A stretch of 64,000 nucleotides of DNA from Anaerolineales bacterium (lineage in GTDB: Bacteria; Chloroflexota; Anaerolineae; Anaerolineales; E44-bin32), in NCBI GenBank assembly GCA_037382465.1, contig JARRPX010000004.1, forward strand, positions 140,204 through 204,203, written 5' to 3'. Position numbers and translations under genes: made by a program. Below, one piece after another: positions 1 through 64,000 of the stretch. The stretch's first letter is position 1; each line of letters begins with the position of its first letter. The notes below the pieces were generated by a model, which worked only from the letters and a program-made list of their open reading frames with translations, was not told where the DNA came from and searched no databases.

Positions 1-1
1 A

Positions 2-367
2 ATCAACACGCACCACAAGGCGGCATTGACTGCGCTTTACGGACCTGTTGCAATCCGGGAAATATACGGAGCCACCGAGGGAACGTTCGGCCAGCAGCTC
101 GACGAGAAAAAGGCCTGGGTGCCGAATTATGACTTGTTCCTCCTGGAAGCCGCGACACGCTCCGGGATTAAAATGCTGCACGAGATGCGCGACGGCGAGA
201 TGGGCAATCTCGTCGTTTCCACCCCCATATTGCCGCGTTATGCAATCGGAGACCGTATCCTTTGTGTGGAAAAACCCTGCTACCGCTGTATCGGCCGCGA
301 TCGCTGGTGGACGCCTCTCGAATACGCCTGGAACGAGTTCTCCACATTAAATATGGGTCGATTGTAA
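2..367 (+). CDS. 3' fragment of an adenylate-forming enzyme (GH3 / phenylacetate-CoA-ligase-like ANL superfamily), cut by the window edge
   Basis: Frame 2 is open from the window edge to TAA 365-367. The listed ORF start at 26 is an internal TTG. The IYGATEGTFGQQ segment and the C-terminal subdomain resemble GH3/PaaK-like enzymes. Family call is by eye only. Confidence 0.4.
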   Translation: MNTHHKAALTALYGPVAIREIYGATEGTFGQQLDEKKAWVPNYDLFLLEAATRSGIKMLHEMRDGEMGNLVVSTPILPRYAIGDRILCVEKPCYRCIGRDRWWTPLEYAWNEFSTLNMGRL

Positions 368-407
368 GATCCAATCGACCCACTGCAGCCGCATGTCAAT
401 TCTCAGA

Positions 408-872
408 TCAGGTTTTCTTTCGAGTTCCGCGAAAGATGATCGATAACCCGAGGACGATGATGATCAAAGGCCAGATCAGGTCTGAATTGGTAATGTCGCC
501 CAATCCACTCCCGAACAGGATCACACCGAGAAAGAGACTCCCTCCAACGGGACCGCGGTACGCTGGCACGGTGAGGCGGATCAACACCTCCGCCAACAGG
601 ATCAAACCGGCGCCTGCCGTTACATAAGACCAGGCTCCCGCATTCCCGGGCAGATTCACGTCCTCCAGATAACCCATATTCCAAATCAGAAAGAAAACCC
701 CAGCCCAGATCAAGATCGCCGCCCAAACGATGGCGGAAAGCGGATCGCGGCTCCATTTCTCATCCCACCGCTTGCCCATTTCCTTTTCGTGGGACTTTTC
801 ATCCATCTTTTCATCCCTCCCCCATTCTTTCTCTTCTTTTTCGTTCATCGGGGTGTTTTTCTTGTCAGCCAT
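408..872 (-). CDS. Small integral membrane protein with a Lys/Glu-rich N-terminal tail (hypothetical)
   Basis: ORF 408..917. I prefer the start MADKK at 872 because AGGAGGAGG lies about 12 nt upstream. Three to four hydrophobic helices follow a charged KEEKEWGRDEKMDEK tail. Confidence 0.5.
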   Translation of the reverse strand: MADKKNTPMNEKEEKEWGRDEKMDEKSHEKEMGKRWDEKWSRDPLSAIVWAAILIWAGVFFLIWNMGYLEDVNLPGNAGAWSYVTAGAGLILLAEVLIRLTVPAYRGPVGGSLFLGVILFGSGLGDITNSDLIWPLIIIVLGLSIIFRGTRKKT

Positions 873-1243
873 CTCCTCTTGCCTCCTCCTGATCCTATGA
901 TGAGATTTCAATACCACGCGGGTAAAAGAAAAAGATCGAATCCTGAGTCTAGATCAGATTGCATTGCCGAACGACCCCGGCAAAAATCTGGCCTTGTGAT
1001 GTTGCAGCAGGCAGCCTTGGGCTCGAGGCCGCCAAACTTCGTGCAATTGGTAAATTGTTTCCAACAAGATGCTTCTAGATTGACACGAATAATGGATAAA
1101 GCAACCCGGCCACTGAAAATATGATACACGAGAAAAGGCCTAAACTCAATTTGCAAGCCATTGCGTCGAGGGAGACCCCCGATCGAAACAAAAATCAATG
1201 GTCGTAGATAATTACGTCATCGACGAATGCAGTTGGATATAGA

Positions 1244-1924
1244 TTATTCCGATGTTTCCGAGACGTTCGTCCGTACCTGCTCACTCCAGCGTGCCCGCAG
1301 ATGCACACCGAACCTCGAAAGCATTTGGTGAAATCTGCTGCCGGCCGTACGTATCTGGGGAATGCGCAGGACGAGCAGCAGCACCACAACCGTCATGTAG
1401 ACCAGTGGTACGCGGATATCCGATTTTACCAACCATGTGTAGTGCACCGTCGCAAGGAACGCCCCGAGATATACGAAACGATGCAGGCGTTTCCAATTCT
1501 TTCCCAGCCTGCGCTGCCAACTCCGGGTCGAGGTGATCACCAAAGGTATGAGCAGCAGCCCGGAGGCGAGACCCACCAACGCAAAACGCTTATTGAAAAG
1601 CGCGTCCTTCAACGATCCGAAATCGAAACTGTAGTCGATTCCGATGAAAATGAAGAAATGCACCGCCACGTAACAGGCCGCATAGAGGCCGAACCACTTG
1701 CGCACAGGGATTAATTGCTTGAAGCCAAAAAGGGTATTCAACGGCGTAATCGCCAGCGTAATCGTCAGCAAGACCAGTGCGGTTTTGCCCGTACGCAGCG
1801 TCGCCGCCTGAATGGGGTTGGCCGTGAGGTCATTCCGGTACCAATCAAAAATCAGCAGACCCATCGGCGTCAGGGCTGCTGCATGGGTGACGAGTTGGAT
1901 GCCTATCCGGCGCAATCTTGTCAT
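1244..1924 (-). CDS. msrQ: Protein-methionine-sulfoxide reductase heme-binding subunit MsrQ (YedZ)
   Basis: 226-aa polytopic membrane protein of the ferric-reductase-like YedZ type. Its ATG overlaps the msrP stop (TGATG at 1922-1926), the classic msrPQ pairing. Confidence 0.8.
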   Translation of the reverse strand: MTRLRRIGIQLVTHAAALTPMGLLIFDWYRNDLTANPIQAATLRTGKTALVLLTITLAITPLNTLFGFKQLIPVRKWFGLYAACYVAVHFFIFIGIDYSFDFGSLKDALFNKRFALVGLASGLLLIPLVITSTRSWQRRLGKNWKRLHRFVYLGAFLATVHYTWLVKSDIRVPLVYMTVVVLLLVLRIPQIRTAGSRFHQMLSRFGVHLRARWSEQVRTNVSETSE

Positions 1925-2880
1925 CAGAAAAAGATCGATGGGCTCATGTCGGGATAGAGGGAAGCGACCTCATCGGCATACCCGTTGAAGAGCAGGGTGT
2001 CTCTTCGGCTAATTTCTCCGATGCGGCGCTCTTTTGCTTGAGACCAGCGAGGATGAGGCACATCGGGGTTGACGTTGGCGTAAAATCCATACTCATTTGG
2101 CGAAGATGCCATCCAAAGAGACGTCGGCTGTTCCGAAACCAGATCGATCTTGACGATCGATTTGATGCTTTTAAATCCGTATTTCCAGGGCACGACCAGC
2201 CGGATCGGCGCGCCGTTTTGAGCCGGCAGACTCTTACCGTACAGCCCGGTGGCCATGAGCGTCAGATCGTGCATGGCCTCATCGATGCGCAATCCTTCGA
2301 CGTACGGCCATACATACCAGGGACTTTGTTGATTTGTCATTACGTCCGGATCATACAGCGTTTCAAAGCGTACGTATTTAGCATCCGCCATCGGTTCGAC
2401 GTCCTCCAATAAACGGGCCAGGGGAAAGCCATTCCAGGGTATCACCATCGACCACCCCTCGACGCATCGCAGACGATAGACACGTTCTTCCTTCTCGAAG
2501 CCGGTCAAATCATCAAGATTGTAGATCTTTGGGTTATGGACCAAACCTCCGACTTCGACCTGCCACGGCGAAGTTCGGAAATTGCCAACGAGATCGACAA
2601 CGGTCGTCTTGTCCGGTGTAAATTCGTAAAAATTGTTGAAATGGGTGATGTCAGTGTAACTGTTCACCGGGTCGCCCAATTCATCCGTTGATGCGCTGCT
2701 TTCCGGCTGCATCGCATCATCGGCCGACGAAAGCGCAGTTGCGACGCCTCCACCGCAAGCCGCCAGGAGCAGCGAGCCCGAGGCCAGCGCTCCTGCGCCT
2801 TTCAGAAAATCGCGTCTTGATAGATAAACGTGCTCCGGAGTAATCTCTGAGGGACGTATTTTCACCATTTCTACCTCCAT
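1924..2880 (-). CDS. msrP: Protein-methionine-sulfoxide reductase catalytic subunit MsrP (YedY, molybdopterin)
   Basis: Twin-arginine signal [11 protein letters not shown]. The conserved block [24 protein letters not shown] is typical of YedY/MsrP oxidoreductase molybdopterin-binding domains. Confidence 0.85.
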
Positions 2881-3131
2881 ATTCCAAGCCCAATACCAGC
2901 AATTCTACCGCAGACCATCCTCAGACCAGATTTTACCTCAGCACACCGAGCCGCGTTGCGCTGCATGAGGGAAGCATGACGATAATGCCATTATTTAACG
3001 CGTCAGAAGGTCAATCACGGCCAATCAGGAAAATTCGAGGAGACGAGAAAATGCTCGAGGACCGATTGCACCGAGGGAAACAGGAAGATGTCAATGTACC
3101 ACAATTGAAGGAAAACGCCGGGACTGTCGGC

Positions 3132-3521
3132 TCACCCGGAATGTGCAGGGAGGTATTTGGTGATCTCCCTGCGGAACTGTTTGATCGAGAAAGGTTTGCT
3201 CACGAAAGCGTTAGCCCCAGCTGCCAAAGCCTGGCTTCGATCTTCCGGCATCGCCTTCGCACTGACGATAATCGTTGGGATATTGGACCATGCGGGCGCC
3301 GAACGAATCTTGCGCACGTGGCAGATCCCGTCGAGTTCGGGCATCATAATATCCGAGAGAATCAAATCCGGCGTACAGCACTCGAGCAGCCGCAACGCCT
3401 GGTGAACGTCATACGCCAGATGGACCTTATAACCGTCGGAAGTCAAGAATTCATGCATGATCGCGCAAAACACGGGATCATCATCGACAACGAGCACGAC
3501 AGGATTACACTGATGCTGCAT
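3132..3521 (-). CDS. Stand-alone response-regulator receiver domain protein (CheY-like)
   Basis: VVLVVDDDP...DLILSDIMMPELDG...IIVSAK receiver motifs and no output domain. ORF extends to 3566, but M16 (3521) gives the usual short N-terminus, with GAGG about 10 nt upstream. Confidence 0.75.
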   Translation of the reverse strand: MQHQCNPVVLVVDDDPVFCAIMHEFLTSDGYKVHLAYDVHQALRLLECCTPDLILSDIMMPELDGICHVRKIRSAPAWSNIPTIIVSAKAMPEDRSQALAAGANAFVSKPFSIKQFRREITKYLPAHSG

Positions 3522-3797
3522 GGTTTTCGGACCTCTACTAGATGATATACATCCGTCAAGCTGCACGTTTTATGCCAGGCTGCATCTCGGAAGCGCACGC
3601 AGCTTTCTCAGCGAAGAACGGGAACGAAGAACTGCCTTCGCAACAAGATCGAGATAACTTGTCAATATCGATGGAAAAACAGCGGGATCACACAGATGAG
3701 AATGAAGAGCCGCAGTAGTTCACACCCGCTTCGAAGATTAGTGTTTCTTCTCCTTCGATCGCCTCATTGATGGACCTTTACCATCCAAAGTCTGCGT

Positions 3798-4025
3798 CTA
3801 CTCCTCACGCTGTTTCGAGCTTCCCCTCATCATGTTCAACTCGCCTTCCAATTGCGCCATGCGGGTTTCATAGGCATCCTGGATCTCTTGACGAAATTCA
3901 TCCTTCCGCTGCTGTATGCGCGCTCGAAATTCATCACCGGATGAAGGCGTCAGCAGTAATGCGGTTACGGCTCCGACGAGGGCGCCGCAGAAAGCGCCGG
4001 TGAGAAAGGTCATGAAACGTCGCAT
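3798..4025 (-). CDS. YtxH-domain small stress-type protein
   Basis: 75 aa. N-terminal hydrophobic helix FLTGAFCGALVGAVTALLLTPSSG followed by a charged coiled-coil, the YtxH family signature. Confidence 0.6.
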   Translation of the reverse strand: MRRFMTFLTGAFCGALVGAVTALLLTPSSGDEFRARIQQRKDEFRQEIQDAYETRMAQLEGELNMMRGSSKQREE

Positions 4026-4391
4026 CGTACACCTCCGCTTGTAATAAATTATTCAGAAAAGTACCAAACGCCTGGAAACCTGTGCATATTCTCAGATGAA
4101 GCTCCATCGTCAGCGTAAATTTCCGCCGCTTCGGATTGTCGCTGCACTGTTTGTAACACCCATACCCCCGCGAAGCCTCACCGCACCTCGTCGATTGTGA
4201 GGGTGCAGCGCCTACCTGCTCGTTGAGACATTCTACACCTTTTCGCGACATTGCATTCGATCTGGTTGCCTATCCCAAAGTATCTGCGATATACTCGTAA
4301 TTTGTCACAGATAATATCGCCCCGAACCACAGACCGGGAGAGATCCTCCCGGTTGTGCATGACGAGGAAAACGATATCAACGGAGGACGCC

Positions 4392-4628
4392 ATGACCAAA
4401 GTCAGCATCAAGTACTGCGCCGTTTGACACTACACGGATCGAGCCATCCGTGCGATGGCTGAAGTGCTGCAGAAATATGAAACAAGGATTGACGAGATCA
4501 CCCTTATCCCATCCGACGGCGGATGCTTCGAAGTCACGGTCGATGGCACCCTGGTGTACTCCAAACTCGCCACCGGACGTCACGTCGAATCGGGTGAGAC
4601 GGCGAATTACGTCGGAGACCACCTGTAG
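4392..4628 (+). CDS. Rdx/SelW-like selenoprotein (CxxU), in-frame TGA at 4425-4427 read as selenocysteine
   Basis: Absent from the ORF track. GGAGGA at 4382-4387, ATG at 4392. Reads MTKVSIKYCAV-U-HYTDRAIRAMAEVLQKYETRIDEITLIPSDGGCFEVTVDGTLVYSKLATGRH..., stop TAG 4626-4628. The YCxxU motif is at the N-terminus, and the ITLIPSxGGxFEVxVDG block matches the Rdx fold family. Confidence 0.7.
4433..4452 (+). promoter_or_regulatory. Candidate bacterial SECIS hairpin for the Rdx-like gene
   Basis: CACGGAT-cgagcc-ATCCGTG: 7-bp stem, 6-nt loop containing G. It starts 6 nt after TGA 4425-4427. Confidence 0.4.
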
Positions 4629-4640
4629 GAGGAACTCCCA

Positions 4641-5630
4641 TTGACTGCAAAGAAGGGGCGCGTCTTTTCCGGCGCCAGGCCGACCGGGCGCCAACATCTG
4701 GGCAACTATCTGGGTGCCATCAAGAACTACGTGGCGCTGCAAGATGAATACGAATGCATTTACTGCATCGTCGACCTGCATGCCTTGACGACACTCGAGA
4801 CGACCAAATCGCTCAAGTCGAACACCTACGAGATGGCGCTCGATTGGCTCGCCGCAGGACTGCGGCCGGAAGAGACGATCATCTTCATCCAATCCCACGT
4901 CCCAGAAGTCACTGAGCTGCACACCATCCTTTCAATGGTCGTTGGGCTCGGGAAATTGACCGATCTGCCTACATTCAAAGAAAAAGCGCGGCAGCAGCCG
5001 CACAACATCAACTACGGCCTGGTGGGCTATCCGATTTTGATGGCCGCCGATATTGCGCTCTATAGGGCCGAATTCGTGCCTGTTGGAATCGACCAGGCAC
5101 CGCACCTCGAATTTACCCGCGAGGTCGTGCGCTCGTTCAATCACCGCTACGAAACAAATGTGCTGATCGAGCCCCAGATGAAAAGCACGGAGGTCCCCAA
5201 AGTCCTCGGCACGGATGGCGTGCAGAAGATGAGTAAAAGCCTGGATAATCACATCGAACTGGCCGCTACACCGGAGGAGACCACTGCACGGGTGATGACC
5301 ATGGTGACCGATCCACAGAGAAAGCGCCGCTCGGATCCAGGTGACCCGGACGTGTGCAACGTCTTCACGATGCACAAAATCTTCTCTACGGAGGCGGACG
5401 TCAAAGAGATCAACATCGAGTGCCGCCGGGCAGGCATAGGCTGCGTGGATTGTAAGAAGCGATTCGCCCAGAATCTGAACGCTCATCTCGCCCCCTTCCG
5501 GGAAAAACGATCCGGGCTCAGCGAAAATCCCGATCAGGTCTGGAATATATTGGTGGATGGGGCAGCCCGCGCCAAACGAATTGCCGCGCAAACGATGATC
5601 GAAGTACGCGAAGCCGTCGGACTGCCCTGA
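4641..5630 (+). CDS. trpS: Tryptophan--tRNA ligase
   Basis: TTG start at 4641 preceded by AGGAGG (4627-4632). Class I signatures: GRQHLGNYLG (HIGH-like) and KMSKS. Length of 329 aa is typical of TrpRS. Confidence 0.95.
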   Translation: MTAKKGRVFSGARPTGRQHLGNYLGAIKNYVALQDEYECIYCIVDLHALTTLETTKSLKSNTYEMALDWLAAGLRPEETIIFIQSHVPEVTELHTILSMVVGLGKLTDLPTFKEKARQQPHNINYGLVGYPILMAADIALYRAEFVPVGIDQAPHLEFTREVVRSFNHRYETNVLIEPQMKSTEVPKVLGTDGVQKMSKSLDNHIELAATPEETTARVMTMVTDPQRKRRSDPGDPDVCNVFTMHKIFSTEADVKEINIECRRAGIGCVDCKKRFAQNLNAHLAPFREKRSGLSENPDQVWNILVDGAARAKRIAAQTMIEVREAVGLP

Positions 5631-5822
5631 CCTGCAGCTGCAAAAATGGGACATTTCCCTTCGGGTTCAAGGGATGACGAGCAGCCTGGTCGAATGATCG
5701 AACCGCTTCGAATCAGCTTCACCAGCCGGTTTAAAGGCGACGGAAGGTTCGGCTGGTCAGGTAACTGCACTTTGAAACTTCTTGCCGTATTGCGCTGAGA
5801 TCGAGAAGGAGTCGAGGGCCAT

Positions 5823-6290
5823 ATGCGTGCGGTGCTGCAGCGCGTTCGCCGTGGGCGCGTGTCCATTGAAGGTGAAACCATCGCGGAGATCGACCGGGGG
5901 CTGGTCATCCTGATCGGAATCGGCCACGAGGATTCCGCAGAAGACGCCCGTCGGTTGGCGGAAAAATGCGCCGCGCTGCGAATCTTCGAGGACGATGCGG
6001 GTAAAACGAACCTTTCCGTTCAGGATATCGAAGGCCAGGCTATCGTGATCTCTCAATTCACGCTGTATGCCGACACACGCAAAGGCCGGAGGCCGAGTTT
6101 CACCAAGGCCGCCAGGCCGGAGACGGCAGAACCGCTCGTAGAGATCTTCGCAGCCCACTTACGAGATTATGGAGTTCCAACACAAACCGGTGTTTTTGGG
6201 GCGCACATGCTGGTGGACATCGAAAACGACGGGCCGTCTAAGATCCCAAAGCAACTCTATTCATCCATATTCGAATTTAGGATACTTTAG
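5823..6290 (+). CDS. dtd: D-aminoacyl-tRNA deacylase with an atypical C-terminal tail
   Basis: MRAVLQRV...[16 protein letters not shown]...NDGP is the Dtd family pattern. After NDGP (from nt 6237) the usual VTxxL ending is replaced by 17 residues encoded in AT-rich DNA. Confidence 0.85.
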
Positions 6291-6548
6291 TAGAACGCAC
6301 AAATATAATTGTTCCCTCGTAGTATTAGTCTTCTCCCGGTAGAATTGATCAATGCAAAGTATTGAATATTCCCGCTTAGGAAGATTCTTACGGTATGTAA
6401 TCCGAATATTTATCCACGACTGAGACGCATAGGATCTCCCCAAATCCAGGCTGTATCGTATTACAATCCTGATTCTCAAATCGATGTTCGAATCAATTAT
6501 CCTGGCAGGCTATCGTCAGCCGCTCGTCCGCAGCTTGAAAAATCTGCA

Positions 6549-6557
6549 TGTTATAAT
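6549..6557 (+). promoter_or_regulatory. Extended -10 promoter element (TGT-TATAAT) for the SPFH gene
   Basis: TGTTATAAT at 6549-6557, about 53 nt upstream of ATG 6610, which has an AGGAGG RBS. No good -35, consistent with the extended -10 class. Confidence 0.35.
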
Positions 6558-6609
6558 CCCGTCGAAATACGAAAATTTGATCTATGGATAACTCTAGGAG
6601 GAAAAATCC

Positions 6610-7653
6610 ATGAACATCGCATATGTAATTCGCGCTCTATCTACGGTATCCTGGTTGCTTTTTGTGGGAATCGTAATTCTGGCTGTCGTGCGCGCGGCAC
6701 AAGGACGTAACATGAAATCTGCGCCGGTTATGGTCATCGCTACGCTTCTTTTTGCCATCGTCCTGACAACCGTGTCTGCCGGGCTCGTCTTCATCCGACC
6801 CGAACAACGTGGTGTTGTAATCTCGGCGCTTGACCCGCAAGGTTATAAATCTGAAGCGCTTCAACCTGGCTTGCGCTGGGTCGTTCCCTTCGCCGAAAGT
6901 GTGATTACGTACCCGATTTCAAGCCAGACCTACACGATGTCCATCGCGCCGGAAGAAGGTCAGGTGCAAGGAGACGACTCGGTTGCCGCCCGTACATCCG
7001 ACGGCCAGGAAGTACTTATCGATGCTTCTGTGATTTTCGCCGTCGATCCCGAACAGGTTATCGACGTTCACATTCAATGGCAAGACCGGTACGACATCGA
7101 TTTGGTCCGAGCAGTTTCCCGTGGCGTTATCCGCGACGAAGCCTCACAGTATCGCGTGGACGAGATCGTGAGTGCCAAACGACAGGAATTGATCCAGGGT
7201 ATCGAAGCAGAATTGTCAGAGCAACTGCAGCAGAATGGGTTGATCCTGCGCAATTTTATCCTGCGTAACATTCAATTTTCACCGGAATACGCTGCCTCAG
7301 TAGAACAAAAGCAGATTGCCGAGCAGCAGGCGCAGCAGGCGGCTTTCGTGGTCCAGCAGCGCGCGCAGGAGGCCGAACAAGCCCGTAAGGTAGCCGAAGG
7401 ACAAGCAGACGCCAATGTGATCGCCGCTGAGGGTCGTGCAGAGGCGCGCCTGATCGAAGCCGAAGCGGAAGCCAAGGCGCTCAAGATGATCGCCGACGCA
7501 TTGCGCGATAATCCCGACCTGCTCACCTTCGAATACATCCAGAAGCTGGCGGACCAGATCCGCGTGATGCTCGTGCCTAACGACAACCCCTTCTTGCTGC
7601 CGCTGCCTTCGCTGGAAGAGGAAGGCGCAGTTACGGTTCCATCGACTCCCTAG
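6610..7653 (+). CDS. SPFH/Band 7 (prohibitin/HflC-like) membrane protein
   Basis: N-terminal TM anchor, SPFH core (GLRWVVPF...ISSQTY...), then an Ala/Glu/Gln-rich coiled coil (AEQQAQQAAFVVQQRAQEAEQARKVAEGQA). Confidence 0.85.
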   Translation: MNIAYVIRALSTVSWLLFVGIVILAVVRAAQGRNMKSAPVMVIATLLFAIVLTTVSAGLVFIRPEQRGVVISALDPQGYKSEALQPGLRWVVPFAESVITYPISSQTYTMSIAPEEGQVQGDDSVAARTSDGQEVLIDASVIFAVDPEQVIDVHIQWQDRYDIDLVRAVSRGVIRDEASQYRVDEIVSAKRQELIQGIEAELSEQLQQNGLILRNFILRNIQFSPEYAASVEQKQIAEQQAQQAAFVVQQRAQEAEQARKVAEGQADANVIAAEGRAEARLIEAEAEAKALKMIADALRDNPDLLTFEYIQKLADQIRVMLVPNDNPFLLPLPSLEEEGAVTVPSTP

Positions 7654-7829
7654 ATGACAACTTCCTCGAGTCGATCCGAAACACCAAAGGACTGGCCATT
7701 CAGGCCAGCCCTTTCATTATCTTTAAGGAATACGAATCACCCCATCTACGTCGTCCTGTAAGAATATATTTTCTCCGCCTTAGCTATCCGGAACGATCGA
7801 GACCGTCCCGCAGATCAGTAATAAGAATT

Positions 7830-7860
7830 TGTAGGGGCGGGTTTAAAGCCCGCCCTTACA
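7830..7860. repeat. REP-like GC-rich palindromic hairpin, probable bidirectional terminator between convergent genes
   Basis: TGTAGGGGCGGG-tttaaag-CCCGCCCTTACA: 12-bp stem with one G.U pair. It shares GTArGGGCGG...CGCCCTTACA arms with the hairpin at 34507-34535. Confidence 0.5.
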
Positions 7861-7946
7861 TCGCTATCTCGAACAGGAAGACGATGCGTGCGATTTAAAA
7901 AACCACGTCCTGTTTTCTGTCAAATCCGTGACATATTGGAAAATAC

Positions 7947-9539
7947 CTAAATCGCTGCGGTTCCTTTCGTGTCGTCACGATAATGGCAGCCGCGGCTGGT
8001 GCGGTTGTGCTGTGCGGCAGCGGCGATGATGAGCGCGGCCTGAACGCTGTGACGCAGCCCGATCAAAGCGTCGTTCACACGTGTCGTACGATAGAAAACC
8101 TCGATGTCCTCTTTCAAGTGGTTCAGATCCCGCATGGCGCGTGCCAGGCGCCGTGTGGAACGCACCAGGCCCACGTAATGCCACATGGTGTGCTGGATGG
8201 TGCGCATGTCACGCCAGATCAATGCCGGATCGGCATCTTCCTCCAATCCCGCCTCTTCCCAGCGTGGAACTTCGTCCGGCTTTACATTGTCCGCTGCGCC
8301 GGTCGTGGCGATGTCCTTCGCCGCACGCACGCCCCAGACGAGACCATCCACGAGGGACGTGCTCGCCAGGCGATTGGCGCCGTGAACCCCGTTGCAGGCC
8401 ACTTCGCCCACGGCATACAGGTTTTGAACGCTGGTGTGCGCCCACTCGTCCGTCCATACCCCGCCGCAGAAATAATGTGCAGCAGGTACGACCGGAATGG
8501 GCTGGCGGGTGATGTCCAGGCCCAAATCCAAGCAGCGCGCGTGGATCGTCGGGAAGCGCTCGCGGATGGCCTTGGCCGTCATGGCGGAGTGAATATCGAG
8601 CAGCACGTGGTCATAGCCATTTTCGATCATCTCGTGGTGGATGGCACGCGAGACGACGTCGCGCGGCGCCAGATCCCCCCACTCCGGATCGTATTTCTGC
8701 ATGAAAGCGTCTCCCGCGGGGGTGAGTAAACGGCCTCCCTCTCCACGCACGGCTTCGGAGATGAGAAATCCCTCACCTCCAGGAACGGCGAGCGTCGTCG
8801 GGTGGAACTGCACATACTCGGCGTTGATGACCCGTGCGCCGGCACGATAGGCCATCGCCAGCCCGTCTCCTCGGGCCCCTTCCGGATTCGTAGTGTGCCG
8901 AAAGATACGCCCCAGGCCTCCCGTGGCGAGGATCGTCTTTCCCGCCAGGTAGCGGTGCACACTGCGCGTCGTCTGCTCGAAAACGTAGGCGCCGTAGCAC
9001 GTGATCGTTCCGTAGACCGTCAGCGGATCGCTGGCATGATGGGGAAACGTGATCAGGTCGACGGCCGTCGCCGCAGGCACGATCTCGACGTTGGGTTCTC
9101 GATTCAAAGCGGCGACCATGGCCCGGATGATGGCCTTGCCCGTGGAATCCCCAACGTGCAGGATGCGCGGACAGGTGTGCGCCGCCTCCTGGCCGTAGGC
9201 CAATCCACCATCCGACGTGCGGTCAAAAGACACGCCGCAGTATTCGATCAGCAGTTGGCGAACGAGTTCAGGACCTTGTTCTGCGATGATGCGGGCGGAA
9301 GAAGGCAGGCTCAATCCTGCACCCGCAGCAAGGATGTCCTCCACCAATTGATCGGAACTGTCGCCTTCGCCCAGGGAAACGATGCCTCCCTGCGCGTAGC
9401 GCGTGTTGCTCTCTTCGGGCTCGGCGGCGCGAGTAATTACGATGATTTTCTTTTTTCGATCCTGCGCCAGACGCAGCGCCGTCGCTGCGCCGGCGATGCC
9501 ACAGCCTATCACGAGCACGTCGCCGCGAACGGGAGTCAC
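7947..9539 (-). CDS. nadB: L-aspartate oxidase
   Basis: FAD-binding N-terminus VLVIGCGIAGAATAL, succinate dehydrogenase/fumarate reductase-like flavoprotein blocks, and a position downstream of nadC-nadA. Confidence 0.9.
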   Translation of the reverse strand: MTPVRGDVLVIGCGIAGAATALRLAQDRKKKIIVITRAAEPEESNTRYAQGGIVSLGEGDSSDQLVEDILAAGAGLSLPSSARIIAEQGPELVRQLLIEYCGVSFDRTSDGGLAYGQEAAHTCPRILHVGDSTGKAIIRAMVAALNREPNVEIVPAATAVDLITFPHHASDPLTVYGTITCYGAYVFEQTTRSVHRYLAGKTILATGGLGRIFRHTTNPEGARGDGLAMAYRAGARVINAEYVQFHPTTLAVPGGEGFLISEAVRGEGGRLLTPAGDAFMQKYDPEWGDLAPRDVVSRAIHHEMIENGYDHVLLDIHSAMTAKAIRERFPTIHARCLDLGLDITRQPIPVVPAAHYFCGGVWTDEWAHTSVQNLYAVGEVACNGVHGANRLASTSLVDGLVWGVRAAKDIATTGAADNVKPDEVPRWEEAGLEEDADPALIWRDMRTIQHTMWHYVGLVRSTRRLARAMRDLNHLKEDIEVFYRTTRVNDALIGLRHSVQAALIIAAAAQHNRTSRGCHYRDDTKGTAAI

Positions 9540-10585
9540 CGACTTACCTCCAGCATACGCTCCAACGCGATTCGTGCCTCTCGAGCGGTTTCATCAGGAA
9601 CCTCGACTTGATTCACGAAATTCCCACTCGCAAGTCCTTCCAAAACGCGGCCAACTTTCTCCAGCGTGATGAGATTCATGTTGCGGCAATTTACCGGCTT
9701 CTCCGAGAGAATGGCGACGAATTTATCTGCATACGCCTGATCGAGGCGGTGGACGAGATTGTATTCGGTGCCCACGGCCCATTTACTATCGGAAGGCGAT
9801 TCGTCTATTCGCCGGATGATGTAAGAGGTCGAACCTGCTTCGTCCGCAAGATCGACGACTTCCATGCTGCACTCGGGATGGACGATGACGCGAATGTCCG
9901 CAACCATCCGGCGCCAGCGGATCACGTCCTGGGTGGAGAAAACACGATGCACCCTGCACCAACCCCGCCACAGAAATATGCGTGCGTTTCTCAGCCTGTC
10001 TGCATTGTGCCCGCCGCGTGCAAGTTTCGGATCCCACAACAGCATCTCTTCCAGTGCCACGCCCATCTTCTTGCCCGTGTTGCGACCGAGGTGTTGATCG
10101 GGGAAAAAGAACACGTACGGCCGCTGCTCGAAGGCCCAGGCGAGTATCCTTTCGGCGTTCGACGAGGTGCACACCAGGCCGTTGTGACGGCCACAGAACG
10201 CCTTCAACGCTGCCGTGGAGTTGACGTAGGTGATCGGGGTGACCTGAGTCTCGACGTCAAGCACTTCGCCCAGTTGATCCCAGACCTGCTGCACGTCTGC
10301 CAGATCGGCCATGTCCGCCAGCGGACAACCGGCGTTCAAATCCGGCAGGAACACACTTTGGCCAGCCTGAGCCAGGATGGCGGCGGTTTCTGCCATGAAG
10401 TGCACGCCGCAGAAGACGATGTACTTTGCTTCCCGGCATTTCACGGCGTCGAAGACCAATTTCAACGAATCGCCCCGGAAGTCCGCCAGTTGGACCACCT
10501 CATCCCGCTGGTAATGGTGGCCGAGGATCACAACTTGCTCCCCCAACTGGGATTTGAGTTGCGAGACCCGATCGAGTTCGTCCAT
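9536..10585 (-). CDS. nadA: Quinolinate synthase
   Basis: 349 aa with NadA-type blocks (ILGHHYQ, FCGVHFMAETA, VIVHPEC). Overlaps the nadB start by 4 nt. Confidence 0.9.
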   Translation of the reverse strand: MDELDRVSQLKSQLGEQVVILGHHYQRDEVVQLADFRGDSLKLVFDAVKCREAKYIVFCGVHFMAETAAILAQAGQSVFLPDLNAGCPLADMADLADVQQVWDQLGEVLDVETQVTPITYVNSTAALKAFCGRHNGLVCTSSNAERILAWAFEQRPYVFFFPDQHLGRNTGKKMGVALEEMLLWDPKLARGGHNADRLRNARIFLWRGWCRVHRVFSTQDVIRWRRMVADIRVIVHPECSMEVVDLADEAGSTSYIIRRIDESPSDSKWAVGTEYNLVHRLDQAYADKFVAILSEKPVNCRNMNLITLEKVGRVLEGLASGNFVNQVEVPDETAREARIALERMLEVSR

Positions 10586-10588
10586 CGG

Positions 10589-11422
10589 CTAAATCCTCAG
10601 ACTCACGTCGAACGCCGGTGCGGAATGCGTAAGTGCGCCGATCGAGATGTAGTCCACACCCGTCGCGGCAACTTCCGCAACGTACGCCAAATCCACGTTG
10701 CCCGATGCTTCCAAAGGCGTACGCCCCGCCGCCAGGCAAACGGCCTCGCGCATCTCTGCCGGGTTCATGTTATCCAGCATGATGCGATCCACATCGAGAG
10801 TCAGCGCCTCGCCCAACTGGTCCATTCGTTCGACTTCGACTTCGATGGGCAAACGCGGGTATGCCGCACGGGCTCGTTCGACGGCTGCAGAGATTCCCCC
10901 GGCGGCAGCGATGTGGTTATCCTTGATCAAAATCATCTCGTGCAGGTTGCTGCGGTGGTTCTGGCCTCCGCCCATACGCACAGCGTACTTCTCCAGCAGT
11001 CGATATCCGGGATGTGTTTTCCGCGTGTCGAGGATGACGGCCTTGCTCCCTTCGACCGCGCGTACGAAGCTCTGTGTATAGGTCGCGATTCCGGAAAGGT
11101 GCTGGATAAAGTTCAATGCGATTCGCTCCGCCGCCAGCAGTTTACTGCCCGGCCCGGAAACCTGCGCGAGCACGCCGCCTTCCAGCACCGCTGCCCCGTC
11201 GCGTGCGTTGGCCTCGAGGTTCAGCGCCGCATCCACGCGTGTAAACACCGCCTGGGCGATGGGCAGGCCTGCGACGATGCCGGCCTGCTTGGCGACGATC
11301 GAGCCTCTTAACGATCCGCTGGGGTCGATCACCGCGTTAGACGTTGCATCCCCTGGGCCGATATCCTCTGCGACAGCCAATTCGATAAGCGGCCGGGCAG
11401 CCTGAATCAAATCATCGTTCAT
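10589..11422 (-). CDS. nadC: Nicotinate-nucleotide diphosphorylase (carboxylating), quinolinate phosphoribosyltransferase
   Basis: 277 aa with QPRTase blocks (DTRKTHPGYR, LIKDNHI, MLDNM). First gene of the nadCAB operon. Confidence 0.9.
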   Translation of the reverse strand: MNDDLIQAARPLIELAVAEDIGPGDATSNAVIDPSGSLRGSIVAKQAGIVAGLPIAQAVFTRVDAALNLEANARDGAAVLEGGVLAQVSGPGSKLLAAERIALNFIQHLSGIATYTQSFVRAVEGSKAVILDTRKTHPGYRLLEKYAVRMGGGQNHRSNLHEMILIKDNHIAAAGGISAAVERARAAYPRLPIEVEVERMDQLGEALTLDVDRIMLDNMNPAEMREAVCLAAGRTPLEASGNVDLAYVAEVAATGVDYISIGALTHSAPAFDVSLRI

Positions 11423-11638
11423 TCATCATCCTATGCTGGCTGGATCGTGGAATCTCAACATCAACCATAAAACGGGAGGAGACCATCCATTTGTAAGTAG
11501 AAATTACACGAAGTATACGCTGGCAGAATGATGATGTCCAGCCAGCCGTCGACTCGATAATTGACACACAGAATTAAGAACAACCGATGATATGATTTCT
11601 CCAACACCGCATCAGCATCGAAAAAGGAGAATGCGTCC

Positions 11639-12460
11639 ATGAAATCTGATAAGAAGATCGGTGGAATCACCATCGCCGCTAATCCGCAGGAGCTAGAGAC
11701 GATCGAACTGATCGAAAAAACCTGCGTGCGAGCGCTTCAGCTAGCTCGAGATATGTGGGCACTCGATCCGCCGCAGGATTGCCACGTTTACGTGATGATT
11801 TCCTGGTGGAAATTCTTCTTCCGATCCGCGCCCTGGCCGTGGAAAATCTTTCTGGGGATTGGGTTTCCGCTTTGGGCGCCGCGCGCGCGTAGAATGTGGC
11901 CTTACGCCGCCGCATGGACGCAGCGCTTCGGTAAGCGAGTTGTGATCGGCGTAAAGCCGCCGCGGATCCTGGAACAAAGCGATCTGCGCGTCGGCGTTCG
12001 TATGTTCGTCGAAGAGAAAGACATGCGTCTGAAACTGCAGCACGTCAGCTGCCACGAACTCATCCACGCCTGCTCCGCGCACCTGCGTTTGCCGATGTGG
12101 TTGAATGAAGGCCTCGCCACGGTCACGGTGGACCGCTATTTGGGGAAGAGGACGATCCTGAAAGAAACGCTTGAATTGCTGCGCGATTACCAACCCAAAG
12201 CTCCGCCCCCGACGTACCGGCAGCTCTCGCGCATGAAAATAGAGGCGCTCGTCTACCACACCACGCGAGGCTATTGGCTTACACGATACCTCTCGGAACA
12301 ACACCACGATTTCATGATAATGTTGTTGGAAACACGACGCAGCGCTCAGGAGATCGATAAACTCATGGCAGAAAGAATAAAAATCGATCCGCTGACTTTT
12401 TGGCAAGAGATCGATGGAATACTGGTGCGATATTTTTCCTCCGCAACAACTCCTGCTTGA
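11639..12460 (+). CDS. Putative MA-clan (gluzincin-like) zinc metallopeptidase, no signal peptide seen
   Basis: HELIH followed 14 residues later by WLNEGLA (HExxH...NEG arrangement). AAGGAG RBS lies upstream of ATG 11639. Confidence 0.55.
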   Translation: MKSDKKIGGITIAANPQELETIELIEKTCVRALQLARDMWALDPPQDCHVYVMISWWKFFFRSAPWPWKIFLGIGFPLWAPRARRMWPYAAAWTQRFGKRVVIGVKPPRILEQSDLRVGVRMFVEEKDMRLKLQHVSCHELIHACSAHLRLPMWLNEGLATVTVDRYLGKRTILKETLELLRDYQPKAPPPTYRQLSRMKIEALVYHTTRGYWLTRYLSEQHHDFMIMLLETRRSAQEIDKLMAERIKIDPLTFWQEIDGILVRYFSSATTPA

Positions 12461-12524
12461 AACTGCCTCCTGAGCGTGCCAACCCTTTCATTCCCCGGCC
12501 GTCGATCGCGCGGTAATAGGAGGT

Positions 12525-12857
12525 TTGATGGCAGATAAAGGACGACACATCCCGGAAGTGATCTCTCTTCCGCACGCCGTTCAATACCAGGACGGCGGCA
12601 TCGTCAGCAGGACGATTCTGAAGAAGGAAACGGGAAACATAACGTTGTTCGCCTTCGATGCCGGACAGGAATTGAGCGAACATACGACGCCGCACGAAGC
12701 GCTGCTGTATGTCTTCGAAGGGCAGGCGCAAGTTGTCATCGATTCCAAATCACACAAAGTCGAAGCCGGTTACATCGTTCGATTGCCCGCGAACGTCCCG
12801 CATGCCGTAAAGGCCCTTCAACGCTTCAAAATGATGCTGGTCATGCTGCAGGAATGA
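12525..12857 (+). CDS. Cupin-domain protein
   Basis: 110 aa. The pattern G.ELSEHTTPHEALLYVFEGQA...G..VRLPANVPH is the two-motif cupin_2 pattern. Confidence 0.7.
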   Translation: MMADKGRHIPEVISLPHAVQYQDGGIVSRTILKKETGNITLFAFDAGQELSEHTTPHEALLYVFEGQAQVVIDSKSHKVEAGYIVRLPANVPHAVKALQRFKMMLVMLQE

Positions 12858-12877
12858 AATCCGGCGTAGCGCCGATC

Positions 12878-13303
12878 TCATTCCATGTCGGTAGGACGTA
12901 TACGCCGCAGGTTCTTGATTCGCGAACGGCGGCGTTTCTCCTGCAACCGGCGTTCTCTGGCCGCGTTGCTGGGTCTCGTCTTCTTGCGAGGCTTCTCTCG
13001 CTGCGCTGCTCGCCGGACGAGATCGCTCAAGCGGTCGATCGCATCTTTACGGTTGCGGGTTTGCGTACGAAAGCGGCGCGCGTTGATGATCAAGACACCG
13101 TCTTTGTTGATCCGGTTGCCGGCCAGGCGCATCAAGCGTGCGCGCACGCTCTCGGTCAGCGAGGGGGACCGGCGGACATCGAAACGCAGCTGCACCGCAG
13201 TGGCGACTCGATTCACGTTCTGCCCGCCCGGGCCGGCTGCCCGGACGAAGTCGAACTGCAATTCATCTTCATCGAGCGCAATGTCTTTGGTGATCTGAAT
13301 CAT
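12878..13303 (-). CDS. arfB: Alternative ribosome-rescue factor ArfB (peptidyl-tRNA hydrolase, YaeJ family)
   Basis: GPGGQNVNRVATAVQLRFD GGQ motif plus a basic C-terminal tail (RKKTRPS...RRLQEKRRRSRIK). The 141-aa length is typical. Confidence 0.85.
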   Translation of the reverse strand: MIQITKDIALDEDELQFDFVRAAGPGGQNVNRVATAVQLRFDVRRSPSLTESVRARLMRLAGNRINKDGVLIINARRFRTQTRNRKDAIDRLSDLVRRAAQREKPRKKTRPSNAARERRLQEKRRRSRIKNLRRIRPTDME

Positions 13304-13386
13304 GGCTTAAGCATAATCAAGGCCTGGCAAGGTTTCAAGTCGTTCCTTCGGCTCCGCTTCGGTGCAGGATCGAAATGAAACGAAGA

Positions 13387-13405
13387 GCTGCCCGTAACGG
13401 GCAGC
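13387..13405 (-). terminator. Hairpin terminator downstream of the toastrack-domain gene
   Basis: On the minus strand: GCTGCCCG-tta-CGGGCAGC followed by the T-rich TCTTCGTTTCATTT. Confidence 0.45.
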
Positions 13406-13440
13406 CCTTCATCATGACGAAACTGCACGGAAGCCAAACC

Positions 13441-14508
13441 CTAACGTAAAGTAAAACTGCCCGATCCACCGTCATAGGTTATTTGGATGCGGAGTTCGGC
13501 ATCGGCATAGTTCTCGGATTCCCAGGTTCCAGTGTCGTCGTCGTTATCCCCACCGTCGCTGATCAGCGCGTATCCATTCGGAACGTGTACGCTCCCCGAC
13601 CCACTGTTGTGAACGACCAGGCGCACCCCTGCACCTTCGGGCACCTCGATCGTCGTGCTACCGGATCCACCGTTGACATTCAATTCAGCTGCGGCATCCC
13701 CGTCAAGGGAAATCTTAAGCGAACCGGAACCGACCTCGATATTCGCCTCGATGTCTGCCCCCTCGGCAACCTCGACCGTGAAAGAACCCGATGCAGAATC
13801 GAGGCGAACGTCGTAGCTCTTCGTGCTGGAGGGTAGAATCAAACGGCTGCTTCCCGAGCCGCCATCGATTTCGATGCGCTCCAGGTTCATACCTCCCAGG
13901 TCCAATCGCGCCGAACCGGATCCCACATCGACGCGTAGATCAACAGGGATTTCTGGGCTCAAGCCAATTTCCCAAGTAGCGTCTTTCCCGAGTGTACCCA
14001 CCCAGTCAAAAACGGAGGTGCTGTCACGGGGCTCGAGTTGGACGACCTTGTTGTTCGTGCCGTGAACGCTGAATGACACGTCCTCCAAAGTGTCCAATTC
14101 TGCCTCGATCAAAGCGTTTGAATCCTCCAGTGTGTCGACCGTCGTGGGATAGTGGGTTAAATCCAGATCGATACGTGCGGAAGAAGCCTCGCCCAAAGGT
14201 TCACTGAAGTTGAGTGTTTTAAGTTCAGGCCCCAAATCCAGATCGAGATCGGGCGCCATCACCAGCAGCAGGACCACGAACGCCACCGCTCCGAGACCGA
14301 TCAGCGCCCCCACAAACGGAAAGCGGCGGCCGAACATGATATCCAGGCCGATGGCGATCAGAGCGACCGGCCACAAACGGATTAAAAACGCCAGGCTGAA
14401 CGATTCAATGATCCCGATATTCGCCAACAGCCAAACGATACCCACTCCGATCAGCAGCAGCGGCCAGAAAAATGAACGATGGGGTTGATTTCGCTTTTCA
14501 TCTTGCAT
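13441..14508 (-). CDS. LiaF-like membrane protein with a C-terminal toastrack (DUF4097/DUF2154-type) beta-helix domain
   Basis: N-terminal TM helices (FWPLLLIGVGIVWLLANIG...) followed by repeated GSGS-containing beta strands (VGSGSARLDL, DGGSGSSRLIL, SASGSFTV, VGSGSLKI, GGSGSTTIEV). Confidence 0.6.
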   Translation of the reverse strand: MQDEKRNQPHRSFFWPLLLIGVGIVWLLANIGIIESFSLAFLIRLWPVALIAIGLDIMFGRRFPFVGALIGLGAVAFVVLLLVMAPDLDLDLGPELKTLNFSEPLGEASSARIDLDLTHYPTTVDTLEDSNALIEAELDTLEDVSFSVHGTNNKVVQLEPRDSTSVFDWVGTLGKDATWEIGLSPEIPVDLRVDVGSGSARLDLGGMNLERIEIDGGSGSSRLILPSSTKSYDVRLDSASGSFTVEVAEGADIEANIEVGSGSLKISLDGDAAAELNVNGGSGSTTIEVPEGAGVRLVVHNSGSGSVHVPNGYALISDGGDNDDDTGTWESENYADAELRIQITYDGGSGSFTLR

Positions 14509-14584
14509 GTTCTCCTCCTCAGTTTATTACGAGCCCTAACTCATGTCTTCGAATCTCCCGAAAACAATCAAATCGGAATGTAAC

Positions 14585-15406
14585 TCACACGATCTCGATC
14601 TCATCGGCGTCGAAATCCGGGGACGGATATTGCATCTTCAGAGATTCGAGTGTCTCGACGATAATCGAACCGACGACCAGGTTGCGGTACCATTTTCGAT
14701 TCGCCGGGATCACGTACCACGGCGCCCATGGAGTACTGGTTTTCGACAGCACGGCTTCATAGGCTTGCATGTACTTCGGCCAGAGCTGGCGCTCCTTCAA
14801 ATCGTCCGGGTTGAATTTCCAACGCTTATGTTTTTCGTCCAGACGAGCCTGTAGACGCTGCTTCTGTTCGTCGAGATCGATGTGCAAGTAAAATTTCAAC
14901 AGCGTAGTGCCTTCTTCAGCCAGCATACGTTCGAACGCATTGATTTGATCGAAACGCCTGGACCAGACGGACTGTGGAACCAAATTGTGCACCCGCACCA
15001 CGAGCACGTCCTCGTAATGACTGCGATTGAAAATAACGATCTCGCCTTTTCCGGGAACATGTCGATGCACGCGCCAGAGATAATCGTGACTCAGTTCCTG
15101 CGCCGTGGGTTTTTTGAAATTCGCCACTTTCACGCCCTGCGGGTTCACGCCCTCGAAAACGTGCCGGATGACTCCGTCTTTGCCTCCGGTGTCCATCGCC
15201 TGGAGCACGACGAGAAGCTTGTGTTCACCCTGCGCATAGAGAAGTTCCTGCAGCTCTTCCAAACGGTCGGTCAACCGGCGAGTCTCATCCTGCCCATCAT
15301 CTTTGTCGATCGGGAATGCGCTCTTGTCCTGCGGATCCCACTGGCTGAGATCGACTTTGGTCCCCGGTCCGATTCGGTAGCGATCGGTAGAATTGTCCTT
15401 CCCCAT
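14585..15406 (-). CDS. ppk2: Polyphosphate kinase 2 family enzyme
   Basis: VVLQAMDTGGKDG Walker-A-like block and FNRSHYEDVLVVRVH are typical PPK2 motifs. I prefer the start at 15406 (GGAGGG 4 nt upstream) over the ORF limit of 15466. Confidence 0.85.
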   Translation of the reverse strand: MGKDNSTDRYRIGPGTKVDLSQWDPQDKSAFPIDKDDGQDETRRLTDRLEELQELLYAQGEHKLLVVLQAMDTGGKDGVIRHVFEGVNPQGVKVANFKKPTAQELSHDYLWRVHRHVPGKGEIVIFNRSHYEDVLVVRVHNLVPQSVWSRRFDQINAFERMLAEEGTTLLKFYLHIDLDEQKQRLQARLDEKHKRWKFNPDDLKERQLWPKYMQAYEAVLSKTSTPWAPWYVIPANRKWYRNLVVGSIIVETLESLKMQYPSPDFDADEIEIV

Positions 15407-15544
15407 GTGCCCTCCAGTTTGTTCCAGAGTATGTTCTTGCTGCTTACGTTTACCGCAGGAAGACATCCACCAAGCGCACGGTCCGGCGATCGCACGATAT
15501 CTATACGTGGTACGGCGACCGCGGGTTTCATGAATGATCGTGCG

Positions 15545-16312
15545 CTAGAATCGAATGATGATCTCTTGCAGGTTCTTCCAGGTGCTTTCGGAATACCAGA
15601 TATTCGAAAATTCCTGGATCGAACCTTCCTCTCTGGCCCGCATCGAATCCAGGACCGGGCCACGCAGCAGGCGTTTGATGGACCGAAAGGCGACGACGTC
15701 CTTGCTGGCGAAATCATGAGCCAGGATTTCTGCATCTGGCAGCAATTGATCGCGGCTGGAGATATGATCGATGAGACGCATTTCGAGGGCCTCGTCCGCC
15801 AGGTACATATCACCGCTCAGCAGGATTCGTTCCGCATAATGCTGGCCCACGCAGGCGCGCAGCATTTCCACACATCCTGCGAAAATGGAAGCGCCAAAAG
15901 TTATTTCGTTCAACGAAATCTTCGACCTGCCCTGCACCATCAAGCGGTAATCGCACGCCAGCGCAAGCATACATCCGCCCGCGATCGCATGTCCGTTGAT
16001 CGCAGCGAGGGTAGGCTTTGGGTAAAGGTACAGATTCGAATAGAGATCGGTGAATTTGGTCAGAAACGAATTAAACGCCTCTTGTCTGTAGGACAGCAGT
16101 GCAGGAATGTCGAACCCGAAGGAAAAGAATTTACCCGCGCCGGTCAGTATCACCGTCTTTACTTGCGGGTCTCTCTCCAACCTCAAGAACGCTTCCTGAA
16201 GCTCGTCGACCATCGGTTCGTGCAGTGCATTGACCTTGCCCCTGCGCAGCGTAAGCGTGGCAATGCCCTGCGAAACGGAGGCATCTACGTACTCCATGGG
16301 CCCTCCTGACAC
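15545..16312 (-). CDS. Enoyl-CoA hydratase/isomerase (crotonase) family protein
   Basis: 255 aa. The blocks VILTGAGKFFSFGFD and AAINGHAIAGGCMLALACDYR are crotonase-fold oxyanion-hole blocks. Confidence 0.85.
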   Translation of the reverse strand: MSGGPMEYVDASVSQGIATLTLRRGKVNALHEPMVDELQEAFLRLERDPQVKTVILTGAGKFFSFGFDIPALLSYRQEAFNSFLTKFTDLYSNLYLYPKPTLAAINGHAIAGGCMLALACDYRLMVQGRSKISLNEITFGASIFAGCVEMLRACVGQHYAERILLSGDMYLADEALEMRLIDHISSRDQLLPDAEILAHDFASKDVVAFRSIKRLLRGPVLDSMRAREEGSIQEFSNIWYSESTWKNLQEIIIRF

Positions 16313-16543
16313 GTTTCTTCCGGTCGGAATGTCAACCCCATTCTACCCCGCGGCATCGAGATAGATCAAAGCCAATCTGCTCCTATGCGCAGGCGATTCT
16401 CAATTAATATAGAAAGATTCGCTATTTTGTGTTATAAGATGTTATTTATCCCGAAACCGGTCGGTGACGACACGCAGATCGTATAAGACTGGAGTAGACC
16501 ATACTGCCCAGGAGATGACCGCTACCGATCGAAGGAGATCAGC

Positions 16544-19500
16544 ATGCAACCGTCCATACACCTCAATGGCCTCTATGATCCTCGCTTCGAGCACGACGCC
16601 TGTGGTGTCGGATTCATCGCTGATCTGACCAACACCAAATCGCACGGGATCGTCAGCAAGGGCATCGAAATTCTGCGCAACCTCGACCATCGCGGCGCCC
16701 GAGGGGTGGAAAAAGAAACCGGCGATGGCGCGGGAATCCTCGTCCAGCTCCCTCACGGTTTCTTCCTGCGAGAATGTTCACGGATTGGCATCGGCCTGCC
16801 GGAGCCCGGGGATTACGCCATCGGCCAGTGCTTCTTGCCCAAAGACCATCAAACCCACCAGGGTGTGAAAGACGTCTTCCAGCGCGCCATCGCAGAGCTC
16901 GAACTCGATGTGCTTGGCTGGCGCGAGGTCCCCACCGACAGTTCAACACTGGGAGCCACGGCAATATCCGGCGAGCCCAGCATTCATCAAATTATCATCC
17001 GCCGCCCTGTGTCCTGCCGGACGCAGGATGAATTCGAACGGCGATTGTTCGTGGCCCGCAAATATGGCATCCGCATGGTACGTGAGACAGTCCGTGGGGC
17101 GGAGAGATTCTATCTCTGTTCGATGTCCTCGCGCACGATCGTCTACAAGGGAATGCTCACGGCAGATCAAGTCACGGCGTACTACCCGGATTTGCTCGAC
17201 GACACCTTCGAGTCTGCCCTCGCCTTGATTCACAGCCGATTCTCGACGAACGTACTGCCGACCTGGAAGCTCGCCCATCCTTTCCGTACGCTGGCGCACA
17301 ACGGTGAGATCAACACCCTGCGCGGAAACGTCAACTGGATGAATTCGCGCCAGTCGATCATTTCCTCTCCGCTGTTCACCCAGGACGAAATCCAGAAAAT
17401 GCGGCCCATCATCCAGGAAGGCAGCTCGGATTCCGGCAGCCTGGACAACGCAGTCGAGTTCCTCATGATGGGAGGCCGCAGCCTTCCACACGTGATGATG
17501 ATGCTCATCCCGGAAGCCTGGGAGAAAGATCCGGAGATTCCCGAAAACCGCAGGGCGTTCTACGAGTATCACGGCGCACTCATCGAACCCTGGGACGGTC
17601 CCGCATCGGTGGCGTTCACCGACGGCACGCTCATCGGCGCCACGCTGGACCGCAACGGCCTGCGGCCTTCACGCTATTGCTTGACGGATGACAACCTGCT
17701 CATCATGGCTTCCGAGGCCGGCACCCTCGATGTGCCCGCCGGAAAAATCGTCCGGAGAGGACGACTTCAGCCGGGGAAGATGTTCATCGCCTCCCTCGAA
17801 GAAGGGCGCATCATCCCGGATGACGAAATCAAGGACCGTATCTGCGACGAACGTCCCTACAGACAGTGGCTCGTGGAGAACAAGATTCCTCTCGCCGAAC
17901 TCGAGCCCCCGCGTCAGATCCTGCAGCCCCCATCCCGCAAGGTACGCACGCGGCAGCGCGTCTTCGGATATACCCTGGAGGATCTGCGCATCCTCCTGGC
18001 ACCGATGGTCAAGAACGCCAAGGAGCCCATCGGCTCCATGGGCAACGACACCCCGTTGGCGGTGCTCTCGAAAAAATCGCGAAATTTGTTCGATTACTTC
18101 CACCAGCTCTTCGCCCAGGTGACCAACCCGCCTATCGATCCCATTCGTGAAGATCTGGTGATGAGCCTCGTGTCGTTCGTCGGAAGCAAGGGCAACATTC
18201 TGGAGGACGGACCGCAGCACGCCAACGTGATCGAACTGCCGCATCCCGTCCTGACCAACGAGGATCTCGAGCGCTTGCGCTGGGTCGATCGACAGAGCTA
18301 CCAAGCCAAGACCATTTCGATCTGTTTCAAAGCCGAGCCCGGCCGGATGCAGCGAGCACTCAATCGACTGCGGCGCGTGGCGGAGGAATACGTGCTCGAC
18401 GGCTACGAGGTGATCATTCTCACCGACAGGCCGGTAGACTCGGGCCATGCGGCGATTCCTTCCTTGCTCGCCGTTTCCGCGGTACACCACCATTTGATCC
18501 GTAAAGGCCTGCGCTCGCAGTGCGATCTCGTCATCGAAACCGGAGAAGCACGCGAAGTACATCACTTCGCCTGTCTTTTGGGCTTCGGCGCCTCCGCGGT
18601 GAATCCTTACATCGCTTTCGAGACGATCGAGGACATGCGCTTACGCAAGCTCCTGCCCAACCAACTCACCGAGCAAGAAGCTCGCAATCATTACCTCAAA
18701 GCGATCGGCAAGGGTCTGCTCAAGACCATGTCCAAGATGGGAATATCGACCATTTCCTCCTACATCGGTGCACAAATCTTCGAGGTGGTCGGCCTTTCCG
18801 ACGAAGTCATCGAGGAATACTTTCCGGGAACCGTCTCGCGCATCGGTGGGATCGATATCCCCACGATCGAACGCGAGACTCTCATGCGTCACAAAGCCGC
18901 TTACTTCGATCCGAACGACGATGACGACCTGGAGTTGGGCGGCCAATACCAATGGCGTCTGCGCGGCGAACGTCACCAGCACAATCCGGAGATGATTCAC
19001 AAGCTGCAGCACGCCGCCCGAACCAACGACTATGCCCTCTACCGGGAATACGCCCGCATCGTCGATGACCCGGGAGATGCGCCGATCACCTTGCGCCATC
19101 TACTCGAATTCACGAACCTCGATCCGATACCGATCGAGGAAGTCGAACCCGTCGACTCGATCGTCAAGCGCTTCTCCACGGGAGCGATGTCCTTCGGGTC
19201 GATCTCCTGGGAGGCACACACCACGCTGGCGATCGCCATGAACCGCCTCGGAGGAAAATCGAACACCGGAGAAGGCGGCGAGGATCCCATTCGTTACGAG
19301 CCTCTGCCCAACGGAGACAGCATGCGCTCCGCCATCAAACAGGTGGCTTCGGGACGCTTCGGCGTCACGGCCAATTACCTCGTCAACGCCGACGAGCTGC
19401 AGATCAAGATGGCCCAGGGCGCCAAGCCGGGCGAGGGCGGCCAACTTCCCGGCCACAAGGTCGACGAGAATATCGCCCGGGTGCGCCATTCGACGCCGTA

Positions 19501-21061
19501 CGTCGAATTGATCTCGCCGCCGCCGCACCACGACATCTACTCCATCGAGGATCTCGCCCAGCTGATCTACGATCTAAAGAATTCCAACCCCCGGGCACGC
19601 ATCAACGTGAAGCTCGTGGCCGAGGTGGGTGTAGGCACAATTGCCGCAGGCGTCGCCAAAGCGCACGCCGATGTGATTCTGATTTCGGGACACGACGGTG
19701 GAACCGGCGCTTCCCCACTCTCTTCGATCAAACACGCCGGTCTCCCCTGGGAACTCGGCGTGGCCGAGACGCACCAGGTCCTCATGCAGAATCTGCTGCG
19801 TGACCGCGTCGTACTGCAGACCGATGGCCTCCTGCGCACGGGCCGGGACGTCGCCATCGCCGCGCTGCTCGGCGCCGAGGAGTGGGGCATCGCCACGGGA
19901 GCGCTGATCGCCATGGGCTGCATCATGATGCGCAAGTGCCATCTCAACACCTGCCCCGTGGGTGTGGCGACGCAGGACAAGGAACTGCGCAAGTTGTTTA
20001 CGGGCGAACCGGAGCACGTGGTCAACTTCTTCCACTTCATCGCCGAGGACCTGCGCGAGCACATGGCGCGTCTCGGTTTCCGCACCGTCGACGAGATGGT
20101 CGGGCGGGTGGATAAACTCGCCCCCAAACGGGACATCAAACACTACAAAGCCAAGCATCTCGACCTGGCACGCTTGCTTCACTTCATGCAGGCGGACGGC
20201 CGCTGCGGGACGTTCTGCTGCGTTCCCCAGGAGCACGGCCTCGACAAGGCGCTCGACAAGCAGCTGATTCAAATTTCCAGCCCCGCAATCGAAGCAGGTA
20301 AAAAGGTCGAGGAAACTTTCGAAATCCGCAACGTGAACCGCACCGTAGGTACGCTGCTGGGGCAGGAAATCACCCGCCGCACCAACGGGGAAGGACTTCC
20401 CGAAGGCACAATCCACCTGAAAGCAGTAGGTTCGGCCGGTCAATCCTTCATGGCTTTCGCCCCCAGGGGCCTGACCATCGAGATCGAGGGCGAAGCGAAC
20501 GACTACTTCTGCAAGGGGCTTTCCGGCGGCACGGCCGTTCTCTACCCGCCGAAAGACGCAAATTTCAATCCCAACGACAACGTGATCTGCGGAAACGTGT
20601 CGTTCTACGGAGCGACTTCCGGCAAGGCCTTCATTCTCGGTTTGGCCGGCGAACGCTTCTGCGTGCGTAATTCGGGCGCACACGTCGTCGTCGAGGGCAT
20701 CGGCGATCATGGATGTGAATACATGACCGGCGGACGAGCCGTGATCCTGGGGCCGATCGGACGCAATTTTGCGGCCGGAATGTCCGGCGGTGTCGCCTAC
20801 ATCTGGGACGAGGACGACCGGGCGCGGCAGCGAATCAACACCAGCATGGTCGACCTCGAGGACATCGTCGATCCGCAGGAGATCACCGAACTCAAAACGC
20901 TCATTGAGGAACACGCCCGAGTCACGGGATCGGAGCGTGCGGAACGCATTCTTGCGACCTGGGACGTTCAATTGAGGAAATTCATCAAGGTGATGCCGCG
21001 CGATTACAAACGTGCCCTCGCCAGGCTCAACGTCGAGATGGCTGCGGTGAGTGAGGTATAA
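16544..21061 (+). CDS. gltB: Glutamate synthase large subunit
   Basis: 1505 aa. N-terminal amidotransferase with the catalytic Cys in HDACGVGFIA, then the central, FMN/3Fe-4S and C-terminal GXGXG beta-helix domains, all recognisable. Confidence 0.97.
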   Translation: MQPSIHLNGLYDPRFEHDACGVGFIADLTNTKSHGIVSKGIEILRNLDHRGARGVEKETGDGAGILVQLPHGFFLRECSRIGIGLPEPGDYAIGQCFLPKDHQTHQGVKDVFQRAIAELELDVLGWREVPTDSSTLGATAISGEPSIHQIIIRRPVSCRTQDEFERRLFVARKYGIRMVRETVRGAERFYLCSMSSRTIVYKGMLTADQVTAYYPDLLDDTFESALALIHSRFSTNVLPTWKLAHPFRTLAHNGEINTLRGNVNWMNSRQSIISSPLFTQDEIQKMRPIIQEGSSDSGSLDNAVEFLMMGGRSLPHVMMMLIPEAWEKDPEIPENRRAFYEYHGALIEPWDGPASVAFTDGTLIGATLDRNGLRPSRYCLTDDNLLIMASEAGTLDVPAGKIVRRGRLQPGKMFIASLEEGRIIPDDEIKDRICDERPYRQWLVENKIPLAELEPPRQILQPPSRKVRTRQRVFGYTLEDLRILLAPMVKNAKEPIGSMGNDTPLAVLSKKSRNLFDYFHQLFAQVTNPPIDPIREDLVMSLVSFVGSKGNILEDGPQHANVIELPHPVLTNEDLERLRWVDRQSYQAKTISICFKAEPGRMQRALNRLRRVAEEYVLDGYEVIILTDRPVDSGHAAIPSLLAVSAVHHHLIRKGLRSQCDLVIETGEAREVHHFACLLGFGASAVNPYIAFETIEDMRLRKLLPNQLTEQEARNHYLKAIGKGLLKTMSKMGISTISSYIGAQIFEVVGLSDEVIEEYFPGTVSRIGGIDIPTIERETLMRHKAAYFDPNDDDDLELGGQYQWRLRGERHQHNPEMIHKLQHAARTNDYALYREYARIVDDPGDAPITLRHLLEFTNLDPIPIEEVEPVDSIVKRFSTGAMSFGSISWEAHTTLAIAMNRLGGKSNTGEGGEDPIRYEPLPNGDSMRSAIKQVASGRFGVTANYLVNADELQIKMAQGAKPGEGGQLPGHKVDENIARVRHSTPYVELISPPPHHDIYSIEDLAQLIYDLKNSNPRARINVKLVAEVGVGTIAAGVAKAHADVILISGHDGGTGASPLSSIKHAGLPWELGVAETHQVLMQNLLRDRVVLQTDGLLRTGRDVAIAALLGAEEWGIATGALIAMGCIMMRKCHLNTCPVGVATQDKELRKLFTGEPEHVVNFFHFIAEDLREHMARLGFRTVDEMVGRVDKLAPKRDIKHYKAKHLDLARLLHFMQADGRCGTFCCVPQEHGLDKALDKQLIQISSPAIEAGKKVEETFEIRNVNRTVGTLLGQEITRRTNGEGLPEGTIHLKAVGSAGQSFMAFAPRGLTIEIEGEANDYFCKGLSGGTAVLYPPKDANFNPNDNVICGNVSFYGATSGKAFILGLAGERFCVRNSGAHVVVEGIGDHGCEYMTGGRAVILGPIGRNFAAGMSGGVAYIWDEDDRARQRINTSMVDLEDIVDPQEITELKTLIEEHARVTGSERAERILATWDVQLRKFIKVMPRDYKRALARLNVEMAAVSEV

Positions 21062-21062
21062 G

Positions 21063-22535
21063 ATGGGTAAAGTTACCGGCTTCAAGGAATTCGTCAGAAA
21101 AAATCCGGCCTACGAACCGGTCGAAGATCGCATTCGTCACTGGCACGAGTTCAGCATTCCCCTCACCCAGGAAGAGAATGAAATCCAGGGCGCCCGCTGT
21201 ATGGATTGCGGCGTTCCCTTCTGCCACAACGGCTGCCCGCTGGGAAACATCATCCCCGACTTCAACGATCAGGTGTATCGAGGCAAATGGCAGCAGGCGC
21301 TGCAGACGCTTTTGGACACCAACAATTTCCCCGAATTCACCGGACGTCTCTGCCCGGCACCCTGCGAGTCGGCCTGCGTTCTCAGCATCAACAAACCGGC
21401 GGTCGCCATCAAATCCATCGAACTCGCCATTATCGAACGCGGGTTCAATGAGGATTGGGTCGCGCCGCAGCCGCCGCGAAGCCGAACGGGGAAAACGGTC
21501 GCCGTCGTCGGATCGGGCCCGGCAGGCCTTGCCGCCGCCGATCAACTCAATCGATCGGGGCACAAGGTCACGGTCTTCGAACGGGCGGACCGGATCGGTG
21601 GCTTGCTGCGATACGGCATACCCGATTTCAAACTCTCCAAGGCTGTGCTCGATCGCCGCATCGAACTCATGATGGACGAAGGTGTGACCTTCCATACGGG
21701 AACCCACGTGGGTGTCGATTTACCCGCAGTGCAACTCATCGCCGATTTCGACGCCATCGTACTGGCCGGAGGATCGACGAAACCCCGCGATCTGCCCATC
21801 CCGGGCCGCGATGCGGAGGGGGTCGAATTCGCCATGCATTTCCTGACCCAGGCCAACCGGCGCATCGCCGGCGATTCGATCCTCGAAGGCAGCGACGTCC
21901 TGGCCACGGACAAAGACGTTGTCGTCATCGGCGGCGGAGACACCGGGTCGGACTGTGTTGGAACTGCCATTCGACAAAAAGCCCGCTCCGTCACGCAGAT
22001 CGAAATTTTGCCCAAGCCGCCGGAATCCCGCACCTTGCAGACTCCCTGGCCGACCCACCCGGGGCCGCGCATGCTTACTACTTCGACTTCACAAGCCGAG
22101 GGCTGCGAAAGGCGCTGGGCGGTGATGTCGAAGGAATTCCTCACGGATGAGTCGGGAATATTGCGAGGCATCCGGGCAGAGGAAGCAGACTGGAGTTCGG
22201 GCCGGCCCGAAGCGCTCCCAAATAGCGAACACGAACTCCCTGCCCAACTGGCGCTGCTCGCCATGGGATTCCTCCATCCGGAGCATGCATTGCTGGATGA
22301 CTTCGGTGTAGAAAAAGACGATCGCGGCAACTGTGCTTCGCACGGCTACCGCACGACACGCGAAGGCGTGTTCACCGCCGGCGACATGCGCCGAGGCCAA
22401 TCGCTCGTGGTGTGGGCGATCAGCGAAGGACGGGAATGCGCGCTCGAGGTGGATGCGTATCTCAACGGCCGTCCTTCCCTTCTCGAAGCGAAAACGAAAA
22501 CGCGCAGCGACGCCGTCCTGCAGATGCTGCCCTAA
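21063..22535 (+). CDS. gltD: Glutamate synthase small subunit (NAD(P)H-dependent)
   Basis: ATG is 1 nt after the gltB stop. Fe-S cysteine clusters ([19 protein letters not shown]) and two dinucleotide folds ([27 protein letters not shown]). Confidence 0.95.
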
Positions 22536-22567
22536 TCCAGAAAAACCATCGATACATTAAAAACAAA

Positions 22568-22600
22568 ACCCTCCCGGTCGCAGGGGCCTTCCGGGAGGGT
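22568..22600. terminator. Bidirectional terminator hairpin between convergent gltD and fba
   Basis: ACCCTCCCGG-13 nt-CCGGGAGGGT, flanked by A-rich (upstream) and T-rich (downstream) tracts. A second 7-bp hairpin TTCTGTG...CACAGAA follows at about 22607-22632. Confidence 0.5.
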
Positions 22601-22633
22601 CAGTCGTTCTGTGTTCGTTTTCGGGCACAGAAT

Positions 22634-23659
22634 TCAGACTGCGAGTTCCTTCTCCATCTTCGGCGTGTACTTTCCGTAGCGCGCCTCGCCGTTCATCCTG
22701 GCGCGGTGATGATAGACCTTCTGCGCCGCGGGGACGTTTTCCACTTTTCCGGACCAGGCTTTCAGCGCCGGCGCCTGCAGCGCACGGCCGTAGGAGAAGC
22801 TGAGTTCCCAGGGGAACTTGCCCATGGCGTTCATGGCGTTCAGATTCTCGGTTGCCTGCTCGGCGGTTTGTCCGCCGGAGAGGAAGACGATCCCGGGTAC
22901 GGCGGCCGGGACGGTTCGCAGGAACGTGCGCACGGTTGCTTCGGCGATCTCTTCCGGACCGGCCTGCTTTGTCGCACCCTTTCCGGAAATGACCATGTTG
23001 GGTTTCAGCAGCGTTCCTTCCAACTCGACGTTCATTTCAAACAGGGCATCGTAGACGCGGTTCAGCGTTTCAGTAGTAACCTGTTCGCAGCGGTCAATGT
23101 CGTGATCGCCGTCCATCAGAACTTCCGGCTCTACGATGGGTACCAAACCTGCTTCCTGGCACAGCGCAGCATAACGCGCCAGGGCATGTGCGTTGGCGTT
23201 CATGCATGCCACCGTCGGAATGCCGTCCCCGATGGTGATCACGGCCCGCCATTTTGCGAACTTGGCGCCCAGCTTGACGTATTCCGCCAGGCGGTCGCGC
23301 AAACCGTCCAAACCTTCCGTAACACGTTCTCCCGAAAAGCCGGCCATCGGCTTGGCGCCGGTGTCCACCTTGATTCCGGGCAGCGTGCCTTGCTTGGACA
23401 ATACTTCAGGGAACGGGACGCCGTCTTTGGTGCTCTGACGGATGGTCTCGTCGTAAAGGATCACGCCGCTGATGTAATCCGCGGCGCCGTCCGTGGTGAA
23501 CAACATCTCGCGGTACGAACGGCGGTTCTCCTCCGTGGACTCTACGCTGATGCTGTCGAAACGTTTCTTGATCGTTCCCGTACTTTCATCAGCCGCGAGG
23601 ATGCCCTTTCCCTCGGCAACGAGTGCCTTTGCTACAGATTGCAGATCTTGCTTTGACAT
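22634..23659 (-). CDS. fba: Fructose-bisphosphate aldolase, class I
   Basis: GKGILAADESTGTIKKRF and the TEENRRSYREMLFTT blocks of class I FBA. Start 23659 (MSKQ) has GGAGG 8 nt upstream, whereas the ORF-track start 23674 lacks one. Confidence 0.9.
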   Translation of the reverse strand: MSKQDLQSVAKALVAEGKGILAADESTGTIKKRFDSISVESTEENRRSYREMLFTTDGAADYISGVILYDETIRQSTKDGVPFPEVLSKQGTLPGIKVDTGAKPMAGFSGERVTEGLDGLRDRLAEYVKLGAKFAKWRAVITIGDGIPTVACMNANAHALARYAALCQEAGLVPIVEPEVLMDGDHDIDRCEQVTTETLNRVYDALFEMNVELEGTLLKPNMVISGKGATKQAGPEEIAEATVRTFLRTVPAAVPGIVFLSGGQTAEQATENLNAMNAMGKFPWELSFSYGRALQAPALKAWSGKVENVPAAQKVYHHRARMNGEARYGKYTPKMEKELAV

Positions 23660-23776
23660 ATATCGAACCTCCAAATAATCTCACAGAAATGCCACGCATC
23701 GTAATGCATCATTTCGTGTGGAAAAGTACAGCGTATTTTCGACCCATCGAGTTAACACTTATTGGTGCAATTGGTT

Positions 23777-24295
23777 TCAATCCAGGTATTTCTTCGGGTA
23801 TTCGAAAAAAACCACTGCGCCGCTGTGCCGGGAAATCCTGTGCCAGGCTGTGCCGTTGAATTCGATACAAACGACTCCGCTGGTGGGTATATTGTCGAGG
23901 TCGAAATCGGAGAGGTAATTCACCAGTCCGGTGATACCCGGATTATGACCGAAGAGCATCACTTCCCGATAGATACTATCGAAGTCATGTACGACCTCGA
24001 GCAAATCCGCGACACTTGCGTCATAGATTTTCGCCTGCGTGACGATTTCCTCAAGCGGATACCCGATTTCCTCAGCGATGATTTTAGCACTATTTACCGC
24101 TCTTTTTGCGGGACTTGAAAAAATGATCTCCGGCCGCACACCCCGTTTGGCGAGCAGCTTGCCCATAAACGGGGCGTCGCGTTTGCCGCGTTTGTTCAAG
24201 GGACGTTCGAAGTCGGATAGACCGGGATTTTTCCAGCTCGATTTCGAATGCCGGACGAGATAGAGCTTCTTCACGGATGATTCTGTGCTCGACAA
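23777..24295 (-). CDS. Histidine phosphatase superfamily protein (SixA-like phosphohistidine phosphatase)
   Basis: LYLVRHSKS (RHG-type motif) ...ERPLNKRGKRDA...SSPAKRAV. 172 aa, SixA-sized. Confidence 0.7.
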   Translation of the reverse strand: MSSTESSVKKLYLVRHSKSSWKNPGLSDFERPLNKRGKRDAPFMGKLLAKRGVRPEIIFSSPAKRAVNSAKIIAEEIGYPLEEIVTQAKIYDASVADLLEVVHDFDSIYREVMLFGHNPGITGLVNYLSDFDLDNIPTSGVVCIEFNGTAWHRISRHSGAVVFFEYPKKYLD

Positions 24296-24327
24296 CTGGG
24301 GCGAACGTCCTTATTCTTTCGTCTGTA

Positions 24328-26097
24328 TCATTTGATGTTCTCGATCTCGCTCTCCAGCGCATCGAGTTGGCCGAGTACATTTTCGAGGCCTTTATCGATT
24401 TCCTTCAAGTGCTTCTCCTCGTGCAGCACGAAGCGCCGGTAGGGTGCGAGCGCCTCCCGCAATCTCCCGATCGATTGTTCCAGTTCTCGTTCGAAACTCT
24501 CCCGCAGTACAGTCCCGAGCCTGGCACGCAGTTCACGGACCTTCGTGCGCAATTCCTTCTTCGCACGACCGCGCCGGAAGGGAATGATGGCGAAACCGAG
24601 CACACCCAGCACGCTGGCGGCGATGATGCCCGTCGCGTCAGCCGTTGCGCCCACGAGAAGCGCATTCAAGACAATCCCCAGACCCACGGCGCCGACTTCG
24701 ACCAGACCCATCATGGCGATCGATTCCTGCACCGTCGTCACCAGCCTCGCTGCTTCTGTTTGCTTGTCGTAGCTTTTAATCACGCCATCCGCTTTAACAC
24801 CGATGTTGTCCAGCAGCTGCCGGCGATTGTATGCAAAGCCGCTGGAAGCCTCTTCGGCGGCGGCACGCAGCGAATCCGTCTCGCGCCGGCGGCTCAGTTC
24901 TTCGGCCATCAACCGCCACTGGCGAATCTCGCGCTCGACCATCCAGTCGACGATCTCCTGCACGTCGGCGGCGATTTGATTCGGCGTCTCCCCAACCACG
25001 TCGTCTTCGAAATCCTGGCGCAGCCGGCCGCCGCGCAGCATGTCGCGAACCTTCAAAAGCCGCATTCGATCGTCGATGAATTCCTCGCCGCGCAATCGCA
25101 TTTCCAAGAGTTTGTTATCGATGCTGAGCCAATGACGCTCGTATTCGGCATCGGTGTCTTCCGCATACAACTTGAGATGGCGCTCGACTTTGTCCAACAC
25201 CTGTACGTCTTCGGAGAGAATTTCCAGCCTTGAATTCGCCAGTTCGTCGTACTGTCGGCCGATTTTCCGCGCCACGCCCAGCGGACTGAGCAGCTTCAAG
25301 CGGATGCGGTCCGTCTGCGTGAGACTCTCCAACAAGTATTTGCGAAAATCGGCGAACTCGTCACTCTTCGCGGCGCGCCCGGATGTATCCGAACCGTCTG
25401 CCTTTTCGAGCGCCCGCCGGGCGGAGAAGGAAAACATGTGTGGAGAGAGTTTCAGCAATTCCTGTACGCCGCCGCGCACGAACTCGCGCACCTCATCGAT
25501 CGATTGCTGATCTTCGAGGATATCGATCTTGTTGATCGCCACGACGATCTTCTTGCCCCATTCCTGAATGTGCTCCAGAAAAGCCCGTTCGCTTTCCGTG
25601 AATGGGCGGTCCGCCGAGGTGACGAAAATCACCAGATCGCTGCGGGGAATGAATTCCCGCACGATGGATTCGTGATGCCGCAGGACGGCGTTCGTCCCCG
25701 GCGTGTCGACGATGTTGACTTCGCGCAGGAATTCCGCAGGGTAGCGCACCACGCGCACGTCCTTGGCGACGAATTCGGGCGCCCCCTCCTCGCCGTAGCG
25801 CACGACATAGATCCGGTCCGTGGTAGGGGTGACACCCTGGGGCAAGTACGCCTTCCCCAGCAGGGCGTTGATCAAGGCCGACTTTCCGCTGTTGAATTCG
25901 CCGACCACCACAAGCAGGAACAACTCGTCCAGCTGCTGCAATGCCTGCTGTAAATGTTCGAGGTCCGCAGGAGTCGTCTCCCAATCTCGGAGCAAGTCGA
26001 TCAACTGCTCGATTTGTTTGCGCTCGGCTTCCCAGAGTTCGCTTTGACGATCATCCAATAGCGTCGGGAACGTCATAGAATGCTCCTCGTGAGACAC
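24328..26097 (-). CDS. Bacterial dynamin-like GTPase
   Basis: P-loop GEFNSGKSALINALLG, G2-G4 motifs (DTPG, NKID), long helical stalk, and a C-proximal hydrophobic paddle (GLVEVGAVGLGIVLNALLVGATADATGIIAASVLGVLGFAIIPF). Confidence 0.8.
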   Translation of the reverse strand: MSHEEHSMTFPTLLDDRQSELWEAERKQIEQLIDLLRDWETTPADLEHLQQALQQLDELFLLVVVGEFNSGKSALINALLGKAYLPQGVTPTTDRIYVVRYGEEGAPEFVAKDVRVVRYPAEFLREVNIVDTPGTNAVLRHHESIVREFIPRSDLVIFVTSADRPFTESERAFLEHIQEWGKKIVVAINKIDILEDQQSIDEVREFVRGGVQELLKLSPHMFSFSARRALEKADGSDTSGRAAKSDEFADFRKYLLESLTQTDRIRLKLLSPLGVARKIGRQYDELANSRLEILSEDVQVLDKVERHLKLYAEDTDAEYERHWLSIDNKLLEMRLRGEEFIDDRMRLLKVRDMLRGGRLRQDFEDDVVGETPNQIAADVQEIVDWMVEREIRQWRLMAEELSRRRETDSLRAAAEEASSGFAYNRRQLLDNIGVKADGVIKSYDKQTEAARLVTTVQESIAMMGLVEVGAVGLGIVLNALLVGATADATGIIAASVLGVLGFAIIPFRRGRAKKELRTKVRELRARLGTVLRESFERELEQSIGRLREALAPYRRFVLHEEKHLKEIDKGLENVLGQLDALESEIENIK

Positions 26098-26133
26098 ATC
26101 CGCTTCGATATCACGATCCGGGCACCCGCAAGT

Positions 26134-28269
26134 TCAACGCTCGATCCAGATCATGTAGTTCTGTGGCACATCGATCGGTGAAGGCACGTAGCCAAACACG
26201 TAAGCTTTCCAGACGCCATAAGAAGGTGAACTATGGCTGAGAACCAGGATGGGTGCCGCATCGAGCAGATATTGTTCGGACTGCCGGTACAATTCTAACC
26301 GAAGCTCCGGATTTTGTGCCGTCCGCGCCGCTTCGATCAGGCCATCATATTCAGGATCATTATAATATGCATGGTTTTGTGATGAGGCGCTGTGGAAGAG
26401 GACATCCAGGAAATTCTCCGGATCGGGATAATCCGCACACCAGCCCTCCAACAACAAATGGCCGTAATTTCCGGCATCCACCTGATCGTAATAACTCAGC
26501 CAATCGATCCCCTCGACCTGAATGTCGACATCCAGCACGTCTTTCCATGTGTCCACCAGGAATGCCGCCGCACTGGAATAGTAGCCGCTCGAGCTTCCCA
26601 GGGTCCAAATGATCTCAGGCGGTTCTGTTCCTGGCGCGTAATAATCCGATTCAGCGAGATAATCGCGCGCCAGTTCGGGATCGTAAATCGGGGGTCGGAC
26701 GTCTTCACTGACCCCCGGCATACCGGGCGGAAGCAGCCCGCGTCCCACAACCGCTTCTCCGTTGGTGAGCGCTTCGACGTAACGCTCGCGATCTACGGCG
26801 AGAACGAACGCCTTGCGCACGAGGGGATCGTCGAACGGAGGCAGGCTGGTGTTGAACGTCACGTAGCTCGTACATAAACCCGTCTCGGAGATCACCGTGC
26901 CGTAGAAGCCGTCCCGGGGATCTTCGGCGCGTTCAAGTTGATCGCGTGTGAGACCGGTGAAATCGACCTCCCCTGTTTGATACAGACTCTGGGTGTAGCC
27001 CGCGTAAATCAGATAGGCCACGAAATCCAGATGCGGCGCTTCTGCGGAATAAAACGGATTGCGCTCGAGAAGGAAGAACGTCTCTTCGAGATGCTGTACG
27101 TGCCGGAACGGGCCGGTTCCGTTCGGGTGATTGGCCCAATTCGGGAAACCGACTTGATAGCGATCGACCACCCAGGAGACTGGGTAGGTGAGTTTGGCTA
27201 AAAAATAGGGCTTCGGTCCATCGACACGGACTTCCAGGGTGTGCGCATCAATGACGCGGACGCCTTCGATCGAATCTGCCTCTCCCGCATGAAAATCCAG
27301 CAGCCCGACGATGTCTCCCATGTAAAGGGAAACCGTCTCCGAATTTGTTTCCGGGCGGGCGGCACGCTCCCAACTGAAGAGGACATCGTCCGCCGTAACG
27401 GGACGCCCATTGTGAAAGCGAGCCCGTGGATTCAAGTGAAACGTATACACCGTTCCGTCTTCATTGACGTCCCAACCCTGCGCCAATGCGGGTTTCACCT
27501 TCATCTGTGGATCGAGAACGACGAGGCCGCTGAAAATATCCCCGATCATTCCACTGCCCCCAAAATGGGTGAGTGCCGGATCGAGCGTCAACGGTTCACT
27601 GCCTGCAAGTACCAGGGCATTCTCGCGGGGAAAGTCACGCGGCATACCGGGCTCGAGACGGAAGCTTTTCAGCGTCGAAAGAAAGGCCGCCAGGAACGAA
27701 ACCGAATCTTCTTCAGGATACGTGGAGAGAAACATGTACGCAGCCGCGCTCGTCTCGACTCTGGCGACGGCCCAGCCCTCTATGCCGGATTCGGATCCCG
27801 GTCGAAGGCGACCGGCGCGGAACCCGCCGGACGGACCTGCATCCGTCTCGAAGCTGTCCTCGAACGTAGTTTCTCCGATTGCATCTTCCCCCAGCCAGAC
27901 CGCCAGAATTTCATCCAGCGCATTCGCCGGATCGATCGAAGGTCCCGGAATGGTGACCAGGATTCGAGCCCCATCGACAGGATCGACCATCGAACTCAAC
28001 GCAAAACCATCTCCCGGCTCATCCACTTCCCAATTCATGGGCGGTTCCAGGGAAAACATGGCTTCATCGTTGAAGTATCGAACCGGTTCGTAGTCCGTTG
28101 GCAAATCCGGATTCTCGTCCACCGGCGCGGTGGATGCGGAGACCGGCTGCGATGTTGACGAAGTGGCCGCTTCTTCAACGTCGCGCGCATTGCACGACGT
28201 CAGCCCGGCGAATCCGGCCAGCACGAGGGCGAGTGTGAATACTATTCTGGGTGGGAATCGATCAGTCAC
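26134..28269 (-). CDS. Family-5 (OppA/DppA-type) solute-binding lipoprotein with an extra N-terminal domain of about 230 aa
   Basis: Lipobox LAGFAGLTSC. SBP_bac_5 core (GWDVNEDGTVYTFHLNPRARFHNGRPVTADDVLFSWERA). GTG 28269 has GGAGGA 5 nt upstream and overlaps the preceding stop. No permease or ATPase genes are nearby. Confidence 0.8.
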   Translation of the reverse strand: MTDRFPPRIVFTLALVLAGFAGLTSCNARDVEEAATSSTSQPVSASTAPVDENPDLPTDYEPVRYFNDEAMFSLEPPMNWEVDEPGDGFALSSMVDPVDGARILVTIPGPSIDPANALDEILAVWLGEDAIGETTFEDSFETDAGPSGGFRAGRLRPGSESGIEGWAVARVETSAAAYMFLSTYPEEDSVSFLAAFLSTLKSFRLEPGMPRDFPRENALVLAGSEPLTLDPALTHFGGSGMIGDIFSGLVVLDPQMKVKPALAQGWDVNEDGTVYTFHLNPRARFHNGRPVTADDVLFSWERAARPETNSETVSLYMGDIVGLLDFHAGEADSIEGVRVIDAHTLEVRVDGPKPYFLAKLTYPVSWVVDRYQVGFPNWANHPNGTGPFRHVQHLEETFFLLERNPFYSAEAPHLDFVAYLIYAGYTQSLYQTGEVDFTGLTRDQLERAEDPRDGFYGTVISETGLCTSYVTFNTSLPPFDDPLVRKAFVLAVDRERYVEALTNGEAVVGRGLLPPGMPGVSEDVRPPIYDPELARDYLAESDYYAPGTEPPEIIWTLGSSSGYYSSAAAFLVDTWKDVLDVDIQVEGIDWLSYYDQVDAGNYGHLLLEGWCADYPDPENFLDVLFHSASSQNHAYYNDPEYDGLIEAARTAQNPELRLELYRQSEQYLLDAAPILVLSHSSPSYGVWKAYVFGYVPSPIDVPQNYMIWIER

Positions 28270-29632
28270 GCGTTCCTCCACCGGGCAGCCGATTCCTTCT
28301 GCGCTGCAACCACCAGACAATGCCCATCAAAACAATAACGCCCAGGATCACCAATCCGATCCCCCACGGAAAGGATGAAACATCCCCTGCAGGATTTTCG
28401 CTGCCGGTCTCCGGCGTAGAGGCTTCGATCGGAGGCTTCTCGCCGCTGGTTTGAACGGAAGAAGATTCGATGACGTAAGGTTGGATCGTCGGGAAAACGG
28501 TCGGCGTCGCTTCATGAGCCGTCGCATCGAGTGAATCCGTGCTCGCACCGACCGACTCCCGCCATACTCGATCCAATCCATCCGCATCGAAGCCGTACAC
28601 CTTTTCAAGCGCGGTGTCGTAACGATAACCGTCCTGAAAGGCTTGCAAGAGCGCCAGCATCGACCCCTGCCCGTACTCATCGATCAAGAATTCGACCAGG
28701 CTGTACGATTGTGCGTAGGACAGCTGGGCTATTTCCGTGTGCTCGGCGAAACTGTCGCTCAACGAGCGAACCGAAAGGAGCTGATCGTCATCGATCGCTT
28801 CACTGAGTAGGTACTCCGAATAGTCGTCCAGGCCGCCTTCGGCATACATCGCCAGACCTTCATTCAGCCATGTGGGTATGCTGCTGTAGCAGTGATCGAC
28901 GGCGCTGCCAACCATCACGTGGGCAAATTCGTGGGAGATCGTATCGATTCCCCAATCCAGGTTGTCGGGCGAGATTCCGATGATCACGATCGCAAACCCG
29001 GAATAGGCCAGGCCGCCCGCCCAGCTTGGTTCGAAGAGTATGGCGTCACGCAGGTCATCAAAATCCTTATAAATATAAAGATTAACGTCCCGATCCAGGT
29101 GTGTCCCAATGTCGAGCTCCAAAAGGTCTTGGGCTTCCACGGCAGCGTCCAGGAGGCGATTGGCGAAGGTTTCATCGCCTGCATACCAATGCAGATAGAC
29201 ATTTCCGGATTGAACGGTCCTCCAGGCATGCGCACGATCGATCCACGTCAACCACTGTTTTTCTGTCCTCAGCTCGATCCCGCCTGCGTCGACCACGTGC
29301 CAGCGCCACCACAACCTTGCGCCAGGAGGCAGCGACCCCGTCCGGCGCATGTTCCACACCCAATACGTATTCACGTCGTAGCCGGGTTGGAAATCATCCG
29401 GGATCACCCGATTGACGTCGGTCACGCAGCTGCTGACGTCGAGACCGTATTCCAATTCCACGACTTCGATGAGGACGTCACTCTCCAGTTCGATCGTAAA
29501 TTCGATCTCCTCCGGAAAGTTAAGTGTCGCTTTCGCCTCGACGATCTGAATGCCGGCTTGCTGCCGAAATTGAAATCCGGATAGCAGCATGCCCAGCACG
29601 AAAACCAGCAGTGTTCGATATCTTTGCATCAT
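28262..29632 (-). CDS. Membrane-anchored MA-clan zinc metallopeptidase-like protein
   Basis: HEFAHVMVG...TWLNEGLAMYAEG (HExxH + NEG glutamate). N-terminal signal/TM MMQRYRTLLVFVLGMLLSGF and a C-terminal TM (WGIGLVILGVIVLMGIVWW). The ORF could extend to 29686. Confidence 0.6.
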   Translation of the reverse strand: MMQRYRTLLVFVLGMLLSGFQFRQQAGIQIVEAKATLNFPEEIEFTIELESDVLIEVVELEYGLDVSSCVTDVNRVIPDDFQPGYDVNTYWVWNMRRTGSLPPGARLWWRWHVVDAGGIELRTEKQWLTWIDRAHAWRTVQSGNVYLHWYAGDETFANRLLDAAVEAQDLLELDIGTHLDRDVNLYIYKDFDDLRDAILFEPSWAGGLAYSGFAIVIIGISPDNLDWGIDTISHEFAHVMVGSAVDHCYSSIPTWLNEGLAMYAEGGLDDYSEYLLSEAIDDDQLLSVRSLSDSFAEHTEIAQLSYAQSYSLVEFLIDEYGQGSMLALLQAFQDGYRYDTALEKVYGFDADGLDRVWRESVGASTDSLDATAHEATPTVFPTIQPYVIESSSVQTSGEKPPIEASTPETGSENPAGDVSSFPWGIGLVILGVIVLMGIVWWLQRRRNRLPGGGTRD

Positions 29633-29749
29633 TCCAGCACCAGCTTCTGTGAACTGTCGAAGGTCAATACCTTCAAACGAAACCAAACGGTCCGAAGCAG
29701 AATGAAGGCCTTGTATGTTTTTGCTTGGGGATGGATACTCCCCCGACGC

Positions 29750-31813
29750 TCATGGTTGGACCAGGTATTTGTAGTATGCCGGCTGCCAGGTGTGCCGTGC
29801 GGTGCCGATGACGACCAGGACCGCCTCGTCGAATTCATCGCCGATCGTCAATTCGAACTCGGTGGATTGATCCTCGTCCAGAGGCAGCTCGCGGACGCGG
29901 GTCTCACGTCCGGTCTCGATCAAGACGAGCCGATACGTCTGCGGCAGGTGATTGTACAGGCGCACGAAGCCCGCCGCATCCCAGTCCCCGTCCCCGGATT
30001 CGAAATCTTCTTCATAGTCGATTGCTTTGATGGAAAGATCGTCCAACAACAAGCCGTCACCGTTGACGGCTGCGTCGGTGATGTACTCGAAACGCAGCAA
30101 GATTTGCTGTCCCGCGAACGCCGACAGATCGACGCTTTCACGAATCCAAGCCGATGTACTCGGATCGCCGCTGTGTCCCGTGTATCCCCAGCCGTAGGAA
30201 TTTCCCGTCGGATTGGTATCCGTTCCGGAGGGCGTCTCTACGAACTGCCAGGTCTCCCCGCCATCTGCGGAGGCCAGCAGATACAAGTAATCCCAGTCCT
30301 CTTCGATGTCATACCAGACCCAATAATCGAAGTTGATGTCGCCGCTCACCTCGCTGAAATCGAAGCTGCGCGTCAAGGTCATGTCGGACGTGTCGCCGCG
30401 GTTTGACCAAAACGCATAATCCCCGGAATGGGCGTCTTCCGGAACGACCCGCACGCTTGGAAGCCCCTGGAAATCGGCAGTGAACGTACCCGTACAGGTA
30501 AATTCAATGTAATCAATGCCATATTGTTTGACGTCCTGTACCTGTTCATCGCCAGGGCATTCGAAGAAGGAGACAGCAGGCCGCGGCGTGGGAGGATCGT
30601 ACGATCGGTAGCTGTATTCCCCGTTCGAGATGGACGGGTCATTCAACCACATCGCCACACTCCAATCCGAATACACATCATCGGCGCCGACTGCAGCGCC
30701 GGATAACGCACCGGAAGAAGCCTCGCTTTCGAGAACGCGATCGATCGAATCCAGGCCGTTATCGGGATTGGCAACCACATCCTGCGTGGTCTCGGCGCCG
30801 AAGCGATCCATGAAATAGGTAATGAAGAGAAAAGCCTGGCCGTAGTGCGCCGAACTGTCCTCCCCACTGGGCCAGTAATCGAGGGTCTTATCGGTATCGC
30901 TGGCGTAGAGATAATCGACCCCGCCGACGTCATAGCCGTTCAACAAGACGGCAAATTCCGAGAAGCCCTCGTTCATCCAGGTACTTTCGTTGCTGTCTCG
31001 ATACCAATGGATCATGTGTTGGAATTCATGGGCCAGCACGCCGTAAGTAAACTCCTCACGCAGAAAGACGTTGTCCGCGCTGATGTAGAAAATCTCATGT
31101 GCGTTCGAATACGGATGAACCAGAGGCGAGTACTCATCGATGGAGCCGTACAAACCGGCCACGTTGTATCCCAGGCCGCGGGCAAAAAGAATGTAGAGAT
31201 GTACGTCCCCATCCACACCGGGAGACCATTCTTCGCCGAAAAATTCCCGGTCCTTCGGATAGATGCTGTTTTCGAACGTATCCACCAGAGCCACCGCATC
31301 TTCTTCGTTATAACTCACGCCGTCCTCGACCCAGAAGTAGACGTGGTCGGTGATGTAAGCCAAACTGGCAGTGATCTCGAAGCTCTCCCCCTCTTGATTG
31401 TCTGTGATCCAGAAGGATTCCTTCGCACCGATGGGGATCGGATCGGCGTGCTCGCGCAGCACGATAGGGACATCGTCGACGCCTCGAAAGCGCTCCGCCA
31501 GAGATCTCGGATCGGCTTCGGGCACGATGGTGTCAGCCAGACTCGCCCGCATCTCACGCGCCAATTCGAGATCGACGTCTTCCTGAATCATCGCATCGAA
31601 GATCGTAGGCGAAGATGACTCTTGCGTTACGGATTCACCGGGGCTTTCGGTCGGTGTGCTTTGCGCCACTTGCTCTGACGAGAATACCGAGTCGACCGCA
31701 TCGCCGAGCAGCACAATCGTCAAGACGGCCACCGCAATACAGAAAAAGACCACCAAAGTCGTGACCAGGCCGATCGAAAACCAGACCGCCGGTTTTTGCT
31801 CATCTGTTGACAT
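29750..31813 (-). CDS. Secreted or anchored M6-like (immune-inhibitor-A-like) zinc metallopeptidase
   Basis: N-terminal TM. VLAHEFQHMIHW...WMNEGFSEFA zinc site. Later DWDYLYLLASADGGETW and LLRFEYITD blocks resemble the InhA C-terminal domains. The ATG at 31813 follows a TTG at 31816. Confidence 0.6.
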   Translation of the reverse strand: MSTDEQKPAVWFSIGLVTTLVVFFCIAVAVLTIVLLGDAVDSVFSSEQVAQSTPTESPGESVTQESSSPTIFDAMIQEDVDLELAREMRASLADTIVPEADPRSLAERFRGVDDVPIVLREHADPIPIGAKESFWITDNQEGESFEITASLAYITDHVYFWVEDGVSYNEEDAVALVDTFENSIYPKDREFFGEEWSPGVDGDVHLYILFARGLGYNVAGLYGSIDEYSPLVHPYSNAHEIFYISADNVFLREEFTYGVLAHEFQHMIHWYRDSNESTWMNEGFSEFAVLLNGYDVGGVDYLYASDTDKTLDYWPSGEDSSAHYGQAFLFITYFMDRFGAETTQDVVANPDNGLDSIDRVLESEASSGALSGAAVGADDVYSDWSVAMWLNDPSISNGEYSYRSYDPPTPRPAVSFFECPGDEQVQDVKQYGIDYIEFTCTGTFTADFQGLPSVRVVPEDAHSGDYAFWSNRGDTSDMTLTRSFDFSEVSGDINFDYWVWYDIEEDWDYLYLLASADGGETWQFVETPSGTDTNPTGNSYGWGYTGHSGDPSTSAWIRESVDLSAFAGQQILLRFEYITDAAVNGDGLLLDDLSIKAIDYEEDFESGDGDWDAAGFVRLYNHLPQTYRLVLIETGRETRVRELPLDEDQSTEFELTIGDEFDEAVLVVIGTARHTWQPAYYKYLVQP

Positions 31814-31853
31814 CAATCCACTCCAAAAATTAGGTATCCAGGATTATATCGGA

Positions 31854-33293
31854 TTATGGCTGACGGCGATGGATGAGGGTTTTATCATCCGGACGAACGA
31901 TCGGAAGCCGCACCGTGAAACGGCTGCCATGCCCAAGCGTACTCTCTGCGACGAGACGGCCGCCGTGCAGTTGTACGATCTCACGCGAAATCGCCAGGCC
32001 CAATCCCGCCCCGCGTTTCTTTCCTGTGGTGCGGGATTTCTCCAATTGATAAAAACGCTCGAAAATCCGAGAGAGTTCTTCCGCTGGTATTCCTGGGCCC
32101 TGGTCAGCCACGTGAATGGAAATCCAGCCATTTTCCAGGTCTGCGCTGAGCGTAACCTTGCCCCCTTCCGGTGAGTGATCGACGGCGTTGTCGATCAGAT
32201 TGGTGAACACCTGCGCCAGGCGATCACCATCTCCGACGATGGTCGGCAGCACCGGAAGCTGGTTGTGCAGTTCGATTTTGTTTTCACGCGCACGGAGATC
32301 GAGCCGGTCCATGACGCTCTGGACAAGCTTCTCCAGCATTACCGGTTCGCGTTGGAATTCCACCTGTCCGGCATCGAGACGCGCCAGGTCCAGCAAATCT
32401 TCAACCAGGCGCCGCAGACGATCGGATTCGTCGAAAATGACCTGTGCCGCATGCTCGATGGTCTGGCGGTCTTCCGCCGTTCCATCCAGTATGGCCTGCG
32501 CAAAGCCCTGGATCGAAGTCAACGGCGTCTTCAACTCGTGGGAGACGTTGGCCACAAAATCCCGCTGAGCCCTACGGCTGGACTGCACGCGGGCGACCAT
32601 GTCGTTGAAGGCCAGCGCCATATTCTCCGCCTCGAGCGGTCCGCCGCTCTCGATGCGCTGCTCGTAATCCCCTGCTGCGACGGCACGCGCCGCGCCGGCG
32701 GCCTTGCTCCACGGCGCGGCGACCCAGCGGGCGATCAACCAGGCGAGCAGTGCGGAGATTACCAGCGCCAGAATCCCCATTCGCAGCAGCGGCTGTATCA
32801 ATTCATTTCCCCACGTGGACAGGCGCCTGAGCGAGTTTGAAGGCGCCGCCAGGACGACCCAGCGCCCGTTGGATATGCGGGTGGAAACGAAGATCCACGA
32901 GCCTGAAATCAGTGTTCCAAACTTGCCCCGCTCGATCGAGTCGCTCTGCACGATCGTCTGCTGCATGTCCTGCGGTATCTTGCGCGCTCCCGGACGGCTG
33001 TCGACCAATACGCTGCCCATGCCGTCGAGGATTATGATCCGCACGTCGGCCTGCTGGTCCACGCGGTCCAAGAACTGCGGCAGGCGATCGGGAGGGAGAT
33101 CGGCCAGCACGTTCGCTTGCTGCACGTCGAGTGTGCCGCGCAAGACCTCCAGGCGACGATACTCCAGCCGCTCCAGATTGGCGAGCACGACGAAGATCAG
33201 GCTTAAAACCACCGGGATCACGATAATTCCGGCGTACAGCAGGAAGGTCAGGAACAAGCGCGAACGCAGGGAGCGAAGCACGCGATTACTCAC
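31854..33293 (-). CDS. Sensor histidine kinase (TM-periplasmic loop-TM, HAMP, HisKA, HATPase_c)
   Basis: H-box SHELKTPLTSIQGF. N/G boxes NLIDNAVDHSP, DQGPGIP, GAGLGLAISREIV. Overlaps the upstream regulator gene by 8 nt. Confidence 0.9.
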   Translation of the reverse strand: MSNRVLRSLRSRLFLTFLLYAGIIVIPVVLSLIFVVLANLERLEYRRLEVLRGTLDVQQANVLADLPPDRLPQFLDRVDQQADVRIIILDGMGSVLVDSRPGARKIPQDMQQTIVQSDSIERGKFGTLISGSWIFVSTRISNGRWVVLAAPSNSLRRLSTWGNELIQPLLRMGILALVISALLAWLIARWVAAPWSKAAGAARAVAAGDYEQRIESGGPLEAENMALAFNDMVARVQSSRRAQRDFVANVSHELKTPLTSIQGFAQAILDGTAEDRQTIEHAAQVIFDESDRLRRLVEDLLDLARLDAGQVEFQREPVMLEKLVQSVMDRLDLRARENKIELHNQLPVLPTIVGDGDRLAQVFTNLIDNAVDHSPEGGKVTLSADLENGWISIHVADQGPGIPAEELSRIFERFYQLEKSRTTGKKRGAGLGLAISREIVQLHGGRLVAESTLGHGSRFTVRLPIVRPDDKTLIHRRQP

Positions 33294-33969
33294 ACACCAA
33301 TTTGTAACCCACGCCCGTCACCGTCTCGATGCACACCTGCTCGCTGTTCGACAACCGCTTGCGCAGGCCGGCCACGTGCACGTCGACGGTGCGGGTCTGG
33401 CCGTAGAAATCGAAGCCCCAGACCCGTTCGAGCAGCTGTTCGCGCGTGAGCACGATGCCGTGATTCTCACAGAACGCCAGCAGCAGATCGAATTCCTTGG
33501 CGCGTAAATCGACTGCTTCCCCGGCGACTCGGACCTCTCGACGCGCCGGATCGACGCGCAGGTCGCCGAGTTCCAAAGGAGCCGTACTCTCACGTGGCGC
33601 TCGATCCCTGCGGCGCAGAATCGCTTTCACCCGGGCGACCAGTTCACGCGGATTGAAGGGTTTGGTCATGTAATCGTCGGCGCCCAATTCCAGCCCGACG
33701 ATCTTGTCCACGTCGTCGTCGCGGGCGGTGAGCATGATGATGGGCACGTCCGATTCTGCCCGCACCCGCTGGCAGACCTCGAAACCGTCGATCTCGGGCA
33801 GCATGATGTCCAGGACGATCAGCGCCGGTTTTTGGCTGGCAATTTCCTGCAGCGCCTGGGCACCGTCGCTCGCCGCACAAACCTGAAAACCGTCTCGTTC
33901 CAGATACATGCGCGCCAGATCGATGATGTTGGCCTCATCGTCGACGACAAGAATCTTCTCGCCCGTCAT
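33286..33969 (-). CDS. OmpR/PhoB-family DNA-binding response regulator
   Basis: Receiver (ILVVDDE...LDIMLPEIDG...IMLTA) plus winged helix (REFDLLLAF...RTVDVHVAGLRKRL...GVGYKL). Confidence 0.9.
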   Translation of the reverse strand: MTGEKILVVDDEANIIDLARMYLERDGFQVCAASDGAQALQEIASQKPALIVLDIMLPEIDGFEVCQRVRAESDVPIIMLTARDDDVDKIVGLELGADDYMTKPFNPRELVARVKAILRRRDRAPRESTAPLELGDLRVDPARREVRVAGEAVDLRAKEFDLLLAFCENHGIVLTREQLLERVWGFDFYGQTRTVDVHVAGLRKRLSNSEQVCIETVTGVGYKLVCE

Positions 33970-34028
33970 GCCTTACCCTCCACACCTGCAGCTCCCATCA
34001 CGACAGGAACCGTACACTCGAGGCATCC

Positions 34029-34433
34029 TCAATCCCCCAACAGCCCACCCACGACGGCGACAGCCTCGATCTCCACCGCCGCTCCTTTGGGCAGCGCCGC
34101 CACTTCCACCGTCGAGCGGGCCGGCGGTTCGTTGGGGAAAAACTCCGCATAAACAGCGTTCATTTTGGCAAATTCACCCATGTCCTGCATGAAAACCGTC
34201 GTCTTGACCACGTTCTCCAACGAAGTTCCGCCTGATTTGAGAATTCCGGACAGATTCGTCAGCGCCTGGCGTGTCTCCGCCTCGATTCCGCCGGCTACCA
34301 GTGCCCCACGCTGCGGATCGATTCCCAGCGTGCCGGATACGAACACCAGGTCTCCGGACTTTATCCCCAACGAATACGGACCGATGGCCGCAGGCACATC
34401 GTCCGCGATCAGGACGTCGCGTCTCATCATCAT
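34029..34433 (-). CDS. ridA: RidA (YjgF/YER057c/UK114) enamine/imine deaminase family protein
   Basis: AAIGPYSLG...SGTLGIDP...KTTVFMQDM..F..MN.VY..FF....PARSTVEVAALPKGA.VEIE pattern. Confidence 0.85.
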   Translation of the reverse strand: MMMRRDVLIADDVPAAIGPYSLGIKSGDLVFVSGTLGIDPQRGALVAGGIEAETRQALTNLSGILKSGGTSLENVVKTTVFMQDMGEFAKMNAVYAEFFPNEPPARSTVEVAALPKGAAVEIEAVAVVGGLLGD

Positions 34434-34506
34434 GATTTTTCACCTTCTGGATTTCGGACCGATCACGATTGTACGTCGAGGTCGGTGAAGTGGCAACGAG
34501 ACGAAA

Positions 34507-34535
34507 GTAAGGGCGGCCCGGCGGGTCGCCCTTAC
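34507..34535. repeat. REP-like GC-rich hairpin, probable leuS terminator
   Basis: GTAAGGGCG-G-CCCG-g-CGGG-T-CGCCCTTAC, 44 nt downstream of the leuS stop. The arms are related to the hairpin at 7830-7860. Confidence 0.5.
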
Positions 34536-34578
34536 AAAATCGATTTCCTGCGTGATAACGAAGTTACCCACAGACGGT

Positions 34579-37395
34579 TTACACGACGATGTTGACCAGC
34601 CGGCCGGGAATGACGATCACCTTTTTCGGCTGCTTGCCTTCCATGAAGCGTTGAACGGTTTCGCTGCTCAACGCCTGCGTTTTCGCATCTTCCTCACTGA
34701 TCCCAGCCGGAACGGTGATGCGTTCGCGCAGCTTGCCGTTGACCTGCACGATCAAAGTGATCTCATCTTCTTTCGCCAGTTCGGGATCGAACTGCGGCCA
34801 CGACTGCAGGTGGATGGAATACGGCTTGCCCAGACGCGCCCACAATTCCTCGGCGATGTGCGGAGTCTCTGGCGCCATTAACAACAGCAGCGCCTCCACG
34901 GCCTTCTTGAAGCCTGGTGTATCTGTCAGTCCGGCGTAATTTACCTCGTAGATGGCGTTGGTCAGTTCCATCAAGGCGGAGATCACCGTGTTGAATTCGA
35001 ATTGCTCCAGGTCACGAGACACCTGTCGGATCGTCTGGTGTACCTTGCGCGTCAGGTCGCGGGTTTGCTCCGGTTTTTCGTCTCCCGTCTCGACGTCCGC
35101 CGTTTCGAGCACCAGCGTCCAAACCCGGTTCAGCCAGCGCACCACGCCCTGGATGTTTTCGGGACTCCAGGGACCGCCCTCCGACCAGCGATATCCGAAC
35201 ATCAGGTAGCCCCGCACGGTGTCCGCGCCATACATCGCCACCTGTTCGTCGGGATCGATCACGTTGCCGCGCGACTTACTCATGCGCTGGCCGTCCGGCC
35301 CCAGGATCTGGCCCTGGTTGCGCAGCTGCAGCATCGGCTCGGGTCCTTCGGTGATACCCATGTCGCGGAGGGCTTTGTGGAAGAAGCGGGTGTAGATGAG
35401 GTGCATGGTGGCATGCTCCATGCCGCCGGTGTAGGTGTCGACCGGCATCCAGTAGTCGTACTCTTTGGGATCGAACGGCGCTTTGTCGTAATGGGGGCTG
35501 AGATAGCGCAGGTGGTACCACGAAGAACACATGAAGGTGTCCATCGTGTCCGTCTCGCGCTCCGCCGGTCCGCCGCATTTCGGGCACTGCGTATTTTTCC
35601 AGGTGGGATGGAATTTCAACGGACTTTCCCCGGTCGGCTTCCACTCCACGTCGTCGGGAAGTTCGATCGGCAGCTGGTCCTCCGGAACGGGAACGATGCC
35701 GCATTTCTCACAGTAGACCATGGGAATCGGCGCGCCCCAGTAGCGCTGCCGCGAGATCAGCCAATCGTGCAGGCGGTAATTCACCGCAGCCTTGCCGACG
35801 CCCTTTTTCTCCAGATAGGCGTTGGTTGTGTCGACGGCGCTTTCACCCGGCGTCCCGCTCAGCGGACCGGAATGGATCATAGTGCCATATTCGGCGTGGT
35901 AGAGTGCGTCCCGGTAATATTCCACACCCCAGAGCATTTCCATGACCGAACGGTTATCCTTCACGTTGGGTTCCAGACTCTTGCAGCGAGCCAGGATCTT
36001 CTCATCTGCTTCGGCGGAATCCCAGGGCATCACTTCGTCGTGGAAGATGAACAGCCACTGGGTTCCCACGATTTCGATCCAGGCGCCGGTTTTAATGTGT
36101 GCTTTTGCGATCTCGATGTAGTTGGCGACCTTTCCGAGCGGTATCTCGATCTGGAACACGCCGTCGCGCTTCTCGAAGGGGATTTTCTCCGCTTCCAGCG
36201 CTTCAGCGAATCCGTCCTTCACGGTTTGCATGAGGGCGACCGATTTGGTCAGCCCGTCCGGACGGTCTATCACCGGGATAATCGGCAGGCCGTATTTCAA
36301 TGCGAATTCGAAATCGCGTTCGTCGTGGGCGGGTACGGCCATGATCGCCCCGGTCCCGTAGGTCATCAGCACGTAATCGGCGATCCAGATCGGAATGCGT
36401 TTCTCGTTCACCGGGTTGATGGCGTAGCCGCCGGTGAAGACGCCCGTCTTCTCCTTATCCAGCGCCTCGCGTTCGATGTCAGCCTGGCGTGCCGCCTGAT
36501 GCACGTAGGCTTTCACTGCCTCCGCCTGAGCTTCCGTGGTGATCTTCTCCACCAGGGGATGCTCCGGCGCCAGCACCATGAAAGTCGCGCCCCAGAGCGT
36601 GTCCGGACGCGTGGTGAACACGGGAATCGGGTCGCCGTCTTCAGTTTGGAAAGTCACGCTTGCGCCTTCGCTGCGACCGATCCAGTTTTCCTGCAGGATG
36701 CGCACGGGATCGGGCCAATCGATGGTCGAGAAGTCGAGCAGCTCATCGGCGTAGTTCGTGATGCGGAAAAACCACTGGTCGAGGTTCTTCTTGATCACCG
36801 GCGTCTTGCAGCGTTCGCAGTGCCGGTCCTCACCCCAGACCTGTTCCCGGGCCAGGGTGGTGTTGCAGTGGGGGCACCAATCCACCGGTGACATTTTCTT
36901 GTAGGCCAGGTCGTTCGCGTACATTTTCAGGAAGAACCACTGCGTCCAACGGTAATATTCCGGGTCGGAGGAAATCGCCTGACGCGACCAATCCCACATC
37001 GCGCCCATACTGCGCAGCTGGCGCTGCATGTTGGCGATGTTCTTGTAAGTCCATTCCTTGGGATGAATGCCGCGTTCGATCGCCGCGTTTTCGGCCGGCA
37101 AACCGAAGGCGTCGAATCCGATGGGGTACATCACATTGAGGCCCTTCATGCGCAGGTAGCGGGCGCGTGCGTCCGAAGGCGTCATGGCGAACCAGTGACC
37201 GATGTGCATGTCGCCCGATGTGTAAGGAAGCATGGTCAGGAAATAGTATTTCTTCTTCTTGGGATCGATTTCCGCTTTGTAAAGCTGATCCGTTTCCCAA
37301 CGCGCCTGCCACTTCGGTTCGATTTCGCCGGGGTCGTACCGCTCGATCCAGGCACGCTCCGGGGTGCGTTCTTGCGCTTCCTTTTTCTTACCCAT
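34579..37395 (-). CDS. leuS: Leucine--tRNA ligase (long form, 938 aa)
   Basis: HIGH-type motif (GDMHIGH), KMSKS (RMSKSRGN), CP1 editing domain (TTRPDTLWGATF), zinc-type CxxC pairs. GGAGGA RBS upstream of ATG 37395. Confidence 0.97.
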   Translation of the reverse strand: MGKKKEAQERTPERAWIERYDPGEIEPKWQARWETDQLYKAEIDPKKKKYYFLTMLPYTSGDMHIGHWFAMTPSDARARYLRMKGLNVMYPIGFDAFGLPAENAAIERGIHPKEWTYKNIANMQRQLRSMGAMWDWSRQAISSDPEYYRWTQWFFLKMYANDLAYKKMSPVDWCPHCNTTLAREQVWGEDRHCERCKTPVIKKNLDQWFFRITNYADELLDFSTIDWPDPVRILQENWIGRSEGASVTFQTEDGDPIPVFTTRPDTLWGATFMVLAPEHPLVEKITTEAQAEAVKAYVHQAARQADIEREALDKEKTGVFTGGYAINPVNEKRIPIWIADYVLMTYGTGAIMAVPAHDERDFEFALKYGLPIIPVIDRPDGLTKSVALMQTVKDGFAEALEAEKIPFEKRDGVFQIEIPLGKVANYIEIAKAHIKTGAWIEIVGTQWLFIFHDEVMPWDSAEADEKILARCKSLEPNVKDNRSVMEMLWGVEYYRDALYHAEYGTMIHSGPLSGTPGESAVDTTNAYLEKKGVGKAAVNYRLHDWLISRQRYWGAPIPMVYCEKCGIVPVPEDQLPIELPDDVEWKPTGESPLKFHPTWKNTQCPKCGGPAERETDTMDTFMCSSWYHLRYLSPHYDKAPFDPKEYDYWMPVDTYTGGMEHATMHLIYTRFFHKALRDMGITEGPEPMLQLRNQGQILGPDGQRMSKSRGNVIDPDEQVAMYGADTVRGYLMFGYRWSEGGPWSPENIQGVVRWLNRVWTLVLETADVETGDEKPEQTRDLTRKVHQTIRQVSRDLEQFEFNTVISALMELTNAIYEVNYAGLTDTPGFKKAVEALLLLMAPETPHIAEELWARLGKPYSIHLQSWPQFDPELAKEDEITLIVQVNGKLRERITVPAGISEEDAKTQALSSETVQRFMEGKQPKKVIVIPGRLVNIVV

Positions 37396-37446
37396 CTACG
37401 TCCTCCACACGAACAACTTCCCTCGGACAATCCCGTTCCGCTTCAC

Positions 37447-37720
37447 AAAAAAACCTTCGTCCGTTCAGGGACGAAGGTGCGCTCCGCGGTACCACCCTGC
37501 TTCCCGACCGTTTGGAAAAAGAAGTGTCTGCCAGCGTCATCGGGCTGCTCGGATCGCGCTAACGGGCGATTCCCGCTCTCGACTACTTTGTTCGCCGGGA
37601 GGGCTTGTCCAAAATGGACGGCAGGCGAGTTCAGCCTTTTCTACGGCGTCCCGTGACCGCCTTGCCGGGCTTTCACCCTCCCCGACTCGCTGACGGATGG
37701 CCTACTACTCCTGCCAAAGC
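37447..37720 (-). promoter_or_regulatory. T-box riboswitch leader, Leu specifier CUC, with intrinsic terminator
   Basis: All read on the minus strand. Stem I base GGCAGG(37715-37710)/CCTGCC. Specifier loop AGUAGUA...GAA-CUC-G, with CUC at 37629-37627. AGCGAGUCGGGGAGGGUGAAAGCCCGGC distal region. T-box GGGUGGUACCGCG (37497-37485). Terminator ACCUUCGUCC-cugaac-GGACGAAGGU followed by U7 (37478-37447). Confidence 0.85.
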
Positions 37721-37737
37721 CGGATATTCAAATGGTT

Positions 37738-37813
37738 TGGTGGACCCAGTGGGATTCGAACCCACGACCTCCTCAATGCCATTGAGGCGCGCTCCCAACT
37801 GCGCCATGGGCCC
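37738..37813 (-). tRNA. tRNA-Ala (anticodon GGC), CCA encoded
   Basis: 76-nt cloverleaf parsed by hand: acceptor GGGCCCA/TGGGTCC with the G3:U70 Ala identity pair, D arm GCGC-AGTTGGGA-GCGC, anticodon arm CCTCA-ATGGCAT-TGAGG, T arm GTGGG-TTCGAAT-CCCAC, and ACCA end. Confidence 0.93.
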
Positions 37814-37818
37814 GGGAG

Positions 37819-37891
37819 TGGACCTGGCGGGATTCGAACCCGCGACCTCATCAGTGCGATTGATGCGCGCTCCCAACTGCGCTACAGGCCC
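37819..37891 (-). tRNA. tRNA-Ala (anticodon CGC), CCA not encoded
   Basis: 73-nt cloverleaf: acceptor GGGCCTG/CAGGTCC with G3:U70, the same D arm, anticodon arm CATCA-ATCGCAC-TGATG, T arm GCGGG-TTCGAAT-CCCGC, discriminator A followed by CTC. A 5-nt spacer separates it from the next tRNA. Confidence 0.9.
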
Positions 37892-37907
37892 CCGCCGAGG
37901 TGTTGGC

Positions 37908-37936
37908 ATTGTACTTCAGCGCCATATCACTGTCAA
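37908..37936 (-). promoter_or_regulatory. Near-consensus sigma-70-type promoter for the tRNA-Ala pair (and possibly T-box-leuS)
   Basis: Minus strand: TTGACA (37936-37931), 17-nt spacer, TACAAT (37913-37908). The mature tRNA 5' end lies 17 nt downstream of the -10. Confidence 0.6.
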
Positions 37937-37944
37937 GAAACGCA

Positions 37945-37973
37945 TTGATCTCCACTTCCGCCGCAACTATAAT
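37945..37973 (+). promoter_or_regulatory. Sigma-70-type promoter for the M24 peptidase operon
   Basis: TTGATC (37945-37950), 17-nt spacer, TATAAT (37968-37973). AGGAGG at 37981-37986 and ATG at 37992. Divergent from the tRNA promoter. Confidence 0.6.
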
Positions 37974-37991
37974 GCCATGTAGGAGGAGCGC

Positions 37992-39092
37992 ATGCATGCA
38001 GACCGCATCACCCGGCTGAAGCAGGTTATTAAGGACAGTGAACTGGATGCGCTGGCGCTCAACCCAGGCCCAACGCTTTCCTACCTCACGGGTCTTTCCT
38101 TCCATCTACTGGAACGGCCCATCCTGGCCCTCTTCAGCGCCGATGCCGATCCAACGCTCATCGTCCCAGATCTGGAACGCGGCAAAGCCGATTCCGTGGA
38201 CTTCGATCTGCAGCTTTTCAGCTACGATGAATCGGCCAGTTCGCGTGCAGAAACGTTCCAGAAAGCCTGCCAATCACTCAACAGTTATCGGGTGGGCGTG
38301 GAACCGCTGCGCATGCGCGTGATGGAGCTGCGTCTGCTGCAGGAACACTCGCGCCAGGCGACGTTCGTTTCCGGCGAGGTGATCCTCAATGAACTGCGCA
38401 TCATTAAAACGCCAGAAGAAATCGAGATCATGCGCAAGGCGGTCGTGGCGGCCGAGGAAGCGCTCGAAGCGATCATCCCGCTCATCCGCACCGGCATGAC
38501 CGAGCGCGATCTGGAAGCGGAACTCACCCTGCAGCTGCTGCGTGCCGGCTCGGAATCCGAATTCCCCTTCGATCCCATCGTGGCCGGCGGAGTCAACAGT
38601 GCCCTGCCCCACGCCACGCCCACAGAGCGAACGCTCCAGACGGGCGACCTGCTGATCCTCGACTGGGGTGCTCGGGTGAACGGCTACATCTCCGACATCA
38701 CACGCACGTTCGCGCTCGGCGAGATCGACGAGGAATTGAACACCATCTACGAAGTCGTCCGGGCCGCCAATAAAGCAGGCAGGGAGGCCGTGCGTCCGGG
38801 AGCACCATGCGGCGAAGTCGACCGGGCTGCACGCAGCGTCATCGAAGACGCCGGCTACGGCGCGTTTTTCATCCACCGCACCGGCCACGGCATCGGTCTG
38901 GAAGCGCACGAGCCTCCCTATATCCGGGAGGATAACGAGCGCATTCTGCAGCCGGGAATGACCTTCACCGTCGAACCCGGAATCTACCTTCCCGGTCGCG
39001 GCGGCGTGCGTATCGAGGACGACGTTCTGGTCACATCGGACGGCGTCGAGAGCCTGACGACGTATTCACGTAAACTGGAGACGATCTCATGA
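37992..39092 (+). CDS. M24 family Xaa-Pro aminopeptidase/dipeptidase
   Basis: Creatinase-like N-domain plus pita-bread fold with metal ligands (DWGARVNGYISDITRT, HRTGHGIGLEAHE, TVEPGIY, GGVRIED). Confidence 0.85.
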   Translation: MHADRITRLKQVIKDSELDALALNPGPTLSYLTGLSFHLLERPILALFSADADPTLIVPDLERGKADSVDFDLQLFSYDESASSRAETFQKACQSLNSYRVGVEPLRMRVMELRLLQEHSRQATFVSGEVILNELRIIKTPEEIEIMRKAVVAAEEALEAIIPLIRTGMTERDLEAELTLQLLRAGSESEFPFDPIVAGGVNSALPHATPTERTLQTGDLLILDWGARVNGYISDITRTFALGEIDEELNTIYEVVRAANKAGREAVRPGAPCGEVDRAARSVIEDAGYGAFFIHRTGHGIGLEAHEPPYIREDNERILQPGMTFTVEPGIYLPGRGGVRIEDDVLVTSDGVESLTTYSRKLETIS

Positions 39093-39862
39093 CACAAATC
39101 ATGAAGGGCGGCCAACCCTTCTTCCTGCCCGGTGGGAAGACCGGCTGTCTGCTACTGCATGGATTTACCGGCACACCCAACGAAATGCACTGGATGGGAG
39201 AGTATCTTAACGGCCGCGGCTTCACCGTTCTTGCGCCGCGCCTCTTCGCCCACGGCACACAGCTATCTGACATGTATCGCGCACGCTGGAAGGACTGGGT
39301 CGCGTCGGCAGAAGACGGTTATTACCTGCTTAAAGGGAGCTGCGAGAAGGTCGTCGTTGCCGGATTGTCGCTGGGAGGGTCATTATCACTCTATCTCGGC
39401 ACGGAACTTCCCGTTTGGGGCGTGATCGCCATGGCCGCGCCGTATGAAATCCATGATCCCACGGTCCGGCGGCTGCGGCCAGTATTGCCGCTCCTCAGCA
39501 CCATCTACAAATCCAGAACCAAAAAAGGCCCCTCCGGCATATTCGACCCGATGGCGGACAAACTGCACGTGGATTATGCAGGCTATCCCGTGCGCGGCGG
39601 ATACGAGCTTCAGGAATTTCTGGCGGAAATGCGCGGCAATCTACGCCGACTTCAGAAACCGCTCCTGCTGATCAATTCCAAGTTTGACGACACAGTAACC
39701 CCAGAAGATGCGCGGGCGATTTGCGATGCCGTACCCTCCACGGACAAGCAGATCCTGATGTTGGAAAAGGGCGGACATAACATCCCGCGCGATCTGGCAC
39801 GCCAGACGGCTTTCAAGGCCGCGGGAGATTTCATCCAGCGTGTGACGAGTGAACCCGGATGA
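39089..39862 (+). CDS. Alpha/beta hydrolase (carboxylesterase/lysophospholipase-like), paralogue 1
   Basis: CLLLHGFTGTP oxyanion region, nucleophile elbow GLSLGG, C-terminal GGHNI. The ATGA overlaps the upstream stop. Confidence 0.8.
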   Translation: MTQIMKGGQPFFLPGGKTGCLLLHGFTGTPNEMHWMGEYLNGRGFTVLAPRLFAHGTQLSDMYRARWKDWVASAEDGYYLLKGSCEKVVVAGLSLGGSLSLYLGTELPVWGVIAMAAPYEIHDPTVRRLRPVLPLLSTIYKSRTKKGPSGIFDPMADKLHVDYAGYPVRGGYELQEFLAEMRGNLRRLQKPLLLINSKFDDTVTPEDARAICDAVPSTDKQILMLEKGGHNIPRDLARQTAFKAAGDFIQRVTSEPG

Positions 39863-40641
39863 GCTGCGTCCAGGCCGGAGCGGAACCCTTCTTCATTCCC
39901 GCTGGAGAGACGGGATGCCTGCTAACTCACGGTTTCACCGCCTCACCGCAGGAAGTGCGTGAACTGGGCACACACCTGGCGCAGCATGGCTGCACCGTGC
40001 TGGGTGTACGTCTGTTCGCTCACGGTACAAAAATGGAGGACATGAACCGCGCCCGCTGGACGGACTGGCTCGGAAGTGTCGAAGACGGCTATTATTTACT
40101 CCGCAACTGCTGCAAACGCATCTTTTTCATCGGCTCATCCGTCGGCGGATCGCTCTCGCTGATCCTGGCAACCGAATTCCCGAACGCCGGAGTCGTGACC
40201 CTGGCCACGCCCTTCCGCCTGCCGCCCAACCGGCGCCTGGAACGTCTCAAGCCGTTCATGAAGCCGTTGAGCCACATGCTGCCCGCCATCGCCAAGGGAT
40301 CCCCGGACTGGCACGACCCCAAAGCCCAGGACGAGCGTGTGGCCTACTCGGGCTACCCGCTGCGGGCCATCCTCGAGTTGGAGCCGCTGCTGGCCGCCAT
40401 GCGGAGCGCGCTGCCGAAGATGCGCGTGCCGGCGCTCTTGATGCACTCGAAGAACGACCGTTTCATACCGCCCGATCACATGCAGCAGATCTACGAACAC
40501 CTGGGATCTTCCGACAAACGCATGGTCTGGGTCGAAGACAGCAGTCACGTGATCACCTGTGACGCCGAACGGACGGTGGTGTTTAAGAACGTGACCGCGT
40601 TCGTCCAGCGCATCGCCGCATCTAGCCCAGAAGGAGTCTGA
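39859..40641 (+). CDS. Alpha/beta hydrolase, paralogue 2 (tandem duplicate)
   Basis: Colinear with paralogue 1 (CLLTHGFTASP, RLFAHGT, GSSVGGS, SSHVI). The ATGA overlaps the upstream stop. Confidence 0.8.
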   Translation: MSCVQAGAEPFFIPAGETGCLLTHGFTASPQEVRELGTHLAQHGCTVLGVRLFAHGTKMEDMNRARWTDWLGSVEDGYYLLRNCCKRIFFIGSSVGGSLSLILATEFPNAGVVTLATPFRLPPNRRLERLKPFMKPLSHMLPAIAKGSPDWHDPKAQDERVAYSGYPLRAILELEPLLAAMRSALPKMRVPALLMHSKNDRFIPPDHMQQIYEHLGSSDKRMVWVEDSSHVITCDAERTVVFKNVTAFVQRIAASSPEGV

Positions 40642-40644
40642 GTG

Positions 40645-41619
40645 ATGAATCCGTGGCTCGAGTGGGGTATCCCGGTCATCGAATGGCTGCAGTCGCTTGG
40701 GGAGTGGCTCGTCGTGCCGATGAAATTCTTCACCTACCTCGGCAACCAGGAATTCTACATCCTGATCATGCCCACGATCTTGTGGTGCTTCGATGCCGTG
40801 CTTGGATTCCGCATCGGGCTGCTCCTGCTTACCAGCGGTTCCGTCAACAACATCTTGAAAGTGGTTTTTGGATTTCCCCGCCCGTATTGGGTCAGCACGG
40901 AGATCAAAGCCTTCGGCTGGCGGCCGACCTTCGGGCTGCCTTCCGGACACGCCCAAAACGCGGTTGCCATCTGGGGCGGATTGGCCGTCTGGCTGCGCAA
41001 ACGCTGGTTGACGGTCGTCTGCGTCCTGCTCATCTTATTCATATCCATCTCGCGCCTCTATCTGGGCGTCCATTTTCCTACGGACACGTTTGGCGGCTGG
41101 CTGGTCGGAGCGATCCTGCTGGTGTTGTTCGTCAAATTGGAAAAGCCCATCCGCGAACGGATCAGCACCATGAAAGCCGGGATCCAGATCGCGATCGCCT
41201 TGCTCGTCTCCCTCGCCTTCATCGGCGTCGGTCTGGGGGTTAACCATCTGGCGGTGCAGCACTCCATTCCGGAAGCGTGGCGCGAAACCGCAAGCCTGGC
41301 GCAGCCCGCAGGGCTGGTGGACCCGCTGGCCCTCGACGATCTGATCACCGCCAGCGGTTCTCTGTTCGGACTGGCGGCCGGTGGGGTGCTGCTCTTCCGT
41401 TGGGGTGGATTCAGCGCCCGGGGCTCGTGGGGGCAGCGCGCCCAGCGCTACTTCGCGGGCATGCTCGGCTTGCTGGTGATTTACGTCGGCCTCAAGCTCC
41501 TTTTCCCCTCCGGTCACGGCGTTCTTGCTTACGGCTTGCGCTACCTGCGCTTCGCCGCCCTGGCGTTCTGGGCGGCTTACGTGGCGCCGAGGTTGTTCGT
41601 CCGGTGGGGGATGGCGTAG
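40645..41619 (+). CDS. PAP2-family (type 2 phosphatidic acid / undecaprenyl-PP-type) phosphatase with an extended C-terminal membrane domain
   Basis: The three PAP2 motifs KVVFGFPRP, PSGH and SRLYLGVHFPTD. GTG 40642 / ATG 40645 lie directly after the upstream TGA (40639-40641). Confidence 0.8.
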   Translation: MNPWLEWGIPVIEWLQSLGEWLVVPMKFFTYLGNQEFYILIMPTILWCFDAVLGFRIGLLLLTSGSVNNILKVVFGFPRPYWVSTEIKAFGWRPTFGLPSGHAQNAVAIWGGLAVWLRKRWLTVVCVLLILFISISRLYLGVHFPTDTFGGWLVGAILLVLFVKLEKPIRERISTMKAGIQIAIALLVSLAFIGVGLGVNHLAVQHSIPEAWRETASLAQPAGLVDPLALDDLITASGSLFGLAAGGVLLFRWGGFSARGSWGQRAQRYFAGMLGLLVIYVGLKLLFPSGHGVLAYGLRYLRFAALAFWAAYVAPRLFVRWGMA

Positions 41620-41677
41620 AAATAGGTCGATCAAGCCTGCTGATATAGATTCCCGCGGTATCTTTCTCGGAGATTAA

Positions 41678-42064
41678 CTAAGACCTTTTTTGTGCTTCCA
41701 TCTCCCGCAGCAGGAACCAATGACCCATGCGGTCGGCGGCCTTCTTCGGCGCGCGGTCGTAGTACACGTCGAAGACGCGGCCGTCTTCCACTCGCACCCG
41801 GAAGAAAAACCGCCCCACGCCCCACGAGCCGCGCTGTTCGGCGACGCGCAGGTGCTCCTCGGACATGTTGCGGGACATCTCGCCCCGGCGACGGGTGTCG
41901 AACCACTCCGAAATCACTTTCATCACGCGTAATTCTTCATCCCCCCAGATGATCGTGTCCGGAGCTTTGGGTTTCTTACGCAGTGTGGGAGGCCGATCGA
42001 AACCTACCTCGATCTCGTTGTCGATGAAGCGAACCGGAATCCAATCAGACTCCATGCGCCTCAC
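41678..42064 (-). CDS. Conserved-looking cytoplasmic protein of unknown function
   Basis: 128-aa ORF with balanced composition (WIPVRFIDNEIEVGF...GRFFFRVRVEDGRVFDVYYDR). Overlaps the preceding membrane-protein ORF by 11-20 nt in the EF-G paralogue operon. No motif recognised. Confidence 0.5.
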   Translation of the reverse strand: MRRMESDWIPVRFIDNEIEVGFDRPPTLRKKPKAPDTIIWGDEELRVMKVISEWFDTRRRGEMSRNMSEEHLRVAEQRGSWGVGRFFFRVRVEDGRVFDVYYDRAPKKAADRMGHWFLLREMEAQKRS

Positions 42065-42506
42065 CGAACTGCGTGATCCAGCGACGCGTCGTCGCCGCGG
42101 TGTGGCACGCCAAACCCAGCAAGGCCAACAGCGTGCCCAGGCCGAAGATCGACAGGGAGAGCACGAACAACCCGACGACGCAGCGCGAAGCCCAGGGCAT
42201 GCCCAGCCAAAGGGCCGCCAGTACGCCGGGCCAGGTAAGGCCCAATACGAGAAACGGCCAGGCCACTTTCAGCGCTGCGACGGGTAACGAAACCGGCGAG
42301 ATTTTGACCTGCCCGGGTTCGTGAAACCACAACAATTGCACGTCACCCAGGTCGAGATAGGATCCGAACCAGAGAACGTGCAGGCTGTTTACGACCGACC
42401 ACATCGAGAGCAGGATCGCGATCAGGCTTAATAGAATCAGGCTTAGCGGAGGTTTCTGCACCGTGACTCCAGTGAAGCACAATGGGGAGGCACAGACCCT
42501 CCCCAT
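42045..42506 (-). CDS. Small polytopic membrane protein (hypothetical)
   Basis: About four hydrophobic helices. It starts 12 nt after the EF-G paralogue stop, and the exact start codon is uncertain. Confidence 0.45.
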   Translation of the reverse strand: MGRVCASPLCFTGVTVQKPPLSLILLSLIAILLSMWSVVNSLHVLWFGSYLDLGDVQLLWFHEPGQVKISPVSLPVAALKVAWPFLVLGLTWPGVLAALWLGMPWASRCVVGLFVLSLSIFGLGTLLALLGLACHTAATTRRWITQFGEAHGV

Positions 42507-42518
42507 AATATCTGTCTT

Positions 42519-44594
42519 CTAATCGCTTTCTTCTTTGCCGAGTTCCTTCTGGCGAGCGGCGATGATCTCCTCGGTGATGTGATGGGGGACGACTTCGTAA
42601 TGACTGAGCGATGTGGTGTAATATCCTCGCCCGCCGGTAAACGAACGCAGATCGGTCGTGTAGCGCTGGATTTCCGCCAGGGGAACTTTGGCCGTGACCA
42701 CACTGCGGCCGCGCTCCGTTTCCATCCCCTGGACGCGGGCCCGGCGGGTATTCAAATCTCCCAGCACGTCGCCCATGTTGCTCTCGGGCACGATCACGCG
42801 CACGTCCATGATCGGTTCGAGCAGCACGGGGGCGGCGTCCTTTATCGCCACTTTAAAGGCTTCGCGCCCGGCGATCACGAAGGCCACGGCCTTCGAATCG
42901 ACGGGATGCTCCTTGCCGTCCGTGATTGCCACCTTGACCTTCTCGACCGGATAGCCCGCAAGCACGCCCTGCTTCATCACACCGCGTACGCCCTTTTCGA
43001 TGGCGGGCATGAAACTGGAAGAAATCGCTCCACCGAAGACTTCGTTTACGAATTCGAAGTCTTCGTCCTCCAGGGGTTCGACGCGCATGTGCACTTCGGC
43101 GAACTGGCCGGCGCCGCCCGTCTGTTTCTTGTGACGATACTGTGAAGTGCCCACCTTCGTGATCGTTTCCCGATAGGGCACCTTGGGAATTTCGGTATCC
43201 AGACCGACTTGAAACTTCGATTCCGCCTTACGAATGGCGACGTCGATGTGCTGGTCTCCCATGCCCTGCAGGATGGTTTGATTGGTGCTGGATTCCTGGT
43301 ACCAGGACAGGGTTGGATCTTCTTCGCTCAGACGCGTCAACGTAGGGCTGATCTTGGTCGAATCGGCCTGCGTCTTCGGCGACACGGCGACCGCGTACAA
43401 CGCCGTAGGGTACTCGGGCTGCGGCAGCAGAAGGGGATGCCCTTTATCACCGAGCGTGTCGCCGGTTTCCGTTTCACCCAGCTTCGCCACCGTTCCGATG
43501 TCCCCGGCGTGGAGGCGATCGACGGGAATCTGCTCCTTGCCGCACATGACGTGCAGGCTTCCCAGCCGCTCATCTTCGTCGCGGCTGTGGTTGTACACCT
43601 TGCGATCGCTGTCCAGGAGTCCCGAGTACACCCGCATGTAGGTGAGTTTCCCGACGAAGGGATCGGCCGTCGTCTTCCATACGTAGACCGCCAGCGGTCC
43701 GTTGTCCGACGCCGATAACTCCTCCTCCCCGGAGGTGCCTTTGGCGACCACCGGCGCGACGTCCGCCGGCGAGGGGAACAATTCGATCATCGCTTCCAGC
43801 AGCGGCGCGGTTCCGATGTTTTCGGTTCCGGCAGCGACGAACACGGGCACGAAGCGGCCTGACTGCACGGCGCTGCGAAATCCTTTGGACACATCTTCCG
43901 CACTCAGTTCTGCACCGTCCAGATATTTCTCCAGTAAGGCGTCGTCTCCCTCGGCCGCAGCTTCGACCAGCGACGTGCGCGCCTCTTCGACGCTGTCCGC
44001 ATACTCGGCGGGAATGTCTTGCGCCTTGGTGCCATCTCCGGGGCGCGCCTTCATGCTGAAAAGATCGATCACACCCTCGAAATCCAGTTTTTCACCCAGA
44101 GGAAGTTGGACGGGAATGAAGGTAACATCGCTGGAGAGTTCCTGCACCGCCGCCAACGCCGCCTGGAAATTGGCGTTCTCGCGGTTCATCTTGCTGATCA
44201 CGACGAAGCGCGGCAGCTTGAACGTATCGCAGTAATCCCAGACCAGCTCGGTCCCGACCTCCACACCGGCGACCGAATCGACGACGACCACGGCGCCGTC
44301 CGCCACACGCAGCGCTGAAATGACTTCGCCGATGAAGTCGGTGTATCCGGGCGTGTCCAGTAGATTGACCTTGTTGTCTTTGTATTCAACCGGCAGAATG
44401 GACGTCGAAAGCGAGAGATTACGGCGAATCTCTTCCTCCTCGAAGTCGGAGACGGTATTGCCGTCTTCGACCCTGCCCATGCGGTTGATCACACCGGTCA
44501 GAAACAGCATCGCCTCGCCCAGGGAGGTCTTTCCTGCACCACCATGGGACACTAAGGCAACATTACGTATGAATTCCGTTGCGTATTCTTTCAT
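42519..44594 (-). CDS. Elongation factor G paralogue (EF-G2-like translational GTPase), not in a str operon
   Basis: G domain (HGGAGKTSLGEAMLF, DTPGYTDF, SKMNR) plus domains II-V. The P-loop context differs from canonical AGKTTTTE, and no rpsL/rpsG/tuf neighbours are present. Confidence 0.85.
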   Translation of the reverse strand: MKEYATEFIRNVALVSHGGAGKTSLGEAMLFLTGVINRMGRVEDGNTVSDFEEEEIRRNLSLSTSILPVEYKDNKVNLLDTPGYTDFIGEVISALRVADGAVVVVDSVAGVEVGTELVWDYCDTFKLPRFVVISKMNRENANFQAALAAVQELSSDVTFIPVQLPLGEKLDFEGVIDLFSMKARPGDGTKAQDIPAEYADSVEEARTSLVEAAAEGDDALLEKYLDGAELSAEDVSKGFRSAVQSGRFVPVFVAAGTENIGTAPLLEAMIELFPSPADVAPVVAKGTSGEEELSASDNGPLAVYVWKTTADPFVGKLTYMRVYSGLLDSDRKVYNHSRDEDERLGSLHVMCGKEQIPVDRLHAGDIGTVAKLGETETGDTLGDKGHPLLLPQPEYPTALYAVAVSPKTQADSTKISPTLTRLSEEDPTLSWYQESSTNQTILQGMGDQHIDVAIRKAESKFQVGLDTEIPKVPYRETITKVGTSQYRHKKQTGGAGQFAEVHMRVEPLEDEDFEFVNEVFGGAISSSFMPAIEKGVRGVMKQGVLAGYPVEKVKVAITDGKEHPVDSKAVAFVIAGREAFKVAIKDAAPVLLEPIMDVRVIVPESNMGDVLGDLNTRRARVQGMETERGRSVVTAKVPLAEIQRYTTDLRSFTGGRGYYTTSLSHYEVVPHHITEEIIAARQKELGKEESD

Positions 44595-44695
44595 TCGATT
44601 GGGGCCCTTCCAACGAGGTTTCCTAGCCCAAAGATTGTAAAGCAGGAGGGGGTTGTTGTCAAAGATGTTACAATTTCATTCATGGGTGAGAGCCG

Positions 44696-45172
44696 ATGAA
44701 ATTTATCAACCAACATTCCTATTTCGTGTTCGCGGGCACGGTGCTGGTCGGCGCGGCGTTGATCCTCGGCGCCGGCGGCATGACCACTTCCCGCCTGCTC
44801 GTGCTGCTCGGGCTGGCGTTCGTGTTGGCGGCTGTGTATTTGATTTTCTACCCCGGCAGAGGTCCGGCTCAGCGCACCCAACGCGGGATCGGAAGCGGCA
44901 AACCGGTCCTGCTCGAATTCCAGAGCCGCTTTTGAATAGCCTGCATGGCCATGAAACCCATCGTGGATGGGATCGAAACCGAATTCCAGCAGGAGTTGGA
45001 CGTGATCCGTCTGGACGTCCAGGATCCTGCGTCTCGAGATTTCATGGAACGCTACGGCTTCGAGTACACGCCCACCTTCATTCTGTTCGACGGCGACGGA
45101 AACGAGCGCTGGCGGAAGCTCGGTGCGCTAAACAAGGCCGCCGTGCAAAGCGCGCTCATGGAATTAAAGTGA
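44696..45172 (+). CDS. Membrane-anchored thioredoxin-fold selenoprotein (UxxC), in-frame TGA at 44933-44935
   Basis: ORFs 44696..44935 and 44945..45172 share one frame and are joined by TGA-ATA-GCC-TGC. The result is GKPVLLEFQSRF-U-IAC-MAMKPIVDGIE...YTPTFILFD, i.e. the Trx WCxxC position with Sec as the N-terminal redox residue plus a cis-Pro TPT block. Two N-terminal TM helices. Confidence 0.7.
44957..44971 (+). promoter_or_regulatory. Candidate SECIS hairpin for the thioredoxin-like gene
   Basis: CCCATC-gtg-GATGGG: 6-bp stem, GUG loop, starting 21 nt after the TGA. The short loop makes this call weak. Confidence 0.3.
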
Positions 45173-45738
45173 TCCGCCAGGTCCTGTTCGAACTTTCGTA
45201 CCTGATCCGCCGTACACCCTGGGACACCGGAATCTCACCGCCGGAATTAATGGTCTTTCTCGGTTCCCATTCCCCCGGCCGCGCTCTCGATCTGGGCTGC
45301 GGCACCGGTACGAACGCCATCACCATGACGAAACACGGCTGGCAGGTCGTGGCAGTGGACATTTCGATACTCGCCATCCGGCGCGCGCGCCAGAAAGCAC
45401 ACGAAGCAAGTGCAGCAATCGATTTTCGCCAGGGCGACGTGACTGCAATGCGGAATCTCGGTGACCCTTTCGATCTCGCGCTCGACATCGGCTGCTTTCA
45501 CAGTCTGAGCGGAGATGCGAGAAAACGGTACGCCGCGAACCTCAAGCGCTGGCTGAATCCGGAAGGTTCGTTTCTGCTCTACGCCTGGCTGGATGATGAA
45601 GATGAAACCCAGGACGATCCGCTAAACGCAGCCGAAATCGAAACGCTGTTCTCCCCGGAATTGGAATGCCTCGACGCGACCCTCGGAACCGAACGGCAAA
45701 GGACTTCGGCCTGGTTCACCTTTCGACGGAAGCCGTGA
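45169..45738 (+). CDS. Class I SAM-dependent methyltransferase (TehB/TPMT-like)
   Basis: GTG 45169 overlaps the Trx-like stop (GTGA). TPWDTG...ALDLGCGTGTNAITMTKHGWQVVAVDIS motif I and post-I, followed by DLALDIGCFH. Only the last 190 aa of listed ORF 44653..45738 are used. Confidence 0.8.
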   Translation: MIRQVLFELSYLIRRTPWDTGISPPELMVFLGSHSPGRALDLGCGTGTNAITMTKHGWQVVAVDISILAIRRARQKAHEASAAIDFRQGDVTAMRNLGDPFDLALDIGCFHSLSGDARKRYAANLKRWLNPEGSFLLYAWLDDEDETQDDPLNAAEIETLFSPELECLDATLGTERQRTSAWFTFRRKP

Positions 45739-46676
45739 TGGCGCGCGTTTTGATGCTCTTCCTCGATGGCGTCGGGCTGGGCGCCGACGACCCGAAACGC
45801 AACCCGTTTGCCGTCGCACGCATGCCGGCATTGATCGGCTTGATGGAAGGCCGCAGATTACTGGCCGGTTCGGCACCGTTTGTCGGCGAACGAGCGTCGC
45901 TTCTCGCCGTAGACGCGTGCATGGGTGTCGCGGGGCTGCCGCAGTCCGCCACCGGCCAGGCCAGCCTGCTCACGGGCCGCAACGTATCTGCGGAAATCGG
46001 CATGCATTATGGGCCCAAACCGAATCCCGCCATCCGGGACATCCTCACAGAGGACAATTTGTTTGCCCTGGTCCGTCGAAAAGGCGAACCTGCGGCGTTG
46101 ATCAACGCCTATCCGCCTGGCTATTTCGAAGCCATAAATTCCGGCCGCCGCCTGTATTCCGCGATTCCGTTCGCCGTCACTGCGGCCGGCTTCGAACTGA
46201 TGACCGACGAGGATATGCGCCAGGGACGGGCGATGTCCGCCGATTTCACCGGCGCCGGCTGGGTCGCACGGCCCGATTTCCCTCCGGCGCCCGTCTATAC
46301 GCCCGCTGAAGCCGGAGCATTGCTAGCCGCCATTTCCCAAACTTATGCACTCTCCTGGTTCGACTATTGGCCCACGGATTACGCCGGCCACCGTTCCTCA
46401 CTCGACGGGGCCGTCGAACTGCTGGAATCCGTCGACGCCGTTTTGGACGGCCTCTTCTCCGCCTGGAAGGATCGAACGGATTTGATCGTGCTCACCTCCG
46501 ACCACGGCAACCTGGAAGACCTCAGTGTGCGTGGGCATACCCGCAATCCTGTCCCGGCGCTTATCGTCGGACCTGCGGATCTGCGCATCCAATTCGCTGC
46601 TGGTTTGCACGATCTGACGGATTTCGCGGACGCCATCACGACCACGATTTTCAAGCGCCAACAAGAAGCCCCTTAG
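45738..46676 (+). CDS. Alkaline-phosphatase-superfamily metalloenzyme (phosphomutase/phosphodiesterase-like)
   Basis: ATG overlaps the methyltransferase stop (TGATG). LMLFLDGVGLG N-terminal metal site, the QSATGQASLLTG nucleophile region, and TSDHGN near the C-terminus. Confidence 0.65.
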   Translation: MARVLMLFLDGVGLGADDPKRNPFAVARMPALIGLMEGRRLLAGSAPFVGERASLLAVDACMGVAGLPQSATGQASLLTGRNVSAEIGMHYGPKPNPAIRDILTEDNLFALVRRKGEPAALINAYPPGYFEAINSGRRLYSAIPFAVTAAGFELMTDEDMRQGRAMSADFTGAGWVARPDFPPAPVYTPAEAGALLAAISQTYALSWFDYWPTDYAGHRSSLDGAVELLESVDAVLDGLFSAWKDRTDLIVLTSDHGNLEDLSVRGHTRNPVPALIVGPADLRIQFAAGLHDLTDFADAITTTIFKRQQEAP

Positions 46677-46681
46677 CCTAC

Positions 46682-46714
46682 TTGACATTCTTTGTCCGAT
46701 AAGGATAGTATCCT
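46682..46714 (+). promoter_or_regulatory. Putative promoter with an overlapping 6-1-6 palindromic operator upstream of the P1B ATPase
   Basis: TTGACA at 46682-46687, 18-nt spacer, TAGTAT at 46706-46711. The palindrome AGGATA-g-TATCCT (46702-46714) covers the -10. Confidence 0.35.
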
Positions 46715-46747
46715 ATTATATGGAGATCTTCTTTCTCCCAGCATGAG

Positions 46748-48904
46748 ATGAAACGCTACGAGATAGGCACGAAAGACATGCAGCCAGAGAGCAAACCAGA
46801 GACATCCAACGCGGGCATCCAGACCCTGGAAATCCCCATTCGAGGCATGGACTGCGTCGATTGCACCAGGCACGTCGAGCGGGCCATATCCGATCTCTCC
46901 GGCGTTGAAAGCGTGGAAGTGCTTCTGGGGGCCGAACGCGCCGTCGTTCGCCTGGATCCCGGCCGGGTCGGCATGCCCGACCTGCGCAAGGCCGTCGAAA
47001 AGGCCGGCTACCGCGTTCCCGCTCCGGAAGTCACGACGGCGCAGCGAAATGCAGCGCAGTACGCCCGCCGGATATTGACGCTGCTCTTCGGCGTCTTTGC
47101 CATACTGTTTCTCGTCGTCGTTCTGGGCGAGTGGTTCGGGCTGCTCGAATCAGTCAGCCGCTCGATCCCCTGGCAGCTCGGTCTGGTCGTCATTCTGATC
47201 GGAGGCTATCCGGTCTTCCTCAACGTGCTTCGGGCTACGTGGCGCAGGGAAATCATCGCGCACACGTTGATGACCGTGGGAGTCATCGCCGCCGTCATCG
47301 TCGGGGAATGGGCTACCGCCGCGGTCGTCGTTTTCTTCATGCGCGTCGGGGATTTCGTCGAACGCTACACCTCCGAGCGCGCACGCCATGCGATCCGGGA
47401 CCTTGCCAGTCTGTCCCCCCAGAAAGCGCGTCTCCTGCGCCAGGGAGAAGAAGTGGAAGTGCCGATCGAAGAAGTCAAAGCCGGAGACGTGGTCGTCGTG
47501 CGGCCGGGTGAGAAAATCCCCGTGGACGGGGAAGTCGTCGCCGGCCAGGCGACCGTCAACCAGGCAACCATCACCGGCGAATCGATGCCCGTGGAGGCGC
47601 AAGCCGGCTCCCAGGTTTATGCCGCCACGATCGCCACGTTGGGAAATTTGCGCATACGCGCCCAGCGCATCGGATCCGATTCGACCTTCGGTCGCGTGAT
47701 CAGGCTGGTCGAGACCGCGGAGAGTCAGCGCGGCAGGGTTCAACGCGCTGCGGATCGTTTCTCCAGCTATTTCCTGCCCCTCGTTGCAGGAATCGCTGCG
47801 CTTACTTTCATCATCGGAAGAAACCCCCTGGCCACGGCCGCCGTGCTGGTCGTCGCCTGTTCCTGTTCCTTCGCCCTGGCGACACCGATCGCCATGCTGG
47901 CGTCCATCGGCGCCAGCGCCCGCCGCGGCCTGTTGATCAAAGGCGGCAAACACCTCGAAGCGCTGGCCCGAGCCCAGACCGTACTCATCGATAAAACCGG
48001 AACGCTCACCCTCGGCGAACCAGAGATCACGGACGTCATACCGCTGGGGAAGATCTCTGCGGACAAGCTGCTGAGCCTCGCTGCCAGCGCCGAACGCTAT
48101 TCAGAGCACCCGCTTGCGGAGGCCGTCCGCCTGGCCGCATTCCACCGCGGCTGTGCCGTGCAAGAACCCCAGGACTTCGAAGCTACTCCGGGGATCGGCG
48201 TGCTCGCCCGGATCGATTCCCGGCAGATCGGTGTGGGAAACCGCCGCTCGCTGCCCGATGCCGCCCTGCCCGACTCCTTTCTGGAGAAAGAGAAGCAAGG
48301 CAAGACGCTGCTCGCCGTCACGAGAGACGGCGAACTGATCGGCGCCCTGGCAGCAGCGGACACCGTACGCGATGAGGTGCCGCAGGCGATAAGCCAACTC
48401 AAGCGGCTCGGCATCGATGAGCTCGTTTTGATATCCGGAGACAATGTCCATGCGACGGCCCACCTGGCCGACAGGCTGGGCGTCGATTACCGCGCCGAGC
48501 TGCTTCCCGAGGACAAGATCGAGATCGTCAAGCGCTATCAGGAACAAGGGCGCACAGTCGTCATGGTCGGGGACGGCGTCAACGATGCGCCTTCCCTTGC
48601 ACAAGCCGACGTCGGCATCGCCATGGGTACGGTCGGAAGCGACGTGGCCATCGAAGCCGCCCACGTCGCCCTGCTGCGTGAAGACTGGACGCTCGTCCCA
48701 CTGCTTTTCCGCATCGCCCGGCGGACGATGTCCGTGGTCAAGCTGAACATCGGCTTCACGTTGATCTACAATCTCTTCGGTTTGTCCCTCGCCGCGCTGG
48801 GAATCCTTCCACCCATACTCGCAGCCGCGGCGCAGTCCATCCCCGACCTGGGCATACTGGCCAATTCCTCCCGGCTGCTGCAGCAATCCAAGCTGGACCA
48901 TTGA
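46748..48904 (+). CDS. Heavy-metal-translocating P1B-type ATPase with an atypical CSC membrane motif
   Basis: N-terminal HMA domain (GMDCVDC), DKTGTLT, SEHPLA (HP), GDGVNDAP. The TM motif reads ACSCSFALATP (TGT-TCC-TGT at 47858-47866) where CPC is usual. Confidence 0.9.
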   Translation: MKRYEIGTKDMQPESKPETSNAGIQTLEIPIRGMDCVDCTRHVERAISDLSGVESVEVLLGAERAVVRLDPGRVGMPDLRKAVEKAGYRVPAPEVTTAQRNAAQYARRILTLLFGVFAILFLVVVLGEWFGLLESVSRSIPWQLGLVVILIGGYPVFLNVLRATWRREIIAHTLMTVGVIAAVIVGEWATAAVVVFFMRVGDFVERYTSERARHAIRDLASLSPQKARLLRQGEEVEVPIEEVKAGDVVVVRPGEKIPVDGEVVAGQATVNQATITGESMPVEAQAGSQVYAATIATLGNLRIRAQRIGSDSTFGRVIRLVETAESQRGRVQRAADRFSSYFLPLVAGIAALTFIIGRNPLATAAVLVVACSCSFALATPIAMLASIGASARRGLLIKGGKHLEALARAQTVLIDKTGTLTLGEPEITDVIPLGKISADKLLSLAASAERYSEHPLAEAVRLAAFHRGCAVQEPQDFEATPGIGVLARIDSRQIGVGNRRSLPDAALPDSFLEKEKQGKTLLAVTRDGELIGALAAADTVRDEVPQAISQLKRLGIDELVLISGDNVHATAHLADRLGVDYRAELLPEDKIEIVKRYQEQGRTVVMVGDGVNDAPSLAQADVGIAMGTVGSDVAIEAAHVALLREDWTLVPLLFRIARRTMSVVKLNIGFTLIYNLFGLSLAALGILPPILAAAAQSIPDLGILANSSRLLQQSKLDH

Positions 48905-49056
48905 CATCGGCAAAGCGCATCCGATTCGCTGCGTTGACGCCCGTAAAACACCTGTTCCATCCTGCCGGACGGCCAAACACGATGTTCCAAGATCGCCAAC
49001 TCTTGCTATACTTCATTTTAAGCGAAAACGGATCGTCGATAAAGTTGAGGCATCGG

Positions 49057-49647
49057 ATGCAGAACCGGTTTACAGAGAGTGAAAAGAAAACACTGCTGCG
49101 CCTTGCACGCGAGGCGATCGAGAGCGCCGTAGATCCAGCGCACCATGCAGTGAAATTCGACCTGCATTCTCTGCCTCCAGCCTTGCGAGAGTGCAAGACT
49201 TCATTCGTAACGCTGTACAACGGCGACCAGTTACGCGGCTGCATCGGAGGTCTCATGGCGGAACACGCCCTCGCCGAGGACGTGCGCATCCACGCCGCAG
49301 CCGCGGCAACGAAGGATTTTCGTTTTCCCCCCGTTCGAGCCGATGAAATCCCGCAGTTGAGTATTGAAATTTCCGTTCTTTCAACGCCCGAGCCGTTGGA
49401 ATATGAGGGGCCAGACGACTTGATCGGTAAACTCCGGCCGGGCGAAGATGGGGTGATCCTGCAGCAAGGAGTCCGTCGCGCTACATTCCTACCCCAGGTA
49501 TGGAAGAAGGTACCCGACCCCGAACGTTTCCTGGGAATGCTTTGCGAGAAAGCCTTTCTCCCGCCCGACGCATGGAAATCGGGGAAACTGCAGGTTTTTA
49601 CCTACCAGGTGCTGCCCATCTGCGAGGCAGACCTGAAGGACGAATAG
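49057..49647 (+). CDS. AMMECR1-domain protein
   Basis: LRGCIGG...FPPV...LSIEISVLS...GV.RATFLPQVW blocks. ATG 49057 has GAGG 6 nt upstream, and the ORF is open back to TTG 48901. Confidence 0.8.
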   Translation: MQNRFTESEKKTLLRLAREAIESAVDPAHHAVKFDLHSLPPALRECKTSFVTLYNGDQLRGCIGGLMAEHALAEDVRIHAAAAATKDFRFPPVRADEIPQLSIEISVLSTPEPLEYEGPDDLIGKLRPGEDGVILQQGVRRATFLPQVWKKVPDPERFLGMLCEKAFLPPDAWKSGKLQVFTYQVLPICEADLKDE

Positions 49648-49650
49648 ATC

Positions 49651-49682
49651 CTGACGCCCTATATCTGAGTATAGTGCGTCAG
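49651..49682 (+). terminator. Compound hairpin downstream of the AMMECR1 gene (no U-tract)
   Basis: CTGACGC-c-CTATA-tctgag-TATAG-t-GCGTCAG, immediately after stop 49645-49647. Confidence 0.35.
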
Positions 49683-49842
49683 CCCTGGACGTAACACAGC
49701 GGAATACTCCGATCTCAGAAGTGTAGTACGATCGCCTTATACCCGTTGATTGTCACGCCGTCGATAATCGAGACGACGGGCTGCGTCAACTCACGTCGCG
49801 CCGGGGATAAATTCAAATTGCCCGGCAAAACTGAAGGTTATC

Positions 49843-50802
49843 GTGCGCCGAAGAAGATTGCGACTTTTCTCGAGAAAAAGCGGTTTGAAGGTTCTCCTGG
49901 CCACCGCCATGACCGTGCTCGCAGGCGCAGGTGCGGCCGCGCTTTTGTATTTCGCTCCGCGATTGCAGTTCGAAATTGCCCTTTATGCCACCGAACTGTC
50001 CGCGGCCAATTTCGTGCCCACAGCGGCGCTCACCACCGCAGCCGTCGGTATTGCCCGCGAAGCGGAACGAACGACGGAAAGCGCCTCCCTGCAGCCGACG
50101 AGAAGTCCGAGCAGCACGTCGACGATGAGACATTCGCCGACCAGCAGTTGCACAGTTTCCCCGACTCCGTCTATAACGCCTACCTGCTCACTAACGCCAA
50201 CCGAATACATCCCCATATATCCGACAAGCACGAAAACGCCGCCGAGCATCCCGACGAGCACACGCACTAGGACCCCGACCGCCGCGCTGCCTCCTGCTGC
50301 AACGCCGACTCCGACGCCGGAATCCACCGCCCCGGCTGCATCACAGCAGCCCGCAACTGCAACGCCCACATCCCCGACAGCTTCCTGTTCGCTGAGCGGG
50401 AACGGCGCATACGAGGCAACGCTGCTGAGTCTCATCAACCAGGCGCGCAGCGAACACGGACTCGGTTCCCTGACCCTTAAAAGTCCACTGACCGCCGCAG
50501 CCCGGATTCACAGCGCAGACATGGCTTGCAACAACTTCATCTCTCACACCGGATCGGACGGCTCGCGGCCGGCCGACCGAGTAGCAGCGCAAGGTTATTC
50601 CTTTACGTGGATCGGGGAGAACATCTACGCCGGCGGTGGTTCCTACAACGCTCCCGAACAGGCCTTCGAGTGGTGGATGAACAGCACGCCCCATCGAGAG
50701 AACATTCTGGGCGCCAACTATCAATCGATCGGCATCGGCTATCAATACAACCCGGATGGCCAATACGGCGGTTGTTTCACGCTCGTCTTCACCCGACCGT
50801 GA
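49843..50802 (+). CDS. Membrane-anchored CAP/SCP (YkwD-like) domain protein with a Pro/Thr-rich linker
   Basis: GTG start. N-terminal TM, about 110 aa of T/P/S-rich linker, then a C-terminal CAP domain (LINQARSEHGL..L....LTAAARIHS.DM....F.SHTGSDGS...R......GENI...W.NS..HRENIL). Confidence 0.75.
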   Translation: MRRRRLRLFSRKSGLKVLLATAMTVLAGAGAAALLYFAPRLQFEIALYATELSAANFVPTAALTTAAVGIAREAERTTESASLQPTRSPSSTSTMRHSPTSSCTVSPTPSITPTCSLTPTEYIPIYPTSTKTPPSIPTSTRTRTPTAALPPAATPTPTPESTAPAASQQPATATPTSPTASCSLSGNGAYEATLLSLINQARSEHGLGSLTLKSPLTAAARIHSADMACNNFISHTGSDGSRPADRVAAQGYSFTWIGENIYAGGGSYNAPEQAFEWWMNSTPHRENILGANYQSIGIGYQYNPDGQYGGCFTLVFTRP

Positions 50803-50826
50803 ACGATGATCCCGCAGCCCGATTGA

Positions 50827-51093
50827 CTAAATCTGCTCGAAATGTTCGGTGTCCAGGATGAAAATCGTCGCTCGCCTTCGTTCGGCTGCCTGCGGCTCGG
50901 AACGTACTTCTCGGATCACCGCGATGGCTTCATCCACCCTTTCGGGCTGCAGACCGGTGAGCAGCGTCGTGTTGCCCCGCCGCAGAAAACCACCCGTCGA
51001 TGCCACTCGCGTGACGCGGAACTCCTTTTCGATGAGCGCATCGACCGCTCGATCTGCGTCCTTATCGTCCAGGATCACAATCATTAATTTCAC
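50827..51093 (-). CDS. darA: PII-like cyclic-di-AMP receptor DarA/YaaQ family protein, short (loop-deleted) form
   Basis: MKLMIVILDDKDADRAVDALIEKEFRVTRVASTGGFLRRGNTTLLTG...ATIFILDTEHFEQI is colinear with my recollection of Bacillus DarA (MKLIVAVVQD...[20 protein letters not shown]...GGATVFVLPVDEFHQF) but lacks about 20 residues of the long loop. The ATG lies 1 nt after the antiporter stop. Confidence 0.7.
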   Translation of the reverse strand: MKLMIVILDDKDADRAVDALIEKEFRVTRVASTGGFLRRGNTTLLTGLQPERVDEAIAVIREVRSEPQAAERRRATIFILDTEHFEQI

Positions 51094-51094
51094 T

Positions 51095-52984
51095 CTAGAT
51101 CACCTCACACTGCTCGACGTCGAAGACGAAAACCGTAGCCCCGCGCAGTTCGATCTGCTTCGGTTTTCCCAACCGACCGGGCAGGTTATCCACGGGTGCC
51201 GACAGATATTCCACGCTGCCGCGGGTGGCTTCCCGCAGCACACGGATCGTGCTTTCCAGTTCACCATCCGGGATGCCCACGATCAGCAGATGATTCGTTC
51301 GGCGAAGGAATCCACCGTCGCTGCGAACCCGTGTGGTGAGCACGCCCCGCGCCCTGAGTGCGTTGGTCGCCGATTCGAGATCCCTTTCCTGGATCACGAC
51401 CATGAGTAGTTGGCAGACTTCCTGATGCAGATAGCTCTGTTGGGCATAATCGGTCCAGGCTTCGACGCTCGAATCCAGGGCTTCGTCGACCTCGGCGAGC
51501 AGGCTATCGTAGGTCAAATCCGATATGATTCCATCCCTGCGTAGGGTTGCCAACGTGCCGCGCTGCGCCCGCAGCATCTCGCGGCGTGCGTTGATCAACT
51601 CCTGTTCTTCGAGATCCGGTGTTGCACGGAGGATCTCTTGAACCGCCGAAGTCAGGTTTTTGACGCGATGCTCAAGCACGGGCTGCAGATGTTCCCAGGT
51701 GTGCTCCGAGATCAACCCATTCTTGCTCAGCTTTTGAATGCGCTCATACCCCGCACGTTCGGCGAGTGCTCTGGCCTGTCGGCGTTCGTATTCAATCTGG
51801 CCTTCGTTGCGCTCGATCACCTTCAAGCGCGCCAAAACCCGGTCCATGGAGAAGCCCTGCACGATGATGCTGAAGAGCACGACGCCGAAGGTCATGGTGA
51901 TGATGAGATCCCGCGAGTCGCCCAGGGTCAACGGTAAACTGAGCGCCAGAGCCAGCGAAATCGCGCCCCGCAAACCTCCCCAAAAAAGCACGTGCCGCCA
52001 ACGAGTCTCCATCCTGCTGATCAGCCTGGAGAAGAAGTAAACCACAAACGCTCGGCTCAGAAGTACGGCGGCGATGGCCCACAGAATCGGCTTCCAGTTT
52101 TCCAGCAGCTGCGTCAGGTTGGTTTGCAGGCCGATCAGGAGAAACACGGCCGAATTGGCTGCGAAGGCAGCATATTCCCAGAAGTTGAAAACCACGATCT
52201 TCGTCGTGGGCGACATCCCCTGGGGTCCGACGTTGCCGCTCACGATGCCGGCCGCCACGACGGCCAGCACGCCGCTGAAGTGGAGCAGGTCTTCGGCCAC
52301 AAAAAACGAACCAAAAGCGACCAGGGTTGTGAGGGTTGTCTCGACGAGATGATCGTCGATCAACGAGGTGGCGCGTGCGAACAGCCATCCAAAGAGCAAG
52401 CCGATGATCAAGCCTCCGCCTGCAACGCGGATGAAGGAGGTCACACCCTCTGCGAGGTCGAAACTCCCCGCAGCGACCGCTGCCAGCGCAAGATTGAACA
52501 TCACGATGGCCGTGCCGTCGTTCAGCAGGCTTTCGCCCTCCAGCAAGACTTCCAACCGTTTCGGTGCGCCAAGTTTGCGGAATATACCCACGACTGCCAC
52601 CGGATCGGTCGCGGCGATGAGGGAGCCGAAAACGATAGCGATGGGTAAAACCAATCCGTCTCCCCAATGAATGACGAATCCGACAAACAGCATATTGAGG
52701 ATGACGCCGGGGACGGCCATGAACACGATCGTTCCGAGATTTTGACGCAGGCGTTCGAAATTCAAGTGGAACGCTGCTTCAAACAACAACGGCGGCAAGA
52801 ACAGGGAAAGAAAAACTCTCGGTGAAATTTCCATCGAGAGATCCGAGCGCAAACCGATGATCAGGCCGGCGATAACCAGCCCTACCGTGTACGGAATGCG
52901 AAAACGGCGTCCAATGATGGCCACGACGGACGCCACCAGGAAAATCATCAAGATGAGCAGTTCGAGTTCGAGATTGGTATCCAT
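51095..52984 (-). CDS. CPA1-family (NhaP-type) cation/proton antiporter fused to a C-terminal DarA/YaaQ-like PII domain
   Basis: About 400 aa of Na_H_Exchanger-type TM helices (ATDPVAV, LEGESLLNDG), a helical cytoplasmic linker, then residues 524-629 (nt 51098-51415): LLMVVIQERDLESATNALRARGVLTTRVRSDGGFLRRTNHLLIVG...GATVFVFDVEQCEVI, homologous to the downstream DarA-like gene. Confidence 0.85.
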   Translation of the reverse strand: MDTNLELELLILMIFLVASVVAIIGRRFRIPYTVGLVIAGLIIGLRSDLSMEISPRVFLSLFLPPLLFEAAFHLNFERLRQNLGTIVFMAVPGVILNMLFVGFVIHWGDGLVLPIAIVFGSLIAATDPVAVVGIFRKLGAPKRLEVLLEGESLLNDGTAIVMFNLALAAVAAGSFDLAEGVTSFIRVAGGGLIIGLLFGWLFARATSLIDDHLVETTLTTLVAFGSFFVAEDLLHFSGVLAVVAAGIVSGNVGPQGMSPTTKIVVFNFWEYAAFAANSAVFLLIGLQTNLTQLLENWKPILWAIAAVLLSRAFVVYFFSRLISRMETRWRHVLFWGGLRGAISLALALSLPLTLGDSRDLIITMTFGVVLFSIIVQGFSMDRVLARLKVIERNEGQIEYERRQARALAERAGYERIQKLSKNGLISEHTWEHLQPVLEHRVKNLTSAVQEILRATPDLEEQELINARREMLRAQRGTLATLRRDGIISDLTYDSLLAEVDEALDSSVEAWTDYAQQSYLHQEVCQLLMVVIQERDLESATNALRARGVLTTRVRSDGGFLRRTNHLLIVGIPDGELESTIRVLREATRGSVEYLSAPVDNLPGRLGKPKQIELRGATVFVFDVEQCEVI

Positions 52985-53060
52985 CGAAGCAACTTTTATC
53001 CTATTACAAACTTAACCGACATTTCAATTATATCCGCAGATACCGGTGGGAGTGGGAAAG

Positions 53061-55451
53061 CTAATCTTGCTCGACGAATTGAGGTTCATCCCCTTCGATT
53101 TTGATGCTTTGGCCGTTCGGAAAAGTAACCCGCGTGTACGCCGTGAAACATTCCAGTTTCAACCCGCGCCAGCGAACGACGACCGGCCGGGGAAACGGAT
53201 TGGACGGACGCAGCCATACTTTATGAGGTGAGATCAAGCGTACCCCCAGCGTATCCAGGAAAAGACTGACGGGAAACACTCCCCATTGATGGTGCCGGTC
53301 CCCAAAACCTTCCGCCTGTTCCGCGTGATACGATTCGCGAAACGCCTTATCCGCCTTAAGGCTTTGGACGACGCTGGCCATCAACCGCTCGACCAAGACT
53401 GCCGCTTCCCGCCGGTAACCATACGCTACAAGGCCCTCGCCCAGCAGTGTGTTCCAAAAAAACCAGACGCCGCCAGCTCCCTCGGCCGGGCTTTGTTCAT
53501 ACGCCTTGTCCTTTGCGGAACAGGATGGAATGCCATACGGCCTCCAGAATCTTTCTTCGTCCATCAACGCTTTTCGCACCAATTGATCTGCCCGGTCGGA
53601 TGTGGGAATGCCGGCCCATAGCGGCAGGAGCAGCGTTTGATCCTGACGGGTGAAATCCGCCACGCGCAGTTCAGTCTCGAATTCCTTGCTCAAACCTGCG
53701 ACTTCGATTCGCTCGATCTCCGTGTACTGTTTCTGACTGGTCGCCGTTCCAAACTCCCAGAACCATTGGAAATCTCGTTCGGTCAGTTTCTCGATCCGTT
53801 TCCGCCCACTGCGACCGCGTCCATGGATGAATATCCTCACGGCGTGCGACAATCCCTCCTCTCCGATCGACCGCACGAGGACGCGCACTGCAGGGTCGAA
53901 CGGACGTTCGACTTGCAGGTCGAACGAACCCTTCCTTCTTCCGAGCCGCAGGCCACGAGGCGAAACGTGAAGATCACGATCCATATGGTGATAGACGGAT
54001 TCTTTCTCCGCCCAGGCAATATCGAGCGAGTCCTGGAGGTGCGACATGCGCATTTCGATCTCGGGAACGAGCTCCGCTCGATCCAACAGCTCGGCCATAT
54101 CCCGCAGCGCCTGACACTCACGGTACAGGTAGGAAGCCAGATCGGGGGTTTCTGCCAGGGAAATATCCACACCCTGCCCCCACCGCCGCCATCGGACGAA
54201 CGAGGGGATATCGTCGAACGCCGACTGCGTCGTGTTGGTCCATTCCGGATGGCCGTCGCCGTCGCGGTCATGATCCGATTCGAACCACACGTCCACGAAA
54301 GCCAGCAAAGGAACGAAGACCCCTTCCAGGAAGGCCCGGTCTTCTGTATGCAGGAAGGTCTTCCAGGCCAACGTCGCCAGGAGCGGAAGCGCCAGCATCC
54401 CGTTCCGCTGTCCCGCCAATCCCGGACTCCAATCGATACCCCCTTCCACTCGCCCGGCGGCGGTGAAATTCTCGATCATTCCTGCTGCCAGTTGCGGCGC
54501 AACAGGCAGCACTTGCAGTAAATTCGTATACGTCAGTGCCACAGACGCTCCGGCCCAATGCACATGAACGTCCGATCCGTCGCCGCGCGGCGAATAGCCG
54601 CGGTCCGGCCGGCGTGTCTGGACCAGTGATGCATTCGGCAGGTGCCGCGTCGGGCCGACGTAGCCCATCAGGGCATCTTTTTGCGCGAACGCCAATGCAG
54701 CATCCCAATCCTCGTCACCCGTTTCGATATCGACGATGGATGCGGCGGTCATTTCCAGCCTGGCGATTTCTGCGTCCCAGGATTTCGCTGCGAGTTCCCG
54801 TGCAACTTCGAAGGATTGCGCATGGTTTCCATACGCAGCATGGACCCAAAGCCAGCTCTTCTGCTCCCCAGGAACAAGCCGAGTGGAGACGGTCAGGGAG
54901 GGAAATGTCGTTTGTTCGCGGACCGCACCGCCCGAAAGAAATACCACGGGTTCTATCGAAGCCGTTCGTCCCGACAATATAGTGACGCCCTGAATCAGCT
55001 GCTCATCCATCACCTGCGGATTCTCACCCGGCTGCAGTAAGGCGTGCAGACGAAGCTCCGCTCTGCGAACATCGACTCCCCGATTGTAATACGTGAAGCG
55101 GCCGGCCAGGCACTTCGAGTCGGGAACCCAGTATTCGGCTTCCACTTCCAGATCCTCGAAAGGCGAACAAGTGACGCGTATGTAATTCGGCAGGAAGGCG
55201 CGTACGACCGTGGGCGCGTAAAAATGATCGGGGTGGACGACCGCTGATTCCCCCCAACGAAAACCGGGGAAAATCCGCATGCTACGAGCGCGCAACCCAT
55301 ACGTGGTCTGAATCGACAGCGCCGGCGGATCACCCCCAATCAACGCCAGCTCCCAGATTTGATCGTCCAGGTAATCCGGTGTTGTCAGACGCGCATCTGC
55401 AGCGATACACAACGATAGAGGTCCCTCTCGGGGAATCGACCATTCACGCAT
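53061..55451 (-). CDS. (alpha/alpha)6-barrel glycoside-hydrolase-like protein (GH63/GH37/debranching-enzyme-like)
   Basis: The C-terminal blocks FWRPYGIPS and GGVWFFWNTLLGEGLVAYGY are typical of six-hairpin glycosidases. The ORF is open to 55643, but ATG 55451 sits 7 nt after a TTTACC-17-TACAAT promoter-like element, so it may be leaderless. Family call is by eye. Confidence 0.55.
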   Translation of the reverse strand: MREWSIPREGPLSLCIAADARLTTPDYLDDQIWELALIGGDPPALSIQTTYGLRARSMRIFPGFRWGESAVVHPDHFYAPTVVRAFLPNYIRVTCSPFEDLEVEAEYWVPDSKCLAGRFTYYNRGVDVRRAELRLHALLQPGENPQVMDEQLIQGVTILSGRTASIEPVVFLSGGAVREQTTFPSLTVSTRLVPGEQKSWLWVHAAYGNHAQSFEVARELAAKSWDAEIARLEMTAASIVDIETGDEDWDAALAFAQKDALMGYVGPTRHLPNASLVQTRRPDRGYSPRGDGSDVHVHWAGASVALTYTNLLQVLPVAPQLAAGMIENFTAAGRVEGGIDWSPGLAGQRNGMLALPLLATLAWKTFLHTEDRAFLEGVFVPLLAFVDVWFESDHDRDGDGHPEWTNTTQSAFDDIPSFVRWRRWGQGVDISLAETPDLASYLYRECQALRDMAELLDRAELVPEIEMRMSHLQDSLDIAWAEKESVYHHMDRDLHVSPRGLRLGRRKGSFDLQVERPFDPAVRVLVRSIGEEGLSHAVRIFIHGRGRSGRKRIEKLTERDFQWFWEFGTATSQKQYTEIERIEVAGLSKEFETELRVADFTRQDQTLLLPLWAGIPTSDRADQLVRKALMDEERFWRPYGIPSCSAKDKAYEQSPAEGAGGVWFFWNTLLGEGLVAYGYRREAAVLVERLMASVVQSLKADKAFRESYHAEQAEGFGDRHHQWGVFPVSLFLDTLGVRLISPHKVWLRPSNPFPRPVVVRWRGLKLECFTAYTRVTFPNGQSIKIEGDEPQFVEQD

Positions 55452-55656
55452 GAAACGAATTGTAAGAAGAGAGTGCGCAAAGGTAAAGCGTATTCGATTC
55501 GCAGATTCGAAGCGCTTTCCCCAAATTCCCGGATAATCCCGGGCTGCTGCCGCACATGTTCGGGCACTCGATTCTACCCATCGGGCATCATAAAGCCCCT
55601 TCGACGTTCTGATGATCGGGCGTATTCCGGGTTTGTTCCTCATCCCCTTCGATTCA

Positions 55657-55665
55657 TGCTACAAT
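55657..55665 (+). promoter_or_regulatory. Extended -10 element (TGC-TACAAT) for the MaoC gene
   Basis: TGCTACAAT at 55657-55665, with GAGGAGG at about 55677-55684 and ATG at 55691. Confidence 0.35.
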
Positions 55666-55690
55666 CGTGCGCTGAGGTGAGGAGGAAACC

Positions 55691-56164
55691 ATGGAAGCAT
55701 CGGAGAGCATGCGCAGAGGTCTGTACTTCGAGGAATTTGAGATCGGTCAACGCGTCGTCAGTCCGGCACGCACGATTACCGAAGCGGACATCGTGAACTT
55801 CGCCGGTATCTCGGGTGATTGGAATCTGATTCACACGGACGCGGAATACGCCAAGACGACCCCCTTCGGGCAGCGTGTTGCGCACGGGTTGCTCATCATG
55901 GCGGTCATTTCAGGGTTGGCGGTTCGCACCGGCGTGATGGAAGGCACCGTACTGGCATTCCGCGAAATCGAATCCTGGAAGTTTAGTTTGCCCGTCTTTA
56001 TCGGGGACACGGTTTACGTCGTGCTCGAAGTGGAAGAGACCAAAAAGCTGCCCCGACTCGGCGGCGGATCGATCAAGCTGAGCGTCGACGTGAAAAACCA
56101 GGACGACAAGACGGTGATGAAAGGGCGTTGGATTGCCCTGATTCAATCGCGCCCAGCGGAATGA
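55691..56164 (+). CDS. MaoC-like (R)-specific enoyl-CoA hydratase, hotdog fold
   Basis: FAGISGDWNLIHTD..YA....FG.RVAHG hydratase motif. 157 aa. Confidence 0.85.
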   Translation: MEASESMRRGLYFEEFEIGQRVVSPARTITEADIVNFAGISGDWNLIHTDAEYAKTTPFGQRVAHGLLIMAVISGLAVRTGVMEGTVLAFREIESWKFSLPVFIGDTVYVVLEVEETKKLPRLGGGSIKLSVDVKNQDDKTVMKGRWIALIQSRPAE

Positions 56165-56232
56165 TTTTCACCGAATATTGGCGTCGAATTCGAAATTACA
56201 TGTCAAAAACCCCCATGCTATAATCGTCTCTG

Positions 56233-59200
56233 ATGGAACAAAACAAGGATGCAGATCCCGAGCTTCGCGGCGACGAGAGCTCGGAGTATCAAACAAGCGC
56301 AGGAGATGAGGCACCCGCCAACGAAGGCGGTGTGCCACCATCGAGCGCGGACGAGCCACAGGCTGAACACCATCAACTTCTCCGCAGATTACTGCAGGGT
56401 GAGGAAGAGGAAGCGGACATCCAGCAAAACGATGTCCCGACGCAAAACCCCGCGGAATCGGAAGAGCAGATCGAGTTTCAACTCGAACTCGACGCCGCGC
56501 CTGACTTGGCAGATCAGCCCGAATTGGCATTCCAGGCAAATGCGGAAGACCCGTCGGAATACATGCGTTCAATAACACCGACGCCGCCTGCGGCGGGAGA
56601 CGAGTCGCAGCTTCCCCAGCGCGTGCCGGAACGCGATCTCGAAGCGACGAGCGTAAGTAATGCCGCATTCATCGCACCCCCCGATTCGTCCCAACCTGTG
56701 CAAACGGGCGGCGAGACGAAACCTTCCGGCTTTTTCACAGGCTGCGGCGGCTGTCTGCTGCGCATGACCATATTTGCAGCCTTCGCATTGATCGCAGTGC
56801 TGATCGGCGTCGTTTCATTTGGGCTCTACCAATATTATGCACTTGCAGCCACGCTGCCCTCCGTAGAGGATCTGCAAGCCAACGCGGCGCAGTTCGAGAC
56901 CACCAGGATTTTCGACAGGCAGGGTAATCTGCTTTACGAGATCCTCGATCCGCAGGCAGGACGGCGCACCTACGTGCCCCTCGAAGACATTTCGCCTTTC
57001 ATGGTGGCCGCCATCATCGCCACAGAAGACGCCCAGTTCTACAGCAATCCCGGCTTCGATCCCCTGGGAATCATCCGTGCGCTCGTCCAGAATTATCAAT
57101 CGGGAGAGGTCGTTTCCGGCGCATCGACGATAACCCAGCAGATTGCGCGCAACTTGCTCTTTACTCCGGAAGAACGTTCGCAAATCACCGCGCGCAGAAA
57201 AACACGTGAAATCCTGCTCGCCGCAGAAGTGACCCGGCGTTACAGCAAGGAAGAAATTCTCGAACTTTATTTGAATCAGGCCTATTTCGGCAATCTGGCA
57301 TACGGCGTTGAAGCCGCAGCCGAAACCTATTTCAACACCACCGCCGACAAACTTACCCTGACACAAGCGTCGTTTTTGGCCGGCCTCGTACAGGCGCCTT
57401 CCGTCTACGACGTTTTCACCAATCGCAATGTGACTCTCAACCGCCAGCAGCAGGTCCTGGTCTTGATGGTCGAAGCCAGCGTGGAGCAGGGTTGTATTTA
57501 TGTGAGCAATTCCCCGCAGCCGATTTGCGTCACCGCGGAAGACGCCGGCAGGGCCGCTGCGGAAATCACCAACTACGAATTCCATTCGCCGGACATCACC
57601 ATCCGCTTCCCGCATTGGGTGAATTTCGTCCGCTCGGAACTGGAAAACCTTTACGACGCGCAAACGATCTACCGCTCCGGGTTCTCGGTGTACACGACGC
57701 TGGATCCGGGGCTTCAGGAACAAGCCCAACAGATCGTCTCCGAGCAGGTGGAATCGCTTACCGACCGCCGAGTTACGAACGGCGCATTGGTCGCCATCGA
57801 ACCCAGCACGGGTGAAATCCTGGCCATGGTCGGATCGGCGGATTACCAGGCCAACGACGGCCAGATCAACATGGCCGTTCGGCCCCGCCAACCCGGTTCC
57901 TCGATAAAACCGCTCACCTACACCGCGGCGTTCGAAAAAGGCTGGACTCCGGCGACGCTCATCTGGGACGTACCATCTGAGTTTCCTCCGTCCGGCAACC
58001 CCAACGATCCCCGTCCGCCCTATGAACCGGTGAACTACGACGAACGCTTCCATGGTCCGGTTACCGCACGCACGGCACTGGCGAATTCCTACAACGTCCC
58101 CGCCGTGAAAACCCTGAATTTCGTAGGCATCTTCGACGATCCGGAAACCCCCGAAGAAGAGGGCTTGATCGCGTTTGCCCGCCGTTTGGGGATAACGACA
58201 CTCACGCGGGACGATTACGGTCTTTCCCTGACGTTGGGCGGCGGCGACGTTACGCTGTTGGAACTCACGAGCGCTTACGCCACTTTCGCCAACTACGGCG
58301 TGCGCGTGCCGCCCACGGGGATCCTGCGCATCGAGGATTCCAGCGGCGAGGTGGTGTATGAATATCAACCACCCCAGGGAGAACAGGTCATTCGCCCGGA
58401 GCACGCCTACTTGATCTCGTCGATCCTTTCCGATAACGCTGCACGCACGCCGGCCTTCGGCCCGAACTCGCTGCTCAACCTTCCTTTTCAGGTCGCAGCC
58501 AAGACCGGCACGACCAACGATTTCCGCGACAACTGGACGTTGGGCTACACCCCGGACATCGCCATCGGAGTGTGGGTCGGGAATGCCGATTACACCCCCA
58601 TGGAAGGCACGTCGGGACTGACCGGCGCTGCGCCGATCTGGAACGAGTTCATGCAGGTGGCCGTTCACGATCTCACGCAGGACCACCCCTCCCCCTTCAT
58701 CATGCCGCCCGGCATCGAAGACTACGTCATTTGCACCATCTCGGGAACGCTTCCCTCGGAATGGTGCCCGAAGCAACGCACGGAAATTTTCGCCTGGGAT
58801 CAACCCCCGCTTCCCAAGGAACAGGACCTCTGGCGTGAGGTCTGGCTCGACAGCTACTCGCTCTTACTGGCGTCCGCCGAGTGCCCGGAATACGCCGTTG
58901 AAAAAATGGGTCTGAACGTCACCGATCCCTGGGCGCAGGAATGGATCAAGAATGACTCCAAGGGAAAAGACTGGGCCGAAAACATGGGCTTCGACGAAGA
59001 CGAAATCTATTTCGTGCCTCAGGAATCCTGCAGCGAAGACAGCCCTCGGCCAATCTTGAGCATCACGCAGCCTGATGAAGGCGATACGATCACCAGTGAT
59101 ACGCTGGAGATCTTCGGCGCTGCCGGTGCGACGGCGGATTTCGATCGCTGGGTCCTGGATTTCGGCAAGCGTTCGGACCCCGTTGCCTGGACGAGGATCG

Positions 59201-59550
59201 AACGCGGCGAAAGCCAGCACCCGGATCCCGTGAAATTGGGGAAACTCGATCTCGGTGATATTTATGGCGGAACGATCACGCTGCGTTTGAGGATCTTCAG
59301 CACCGAAGGAGGCGTCGCAGAAGTCCGCATACATCTCACCATCGATCGCGTCAAACCCACGGCGACGCCGACTCCCACCCCTACGGAAACCACTACTTCG
59401 TCACCATCTCCCACGGCGACCCAAACCACGGCGCCGACTTCTACGAACCCGCCCACATCAACACAAACGTCAACATCGACGTCCACATCAACGTCGACAG
59501 CGACTCCAACCCCATCACCGACCGATACGGCGACCCTCACTCCTCCCTAA
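56233..59550 (+). CDS. Class A penicillin-binding protein (GT51 glycosyltransferase + transpeptidase) with long terminal extensions
   Basis: GT51 motifs (EDAQFYSNPGFD, GASTITQQ, RKTREIL). Transpeptidase motifs SxxK (PGSSIKP), SYN, and KTGTTND. About 170 aa of acidic N-terminal tail before the TM, and a C-terminal beta-rich domain plus a T/S/P-rich tail. Confidence 0.9.
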   Translation: MEQNKDADPELRGDESSEYQTSAGDEAPANEGGVPPSSADEPQAEHHQLLRRLLQGEEEEADIQQNDVPTQNPAESEEQIEFQLELDAAPDLADQPELAFQANAEDPSEYMRSITPTPPAAGDESQLPQRVPERDLEATSVSNAAFIAPPDSSQPVQTGGETKPSGFFTGCGGCLLRMTIFAAFALIAVLIGVVSFGLYQYYALAATLPSVEDLQANAAQFETTRIFDRQGNLLYEILDPQAGRRTYVPLEDISPFMVAAIIATEDAQFYSNPGFDPLGIIRALVQNYQSGEVVSGASTITQQIARNLLFTPEERSQITARRKTREILLAAEVTRRYSKEEILELYLNQAYFGNLAYGVEAAAETYFNTTADKLTLTQASFLAGLVQAPSVYDVFTNRNVTLNRQQQVLVLMVEASVEQGCIYVSNSPQPICVTAEDAGRAAAEITNYEFHSPDITIRFPHWVNFVRSELENLYDAQTIYRSGFSVYTTLDPGLQEQAQQIVSEQVESLTDRRVTNGALVAIEPSTGEILAMVGSADYQANDGQINMAVRPRQPGSSIKPLTYTAAFEKGWTPATLIWDVPSEFPPSGNPNDPRPPYEPVNYDERFHGPVTARTALANSYNVPAVKTLNFVGIFDDPETPEEEGLIAFARRLGITTLTRDDYGLSLTLGGGDVTLLELTSAYATFANYGVRVPPTGILRIEDSSGEVVYEYQPPQGEQVIRPEHAYLISSILSDNAARTPAFGPNSLLNLPFQVAAKTGTTNDFRDNWTLGYTPDIAIGVWVGNADYTPMEGTSGLTGAAPIWNEFMQVAVHDLTQDHPSPFIMPPGIEDYVICTISGTLPSEWCPKQRTEIFAWDQPPLPKEQDLWREVWLDSYSLLLASAECPEYAVEKMGLNVTDPWAQEWIKNDSKGKDWAENMGFDEDEIYFVPQESCSEDSPRPILSITQPDEGDTITSDTLEIFGAAGATADFDRWVLDFGKRSDPVAWTRIERGESQHPDPVKLGKLDLGDIYGGTITLRLRIFSTEGGVAEVRIHLTIDRVKPTATPTPTPTETTTSSPSPTATQTTAPTSTNPPTSTQTSTSTSTSTSTATPTPSPTDTATLTPP

Positions 59551-59583
59551 TCGATCAATAACATATCATCAGCGACAATAACT

Positions 59584-60177
59584 TTACTCCCGATCCCACC
59601 ACAACTCGCGATATTCGCGATTCCAATCCAACCGACCACGATACGCGATAAGTACGCCGACAACGATAGCCAACAACAGATCTGCGCCTGAAGCGCCAAA
59701 AATCAGCCACAATGGTCCGATCAGCAAACCCGTCAGGATGTTCCCTCGCGCCGAGTGCCTGATGAGCAATTGGCAGGCTGCCCCCAATCCAATCGCCAGC
59801 ACCAACCCCAGCGGCCACGTGGCCAACAACGTTCCGGCGCCGCTGGCCACGCCCATGCCCCCGCGAAATCCCGCAAAAACCGGCCAGCAGTGTCCGACGA
59901 CGACCAATCCCGCGGCGAGAGCCGGTTCCCAGCCAAATTCGGCGAAACGCCGCGCCAGCCAGACCGCCCCGAACCCTTTTGCCGCATCGAGCAGCATGAC
60001 CGCGATTCCCGCCGGCCAGCCTGCCGCGCGCATGGTGTTCGTTGCCGTTGCGTGCCCCGATCCCACCTCGCGCACGTCGATGCCGGCCCGCCAACGGGTG
60101 ATCAAGATCGCAAAGGGAATCGAACCCAACAGGTAGGCGCCGGCTCCGATCGCCAGGAAGCGGAAAACATGCTCCAT
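59584..60177 (-). CDS. plsY: Glycerol-3-phosphate acyltransferase PlsY
   Basis: YLLGSIPFAILI...D.REVGSGHATATN...KG motifs. 197-aa polytopic membrane protein. Confidence 0.9.
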   Translation of the reverse strand: MEHVFRFLAIGAGAYLLGSIPFAILITRWRAGIDVREVGSGHATATNTMRAAGWPAGIAVMLLDAAKGFGAVWLARRFAEFGWEPALAAGLVVVGHCWPVFAGFRGGMGVASGAGTLLATWPLGLVLAIGLGAACQLLIRHSARGNILTGLLIGPLWLIFGASGADLLLAIVVGVLIAYRGRLDWNREYRELWWDRE

Positions 60178-60204
60178 GGATTCATCTCCTGTATCGTGAG
60201 AAAT

Positions 60205-62424
60205 TTACAACAGAGGCAGCTGCGGATCGTGGTACCCCGGTGGGTCGATCCCCATACGCTCCGGCAGGTTCGCTCGAGTCAGAGTCGCTTCCCCCGCCAG
60301 TCTGCGAACGTGCCTGAATTTCACCACGCGCAAACCTTCTTCAAGCCACGCCCGCAGGTTGTAATCCCTGCGCGCTTTTTCAGTCACCAGAGAGGCACGC
60401 CCGCCGGGCATCACGAAGGTGAACGAACGTGCAGCATGGTCATGCAGCACTGTGCCGATGGCGGCCGTTGCCATGACCACGAAGTCGTAAACTGGCGCGT
60501 CCTGCGCGTCGCGCCAGATGATCGTATTCTCCTGCTGAACGGAAAACCCCAGCCTGTTTCCCATATCAACCAGCAAACGCTTGATCTCTTCGCAGTCTGC
60601 CTGACGTTCATCGAGCTGATCTTCCGTCCGTAAGGACCACAACCCGGCGTCGTCCTGCTCGAGCGCATAGGACTTAATGCACGCCCGAACGAGTCCCCGA
60701 TCCGGTGTCATCAATCCGGGCGACGCCTCACACACGCGTTGGTCGATTTCGAGTTCCGGAATCACATCCCCGGACCGCAAGATGTCCAGCACCAGTTCTT
60801 CCACCCGGTCCGCGAGCGGCGCTGCGGCCTCGCGGGCGTCGACCAGCCAATACTGCCCGCTTTCGAGCTCCAAGCCTTTGCCGAGGTGTTGGAAGTAGCG
60901 CGTGTCGACCAAAGCTTTCTCGAGAGCCTCGGCGACGATCGATAATGGATGTCCGTCTTCGTGTTCCCAAATCCGGGCCAGCCTGCGCTCTTCGGCAAGA
61001 CGGCACCATACGGCCGCATGCACCAACGAGAACGGGACCGGTTCGCCCCGCCGTTTCAAGAATTCACGCGCAGCGTCGATGAGTGAAGGCGGCAGCCCAG
61101 CAGGAATCTGCTTTCGATTCAGCCTGGATTTCGTCCATTGGAAGAAAGCTTGCCCCTCATCGCCGCGGATCGCACACCCTTCGAGTTGAAAACCCACCCC
61201 ATCCAGGCTGGCGAGTGCCGCTGCCGTGAACCCAGGCTCCGCCTCCGGTATGAACGCGAGCAACGCCTGGTCTTGTTTGTACCAGGTGTGCAACTTCGAC
61301 AAGACCGTGCGCAGCGCACCAGCATGCCAGGCCCAATCGTAACGCCGGCGCCGCAGCGCCATGCGGATCGGTGCGGCCGAATCGCGACCCCACAGCCACG
61401 CCGCCCACAAAGCACACAAGGTCCAAAACGCCTGATTGGGCCGCGGCAGCACGGTGAGCACGAATGCTTCGCGTTCTTTGGGGAACGTCTGCATCAAATC
61501 GCGCAGCGGGCCGGAGAATACCGCAACGGCGCCTGGTTCCGGAAGCGATCCTTCCGTCCATTTCATGGATTTGACTCCCGGGTCCTCCATCGCCCAGACG
61601 GGGACGGCATCTTCCAGGGCGCGCCACACGTTAATTTCACGGTAATGTGGAGAAGCGCTTAACTGGCGCGGCCGCGAGCGTCCTTCCGGATAGCCCCATA
61701 AGGCGTTCGCTTGATCGAAGGCGGAAAGCAGCAGCGCCTGCGCCGCTTCGTACAGCCTCGGCTCCCAGGATACCTGCGCGATTTTGGTCATCAAAGTGAT
61801 GAGGGCATACAATGCTCTTGCAGGGTAGACGGACAAGGCAGCCCGCGCATGATCCCGATCCGGATCGCCCTTGGAGGCAACCTGTTCCAAAGCCAGTGCA
61901 TGCTGCAGACTGCGCTGCGTGAAACCTTCCGCCCGTTCCCAATCCGCAGCGCTTGTTGCACTTTCGCCCGAAAAATTGCACCGCTCGCAAGAGAAGACTT
62001 TGTGCGTCGGTTGGTCCAGCTCCCGATCCCAGACAAAATAATCGGCGATCGCGGGGGCACCGCAGCGGGAACACTCGGTCTGGTACAGGTCGAGTAAAAA
62101 CAACTCCAGTCGACCCCCGTTCTTGGGGGTCGCAGCCAGGCGGGCCAACGCGGCCTGTAATTCATGCAAGCGGAATGGAACGAGGGCGTGTTTCAAGACG
62201 AAGCGTGTGATCGGATTGTTGACCGCTGCCACGACGGCGTTTCCTGTGCGTGCAGCCTCAATCGCCAGGAGCGGAGAGACGCCAAAAGGATCCAGGATCA
62301 AGCGGTTTTGCCATTGACGTTCTTCGATGACACGGCGAACGCTGCCCTCCTCGAGTGGAGGCAGAAACCTTGCGAGTGGGAAAGGATGAAGCGGCGCCGT
62401 GCCAACGGGGTACGTTAAGTCCAT
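60205..62424 (-). CDS. Large (739 aa) uncharacterised protein: degenerate methylase-like N-terminus, CxxC-24-CxxC zinc ribbon, unknown C-terminal modules
   Basis: Coding-like composition throughout. ILDPFGVSPLLAIEAARTGNAVVAAVNNP resembles the DNA/RNA methylase motif I context (DPFxGSGTT...G.D.NP) but lacks GxG. C118-x2-C121...C146-x2-C149. I recognised nothing else. Confidence 0.6.
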   Translation of the reverse strand: MDLTYPVGTAPLHPFPLARFLPPLEEGSVRRVIEERQWQNRLILDPFGVSPLLAIEAARTGNAVVAAVNNPITRFVLKHALVPFRLHELQAALARLAATPKNGGRLELFLLDLYQTECSRCGAPAIADYFVWDRELDQPTHKVFSCERCNFSGESATSAADWERAEGFTQRSLQHALALEQVASKGDPDRDHARAALSVYPARALYALITLMTKIAQVSWEPRLYEAAQALLLSAFDQANALWGYPEGRSRPRQLSASPHYREINVWRALEDAVPVWAMEDPGVKSMKWTEGSLPEPGAVAVFSGPLRDLMQTFPKEREAFVLTVLPRPNQAFWTLCALWAAWLWGRDSAAPIRMALRRRRYDWAWHAGALRTVLSKLHTWYKQDQALLAFIPEAEPGFTAAALASLDGVGFQLEGCAIRGDEGQAFFQWTKSRLNRKQIPAGLPPSLIDAAREFLKRRGEPVPFSLVHAAVWCRLAEERRLARIWEHEDGHPLSIVAEALEKALVDTRYFQHLGKGLELESGQYWLVDAREAAAPLADRVEELVLDILRSGDVIPELEIDQRVCEASPGLMTPDRGLVRACIKSYALEQDDAGLWSLRTEDQLDERQADCEEIKRLLVDMGNRLGFSVQQENTIIWRDAQDAPVYDFVVMATAAIGTVLHDHAARSFTFVMPGGRASLVTEKARRDYNLRAWLEEGLRVVKFRHVRRLAGEATLTRANLPERMGIDPPGYHDPQLPLL

Positions 62425-62719
62425 CCTTACCAGTATACGCTATACGAGGACGAAAGAATAAATCCAACTCATCCGTTCCCATTGCACACGTCCTTCGGTG
62501 CAAACACAGGGAATAAGTTGGAAAGGGTTATCTGTCGGATGGGCCAATCAACAGAATCCCAAATCCATCCCGGCACCTTCTCCCTCAGGTCCGTATTTAT
62601 GGAATGGGCGCATAGCAGTATATACGAACGAAATGCTATTCAGAGATTCGAACGAAGTTTTCGCAGTTTCCTGAAACGATCCACGGACCGAATTTACGCG
62701 CGGCCAGCCGAATCACCCA

Positions 62720-64000
62720 TCAACCATCGAAAGAAGACAAGGCATCGAAGCTGGGTTTCAAAGCGGGATACAGACCCCGGTAAATCGGATACAAGGCTGC
62801 ATACACGTCCTGCGCATCGGACGGCGCGGTTTGCCCCGTGATGTGCACCACGGATTTGCAAGCCGTTTCAAGATCGCTGAAGGCTCCGGCTCCCGTAGCG
62901 GCGATCAATGCGGCGCCGTATGCCGCACCCTCTCTCGAATTAACCGTCACGATTTCGACGCCTAATACGTCCGCAAGGATCTGACGCCAAAGTGCGCTCT
63001 TGGCCCCGCCGCCGGTGGCGCGTATCTGGTTGACGTCCGTCAAACCGGCACCTTTCATCAGCTCCAGGCTGTCGCGCAGCCCGAAAGACACTCCCTCCAA
63101 CACCGACCGGGTCATGTGCGGTAGGGTATGGCGAACGGTCAATCCGACGAACGAAGCTCTGGCCAAGGGGTCAGAATACGGTGTCCGCTCTCCTGTCAGA
63201 TAGGGCAAGAAAACCAGCCCCTCCGATCCGGCAGGAACGTCCGCAGCAGGTTGAACGAACGAATCAAAGTCCTGGCCCGGCGCGAAGGTGTCTCGATGCC
63301 AGCGCAGACTTCCCGCGGCGGACAACATGACACCCATCAAGTGCCACTTCCCGGGTACGGAGTGACAAAATGAATGCAACCGTCCTTCCGGTTCGATCAC
63401 GACTTCGTCCGTCGTGGCGAAAACGACCCCGGACGTGCCCAGGCTGAGCGACATGATTCCCTCGACCACCGCGCCGGTACCAACGGCAGCCGCTGCCTGA
63501 TCGCCGCCGCCGGCCATCACGGGAGTTCCTTCCTTCAAACCCGTCGCTTCTGCGGCTTCCCTGGACACCCGGCCCGTGATGTCCGTCCCTTCAAACGTGG
63601 GAGGCAGCCACTCGAGGTCGATGCCCAGTGCGTCCGCAACTTCAGGGGACCAGGTTCGCTTGCGAATATCGAACAACAGCGTGCCGGCACCTCCGGCCCG
63701 ATCGATGGCGTACGCGCCCGTCAATTTGTAACGCACGTAGTCTTTGGGGAGCAGGATCTTGGCGACCTTCTCATAAATCTCCGGCTCTTCTTCCTGCACC
63801 CAGAGGATTTTCGGTGCGGTAAATCCGGGCAGTGCATCATTCCCGGTGATCTCGATCAGCTTCGCTTTGCCCAACCGTGCCCGGATCTCATCACATTGTG
63901 CACCGGTTCGCTGGTCGTTCCACAAGATCGCCGGCCGCAAGACCTCACCATTTTTATCCAGCAGCACGAGACCATGCATTTGTCCTGTAAGGCCGATTCC
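62720..64000 (-). CDS. xylB: Xylulokinase (FGGY carbohydrate kinase), N-terminus beyond the window edge
   Basis: The frame stays open to nt 64000 (GIGLTGQ-MHGLVLLD...). ILWNDQRT and GGGA.S..W.QI.AD blocks of FGGY kinases are present. Confidence 0.85.
   Translation of the reverse strand, partial: GIGLTGQMHGLVLLDKNGEVLRPAILWNDQRTGAQCDEIRARLGKAKLIEITGNDALPGFTAPKILWVQEEEPEIYEKVAKILLPKDYVRYKLTGAYAIDRAGGAGTLLFDIRKRTWSPEVADALGIDLEWLPPTFEGTDITGRVSREAAEATGLKEGTPVMAGGGDQAAAAVGTGAVVEGIMSLSLGTSGVVFATTDEVVIEPEGRLHSFCHSVPGKWHLMGVMLSAAGSLRWHRDTFAPGQDFDSFVQPAADVPAGSEGLVFLPYLTGERTPYSDPLARASFVGLTVRHTLPHMTRSVLEGVSFGLRDSLELMKGAGLTDVNQIRATGGGAKSALWRQILADVLGVEIVTVNSREGAAYGAALIAATGAGAFSDLETACKSVVHITGQTAPSDAQDVYAALYPIYRGLYPALKPSFDALSSFDG

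What the first reader, a model, noticed from the sequence alone, without database searches (positions are those of the whole stretch)
4392..4628. Hidden SelW/Rdx-family selenoprotein gene (CxxU with in-frame TGA) directly upstream of trpS
The gene is invisible in the ORF track because a TGA splits it.
- Start: ATG 4392 has a strong RBS (GGAGGA 4382-4387, 4-nt spacer).
- Reading: MTKVSIKYCAV-[TGA 4425-4427]-HYTDRAIRAMAEVLQKYETRIDEITLIPSDGGCFEVTVDGTLVYSKLATGRHVESGETANYVGDHL, with stop TAG at 4626-4628.
- Motif: read as Sec, the TGA completes Y-C-A-V-U, the CxxU redox motif in the N-terminal position used by Rdx/SelW proteins. The downstream ITLIPSxGGxFEVxVDGxLVxSK block is the family core.
- Hairpin: a 7-bp stem (4433-4452) begins 6 nt after the TGA, where a bacterial SECIS would sit.
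- Context: the stop TAG is embedded in the trpS Shine-Dalgarno (TAGGAGGA), so co-transcription and possibly coupling with trpS is likely.
- A naive caller would instead report the 181-aa antisense ORF 4377..4922.
Basis: partly seen in the sequence, partly recalled or inferred. Interest (0 to 1): 0.65.

Follow-up and report, generated by a model that had tools for sequence, protein, structure and literature searches.

The report
Mis-annotated SelW-like selenoprotein gene before trpS
A small redox-protein gene that gene finders cut short is very probably a real selenoprotein gene of a long-known bacterial family (SelW-like/Rdx), with its UGA read as selenocysteine through a conserved RNA hairpin; it corrects an annotation and does not reveal a new kind of system.

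Summary
Window 4392-4628 (+) encodes a 78-residue Rdx/SelW-like protein with TGA (4425-4427) at the U of a CxxU motif. With that codon read as Cys, it scores 72.5 bits on Pfam Rdx and 57.2 bits on TIGR02174, both above cut-off.

- **TGA conservation:** all 71 related loci, from at least six phyla, keep TGA there with protein conservation on both sides. Distant full-length homologues and six solved structures have Cys at that position.
- **SECIS:** The real element is 4442-4460 (AGCCAUC-CGUGC-GAUGGCU), which covaries and has an invariant loop G.
- **Sec machinery:** in nine Planctomycetota species the gene lies beside selD or selB-selA. I could not show selA/B/C/D in the window's own genome; that remains the main gap.
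- **Not an error:** TGA is the commonest ordinary stop codon in the window, and independent assemblies confirm the TGA.

Bacterial SelW-like CxxU selenoproteins have been known since 2005, so this is a new member of a known kind. About 186 of 201 public protein entries for this clade are truncated.

The gene sits in a conserved order with a four-Cys, [4Fe-4S]-type trpS and dtd in Anaerolineae, and after ettA in Planctomycetota. That link to translation genes is unexplained.

The parts
4382..4387 (+). Shine-Dalgarno GGAGGA, 4 nt before the start codon
   Evidence: Read directly.
4392..4628 (+). Full coding sequence of the SelW-like/Rdx selenoprotein: 78 residues with Sec at position 12 and stop TAG at 4626-4628
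   Evidence: Translation. Pfam PF10262 scores 72.5 bits over residues 3-74, and TIGR02174 scores 57.2 bits against a cut-off of 34.2. 71 of 71 related loci share the same architecture.
4416..4418 (+). TGC, Cys9, the first residue of the CxxU redox motif
   Evidence: Invariant in the 72-sequence DNA alignment and in the protein alignment.
4425..4427 (+). In-frame TGA, inferred selenocysteine codon (U12)
   Evidence: TGA in all 72 distinct aligned sequences. It aligns with the second Cys of CxxC in homologues and in PDB entries 2FA8, 3DEX, 2OBK and 2OKA. Unchanged in independent assemblies.
4442..4460 (+). Bacterial SECIS-type hairpin. Stem 4442-4448 pairs with 4454-4460. The loop is 4449-4453 (CGUGC), with invariant G at 4450 and U at 4451. 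14 nt separate it from the TGA.
   Evidence: 78.6% of cells paired. Compensatory double changes at three pairs (9, 18 and 13 sequences). Covariation score 0.353 against 0.162 or less for slid controls, and 0 of 500 shuffles reach it. The loop G is invariant in 72 of 72. 58 of 72 sequences have a perfect hairpin of at least 5 bp with an N-G-U loop, against a mean of 0.9 in shuffles.
4455..4457 (+). Internal ATG (Met22), lying inside the 3' arm of the hairpin. It is the false start used by gene callers for the truncated 57-aa product.
   Evidence: ORF 4455-4628. All 52 closest database proteins are 56-63 aa and cover only this part.
4628..4633 (+). Shine-Dalgarno GGAGGA of trpS, sharing its first G with the Rdx stop codon TAG
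   Evidence: Read directly.
4641..5630 (+). trpS, tryptophan--tRNA ligase with the four-Cys [4Fe-4S]-type motif (Cys239, 261, 268 and 271; nt 5355-5453). Its start is 12 nt after the Rdx stop.
   Evidence: TIGR00233 at 303 bits. The best PDB match is 2G36, with all four Cys aligned. The motif's role comes from PMC2954223. The Rdx-trpS gene order is kept in 17 Anaerolineae-type species loci.
5823..6290 (+). dtd, D-aminoacyl-tRNA deacylase, the third gene of the conserved Rdx-trpS-dtd order
   Evidence: TIGR00256 at 166 bits. Found downstream of Rdx in 18 loci, and directly adjacent (with no trpS between) in L013-L018.

Best explanation
Window 4392-4628 is one gene for a 78-residue thioredoxin-like Rdx (SelW-like) protein whose active site is Cys9-Ala-Val-Sec12.

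Proposed mechanism:
- Ribosomes start at ATG 4392.
- At UGA 4425 the mRNA hairpin 4442-4460, which presents G4450 and U4451 in its loop, recruits SelB carrying GTP and Sec-tRNA(Sec).
- Selenocysteine is inserted in place of termination, and translation continues to TAG 4626.
- The product most likely acts as a small thiol/selenol oxidoreductase through a selenenylsulfide between Cys9 and Sec12.
- Its stop codon overlaps the trpS ribosome-binding site. It is therefore probably transcribed, and perhaps translationally coupled, with trpS and dtd.

Shown here: the reading frame, family membership, conservation of the TGA, the Sec/Cys pairing, the covarying hairpin, and linkage of the family to sel genes in other genomes.

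Inferred, not shown: SelB binding, actual selenium insertion in this organism, the redox chemistry, and co-transcription.
For: - **Family:** PF10262 at 72.5 bits, aligned across the TGA; TIGR02174 at 57.2 bits against a cut-off of 34.2.
- **TGA conservation:** 71 of 71 loci from Chloroflexota, Planctomycetota, Acidimicrobiia, Gemmatimonadota, Acidobacteriota and Armatimonadota have TGA at the CxxU position. All have a conserved N-terminus of the form M-x-K-[IV]-x-I-x-Y-C-x-x upstream of it. The search patterns carried Cys at that position, so they did not favour TGA.
- **Sec/Cys pairing:** CxxC in P0085, P0091, P0107, P0112, P0159, P0165 and P0167, and in six solved bacterial Rdx structures.
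- **Hairpin:** covariation score 0.353 against 0.162 or less for slid controls, and 0 of 500 shuffles reach it. The loop G is invariant although the codon encodes S, G, R or W. All 40 Ser codons there are AGY and none is UCN.
- **Link to Sec machinery:** a selD that itself contains Sec starts 276-412 nt after the Rdx TGA in 4 species. selB-selA lies 2.3-7.5 kb downstream in 5 species. Identities are confirmed by TIGR00476 at 366 bits, TIGR00475 at 360-369 bits and TIGR00474 at 539 bits.
- **No reassignment:** TGA ends 22 of the 41 long ORFs in the window, so the codon is not reassigned genome-wide.
- **Not an error:** the TGA is present in independent assemblies.
- **Literature:** SelW-like CXXU selenoproteins are an established bacterial family with few Cys forms (PMC1088965, PMC1794560). 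SelB is reported in Anaerolineales single-cell genomes and in Anaerolinea thermophila (PMC4959059).
Against: - No tRNA-Sec, selA, selB or selD is present in the 64-kb window or in any of the Anaerolineales loci I held. The rest of this genome could not be searched.
- Taken alone, the window's hairpin does not fold better than shuffled sequence (z = -0.73). Its support comes from comparison across species.
- No Rfam family matched.
- There is no proteomic, selenium-labelling or transcript evidence. The one metatranscriptome found covered only trpS.
- 14 of 72 sequences lack a perfect 5-bp stem; they have a mismatch or bulge.
Confidence: 0.9

Rival explanations
1. The TGA terminates translation in this organism. 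On this view the gene is a relic of a selenoprotein gene in a lineage that has lost Sec decoding. Either nothing functional is made, or only the 57-residue C-terminal fragment from ATG 4455, which lacks the redox motif.
For: No Sec machinery was found in the window or in the Anaerolineales loci. All public gene calls start at the internal ATG.
Against: The start codon, the ribosome-binding site, the 11 upstream codons, the TGA itself and the hairpin are all maintained across Anaerolineae species that differ by up to about 55% in protein sequence. Changes within the stem preserve pairing, for example A-U to G-U in L010 and C-G to U-G in L007. A dead gene would not keep these features. The internal ATG has no evident Shine-Dalgarno and lies inside the hairpin. 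Anaerolineales are reported to encode SelB.
Confidence: 0.05
2. The UGA is read through by a near-cognate tRNA (Trp or Cys) without selenium. On this view the hairpin stimulates read-through without recruiting SelB. The position upstream of trpS would then reflect a regulatory leader that senses tRNA-Trp.
For: The gene lies immediately upstream of trpS in 17 Anaerolineae-type loci. One public entry (P0086) has Trp at this position. It is established knowledge that tRNA-Trp is a near-cognate reader of UGA.
Against: The TGA sits exactly at the catalytic CxxC/CxxU position of a known selenoprotein family. The same TGA and hairpin occur in about 50 loci with no trpS nearby, nine of them beside selD or selB-selA. 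Trp at a catalytic Cys/Sec site would abolish the redox motif. The W in P0086 is most simply a TGA translated under another genetic code by a gene caller.
Confidence: 0.03
3. The real gene is the 181-aa antisense ORF 4377-4922, and the + strand reading is coincidental.
For: It is the longest uninterrupted ORF over the region.
Against: It has no Pfam match. It overlaps the well-supported trpS on the opposite strand. The + strand frame is conserved across phyla with a strong family match. No public annotation calls it.
Confidence: 0.01

Closest known systems
Bacterial SelW-like selenoproteins (Rdx family, Pfam PF10262; NCBIfam TIGR02174 'CXXU_selWTH'), described by Zhang, Fomenko and Gladyshev 2005 and Zhang et al. 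2006
   Same: About 75-80 residues. An N-terminal CxxU motif directly after the first beta-strand. An in-frame UGA followed by a small hairpin with a G in the apical loop. Few Cys-containing relatives within the Sec-using clade.
   Different: Nothing in kind. This clade is marked by LVYSKLATGRH/F and spans Anaerolineae, Planctomycetota and other phyla. In Anaerolineae it has a conserved position before trpS-dtd. It is almost entirely mis-called in public protein sets.
Cys-type bacterial Rdx proteins with solved structures: 2FA8 (Atu0228), 3DEX (SAV_2001), 2OBK, 2OKA, 2OJL, 2P0G
   Same: Alignable over residues 3-62 or beyond. The YC-x-x-C motif aligns with Y8-C9-A-V-U12, and the IPSxGGxFE core is shared.
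   Different: They carry Cys where this gene has UGA. They are longer (103-108 aa) and are only distantly related, with E-values from 2e-12 to 2e-4.
Escherichia coli fdhF-type bacterial SECIS (recalled from established literature, not tested here)
   Same: A hairpin within the coding sequence just downstream of the UGA, with an essential G-U in the apical loop and a fixed spacing to the UGA.
   Different: The spacing is 14 nt to the stem base, whereas about 11 nt is quoted for fdhF. There is no obvious bulged U. A subgroup of 14 sequences has the loop starting 20 nt after the U of UGA where the rest have 24 nt. SelB binding was not tested.
Eukaryotic selenoprotein W
   Same: The same Rdx fold family and the same CxxU motif position (Pfam match).
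   Different: Eukaryotic SelW uses a 3'-UTR kink-turn SECIS. Here the element is a coding-region hairpin, and no Rfam SECIS model matched.

Membership tests
Rdx / SelW-SelT-SelH family (PF10262, TIGR02174) | Profile score above the curated threshold over the whole domain | tested here: met
   PF10262 at 72.5 bits (cut-off 22.6), residues 3-74 against profile positions 1-72 of 74. TIGR02174 at 57.2 bits (cut-off 34.2).
Rdx / SelW-SelT-SelH family (PF10262, TIGR02174) | CxxC or CxxU redox motif at the N-terminal position of the domain | tested here: met
   C9-A-V-U12 aligns with the YCTQC motif of 2FA8, 3DEX, 2OBK and 2OKA, and with CxxC in seven metagenomic homologues.
Rdx / SelW-SelT-SelH family (PF10262, TIGR02174) | Thioredoxin-like fold | not tested
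No structure prediction was attempted. The fold is inferred from sequence similarity to solved Rdx structures.
Bacterial selenoprotein gene (Sec decoding of UGA) | In-frame UGA with protein conservation on both sides in orthologues | tested here: met
   71 of 71 loci and 72 of 72 distinct sequences.
Bacterial selenoprotein gene (Sec decoding of UGA) | Cys-containing homologues with Cys aligned to the UGA | tested here: met
Bacterial selenoprotein gene (Sec decoding of UGA) | SECIS hairpin shortly downstream of the UGA with a conserved G in a small apical loop | tested here: met
   Hairpin 4442-4460. It covaries, and the loop G is invariant. The criterion is as stated in PMC1088965.
Bacterial selenoprotein gene (Sec decoding of UGA) | selA, selB, selC (tRNA-Sec) and selD present in the same genome | not testable with these tools
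   All are absent from the 64-kb window. Indirect support: sel genes lie next to this family in nine Planctomycetota species, and SelB is reported in Anaerolineales.
Bacterial selenoprotein gene (Sec decoding of UGA) | Selenium actually incorporated (75Se labelling or mass spectrometry) | not testable with these tools
   This needs an experiment.
NF041051 SelTWH_Campy (NCBIfam equivalog) | Score above the equivalog cut-off | tested here: not met
   72.1 bits against a cut-off of 88. It is related to that equivalog group but is not a member.

The most novel reading that the evidence does not exclude
The SelW-like selenoprotein may be a dedicated redox partner of the translation apparatus.

Context that prompts this:
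- In Anaerolineae the gene is kept directly in front of a TrpRS carrying the four Cys ligands of the anticodon-side [4Fe-4S] cluster, and of D-aminoacyl-tRNA deacylase.
- In Planctomycetota it follows the translational throttle EttA and precedes selD or selB-selA.

Two versions are not excluded:
- The protein keeps the cluster ligands of TrpRS, or other translation-factor thiols, reduced.
- Placing trpS behind a UGA-Sec ORF ties TrpRS synthesis to how UGA is decoded, since tRNA-Trp is a near-cognate competitor at UGA.
Probability: 0.1. Interest if true: 0.7.

Novelty: new member of a known kind. Interest (0 to 1): 0.3.

Why it matters
- **Annotation:** about 186 of the 201 public protein entries retrieved for this clade are N-terminally truncated and lack the active site. 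The fix is simple: extend to the upstream ATG and mark TGA as Sec.
- **A missing client:** Anaerolinea thermophila is reported to encode SelB but has no annotated Sec-containing dehydrogenase (PMC4959059). A hidden SelW-like gene of this kind, if that genome has one, would supply a selenoprotein for that machinery.
- **A SECIS data set:** the 72-sequence alignment gives a clean covarying SECIS example across six phyla.
- **A lead on function:** the repeated placement among translation genes (Fe-S-type trpS, dtd, ettA, selB/selA/selD) is a testable lead on the still unknown function of bacterial SelW-like proteins.

Tried and rejected
it is present in this sequence, but across 72 relatives only 41% of cells pair and it is no better than shuffles. 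Rejected as the SECIS.
- **Rfam:** no SECIS or tRNA-Sec model matched in the window. The only hit near the locus was a chance S15 leader match at E = 4.9.
- **tRNA-Sec:** ARAGORN found none in the window or in 52 loci.
- **Single-sequence folding of 4420-4480:** not better than shuffles, z = -0.73. Only comparative data support the hairpin.
- **RNAalifold on the alignment:** it recovered only the three inner pairs, 33-45, 34-44 and 35-43.
- **Exhaustive search with the joined protein:** The window's own 57-aa ORF was used in its place.
- **Scan of the window for other TGA-split genes with redox motifs:** far too permissive, with 294 of 677 candidates passing. Discarded. The gene map shows no other obvious split gene.
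- **SelB protein search aimed at named Anaerolineae or Bellilinea entries:** the best 120 hits were all Planctomycetota. It gave no link to the window's lineage.
- **Metatranscriptome X21:** only fragments inside trpS and no coverage of the Rdx gene, so co-transcription could not be judged.
- **Promoter and terminator scan:** one promoter-like site at 4266-4295, but counts are at chance level. There is no + strand terminator-like site between Rdx and trpS.
- **SelD and SelB queries written from memory:** used only as leads. The hits were confirmed with NCBIfam models and with sequences taken from the loci.

Full report
**1. The observation**

Window 4392-4628 on the + strand reads MTKVSIKYCAV, then TGA (4425-4427), then HYTDRAIRAMAEVLQKYETRIDEITLIPSDGGCFEVTVDGTLVYSKLATGRHVESGETANYVGDHL, then TAG. 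GGAGGA lies at 4382-4387, 4 nt before the ATG. The stop TAG (4626-4628) shares its G with a second GGAGGA (4628-4633), which lies 7 nt before the TTG start of trpS at 4641. trpS is confirmed by TIGR00233 at 303 bits. The antisense 181-aa ORF 4377-4922 exists and matches no Pfam family.

**2. Family**

With the TGA read as Cys, the 78-residue product scores 72.5 bits on Pfam Rdx (PF10262; cut-off 22.6). It aligns from residue 3 to residue 74, across the TGA. It scores 57.2 bits on TIGR02174 'CXXU_selWTH' (cut-off 34.2). It stays below the cut-off of the Campylobacter-type equivalog NF041051, at 72.1 against 88.

Six solved bacterial Rdx structures (2FA8, 3DEX, 2OBK, 2OKA, 2OJL, 2P0G) align over the N-terminal part. 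Their YCTQC motif places the second Cys exactly on codon 12.

**3. Is the TGA conserved?**

The 52 closest proteins in the 5.8-billion-protein collection are all 56-63 aa and cover only the part after the TGA. In Bellilinea caldifistulae the DNA upstream of such a truncated call reads MKLVITIEYCAV-TGA-HYTERAI... in frame.

A scan of one genome per species returned 71 related loci. They come from Anaerolineales and other Chloroflexota, Planctomycetota, Acidimicrobiia, Gemmatimonadota, Acidobacteriota and Armatimonadota. All 71 have TGA at the CxxU position, preceded by a start codon and a conserved N-terminal strand. The search patterns carried Cys at that position, so the result is not a selection artefact.

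An exhaustive HMMER search with the window's own 57-aa ORF found 199 cluster representatives. Of the 201 family proteins retrieved in all, about 186 are truncated calls and eight or nine are full-length CxxC forms. One entry shows Trp at the position and one shows Ser. The Trp is most simply a TGA translated under another genetic code.

**4. Not an error and not a reassigned codon**

Independent contigs from metagenomes of different years and studies cover 4300-4727 with seven strain differences, none at the TGA. TGA ends 22 of the 41 long ORFs in the window, including trpS itself. It is therefore the ordinary stop codon of this genome, and any decoding at 4425 must be local.

**5. The recoding signal**

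I aligned 72 distinct 75-nt segments, from 12 nt before the TGA to 62 nt after it. The alignment has no gaps.

It is indistinguishable from shuffles, 265 of 500 of which reach its covariation score.

The hairpin 4442-4448 with 4454-4460 pairs in 78.6% of cells. Three of its pairs show compensatory double changes, in 9, 18 and 13 sequences. Its covariation score is 0.353, against 0.162 or less when the 3' arm is slid, and no shuffle out of 500 reaches it.

The second loop base (G4450) is invariant in 72 of 72 sequences, although its codon encodes Ser, Gly, Arg or Trp. All 40 Ser codons at that site are AGY and none is UCN. That points to selection on the RNA and not on the protein.

58 of 72 sequences have a perfect stem of at least 5 bp with an N-G-U loop that starts 24 nt (43 sequences), 22 nt (1) or 20 nt (14) after the U of UGA. 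Shuffled controls give 0.9 on average and at most 5. The remaining 14 have a mismatch in the stem.

A small hairpin with a G in the apical loop is the published criterion for bacterial SECIS elements (PMC1088965). The similarity to the fdhF element's G-U loop is from my own knowledge. On its own, the window's hairpin does not fold unusually well (z = -0.73). The evidence for it is comparative.

**6. Link to the Sec machinery**

In four Planctomycetota loci (L058, L063, L075, L076) a selD gene starts 276-412 nt after the Rdx TGA. That selD is itself interrupted by TGA at the catalytic position (SCAG-TGA-AGKL). In five others (L040, L042, L048, L064, L069) selB-selA lie 2.3-7.5 kb downstream. 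Curated models confirm all three: selD at 366 bits, selB at 360-369 bits and selA at 539 bits.

These are two separate gene arrangements, so they count as two events and not nine. Even so, they tie this Rdx clade to selenocysteine.

The window and the Anaerolineales loci hold no sel gene and no tRNA-Sec. I could not reach the rest of the genome, and a SelB protein search returned only Planctomycetota among its best 120 hits. The literature reports selenocysteine-specific elongation factors in Anaerolineales single-cell genomes and in Anaerolinea thermophila, which has no annotated Sec-containing dehydrogenase (PMC4959059).

The maintained start codon, TGA and pairing-preserving stem changes among the window's closest relatives (L005, L007, L010, L012) argue against a dead gene.

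**7. Context**

The order Rdx-trpS-dtd is kept in the window and in 17 Anaerolineae-type species loci, whose Rdx proteins are only 42-87% identical to the window's. The gap between Rdx and trpS is usually 4-13 nt. In L013-L018 the Rdx gene sits directly before dtd.

There is no + strand terminator-like site between Rdx and trpS. The one promoter-like site upstream (4266-4295) is at chance level. The single metatranscriptome found covers only trpS. Co-transcription is likely but not shown.

The TrpRS is closest to Thermotoga maritima 2G36 among solved structures, and all four Cys residues of its motif align. That motif binds a [4Fe-4S] cluster next to the anticodon (PMC2954223). All 18 Rdx-linked trpS genes have the four Cys.

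In 12 Planctomycetota loci the gene immediately upstream on the same strand is ettA, confirmed at 911 bits.

The family is thus repeatedly placed among translation genes. This is an association only, and no mechanism is shown.

**8. Comparison with what is known, and verdict**

Bacterial SelW-like CXXU selenoproteins were described in 2005. They were the most abundant selenoprotein family in the Sargasso Sea data, with 48 Sec forms against 7 Cys forms. They were also noted to have few or no Cys homologues in Sec-using organisms (PMC1088965, PMC1794560). NCBI maintains a family model for them.

The finding is therefore correct but ordinary in kind. It is a new, systematically mis-annotated member of a known selenoprotein family, with the SECIS position corrected to 4442-4460. 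What goes beyond the known picture is the breadth of the Sec-only clade, the clean covariation data, and the conserved neighbourhood with an Fe-S-type trpS, dtd, ettA and the sel genes.

My confidence that the TGA encodes selenocysteine is 0.9.

Noticed in passing
window 4641-5630 (Cys codons at 5355-5357, 5421-5423, 5442-5444, 5451-5453): The TrpRS carries a C-x21-C-x6-C-x2-C motif. It aligns residue for residue with the [4Fe-4S] ligands of Thermotoga maritima TrpRS (PDB 2G36). All 18 trpS genes that follow the Rdx gene in Anaerolineae-type loci have it.
   Followed up: partly
L058 10389-11471, L063 8471-9580, L075 10235-11353, L076 8763-10004: The selD genes next to the Rdx gene in Planctomycetota are themselves selenoprotein genes, with an in-frame TGA at SCAG-TGA-AGKL. 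Ordinary gene callers would truncate them in the same way.
   Followed up: partly
L064 7930-9609 and 11 other Planctomycetota loci (L033, L040, L042, L048, L049, L054, L057, L062, L065, L069, L076): ettA, the energy-dependent translational throttle, lies immediately upstream of the Sec-Rdx gene on the same strand. It scores 911 bits on NF008775.
   Followed up: partly
L013-L018 (for example L013 6112-6843): One Anaerolineales clade has the Rdx gene directly before dtd with no trpS between them. The conserved partner may therefore be the trpS-dtd unit as a whole and not trpS alone.
   Followed up: no
L015 (JAIWHF010000138.1, 6.4 kb): A contig filed under a 'Methanosarcinales archaeon' MAG carries an Rdx-dtd locus whose Rdx product is nearly identical to that of Anaerolineales MAG loci L013-L014. 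It is probably a binning contaminant.
   Followed up: no
protein P0086: A public protein entry reads LEYCAAWNY, with Trp where relatives have TGA. The TGA was probably translated as Trp by a gene caller run with another genetic code. P0166 has Ser (CAQS) at the same site.
   Followed up: no
window 1247-2880 (- strand): msrQ and msrP, the methionine-sulfoxide reductase pair, lie about 1.5 kb upstream on the opposite strand. The arrangement is kept in the closest relatives (L005, L007, L010-L012). This is another oxidative-repair function near the Rdx gene.
   Followed up: no
A1 rows L019, L024, L026, L027, L028, L030, L044, L051, L070, L071 and others (14 sequences): In a subgroup the hairpin loop (N-G-U-G-A) starts 20 nt after the U of UGA where the rest have 24 nt. 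The SECIS register has shifted by 4 nt while the protein alignment stays ungapped.
   Followed up: partly
window 37738-37891 (- strand): Two tandem tRNA-Ala genes, with anticodons GGC and CGC. The ORF 37605-37982 that overlaps them is spurious.
   Followed up: no

What the first reader, a model, noticed from the sequence alone, without database searches (positions are those of the whole stretch)
44696..45172. Membrane-anchored thioredoxin-fold protein with a UxxC motif: a second probable selenoprotein split into two ORFs
Track ORFs 44696..44935 and 44945..45172 are in the same frame and are separated only by TGA-ATA-GCC-TGC.
- The joined product reads ...GSGKPVLLEFQSRF-U-I-A-C-MAMKPIVDGIETEF...GFEYTPTFILFDGDG...
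- This aligns position for position with the thioredoxin pattern (VLVDFWAxWCxxC...PT.xLF).
- Sec takes the place of the N-terminal, nucleophilic Cys.
- The first ORF alone would be two TM helices ending exactly one residue before the active site. The second alone would be a Trx fold lacking its first redox residue. Neither makes sense as a separate gene.
- A small hairpin CCCAUC-GUG-GAUGGG lies 21 nt downstream of the TGA.
- Two Sec candidates in redox motifs within 64 kb reinforce each other.
Basis: partly seen in the sequence, partly recalled or inferred. Interest (0 to 1): 0.7.

Follow-up and report, generated by a model that had tools for sequence, protein, structure and literature searches.

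The report
Membrane-anchored thioredoxin-like selenoprotein gene
The two short ORFs are one gene for a membrane-anchored thioredoxin-like protein whose in-frame TGA is very probably read as selenocysteine, the founding example of an Anaerolineae-specific selenoprotein family that public annotation splits, truncates or mistranslates.

Summary
Window 44696-45172 is a single 158-codon gene: two transmembrane helices, then a thioredoxin fold whose nucleophilic Cys position is the TGA at 44933-44935 (motif U-I-A-C).

- **Reproducibility:** the TGA recurs in three independent assemblies of the same organism.
- **Family:** 84 family loci (the window, L002-L004 and 80 metagenome loci) split into 75 TGA and 9 Cys. 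All 23 Anaerolineae-type genome loci have TGA. The family appears confined to Anaerolineae (Chloroflexota).
- **Hairpin:** CCCAUC-GUG-GAUGGG lies 21 nt after the TGA. It meets all four published bacterial SECIS criteria and shows compensatory changes at two base pairs with no mismatch in 58 distinct sequences. It is degraded in most Cys forms.
- **Evolution:** Sec is ancestral, with at least 6 Sec→Cys replacements.
- **Second site:** a canonical SelW/T/H-type CxxU selenoprotein gene lies at 4392-4628, and its UGA is followed by the same hairpin core.
- **Code:** TGA is otherwise this genome's commonest stop.
- **Context:** a TPMT/TehB-like methyltransferase follows in 62 of 64 loci.

The Sec machinery genes could not be examined, and membrane topology and substrate remain unresolved. 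UxxC thioredoxin-fold selenoproteins are a known kind, so this is a new, uncurated member.

The parts
44696..45172 (+). Complete selenoprotein gene: 158 sense codons plus a TGA stop. It has a 2-TM anchor and a thioredoxin-fold domain with active site U80-I-A-C83.
   Evidence: Single frame. PF00085 scores 37.2 bits across the TGA. The N-terminus M-x-F-I-N-Q-x-S and the C-terminus are conserved in homologues.
44720..44776 (+). Transmembrane helix 1 (about residues 9-27).
   Evidence: Hydropathy and family alignment. The AF2 model of homologue P0003 has a helix at 2-26.
44795..44851 (+). Transmembrane helix 2 (about residues 34-52).
   Evidence: Hydropathy and family alignment. The AF2 model of homologue P0003 has a helix at 33-50.
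44897..45157 (+). Thioredoxin-fold domain (residues 68-154), including the conserved cis-Pro motif YTPTF (Pro codon at 45071-45073).
   Evidence: Pfam PF00085 and PF13098. PDB thioredoxin alignment. Positions at least 90% conserved.
44933..44935 (+). In-frame UGA, the predicted selenocysteine codon (residue 80), at the position of the nucleophilic Cys of CxxC.
   Evidence: TGA in 75 and Cys in 9 of 84 family loci; TGA in all 23 Anaerolineae-type genome loci. Aligned to the first Cys of CGPC.
44942..44944 (+). Resolving Cys codon (C83) of the UxxC motif.
   Evidence: Invariant in the family, with synonymous TGC (58) and TGT (6) variation in Sec forms.
44957..44971 (+). Predicted bacterial SECIS hairpin. 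The stem is 44957-44962 paired with 44966-44971, and the apical loop GUG is at 44963-44965. It lies 21 nt after the UGA, with 27 nt between the UGA and the loop.
   Evidence: It meets the 4 bSECIS criteria. Covariation shows CG49/UA9 and AU35/GC21/GU2 with no mismatch, 88.8% of cells paired against at most 46.6% for slid registers, and 0 of 500 shuffles reaching the score. A CM trained without the window scores it 41.4 bits, E 7.6e-12. It is degraded in Cys forms.
45169..45738 (+). TPMT/TehB-like SAM-dependent methyltransferase (189 aa). Its GTG start overlaps the selenoprotein stop (GTGA), so it is a probable operon partner.
   Evidence: PF05724 TPMT 54.5 bits (cut-off 26) and PF03848 TehB 33.6 bits. 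It is immediately downstream in 62 of 64 loci with room.
45738..46676 (+). Third gene of the cluster: a 'Metalloenzyme' (alkaline-phosphatase superfamily, PF01676) protein of 312 aa. Its start overlaps the methyltransferase stop.
   Evidence: PF01676 74 bits. Present in 24 of 32 loci with room.
42519..44594 (-). Divergently transcribed EF-G paralogue (691 aa). It is a conserved neighbour and is not SelB.
   Evidence: NF009381 elongation factor G 895 bits; selB model only 28.5 bits against a cut-off of 242. Upstream in 53 of 55 loci with room.
4392..4628 (+). Second selenoprotein gene of the window: SelW/T/H (Rdx) family with a CxxU motif. The UGA is at 4425-4427 and is followed by the hairpin AGCCAUC-CGUGC-GAUGGCU at 4442-4460.
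   Evidence: Pfam Rdx 72.5 bits (cut-off 22.6) and TIGR02174 CXXU_selWTH 57.2 bits (cut-off 34.2). Hairpin. The shared motif occurs only at the two sites, with 0.01 expected. The sequence is identical in a second MAG.

Best explanation
Window 44696-45172 is one gene encoding a 158-residue selenoprotein.

**Recoding (inferred from sequence).** During translation the UGA at 44933-44935 is not read as stop. The hairpin CCCAUC-GUG-GAUGGG, 21 nt downstream and inside the coding sequence, acts as a bacterial SECIS. It would recruit SelB-GTP-Sec-tRNA(Sec), and selenocysteine is inserted as residue 80.

**Product.** The protein has two N-terminal transmembrane helices and a minimal thioredoxin fold. 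Its active site is U80-I-A-C83, and the conserved cis-Pro lies in YTPTF.

**Chemistry (by analogy with thioredoxins; established knowledge, not tested here).** The selenolate of U80 attacks a substrate disulfide or a chalcogen-sulfur bond. This gives a mixed selenenylsulfide that C83 resolves, and an unidentified reductant regenerates the enzyme.

**Operon (inferred).** The gene is translationally coupled to a TPMT/TehB-family methyltransferase and usually also to an alkaline-phosphatase-superfamily metalloenzyme. The three probably act in one pathway. My most likely guess, held at low confidence, is reduction followed by methylation of a small thiol, selenium or tellurium compound at the membrane.

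**Shown and inferred.** Shown: the gene structure, the family-wide TGA/Cys alternation, the covarying hairpin and the conserved neighbourhood. Inferred: actual Sec insertion, the catalytic chemistry, the partner relationship and the substrate.
For: - **One gene.** The Pfam Thioredoxin alignment spans the TGA and passes the cut-off only for the joined product. The PDB alignment puts the TGA on the first Cys of CGPC.
- **Real TGA.** It is reproduced in three independent assemblies of the same organism.
- **Conserved recoding site.** The codon is TGA in 75 and Cys in 9 of 84 family loci, down to about 38% identity. All 23 Anaerolineae-type genome loci have TGA, including a subfamily about 35% identical.
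- **Translation continues past the TGA.** The resolving Cys is invariant with TGC/TGT synonymous variation. Downstream Trx motifs are at least 90% conserved.
- **SECIS criteria.** The loop is GUG, the stem is 6 bp, the UGA-to-loop spacing is 27 nt and the energy is -7.9 kcal/mol. This meets all four criteria quoted in PMC13188914.
- **SECIS covariation.** Two pairs covary with no mismatch in 58 distinct sequences. One links the third position of a Pro codon to the first position of a Gly/Arg codon. The other links the first position of an Ile/Val codon to the third position of an Asp codon. Protein constraints do not explain this.
- **SECIS controls.** Slid registers pair at most 46.6% of cells, against 88.8% observed. 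RNAalifold finds the same core unaided. A CM trained without the window scores the window site E 7.6e-12.
- **The hairpin tracks the codon.** Mean core mismatches are 0.34 in Sec forms and 2.2 in Cys forms (Fisher p 1.6e-4).
- **Sec is ancestral.** At least 6 Sec→Cys changes are needed, and two Cys forms keep 'fossil' hairpins.
- **Same organism, second site.** A canonical CxxU SelW/T/H gene has an in-frame TGA and the same CCAUC..GUG..GAUGG core. That motif occurs only at these two places in 64 kb, with 0.01 expected.
- **Standard code.** TGA is the ordinary stop of 22 of 41 large ORFs, including this gene's own stop.
- **Phylum.** Chloroflexi are on record as having selenoproteins (PMC1794560).
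- **Operon.** The methyltransferase is downstream in 62 of 64 loci, often overlapping the stop.
Against: - selA, selB, selD and tRNA-Sec were not found in the window or in about 1 Mb of related loci. The rest of the genome could not be searched, so the machinery is inferred and not shown.
- The hairpin is small, and the MFE fold of the window's 60-86 nt context prefers a competing hairpin (z -1.35 and -1.39).
- The peptide encoded by the hairpin (KP[IV]VDxxE) corresponds to a conserved thioredoxin helix, so part of the sequence conservation is protein-level.
- The family-trained CM did not recover the SelW-like site on the + strand within the E≤10 list; the only overlapping hit was on the minus strand, 7.7 bits, E about 8. 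The shared motif was defined after I had seen both sites.
- One near-identical MAG (GCA_037382445.1) has a clean 153-nt in-frame deletion that removes the Sec codon and the hairpin. The gene may therefore be dispensable, or that assembly is wrong.
- The functional link to the methyltransferase rests on synteny within one class of bacteria.
Confidence: 0.88

Rival explanations
1. Pseudogene: a thioredoxin-like gene recently inactivated by a TGC→TGA nonsense mutation, with the two ORFs as its remnants.
For: TGA is one substitution from TGC. One near-identical MAG carries a 153-nt deletion in this gene, which could be read as decay.
Against: The TGA is conserved in 75 of 84 family loci and in all 23 genome loci, across 35-84% protein identity, with intact frames and conserved Trx motifs downstream. 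Parsimony places Sec at the root. A covarying hairpin follows the codon.
Confidence: 0.01
2. Two genuinely separate genes: a 79-aa two-helix membrane peptide, and a 75-aa truncated Trx-like protein started at the ATG at 44945 or at the loop GTG.
For: Gene callers annotate it this way (79 aa plus 75 aa in L005 and L008). An ATG lies 9 nt after the TGA in the window.
Against: Many family members have no ATG between the TGA and the hairpin, for example L027 and L056. The codons between the TGA and any internal start encode an invariant Cys with synonymous variation. Nine homologues are single ORFs with Cys at the site. Only the joined product passes the Pfam cut-off.
Confidence: 0.03
3. UGA is read through without selenocysteine. 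One version is hairpin-stimulated near-cognate read-through inserting Trp or Cys. The other is a genome-wide reassignment of UGA, as the JGI gene caller assumed when it wrote W at this site.
For: The Sec machinery was not observed. JGI translated the orthologue with TGA read as W.
Against: TGA is the commonest ordinary stop in the window (22 of 41 large ORFs), and it terminates this very gene. The JGI read-through produces a nonsense C-terminal extension. The site is the catalytic Cys position of a redox motif and alternates only with Cys, which is the classic Sec signature. The hairpin fits the bSECIS model. A canonical SelW-like CxxU gene in the same window shows the same arrangement.
Confidence: 0.06
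4. Sequencing or assembly error: the true codon is TGC or TGG.
Against: The same TGA appears in independent assemblies from different samples and centres (L005, L008, L009) and in about 100 diverged loci.
Confidence: 0.005

Closest known systems
Sec-containing thioredoxins and 'thiol:disulfide interchange protein' selenoproteins (Pfam PF00085 and PF13098, UxxC motif), as listed in prokaryotic selenoproteome surveys (PMC1088965, PMC13188914, PMC9312934)
   Same: Thioredoxin fold. Sec replaces the N-terminal nucleophilic Cys of CxxC. Cys-containing homologues exist. An intragenic bacterial SECIS hairpin with a G-containing apical loop lies just downstream of the UGA.
   Different: It has a two-helix N-terminal membrane anchor and a distinctive active-site context, LLEFQSxY-U-xxC. 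It is restricted to Anaerolineae. It has conserved operon partners: a TPMT/TehB-like methyltransferase and a PF01676 metalloenzyme. It scores far below the thioredoxin equivalog model (45.5 against 96.8 bits) and matches no curated selenoprotein model in NCBIfam. Neither review mentions Chloroflexi for such a family.
Membrane-anchored extracytoplasmic thiol-disulfide oxidoreductases (ResA, CcmG/DsbE, TlpA and the DsbD C-terminal domain)
   Same: A Trx-fold redox domain tethered to the membrane. DsbD C-terminal domains are among the PDB sequence matches (about 30 bits).
   Different: Those proteins have one N-terminal anchor or signal peptide (or belong to an 8-TM protein) and use CxxC. This one has two TM helices, Sec, and an ambiguous topology. 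The best PDB matches are soluble thioredoxins, not TlpA- or ResA-type proteins.
Bacterial SECIS elements (the E. coli fdhF type, and the general bSECIS model of Zhang and Gladyshev as summarised in PMC13188914)
   Same: A stem-loop inside the ORF, 16-37 nt from the UGA to a small apical loop that begins with G followed by U. The energy is at or below -7.5 kcal/mol.
   Different: It is very short, with a 6-bp core stem and a 3-nt GUG loop (or a 5-nt C-GUG-C loop in a subfamily and in the SelW-like gene). No SelB binding has been shown. No Rfam family matches.
Bacterial thiopurine methyltransferase (Tpm) and TehB, which methylate selenium and tellurium compounds (PMC10128142, citing Ranjard et al. 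2002 and 2003)
   Same: The conserved downstream gene belongs to Pfam TPMT (54.5 bits, cut-off 26) and also hits TehB.
   Different: It is below every NCBIfam TehB equivalog cut-off. No activity is known. The known tpm and tehB genes are not described as coupled to a Trx-like selenoprotein.

Membership tests
Bacterial selenoprotein gene (UGA recoded through an intragenic SECIS) | In-frame UGA at a position occupied by Cys in homologues, with coding conservation on both sides | tested here: met
   TGA in 75 and Cys in 9 of 84 family loci. The Trx alignment spans the site. Downstream motifs are at least 90% conserved. The resolving Cys varies synonymously.
Bacterial selenoprotein gene (UGA recoded through an intragenic SECIS) | Stem-loop meeting the bSECIS model: loop of 3-9 nt, upper stem of 4-16 bp, G in the first two loop positions, 16-37 nt from the UGA to the loop, MFE ≤ -7.5 kcal/mol (PMC13188914) | tested here: met
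   Loop GUG, 6-bp stem, 27-nt spacing, -7.9 kcal/mol.
Bacterial selenoprotein gene (UGA recoded through an intragenic SECIS) | The structure is supported by compensatory substitutions and is lost when Sec is replaced by Cys | tested here: met
   Pairs CG49/UA9 and AU35/GC21/GU2 with no mismatch; 0 of 500 shuffles; slid registers at most 46.6%. Core mismatches are 0.34 in Sec forms and 2.2 in Cys forms, p 1.6e-4.
Bacterial selenoprotein gene (UGA recoded through an intragenic SECIS) | The genome encodes selA, selB, selD and tRNA-Sec | not testable with these tools
Indirect support: a canonical SelW/T/H CxxU gene with TGA lies in the same window, and Chloroflexi are known to have selenoproteins.
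Bacterial selenoprotein gene (UGA recoded through an intragenic SECIS) | Selenium demonstrated in the protein (75Se labelling or mass spectrometry) | not testable with these tools
   This is an experimental test.
Thioredoxin fold (Pfam PF00085 / PF13098) | Profile score above the gathering cut-off | tested here: met
   PF00085 37.2 bits (cut-off 23.5) and PF13098 36.0 bits (cut-off 27) for the joined product.
Thioredoxin fold (Pfam PF00085 / PF13098) | CxxC-type motif at the start of helix 1, and a conserved cis-proline loop | tested here: met
   UIAC aligns with CGPC. P126 in YTPTF is at least 90% conserved.
Canonical thioredoxin TrxA/TrxC (NCBIfam TIGR01068, NF006898, NF008229) | Score above the equivalog cut-off | tested here: not met
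   45.5 against 96.8, 34.4 against 138, and 24.4 against 125 bits. It is thioredoxin-like and not a TrxA orthologue.
Curated Trx-like selenoprotein families in NCBIfam (for example SaoT NF040730, HUIPC NF047660, VPGUxxT NF041383, TsoB NF045694) | Match to the family model above its cut-off | tested here: not met
   A scan of all NCBIfam models listed only TsoB, at 18.2 bits against a cut-off of 805. The others did not appear.
SelT/SelW/SelH (Rdx) family, for the second site at 4392-4628 | Profile match above the cut-off, with U at the CxxU position | tested here: met
   PF10262 72.5 bits (cut-off 22.6) and TIGR02174 57.2 bits (cut-off 34.2). The TGA is at the U of C-A-V-U.
TPMT / TehB methyltransferases, for the downstream gene at 45169-45738 | Pfam TPMT above the cut-off; TehB equivalog above the cut-off | tested here: inconclusive
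   PF05724 scores 54.5 bits (cut-off 26), so that criterion is met. The TehB equivalogs score 34-38 bits against cut-offs of 218-303, so that criterion is not met. It is a family-level member only, and its activity is unknown.

The most novel reading that the evidence does not exclude
The conserved three-gene cassette is a dedicated membrane-associated chalcogen-handling pathway in Anaerolineae. The cassette comprises the membrane-anchored Sec-thioredoxin, the TPMT/TehB-like methyltransferase and the alkaline-phosphatase-superfamily metalloenzyme. In this reading the selenoprotein reduces selenium or tellurium (or sulfur) adducts, and the methyltransferase converts the product to volatile methylated species. 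A selenoprotein would then be used to manage selenium or tellurium itself.
Probability: 0.15. Interest if true: 0.65.

Novelty: new member of a known kind. Interest (0 to 1): 0.47.

Why it matters
It adds a well-supported selenoprotein family to Chloroflexota, a phylum for which few selenoproteins are recorded. About 100 loci are involved, Sec is ancestral, and the family's SECIS is supported by covariation.

No database inspected here annotates it correctly. Gene callers split it into 79-aa and 75-aa ORFs or leave it uncalled. JGI translated the TGA as Trp and ran through the true stop. The only NCBI-named copy found here is a deletion variant. No NCBIfam model exists for it.

A curated model would correct these annotations. 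It would also give a compact SECIS (CCCAUC-GUG-GAUGGG) for defining SelB specificity in Anaerolineae.

The tight coupling to a TPMT/TehB-like methyltransferase gives a testable lead on function. The repeated Sec→Cys replacements, two of them with 'fossil' hairpins, offer a natural series for studying Sec/Cys exchange.

Tried and rejected
- **Minus-strand TGA near 26136** (730 and 601 codons either side, context IER*TCGC). I considered it as a second selenoprotein. It is only a family-5 solute-binding protein gene ending at the TGA, followed in the same frame by a separate dynamin-like GTPase gene.
- **Rfam gathering scan of the window.** It found only two tRNA-Ala genes and no SECIS family.
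- **MFE folding of the 60-86 nt after the TGA in the window.** It does not pick the conserved hairpin and is not significantly stable (z -1.35 and -1.39). Single-sequence folding is uninformative here; comparative analysis was needed.
- **Structure prediction.** The single-sequence AF2 model of Cys homologue P0003 was poor (pLDDT 50), so I did no fold search.
- **Covariance model trained on Trx-family hairpins only.** It recovered the window's Trx site (E 7.6e-12) but not the SelW-like site on the + strand; the only overlapping hit was on the minus strand, 7.7 bits, E about 8. The two sites share a core motif but not a family-specific profile.
- **Search for Sec machinery.** I ran Pfam scans of about 45 window ORFs, ARAGORN, and tblastn with E. 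coli SelA, SelB and SelD over about 1 Mb of held DNA. I also looked up contigs extending past the window ends. None of these found sel genes, and none is informative about the rest of the genome.
- **Upstream GTPase as SelB.** Rejected. It is an EF-G paralogue (895 bits on the EF-G model, against 28.5 bits on selB).
- **Topology by the positive-inside rule.** The family-wide bias places the TM1-TM2 loop inside and the Trx domain outside. The window protein has the opposite charge distribution. The question is unresolved.
- **First, over-strict regexes.** They missed some N-termini and loci, so I repeated the searches with looser patterns and tblastn.
Full report
**1. The observation**

The sequence is as described.
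- ORF 44696-44935 (79 aa) and ORF 44945-45172 (75 aa) share a frame and are separated only by TGA ATA GCC TGC.
- The N-terminal part has two hydrophobic helices, about residues 9-27 and 34-52. The AF2 model of a homologue has helices at 2-26 and 33-50.
- With U written as C, the joined 158-aa product scores 37.2 bits on Pfam Thioredoxin (cut-off 23.5) over residues 68-154, an alignment that runs across the TGA. Neither half alone passes any cut-off.
- A PDB sequence search with the natural Cys homologue aligns PVLLEFQSPYCIAC with PVLVDFWAPWCGPC of thioredoxin 2 (7d6l). The TGA therefore sits at the nucleophilic first Cys of the CxxC motif.
- The hairpin CCCAUC-GUG-GAUGGG occupies 44957-44971, 21 nt after the TGA.

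**2. It is not an artefact, a pseudogene or two genes**
- A protein search found only three relatives, but they were informative. P0003 is an uninterrupted 161-aa protein with C-I-A-C.
- P0002 was listed with 'W-I-A-C'. Its DNA (L002, L003) has an in-frame TGA at that codon. The JGI caller had read TGA as Trp and had also run through the true stop.
- Near-identical DNA from three independent assemblies (ENA ERZ27284291, JGI 3300057030 and 3300057003) keeps the TGA and the hairpin.
- A metagenome scan with the family alignment found 210 relatives, of which 80 loci were kept. Together with the window and L002-L004 this gives 84 family loci. The homologous codon is TGA in 75 of them and TGC or TGT in 9.
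- A scan of one genome per GTDB species found the family essentially only in Anaerolineae/Chloroflexota MAGs. All 23 such loci have TGA, including a subfamily about 35% identical with the motif LLEFFAFW-U-PTC.
- The resolving Cys three codons after the TGA is invariant and uses both TGC (58) and TGT (6). The cis-Pro motif YTPTF and other Trx positions downstream are at least 90% conserved. The region after the TGA is therefore translated in the same frame.
- Many members have no ATG between the TGA and the hairpin.
- TGA is also the ordinary stop of 22 of 41 large ORFs in the window, and of this gene itself, so the genome is not globally recoded.

**3. The hairpin behaves as a SECIS**

*Codon-level conservation.* Between the window and L002 (44% protein identity, lower GC) the seven codons AAA CCC ATC GTG GAT GGG ATC are identical at every base. 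Third positions differ freely elsewhere. The Cys-type locus L004 differs here at both the nucleotide and the protein level.

*Formal pair test.* I aligned 58 distinct Sec-type sequences without gaps (A2) and tested the helix.

| Measure | Result |
|---|---|
| Cells paired, observed register | 88.8% |
| Cells paired, best slid register | 46.6% |
| Shuffles reaching the covariation score | 0 of 500 |
| Stem pair, columns 36-46 | C-G 49, U-A 9, no mismatch |
| Stem pair, columns 37-45 | A-U 35, G-C 21, G-U 2, no mismatch |

*Why this is RNA-level selection.* These covariations link a synonymous site to a non-synonymous one. One links the third position of a Pro codon to the first position of a Gly/Arg codon. 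The other links the first position of an Ile/Val codon to the third position of an Asp codon. Protein constraints do not explain that.

*Independent checks.*
- RNAalifold, unaided, centres on the same helix.
- The divergent subfamily keeps GCCCGU-CGUGC-ACGGGC at the same spacing.
- A covariance model trained on 42 family hairpins without the window scores the window site at 41.4 bits, E 7.6e-12.

*Published criteria.* The bSECIS criteria are a 3-9 nt loop, a 4-16 bp stem, a G in the first two loop positions (usually G[G|U]), 16-37 nt from the UGA to the loop, and MFE ≤ -7.5 kcal/mol (PMC13188914). The window hairpin has loop GUG, 6 bp, 27 nt and -7.9 kcal/mol, so all four are met.

*The hairpin tracks the codon.* Sec forms average 0.34 mismatches in the 6-bp core, and 2 of 64 have two or more. 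Cys forms average 2.2, and 5 of 9 have two or more (Fisher p 1.6e-4). Two Cys forms (L047, L065) keep an intact 'fossil' hairpin. L047 is 80% identical to a Sec form.

*Ancestry.* Parsimony on an NJ tree puts Sec at the root and needs at least 6 Sec→Cys replacements.

**4. Does the organism decode Sec?**

I could not see the machinery.
- The window contains no tRNA-Sec and no SelA, SelB or SelD domains in about 45 scanned ORFs.
- None turned up in about 1 Mb of related loci or just beyond the right end of the window.
- The upstream GTPase is an EF-G paralogue and not SelB.

The indirect evidence is good.
At 4392-4628 the reading MTKVSIKYCAV-TGA-HYTDRA... scores 72.5 bits on Pfam Rdx and 57.2 bits on TIGR02174 'CXXU_selWTH' (cut-off 34.2), with the TGA at the U. 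The sequence is identical in a second NCBI MAG.
- Its UGA is followed by AGCCAUC-CGUGC-GAUGGCU.
- The core CCATC-N0-1-GTG-N0-1-GATGG occurs exactly twice in the 64 kb, at these two sites, where 0.01 is expected.
- I defined that motif after seeing both sites, and the family-trained CM did not recover the SelW-like site. I therefore treat this as supportive and not as proof.
- Chloroflexi are listed among phyla with selenoproteins (PMC1794560).

**5. Context and likely function**
- A TPMT/TehB-like SAM methyltransferase (PF05724, 54.5 bits) starts at the GTG that overlaps the selenoprotein's stop. It is immediately downstream in 62 of 64 loci with room.
- A PF01676 'Metalloenzyme' gene follows in 24 of 32 loci with room.
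- A divergent EF-G paralogue lies upstream in 53 of 55 loci with room.
- Bacterial TPMT methylates selenite to dimethyl(di)selenide and confers tellurite resistance (PMC10128142, citing Ranjard 2002 and 2003).
- I infer that the selenoprotein is a membrane-tethered UxxC oxidoreductase acting with this methyltransferase. Chalcogen reduction and methylation is the most attractive specific guess, held at low confidence.
- Topology is unresolved. Family-wide charge bias puts the TM1-TM2 loop inside and so the Trx domain outside. The window protein has four K/R after TM2, which suggests the opposite.

**6. Comparison with known families and novelty**
- UxxC thioredoxin-fold selenoproteins with Cys homologues and intragenic SECIS elements are the commonest kind of prokaryotic selenoprotein (PMC1088965, PMC13188914).
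- This protein is not a TrxA equivalog (45.5 against 96.8 bits), and it matches none of NCBIfam's curated selenoprotein models.
- The two reviews I searched do not mention Chloroflexi or a membrane-anchored Trx-like family.
- I therefore class it as a new, uncurated member of a known kind. Its distinguishing features are the 2-TM anchor, the LLEFQSxY-U-xxC signature, its restriction to Anaerolineae and its conserved methyltransferase partner.

**7. Verdict**

My confidence that this is a genuine Sec-encoding gene is about 0.88, limited mainly by the unobserved Sec machinery. Interest is moderate. It is a clean discovery that corrects annotation and gives a functional lead, but the mechanism itself holds no surprise.

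Noticed in passing
window 4392-4628 (+): This is a canonical SelW/T/H (Rdx) family selenoprotein gene with a CxxU motif. The in-frame TGA is at 4425-4427, and the hairpin AGCCAUC-CGUGC-GAUGGCU is at 4442-4460. Gene callers left it uncalled in the matching NCBI MAG contig (L130 has no gene between 1761 and 2377).
   Followed up: yes
L001 1049-1372 (NCBI GCA_037382445.1, JARRPW010000009.1), corresponding to window 44865-45017: A MAG otherwise 99.8-100% identical has a clean 153-nt in-frame deletion flanked by a GTCC microhomology. The deletion removes the Sec codon, the UxxC motif and the hairpin. The resulting 107-aa ORF is the only copy NCBI names ('thioredoxin family protein'). It is either a real loss-of-function variant or an assembly artefact; I could not tell which.
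   Followed up: partly
L002 148-744 and L003 130-726 (JGI 3300068486 and 3300068092): The JGI gene call for the orthologue (P0002, 198 aa) translates TGA as Trp. It writes W at the Sec position and reads through the true TGA stop into a spurious 27-residue tail. This suggests these contigs were called under a TGA-sense genetic code.
   Followed up: yes
window 42519-44594 (-): A stand-alone EF-G paralogue (NF009381, 895 bits), not in a str operon, is divergently transcribed from the selenoprotein gene. It keeps this position in 53 of 55 related loci. This may be plain synteny within Anaerolineae; I did not examine any functional link to recoding.
   Followed up: partly
window 46748-48904 (+): A heavy-metal P-type ATPase (TIGR01525, 581 bits) with an N-terminal HMA domain (GMDCVDC) lies directly after the three-gene cassette in the window. 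It is present in only 3 of the related loci, so it is not part of the conserved cluster.
   Followed up: partly
L047 and L065 (Cys-type metagenome loci): Two Cys-containing homologues retain a perfect hairpin (CCUGUC-GUA-GACAGG and GCCGGUC-GUG-GACCGGC) at the SECIS position. They are apparently 'fossil' SECIS elements left by recent Sec→Cys conversion.
   Followed up: partly
L109 and L113 (genome contigs): Family members lie on contigs binned as Methanosarcinales and Hydrothermarchaeota archaea. L109 is identical around the site to Anaerolineales loci, so it is probably mis-binned. L113 is a Cys form.
   Followed up: no
window 37738-37891 (-): Two tRNA-Ala genes (anticodons GGC and CGC) lie in tandem, 4 nt apart.
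   Followed up: no
window 39089-40641 (+): Two adjacent paralogous alpha/beta-hydrolase (Hydrolase_4) genes of 257 and 260 aa have overlapping stop and start codons, an apparent tandem duplication.
   Followed up: no
window 49843-50802, compared with L005 6234-7053 and L132 9839-10658: The CAP-domain protein gene is 319 aa in the window and in L001. In other near-identical assemblies it is a 93-aa CAP ORF plus an opposite-strand 150-aa ORF, which is strain-level structural variation.
   Followed up: no

What the first reader, a model, noticed from the sequence alone, without database searches (positions are those of the whole stretch)
50827..52984. NhaP/CPA1 antiporter fused to a DarA (YaaQ) PII-like c-di-AMP receptor domain, followed 1 nt later by a loop-deleted stand-alone DarA paralogue
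The last 106 residues of the 629-aa antiporter (nt 51098-51415) are clearly homologous to the downstream 88-aa gene. Shared blocks include GGFLRR.N.LL..G and GATVFVFD / ATIFILD, with the ending E.xE.I. Both are colinear with my recollection of Bacillus DarA/YaaQ.

As established knowledge, DarA/PstA proteins are PII-like trimeric c-di-AMP receptors whose output target is still poorly defined. c-di-AMP is known to control K+ and cation transporters through other domains, such as RCK_C in KtrA/CpaA/KhtT.

A covalent DarA-antiporter fusion is a Rosetta-stone hint that a DarA-type domain can gate a CPA1 transporter. The fused copy keeps the long loop (YLSAPVDNLPGRLGKPKQIELRG). The free copy has it replaced by a short Arg-rich stretch (SEPQAAERRR), which suggests a hetero-oligomeric or regulatory division of labour. 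The stop and start codons are separated by a single nucleotide.
Basis: partly seen in the sequence, partly recalled or inferred. Interest (0 to 1): 0.65.

Follow-up and report, generated by a model that had tools for sequence, protein, structure and literature searches.

The report
Antiporter with built-in c-di-AMP sensor pair
A salt-marsh Anaerolineales bacterium encodes a cation/proton antiporter fused to a DarA-type c-di-AMP sensor domain, always followed by a small loop-less copy of that sensor, which gives a testable idea of what these long-mysterious sensors control.

Summary
A 629-aa CPA1 antiporter (51095-52984, minus strand) ends in a PF06153 (PstA/DarA, c-di-AMP receptor) domain. One nucleotide later an 88-aa PF06153 paralogue starts (50827-51093); it lacks the long B-loop.

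It is not a one-off. The 120 closest protein clusters (119 carry both domains) and about 50 Chloroflexota species genomes carry the fusion. In 41 loci the short gene starts between -4 and +2 nt of the fusion's stop codon. The residues shown by mutagenesis to bind c-di-AMP in PstA are near-invariant in both copies. The short copy has a fixed loop of about 11 residues and Arg-Arg in place of the Gly-Gly hinge.

The long + short pairing also occurs as two free adjacent genes, and as a covalent long-short tandem protein (94 clusters). That argues the two paralogues work together.

Best reading: a c-di-AMP-gated K+(Na+)/H+ exporter whose sensor is built from fused long-loop and free short-loop subunits.

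Not shown: ligand binding, stoichiometry, direction of control, or a diadenylate cyclase in this genome (none in the 64-kb window). I found no paper describing this architecture. DarA/PstA partners were still called unknown in 2025; a 2026 preprint proposes GlnR.

The parts
51095..52984 (-). CPA1 (NhaP-type, TIGR00831) cation/proton antiporter fused to a DarA-like domain, 629 aa
   Evidence: ORF. PF00999 + PF06153. TIGR00831 348 bits > cutoff 279.6. 119 of the 120 closest clusters have the same two-domain architecture.
51833..52939 (-). Transport (Na_H_Exchanger) domain, aa 16-384
   Evidence: Pfam. AF2 model matches NHE1, SOS1 and PaNhaP cores at TMt about 0.8. Ion-site and transport residues E69, T126-D127-P128, S152, N155-D156, R311, R339 are invariant or nearly so in 64 homologues.
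51437..51805 (-). Cytoplasmic helical stalk, aa 394-516 (five helices), linking TM13 to the sensor domain
   Evidence: AF2 secondary structure. The sequence match to SOS1/NHX7 runs through aa 507. TIGR00831 covers aa 10-501.
51098..51415 (-). Fused long-loop DarA/PstA-like (PF06153) domain, aa 524-629
   Evidence: 53 bits against a gathering score of 27. Aligns end to end with PstA/DarA structures 3m05, 4d3h, 4rle, 4rww. Beta-alpha-beta-beta-alpha-beta fold in AF2.
51305..51316 (-). T-loop GGFL (aa 557-560) of the fused domain: phosphate and adenine contacts in PstA
   Evidence: Equivalent to LmPstA 34-GGFL-37 (PMC4475381). G166/G147/F140/L160 of 167 fused domains. GGFL-to-AAAA abolishes binding in SaPstA (PMC4316997).
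51140..51226 (-). Long B-loop (aa 587-615) of the fused domain, the presumed output element
   Evidence: Disordered in AF2 (pLDDT < 50 at 596-613), as in PstA. Loop length 29 in 137 of 167 fused domains. The B-loop re-orients on ligand binding in PstA (PMC4475381, PMC12435418).
51091..51106 (-). Coupling junction: SD-like GAGGTGA (51100-51106), TAG stop (51095-51097), 1-nt spacer (51094), GTG start (51091-51093)
   Evidence: Sequence. Spacing of -4/0/+1/+2 nt in 8/1/11/21 of 41 related loci.
50827..51093 (-). Free short-loop DarA paralogue, 88 aa
   Evidence: PF06153 85 bits over profile positions 1-63. 1598 relatives, the top 120 all 84-97 aa. T28 48/49, GGFL, N41 42/49, G47, A96-T97-x-F99 conserved.
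50872..50904 (-). Replacement mini-loop (aa 64-74, RSEPQAAERRR) ending in the conserved Arg-Arg that replaces the PstA Gly94-Gly95 hinge
   Evidence: Loop of 10-11 residues in 47 of 49 short copies. R at position 94 in 39/49 and at position 95 in 38/49.
53061..55643 (-). Upstream MGH1-like (mannosylglycerate-hydrolase-like) glycoside hydrolase, 860 aa; possible third member of the unit
   Evidence: PF22422. Upstream on the same strand in 39 related loci down to about 40% identity and. Absent in L075/L076, where the fusion + short pair persists.
52998..53027 (-). Sigma-70-like promoter match in the 76-nt gap before the antiporter (weak evidence)
   Evidence: Consensus scan, 9 of 12 matches. Not evidence of function.

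Best explanation
This is a second-messenger-gated cation exporter. The 629-aa protein is an electroneutral CPA1 (NhaP/SOS1-like) K+(Na+)/H+ antiporter. Like all solved CPA1 proteins it should be a homodimer. Its TM13 continues into a helical stalk and then into a PstA/DarA-type PII-like domain that keeps the long flexible B-loop. The translationally coupled 88-aa gene supplies a second kind of subunit. It keeps the nucleotide pocket, but the output loop is replaced by a short Arg-rich turn. I propose that the fused (long) and free (short) subunits assemble into one mixed PII-like sensor under the transporter, and that c-di-AMP binds in the clefts between subunits, as in PstA. Ligand binding would then re-orient the B-loops, which only the transporter-tethered subunits have, against the stalk or the transport helices and so change activity. 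The likely direction is relief of autoinhibition, that is, export switched on when c-di-AMP is high (cation excess or osmotic downshift). This parallels c-di-AMP activation of the K+ exporters CpaA and KhtT in Firmicutes. Shown here: the architecture, its conservation, the coupling, conservation of the ligand-contact residues, an intact transport site, and recurrence of the long+short pairing in three genetic formats. Inferred: the ligand identity, hetero-oligomerisation, the stoichiometry, and the sign of regulation.
For: Architecture and family assignments. Conservation: 119 of the 120 closest clusters have PF00999+PF06153, and about 50 Chloroflexota species genomes carry the fusion. Coupling: 41 loci at -4..+2 nt, with an SD inside the upstream gene's 3' end. 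Less biased check: four short-class proteins chosen from a protein search sat in eight places; all but L078 lie right after a full-length fusion, including L075/L076 where the surrounding genes differ completely. Ligand pocket: T28, GGFL, N41, G47, A96, T97 and F99 are near-invariant in 167 fused and 49 short domains. T28A, N41A, F36A and GGFL-AAAA impair c-di-AMP binding in PstA, while a B-loop deletion (delta 71-87) still binds in lysates (PMC4316997, PMC4475381). Long+short as a unit: free long (fused-class) plus short pairs in L037, L040, L067 and L078; covalent long-short tandems in at least 27 representative clusters and 94 clusters at 90% identity, always in the order long then short. 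Transport site intact. AF2 fold and nearest structures are SLC9C1 and SOS1, dimeric CPA1 proteins gated by C-terminal cytosolic domains; the bacterial CPA1 YcgO is likewise a homodimer inhibited through cytosolic domains that touch the transport helices (bioRxiv 10.64898/2026.08.14.744764). c-di-AMP stimulates cation/proton exporters CpaA and KhtT (PMC10636490). Habitat is marine sediment and salt marsh. Exact-match fragments occur in a rhizosphere metatranscriptome.
Against: No binding, transport or interaction data exist. No diadenylate cyclase, phosphodiesterase or c-di-AMP riboswitch lies in the 64-kb window or in about 1.2 Mb of related loci, although that is a tiny share of each genome. 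Both copies score well below the DarA equivalog cutoff, and the Gly-Gly hinge that contacts phosphate through its backbone is R-G in the fused copy and R-R in the short copy, so ligand specificity could have shifted. PII-like proteins are trimers while CPA1 proteins are dimers, so the assembly is not obvious. The covalent tandems imply 1:1, which fits no simple single trimer. Tandem genes have no transporter neighbour, so the long/short pair is not transporter-specific. Part of the synteny may be plain vertical inheritance within one order. The sign of regulation rests on analogy only.
Confidence: 0.6

Rival explanations
1. The same architecture, but the sensor pair reads a different ligand (for example ATP/ADP, cAMP or another cyclic (di)nucleotide) rather than c-di-AMP. 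The module would then couple cation export to energy or another signal.
For: Both copies are far below the NCBIfam DarA equivalog cutoff (56-79 bits against 140). The phosphate-contacting Gly94-Gly95 hinge is replaced by [HRK]-G in the fused copies and R-R in the short copies. LmPstA His108 has no conserved His counterpart: the position aligned with the terminal His of the LmPstA chain is Glu in most copies. No cyclase was seen in the DNA available. Other PII-like proteins such as SbtB bind several adenine nucleotides (PMC8654305, PMC9974498).
Against: All side-chain contacts that define c-di-AMP recognition in PstA (T28, F36 in GGFL, N41, T97, F99) and the short T-loop that makes room for the second nucleotide are conserved (PMC4475381). 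PstA lacks the Walker-A-like B-loop and the C-loop that canonical PII uses for ATP, and so do these copies. Arg26, present in SaPstA and BsDarA, is kept in 40 of 49 short copies.
Confidence: 0.15
2. The 88-aa protein is an independent soluble receptor that arose by tandem duplication. It is merely co-expressed with the antiporter, forms its own homotrimer and acts on other targets. The fused domain works alone.
For: The engineered loop-less PstA still binds ligand (PMC4316997), so a loop-less homotrimer could be a ligand buffer or sink. Tandem long-short proteins and the L067 pair occur without an antiporter. Part of the neighbourhood synteny is simple vertical inheritance.
Against: Coupling at -4..+2 nt is maintained across 41 loci down to about 40-50% identity. 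The pair survives a complete change of neighbourhood (L075/L076). The short class was found only next to a long-class partner, or fused behind one, in every context examined. Repeated covalent long-short fusion in a fixed order is the classic signature of physical partnership. A subunit lacking the only known output loop has no obvious way to signal alone.
Confidence: 0.15
3. The C-terminal PF06153 domain is a structural or oligomerisation appendage, or an evolutionary relic, with no ligand-dependent regulatory role.
For: No functional data. AF2 confidence for the domain is only moderate (pLDDT 50-77 over aa 520-629).
Against: Ligand-pocket residues that play no structural role (T28, N41, F36) are near-invariant over 167 sequences. 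The domain is retained at full length in essentially all family members. Cytosolic C-terminal domains regulate every well-studied CPA1 that has one (SOS1, SLC9C1, NHE1/3, YcgO; bioRxiv 10.64898/2026.08.14.744764).
Confidence: 0.05

Closest known systems
PstA / DarA (YaaQ), PF06153, the PII-like c-di-AMP receptors of Firmicutes (PDB 4d3h, 4wk1, 4rww, 4rle, 3m05)
   Same: Same Pfam family above the gathering score. Same beta-alpha-beta-beta-alpha-beta fold. Same short GGFL T-loop and same ligand-contact residues. The fused copy keeps a long disordered B-loop.
   Different: Known members are free homotrimeric proteins of about 109 aa, one gene per genome. Here one copy is welded to a membrane transporter and a second, loop-less class (about 88 aa, R-R hinge) always accompanies it. 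Both fall below the DarA equivalog cutoff. The lineage is Chloroflexota, not Firmicutes.
CpaA and KhtT/KhtU: c-di-AMP-activated cation/proton antiporters of S. aureus and B. subtilis
   Same: The proposed logic is the same: c-di-AMP acts directly on a cytosolic domain of a monovalent cation/proton antiporter to control K+ export (PMC10636490, PMC11067040).
   Different: Those are CPA2 systems that sense c-di-AMP through dimeric RCK_C (TrkA_C) domains. This is a CPA1 protein with no RCK_C hit and a PII-like sensor instead, so it is an unrelated receptor fold on a different antiporter family.
GlnK-AmtB and SbtB-SbtA: PII or PII-like proteins that plug their cognate transporters
   Same: A PII-superfamily sensor, encoded next to a transporter gene, controls that transporter through a long flexible loop in a ligand-dependent way (PMC4475381 discussion; bioRxiv 10.1101/2023.08.10.552651; PMC9974498).
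   Different: Those are non-covalent, symmetry-matched complexes (trimer on trimer) that use the T-loop. Here the sensor is covalently fused, the transporter family is dimeric, the long loop is the B-loop, and two sensor paralogues are involved.
SOS1/NHX7, SLC9C1, NHE1/NHE3 and E. coli YcgO: CPA1 exchangers with C-terminal cytosolic regulatory domains
   Same: Closest structural and sequence relatives of the transporter plus stalk. All are homodimers in which cytosolic helical and ligand-binding domains auto-inhibit or gate the transport domain; SLC9C1 uses a cyclic-nucleotide-binding domain.
   Different: Their sensors are CNBD, CHP-binding or RCK+CorC modules. None uses a PII-like domain or a separately encoded partner subunit of the same fold.
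B. subtilis NhaK (cation/proton antiporter) and the c-di-AMP-null suppressor network
   Same: The gain-of-function allele NhaK S187F (increased K+ export) rescues cells lacking c-di-AMP. Loss of DarA also helps such cells. So a cation/proton antiporter and DarA fall in one genetic network (PMC7857571, PMC10636490).
   Different: No physical or regulatory DarA-NhaK link has been reported. NhaK has no PF06153 domain. I did not compare NhaK with this protein, so the connection is a lead raised by this fusion, not a finding.

Membership tests
CPA1 monovalent cation:proton antiporter (PF00999; TIGR00831 a_cpa1) | Profile match above the curated thresholds | tested here: met
   PF00999 254.6 bits (gathering score 26.2). 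TIGR00831 348.1 bits (cutoff 279.6).
CPA1 monovalent cation:proton antiporter (PF00999; TIGR00831 a_cpa1) | Electroneutral 'ND' motif, the unwound-helix T-D-P motif, and conserved Glu, Ser and Arg of the NhaP ion site | tested here: met
   N155-D156, T126-D127-P128, S152, E69, R311 and R339 are invariant or nearly so in 64 homologues. The mapping onto PaNhaP T129/D130/S155/D159/E73 is from my own knowledge.
CPA1 monovalent cation:proton antiporter (PF00999; TIGR00831 a_cpa1) | NhaP/NHE 13-TM fold | tested here: met
   The AF2 model matches NHE1, SOS1 and PaNhaP cores at TMt 0.77-0.81, rmsd 3.2-3.8.
CPA1 monovalent cation:proton antiporter (PF00999; TIGR00831 a_cpa1) | Homodimeric assembly; measured cation/H+ exchange and ion selectivity | not testable with these tools
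   Every structural neighbour is a dimer (YcgO preprint). No multimer modelling or assay was available.
PstA/DarA c-di-AMP receptor (PF06153 CdAMP_rec) | Pfam profile match above the gathering score | tested here: met
   Fused tail 53 bits, short copy 85 bits, gathering score 27.
PstA/DarA c-di-AMP receptor (PF06153 CdAMP_rec) | NCBIfam DarA equivalog (NF058593) cutoff of 140 bits, i.e. orthology to DarA | tested here: not met
   56-61 bits (fused) and 79 bits (short). These are family members, not DarA equivalogs.
PstA/DarA c-di-AMP receptor (PF06153 CdAMP_rec) | c-di-AMP contact residues: T28, 34-GGFL-37, N41, G47, T97, F99 | tested here: met
   Present in both window copies and near-invariant in 167 fused and 49 short domains. 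Their roles come from PMC4475381 and PMC4316997.
PstA/DarA c-di-AMP receptor (PF06153 CdAMP_rec) | 94-GGA-96 hinge and long (about 30-residue) B-loop | tested here: inconclusive
   Fused copy: loop of 29 residues, hinge R-G-A (partly kept). Short copy: loop of 11 residues, hinge R-R-A (not kept). An engineered loop deletion in SaPstA still bound ligand in lysates (PMC4316997).
PstA/DarA c-di-AMP receptor (PF06153 CdAMP_rec) | PII-like ferredoxin fold | tested here: met
   The AF2 fused domain has the E-H-E-E-H-E order. The AF2 tandem relative matches PstA/DarA chains at TMt 0.78-0.90. The 88-aa protein itself was not folded.
PstA/DarA c-di-AMP receptor (PF06153 CdAMP_rec) | Homotrimer with three inter-subunit ligand sites; measured c-di-AMP binding | not testable with these tools
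   Single-chain AF2 only, and no coordinates were returned. Needs multimer modelling, SEC-MALS or native MS, and DRaCALA or ITC.
c-di-AMP signalling system in the host | A diadenylate cyclase (DAC, PF02457) encoded in the same genome | tested here: inconclusive
   No DGA...G[TS]RHR motif in the window or in about 1.2 Mb of related loci. No DAC or phosphodiesterase among about 45 window proteins scanned. No c-di-AMP riboswitch. The window is only about 2% of a 3.4-Mb genome such as CP070708.1.
RCK_C-type c-di-AMP-regulated antiporters (CpaA, KhtTU) | An RCK_C/TrkA_C domain as the c-di-AMP sensor | tested here: not met
   No TrkA_C/RCK hit at E <= 1 in the 629-aa protein. It works like these systems but is not a member.

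The most novel reading that the evidence does not exclude
DarA-type receptors come as an obligate two-paralogue machine. A 'long' subunit carries the output loop and a 'short' loop-less subunit completes the ligand clefts. In the antiporter, the two tethered long domains of the CPA1 dimer plus one free short subunit would form an asymmetric 2:1 PII-like heterotrimer. That would solve the dimer-versus-trimer symmetry mismatch and would be the first hard-wired heteromeric PII-superfamily sensor on a transporter. By extension, CPA1 antiporters of the NhaK type would be a physiological target of free DarA/PstA in Firmicutes, which would explain why apo-DarA is toxic in cells lacking c-di-AMP.
Probability: 0.2. 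Interest if true: 0.85.

Novelty: new variant of a known kind. Interest (0 to 1): 0.66.

Why it matters
[quoted passage not shown] PstA/DarA is one of its most conserved receptors. Yet after more than ten years its partner "has escaped its identification" in three model species (PMC10636490), and only a weak GlnR interaction was proposed in 2026 (PMC13484208).

A conserved natural fusion puts a DarA-type domain on a specific output, a CPA1 cation/proton antiporter, in the pathway where c-di-AMP is already known to act. That gives a concrete, cheap hypothesis to test in Chloroflexota and, as DarA-NhaK, in Firmicutes.

The work also turns up a second, loop-less DarA class that always travels with a long-loop partner, whether fused to the antiporter, free, or joined as a tandem. 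This suggests heteromeric PII-like sensors, which I did not find described.

It also adds a new sensor fold to the set of cytosolic domains that gate CPA1/NHE-type exchangers (CNBD, CHP, RCK/CorC).

Tried and rejected
1. I first read the L040 cluster as a 'split' version of the fusion (exchanger + 120-aa ORF + long + short). This was rejected. The 421-aa exchanger has no meaningful BLAST similarity to the fusion's transport domain, and the 120-aa ORF is not the stalk. It is a different Na_H_Exchanger lineage next to a long+short pair.

2. Diadenylate cyclase: motif scans of the window and all loci and Pfam annotation of about 45 window proteins found none. This is inconclusive because the sample is too small.

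3. An Rfam gathering-threshold scan of the window found two tRNAs and no ydaO/c-di-AMP riboswitch.

4. I folded a covalent tandem as a proxy for the long-short interface. The model is confident (pLDDT 85, pTM 0.79). However, no coordinates are returned, and Foldseek found only single-domain PstA matches, so the interdomain geometry could not be judged.

5. Expression: one rhizosphere metatranscriptome has exact-match fragments over the hydrolase, the antiporter and the 3' end of the short gene. They are too sparse to show co-transcription, and DNA carry-over cannot be excluded.

6. Taxonomy of the tandem family: no source names it. Its contexts show no conserved transporter neighbour.

7. Literature searches for any description of a DarA/PF06153-antiporter fusion found nothing. 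The library covers open-access papers only, and the architecture is visible in precomputed Pfam annotations.

8. The look-up of P0315 returned no record.


Full report
**What is in the sequence**

A 629-aa ORF runs 51095..52984 on the minus strand, and an 88-aa ORF with a GTG start runs 50827..51093. The junction reads ...GAG GTG ATC TAG A GTG AAA.... That gives a TAG stop, one spacer base, then the GTG start. A GAGGTGA Shine-Dalgarno-like motif sits inside the last codons of the antiporter, six bases upstream of the start.

Pfam places Na_H_Exchanger (PF00999) at aa 16-384 (E 1.8e-75) and CdAMP_rec (PF06153) at aa 525-626. The tail scores 53 bits on its own against a gathering score of 27. 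The 88-aa protein scores 85 bits but matches only the first 63 of 109 profile positions. NCBIfam calls the transporter a TIGR00831 'a_cpa1' Na+/H+ antiporter, above its cutoff. Both DarA-like pieces score 56-79 bits on the DarA equivalog model, whose cutoff is 140. They are therefore members of the PstA/DarA family but not DarA orthologues.

The tail and the 88-aa protein are 31% identical (E 1e-15), with a single 18-residue gap. Residue-level alignments to the solved PstA/DarA structures show that the gap is the 'B-loop', residues 65-94 of L. monocytogenes PstA.

**It is a conserved family, not a curiosity of one contig**

The 120 closest protein clusters, down to about 54% identity, are almost all 613-636 aa, and 119 of them carry PF00999+PF06153. 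Two shorter entries (511 and 434 aa) look truncated. Where a source names them they are plain 'Na+/H+ antiporter' from Anaerolineae, Anaerolineales or Chloroflexi MAGs.

I then scanned one genome per species with an alignment of the stalk plus sensor region. This gave 71 loci. About 50 are full fusions, mostly Anaerolineales or Anaerolineaceae, and one is Candidatus Aquidulcis, class Limnocylindria. The other 19 are ordinary stand-alone DarA-like genes of about 109 aa, in other Chloroflexota and one Halanaerobiales record.

The organism behind the window occurs in marine-sediment, salt-marsh and rhizosphere metagenomes. The rest of the window is ordinary chromosome: a class-I (Trp/Tyr-type) tRNA synthetase, NadA-C, GltBD, LeuRS, EF-G, PBP1, PlsY and two tRNAs.

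**The short gene is an obligate companion**

In 41 loci where both genes are cleanly readable, the short gene starts at -4 (8 loci), 0 (1), +1 (11) or +2 nt (21) from the fusion's stop codon.

That sample was seeded with the fusion, so I also started from the other side. The look-ups returned eight places. All but one lie directly downstream of a full-length CPA1-DarA fusion. In one of them (L073) the fusion gene had not been called, but it is intact. The exception, L078, has a TM-less remnant of the fusion and is described below.

In L075/L076 the surrounding genes are entirely different, yet the fusion + short pair is intact. The pair is therefore the conserved core and not a by-product of regional synteny.

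The short class is large: 1598 relatives, and the top 120 are all 84-97 aa. Some sources already label it 'cyclic-di-AMP receptor' or 'YaaQ'.

**Ligand pocket**

The PstA structure and mutagenesis papers define the c-di-AMP contacts as follows (PMC4475381, PMC4316997):
- Thr28.
- The short 34-GGFL-37 T-loop, with Phe36 stacking on adenine.
- Asn41.
- Gly47, through its backbone.
- Thr97 and Phe99 from the neighbouring subunit.
- The backbone of Gly94.
- His108.

T28A, N41A, F36A and GGFL-to-AAAA impair binding. An engineered B-loop deletion (delta 71-87) still binds in lysates.

I aligned 167 fused domains, 49 short copies and 21 long free copies to the references. T28 is kept in 165/167 fused and 48/49 short copies, and N41 in 159/167 and 42/49. 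G34, G35, F36, L37, G47, A96, T97 and F99 are near-invariant in both classes.

The classes differ in three ways:
- Loop length is 29 residues in fused copies, 10-11 in short copies and 32 in the references.
- The Gly94-Gly95 hinge becomes [H/R/K]-Gly in fused copies and Arg-Arg in short copies (39 and 38 of 49).
- Arg26 is kept mainly in the short class.

So the short protein is a distinct class under selection. It keeps the pocket and has lost the only element thought to contact partners. It is not a decaying duplicate.

**The long + short pairing recurs in three genetic formats**

(i) Long domain fused to the antiporter, with the short gene coupled behind it. This is the window and most loci.

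(ii) Both free. L037 has the fusion, then a free long copy, then a short copy. L040 has a long + short pair 3.4 kb from the fusion, behind a different Na_H_Exchanger gene and a 120-aa ORF with no Pfam hit. L067 has a long + short pair next to DUF5698/DUF2179 and DUF389 membrane proteins. L078 has a 172-aa remnant (stalk tail plus long domain, no TM region) followed by the short copy. Class-specific HMMs put these free long copies in the fused class, not the canonical DarA class (for example 113-116 against 76-81 bits in L040 and L037).

(iii) Covalent tandems. A search of 1.8 billion representative proteins with the fused domain found 654 relatives. Many are 210-260 aa proteins with two PF06153 domains. 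Their order is always long-loop domain, linker, shortened-loop domain. The C-terminal halves score higher on the short-class than the fused-class profile in 27 of 27, and the N-terminal halves never score best on the short-class profile. The tandem family has 94 clusters. Its genes stand alone with no conserved transporter neighbour.

Fusion of two paralogues in a fixed order, plus obligate adjacency when unfused, is the classic genomic signature of proteins that work as one complex. It also shows that the long/short system is more general than the antiporter.

**The transporter**

The CPA1 transport residues are invariant or nearly so across 64 homologues: T126-D127-P128, S152, N155-D156, E69, R311 and R339.

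An AF2 model built on that alignment (pLDDT 75, pTM 0.60) shows three parts:
- The NhaP-type membrane core.
- A five-helix cytoplasmic stalk (aa 394-516).
- A beta-alpha-beta-beta-alpha-beta domain whose long loop (aa 587-615) is disordered, as in PstA.

The best sequence and fold matches are SOS1/NHX7 and the sperm exchanger SLC9C1, followed by NHE1/3/9 and PaNhaP. All of these are homodimers, and those with C-terminal cytosolic domains are auto-inhibited or gated through them. A 2026 preprint shows the same logic for the bacterial CPA1 K+/H+ antiporter YcgO, which has RCK + CorC domains (10.64898/2026.08.14.744764). There is no RCK_C domain here, so this is not the CpaA/KhtT type of c-di-AMP control.

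**Mechanism I commit to (confidence about 0.6)**

This is a c-di-AMP-gated K+(Na+)/H+ exporter. The dimeric antiporter holds two long-loop sensor domains on helical stalks, and the coupled gene supplies loop-less subunits that co-assemble with them. c-di-AMP binds at inter-subunit clefts. The resulting re-orientation of the B-loops, which only the tethered subunits have, alters contacts with the stalk or transport helices.

I favour activation by ligand, meaning relief of autoinhibition, for two reasons. c-di-AMP stimulates K+ exporters and inhibits importers in Firmicutes. And apo-DarA/PstA is thought to be the partner-binding, growth-inhibiting form (PMC10636490, PMC7857571, PMC12802241).

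Steps shown: the architecture, its conservation, the coupling, pocket conservation, transport-site integrity, and recurrent long/short pairing. Steps inferred: the ligand, hetero-oligomerisation, stoichiometry and sign of regulation.

Stoichiometry is open. A heterotrimer of two long and one short subunit would neatly reconcile a dimeric transporter with a trimeric sensor fold. But the covalent tandems and the translational coupling point to 1:1, which needs some other assembly.

**Rivals**

- A different ligand (0.15). The altered hinge, the sub-equivalog scores and the lack of a visible cyclase allow it. The conserved c-di-AMP-specific contacts argue against it.
- An independent soluble short receptor (0.15). 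The coupling, the pair's survival through a neighbourhood change and the tandem fusions all argue against it.
- A non-regulatory appendage (0.05).

**What could not be settled**

- No diadenylate cyclase, phosphodiesterase or c-di-AMP riboswitch is in the window or in about 1.2 Mb of related loci. This is not informative about whole genomes.
- Multimer modelling was not available, and the tandem model's interdomain geometry could not be read.
- RNA evidence is limited to sparse exact-match fragments in one metatranscriptome.

**Comparison with what is known, and novelty**

c-di-AMP control of cation/proton antiporters is known for CpaA and KhtTU, through RCK_C domains. PII-type control of transporters is known for GlnK-AmtB and SbtB-SbtA. 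C-terminal domain gating of CPA1 is known for SOS1, SLC9C1, NHE and YcgO.

What I did not find described is a PstA/DarA-type domain as the sensor of a CPA1, together with a dedicated loop-less partner class. The proteins themselves sit in public databases with both Pfam domains precomputed. I therefore rate this a new variant of a known kind.

It matters because the output of DarA/PstA has been an acknowledged open question (PMC10636490). Partners were still called unknown in December 2025 (PMC12802241), and the first claimed target, GlnR, is a weak and transient interaction in a July 2026 preprint (PMC13484208). In B. subtilis, a gain-of-function allele of the cation/proton antiporter NhaK and loss of DarA both help cells that lack c-di-AMP (PMC7857571). 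The fusion suggests a direct DarA-antiporter link that can be tested with standard assays.

Noticed in passing
window 53061-55643 (-); also L001-L052 upstream of the fusion: An 860-aa MGH1-like glycoside hydrolase (PF22422, the mannosylglycerate hydrolase family, which acts on a compatible solute) sits directly upstream on the same strand. It holds that position in 39 related loci down to about 40% identity, although L075/L076 lack it. If co-transcribed, the unit would pair osmolyte breakdown with cation export, a coherent response to osmotic downshift.
   Followed up: partly
L040 10509-12744: A tightly packed second cluster in Anaerolineales UBA5797: a different Na_H_Exchanger (421 aa, unrelated by BLAST to the fusion), a 120-aa ORF with no Pfam hit that looks beta-alpha-beta (possibly PII-like), a free long-loop DarA, and a short-loop DarA. 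A CBS-pair protein and a CitMHS transporter lie just upstream. This is an independent association of the DarA pair with a cation/proton antiporter.
   Followed up: partly
L067 7974-10621: A free long + short DarA pair in an Anaerolinea sp. MAG, directly followed by a DUF5698+DUF2179 membrane protein and a DUF389 membrane protein. Separately, two tandem-family relatives (P0482, P0485) carry PF06153 fused to DUF2179 (PF10035). DarA-like modules may therefore also serve that membrane-protein family.
   Followed up: no
proteins P0137-P0269, P0402-P0486 (no window coordinates); contexts L072, L081, L082: A family of about 220-260-aa covalent tandem DarA proteins (long-loop domain, low-complexity linker, shortened-loop domain). 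It has 94 clusters, all from metagenomes or MAGs with no taxon name, and the genes are monocistronic in varied contexts. AF2 gives pLDDT 85 and pTM 0.79 for P0149. I found no description of it.
   Followed up: partly
protein P0263 (300 aa): A PolyA_pol-type nucleotidyltransferase head domain (PF01743) fused to a C-terminal CdAMP_rec domain, which is another uncharacterised DarA fusion.
   Followed up: no
window 51413-51415 (Cys524) and 51107-51109 (Cys626), minus strand: Cys524 (start of beta-1 of the fused domain) and Cys626 (fourth residue from the C-terminus) co-occur perfectly: C...C in 31 of 64 homologues and every C524 paired with C626, against X...Tyr in most of the others. The pattern may reflect a packing pair, a redox-sensitive disulphide (compare the redox R-loop of SbtB), or just two clades.
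   Followed up: partly
L078 2074-2861: A natural TM-less variant. The hydrolase gene is followed by a 172-aa protein consisting of the last part of the stalk plus the long DarA domain (matching aa 466-627 of the fusion), and then by the short copy. The contig is short (3 kb), so an assembly artefact cannot be excluded.
   Followed up: partly
L045, L046, L048, L051: In several long-read (MFD) MAGs the fusion and short genes appear frameshifted or merged into odd ORFs. These look like sequencing indels rather than biology, so I left them out of the spacing statistics.
   Followed up: no
window 37741-37891 (-): Two adjacent tRNA genes are the only Rfam hits in the window. The window otherwise holds housekeeping genes: GltB/GltD at 16544-22535, NadA/NadB/NadC at 7947-11422, LeuRS at 34579-37395, EF-G at 42519-44594, and a heavy-metal P-type ATPase at 46748-48904.
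   Followed up: no
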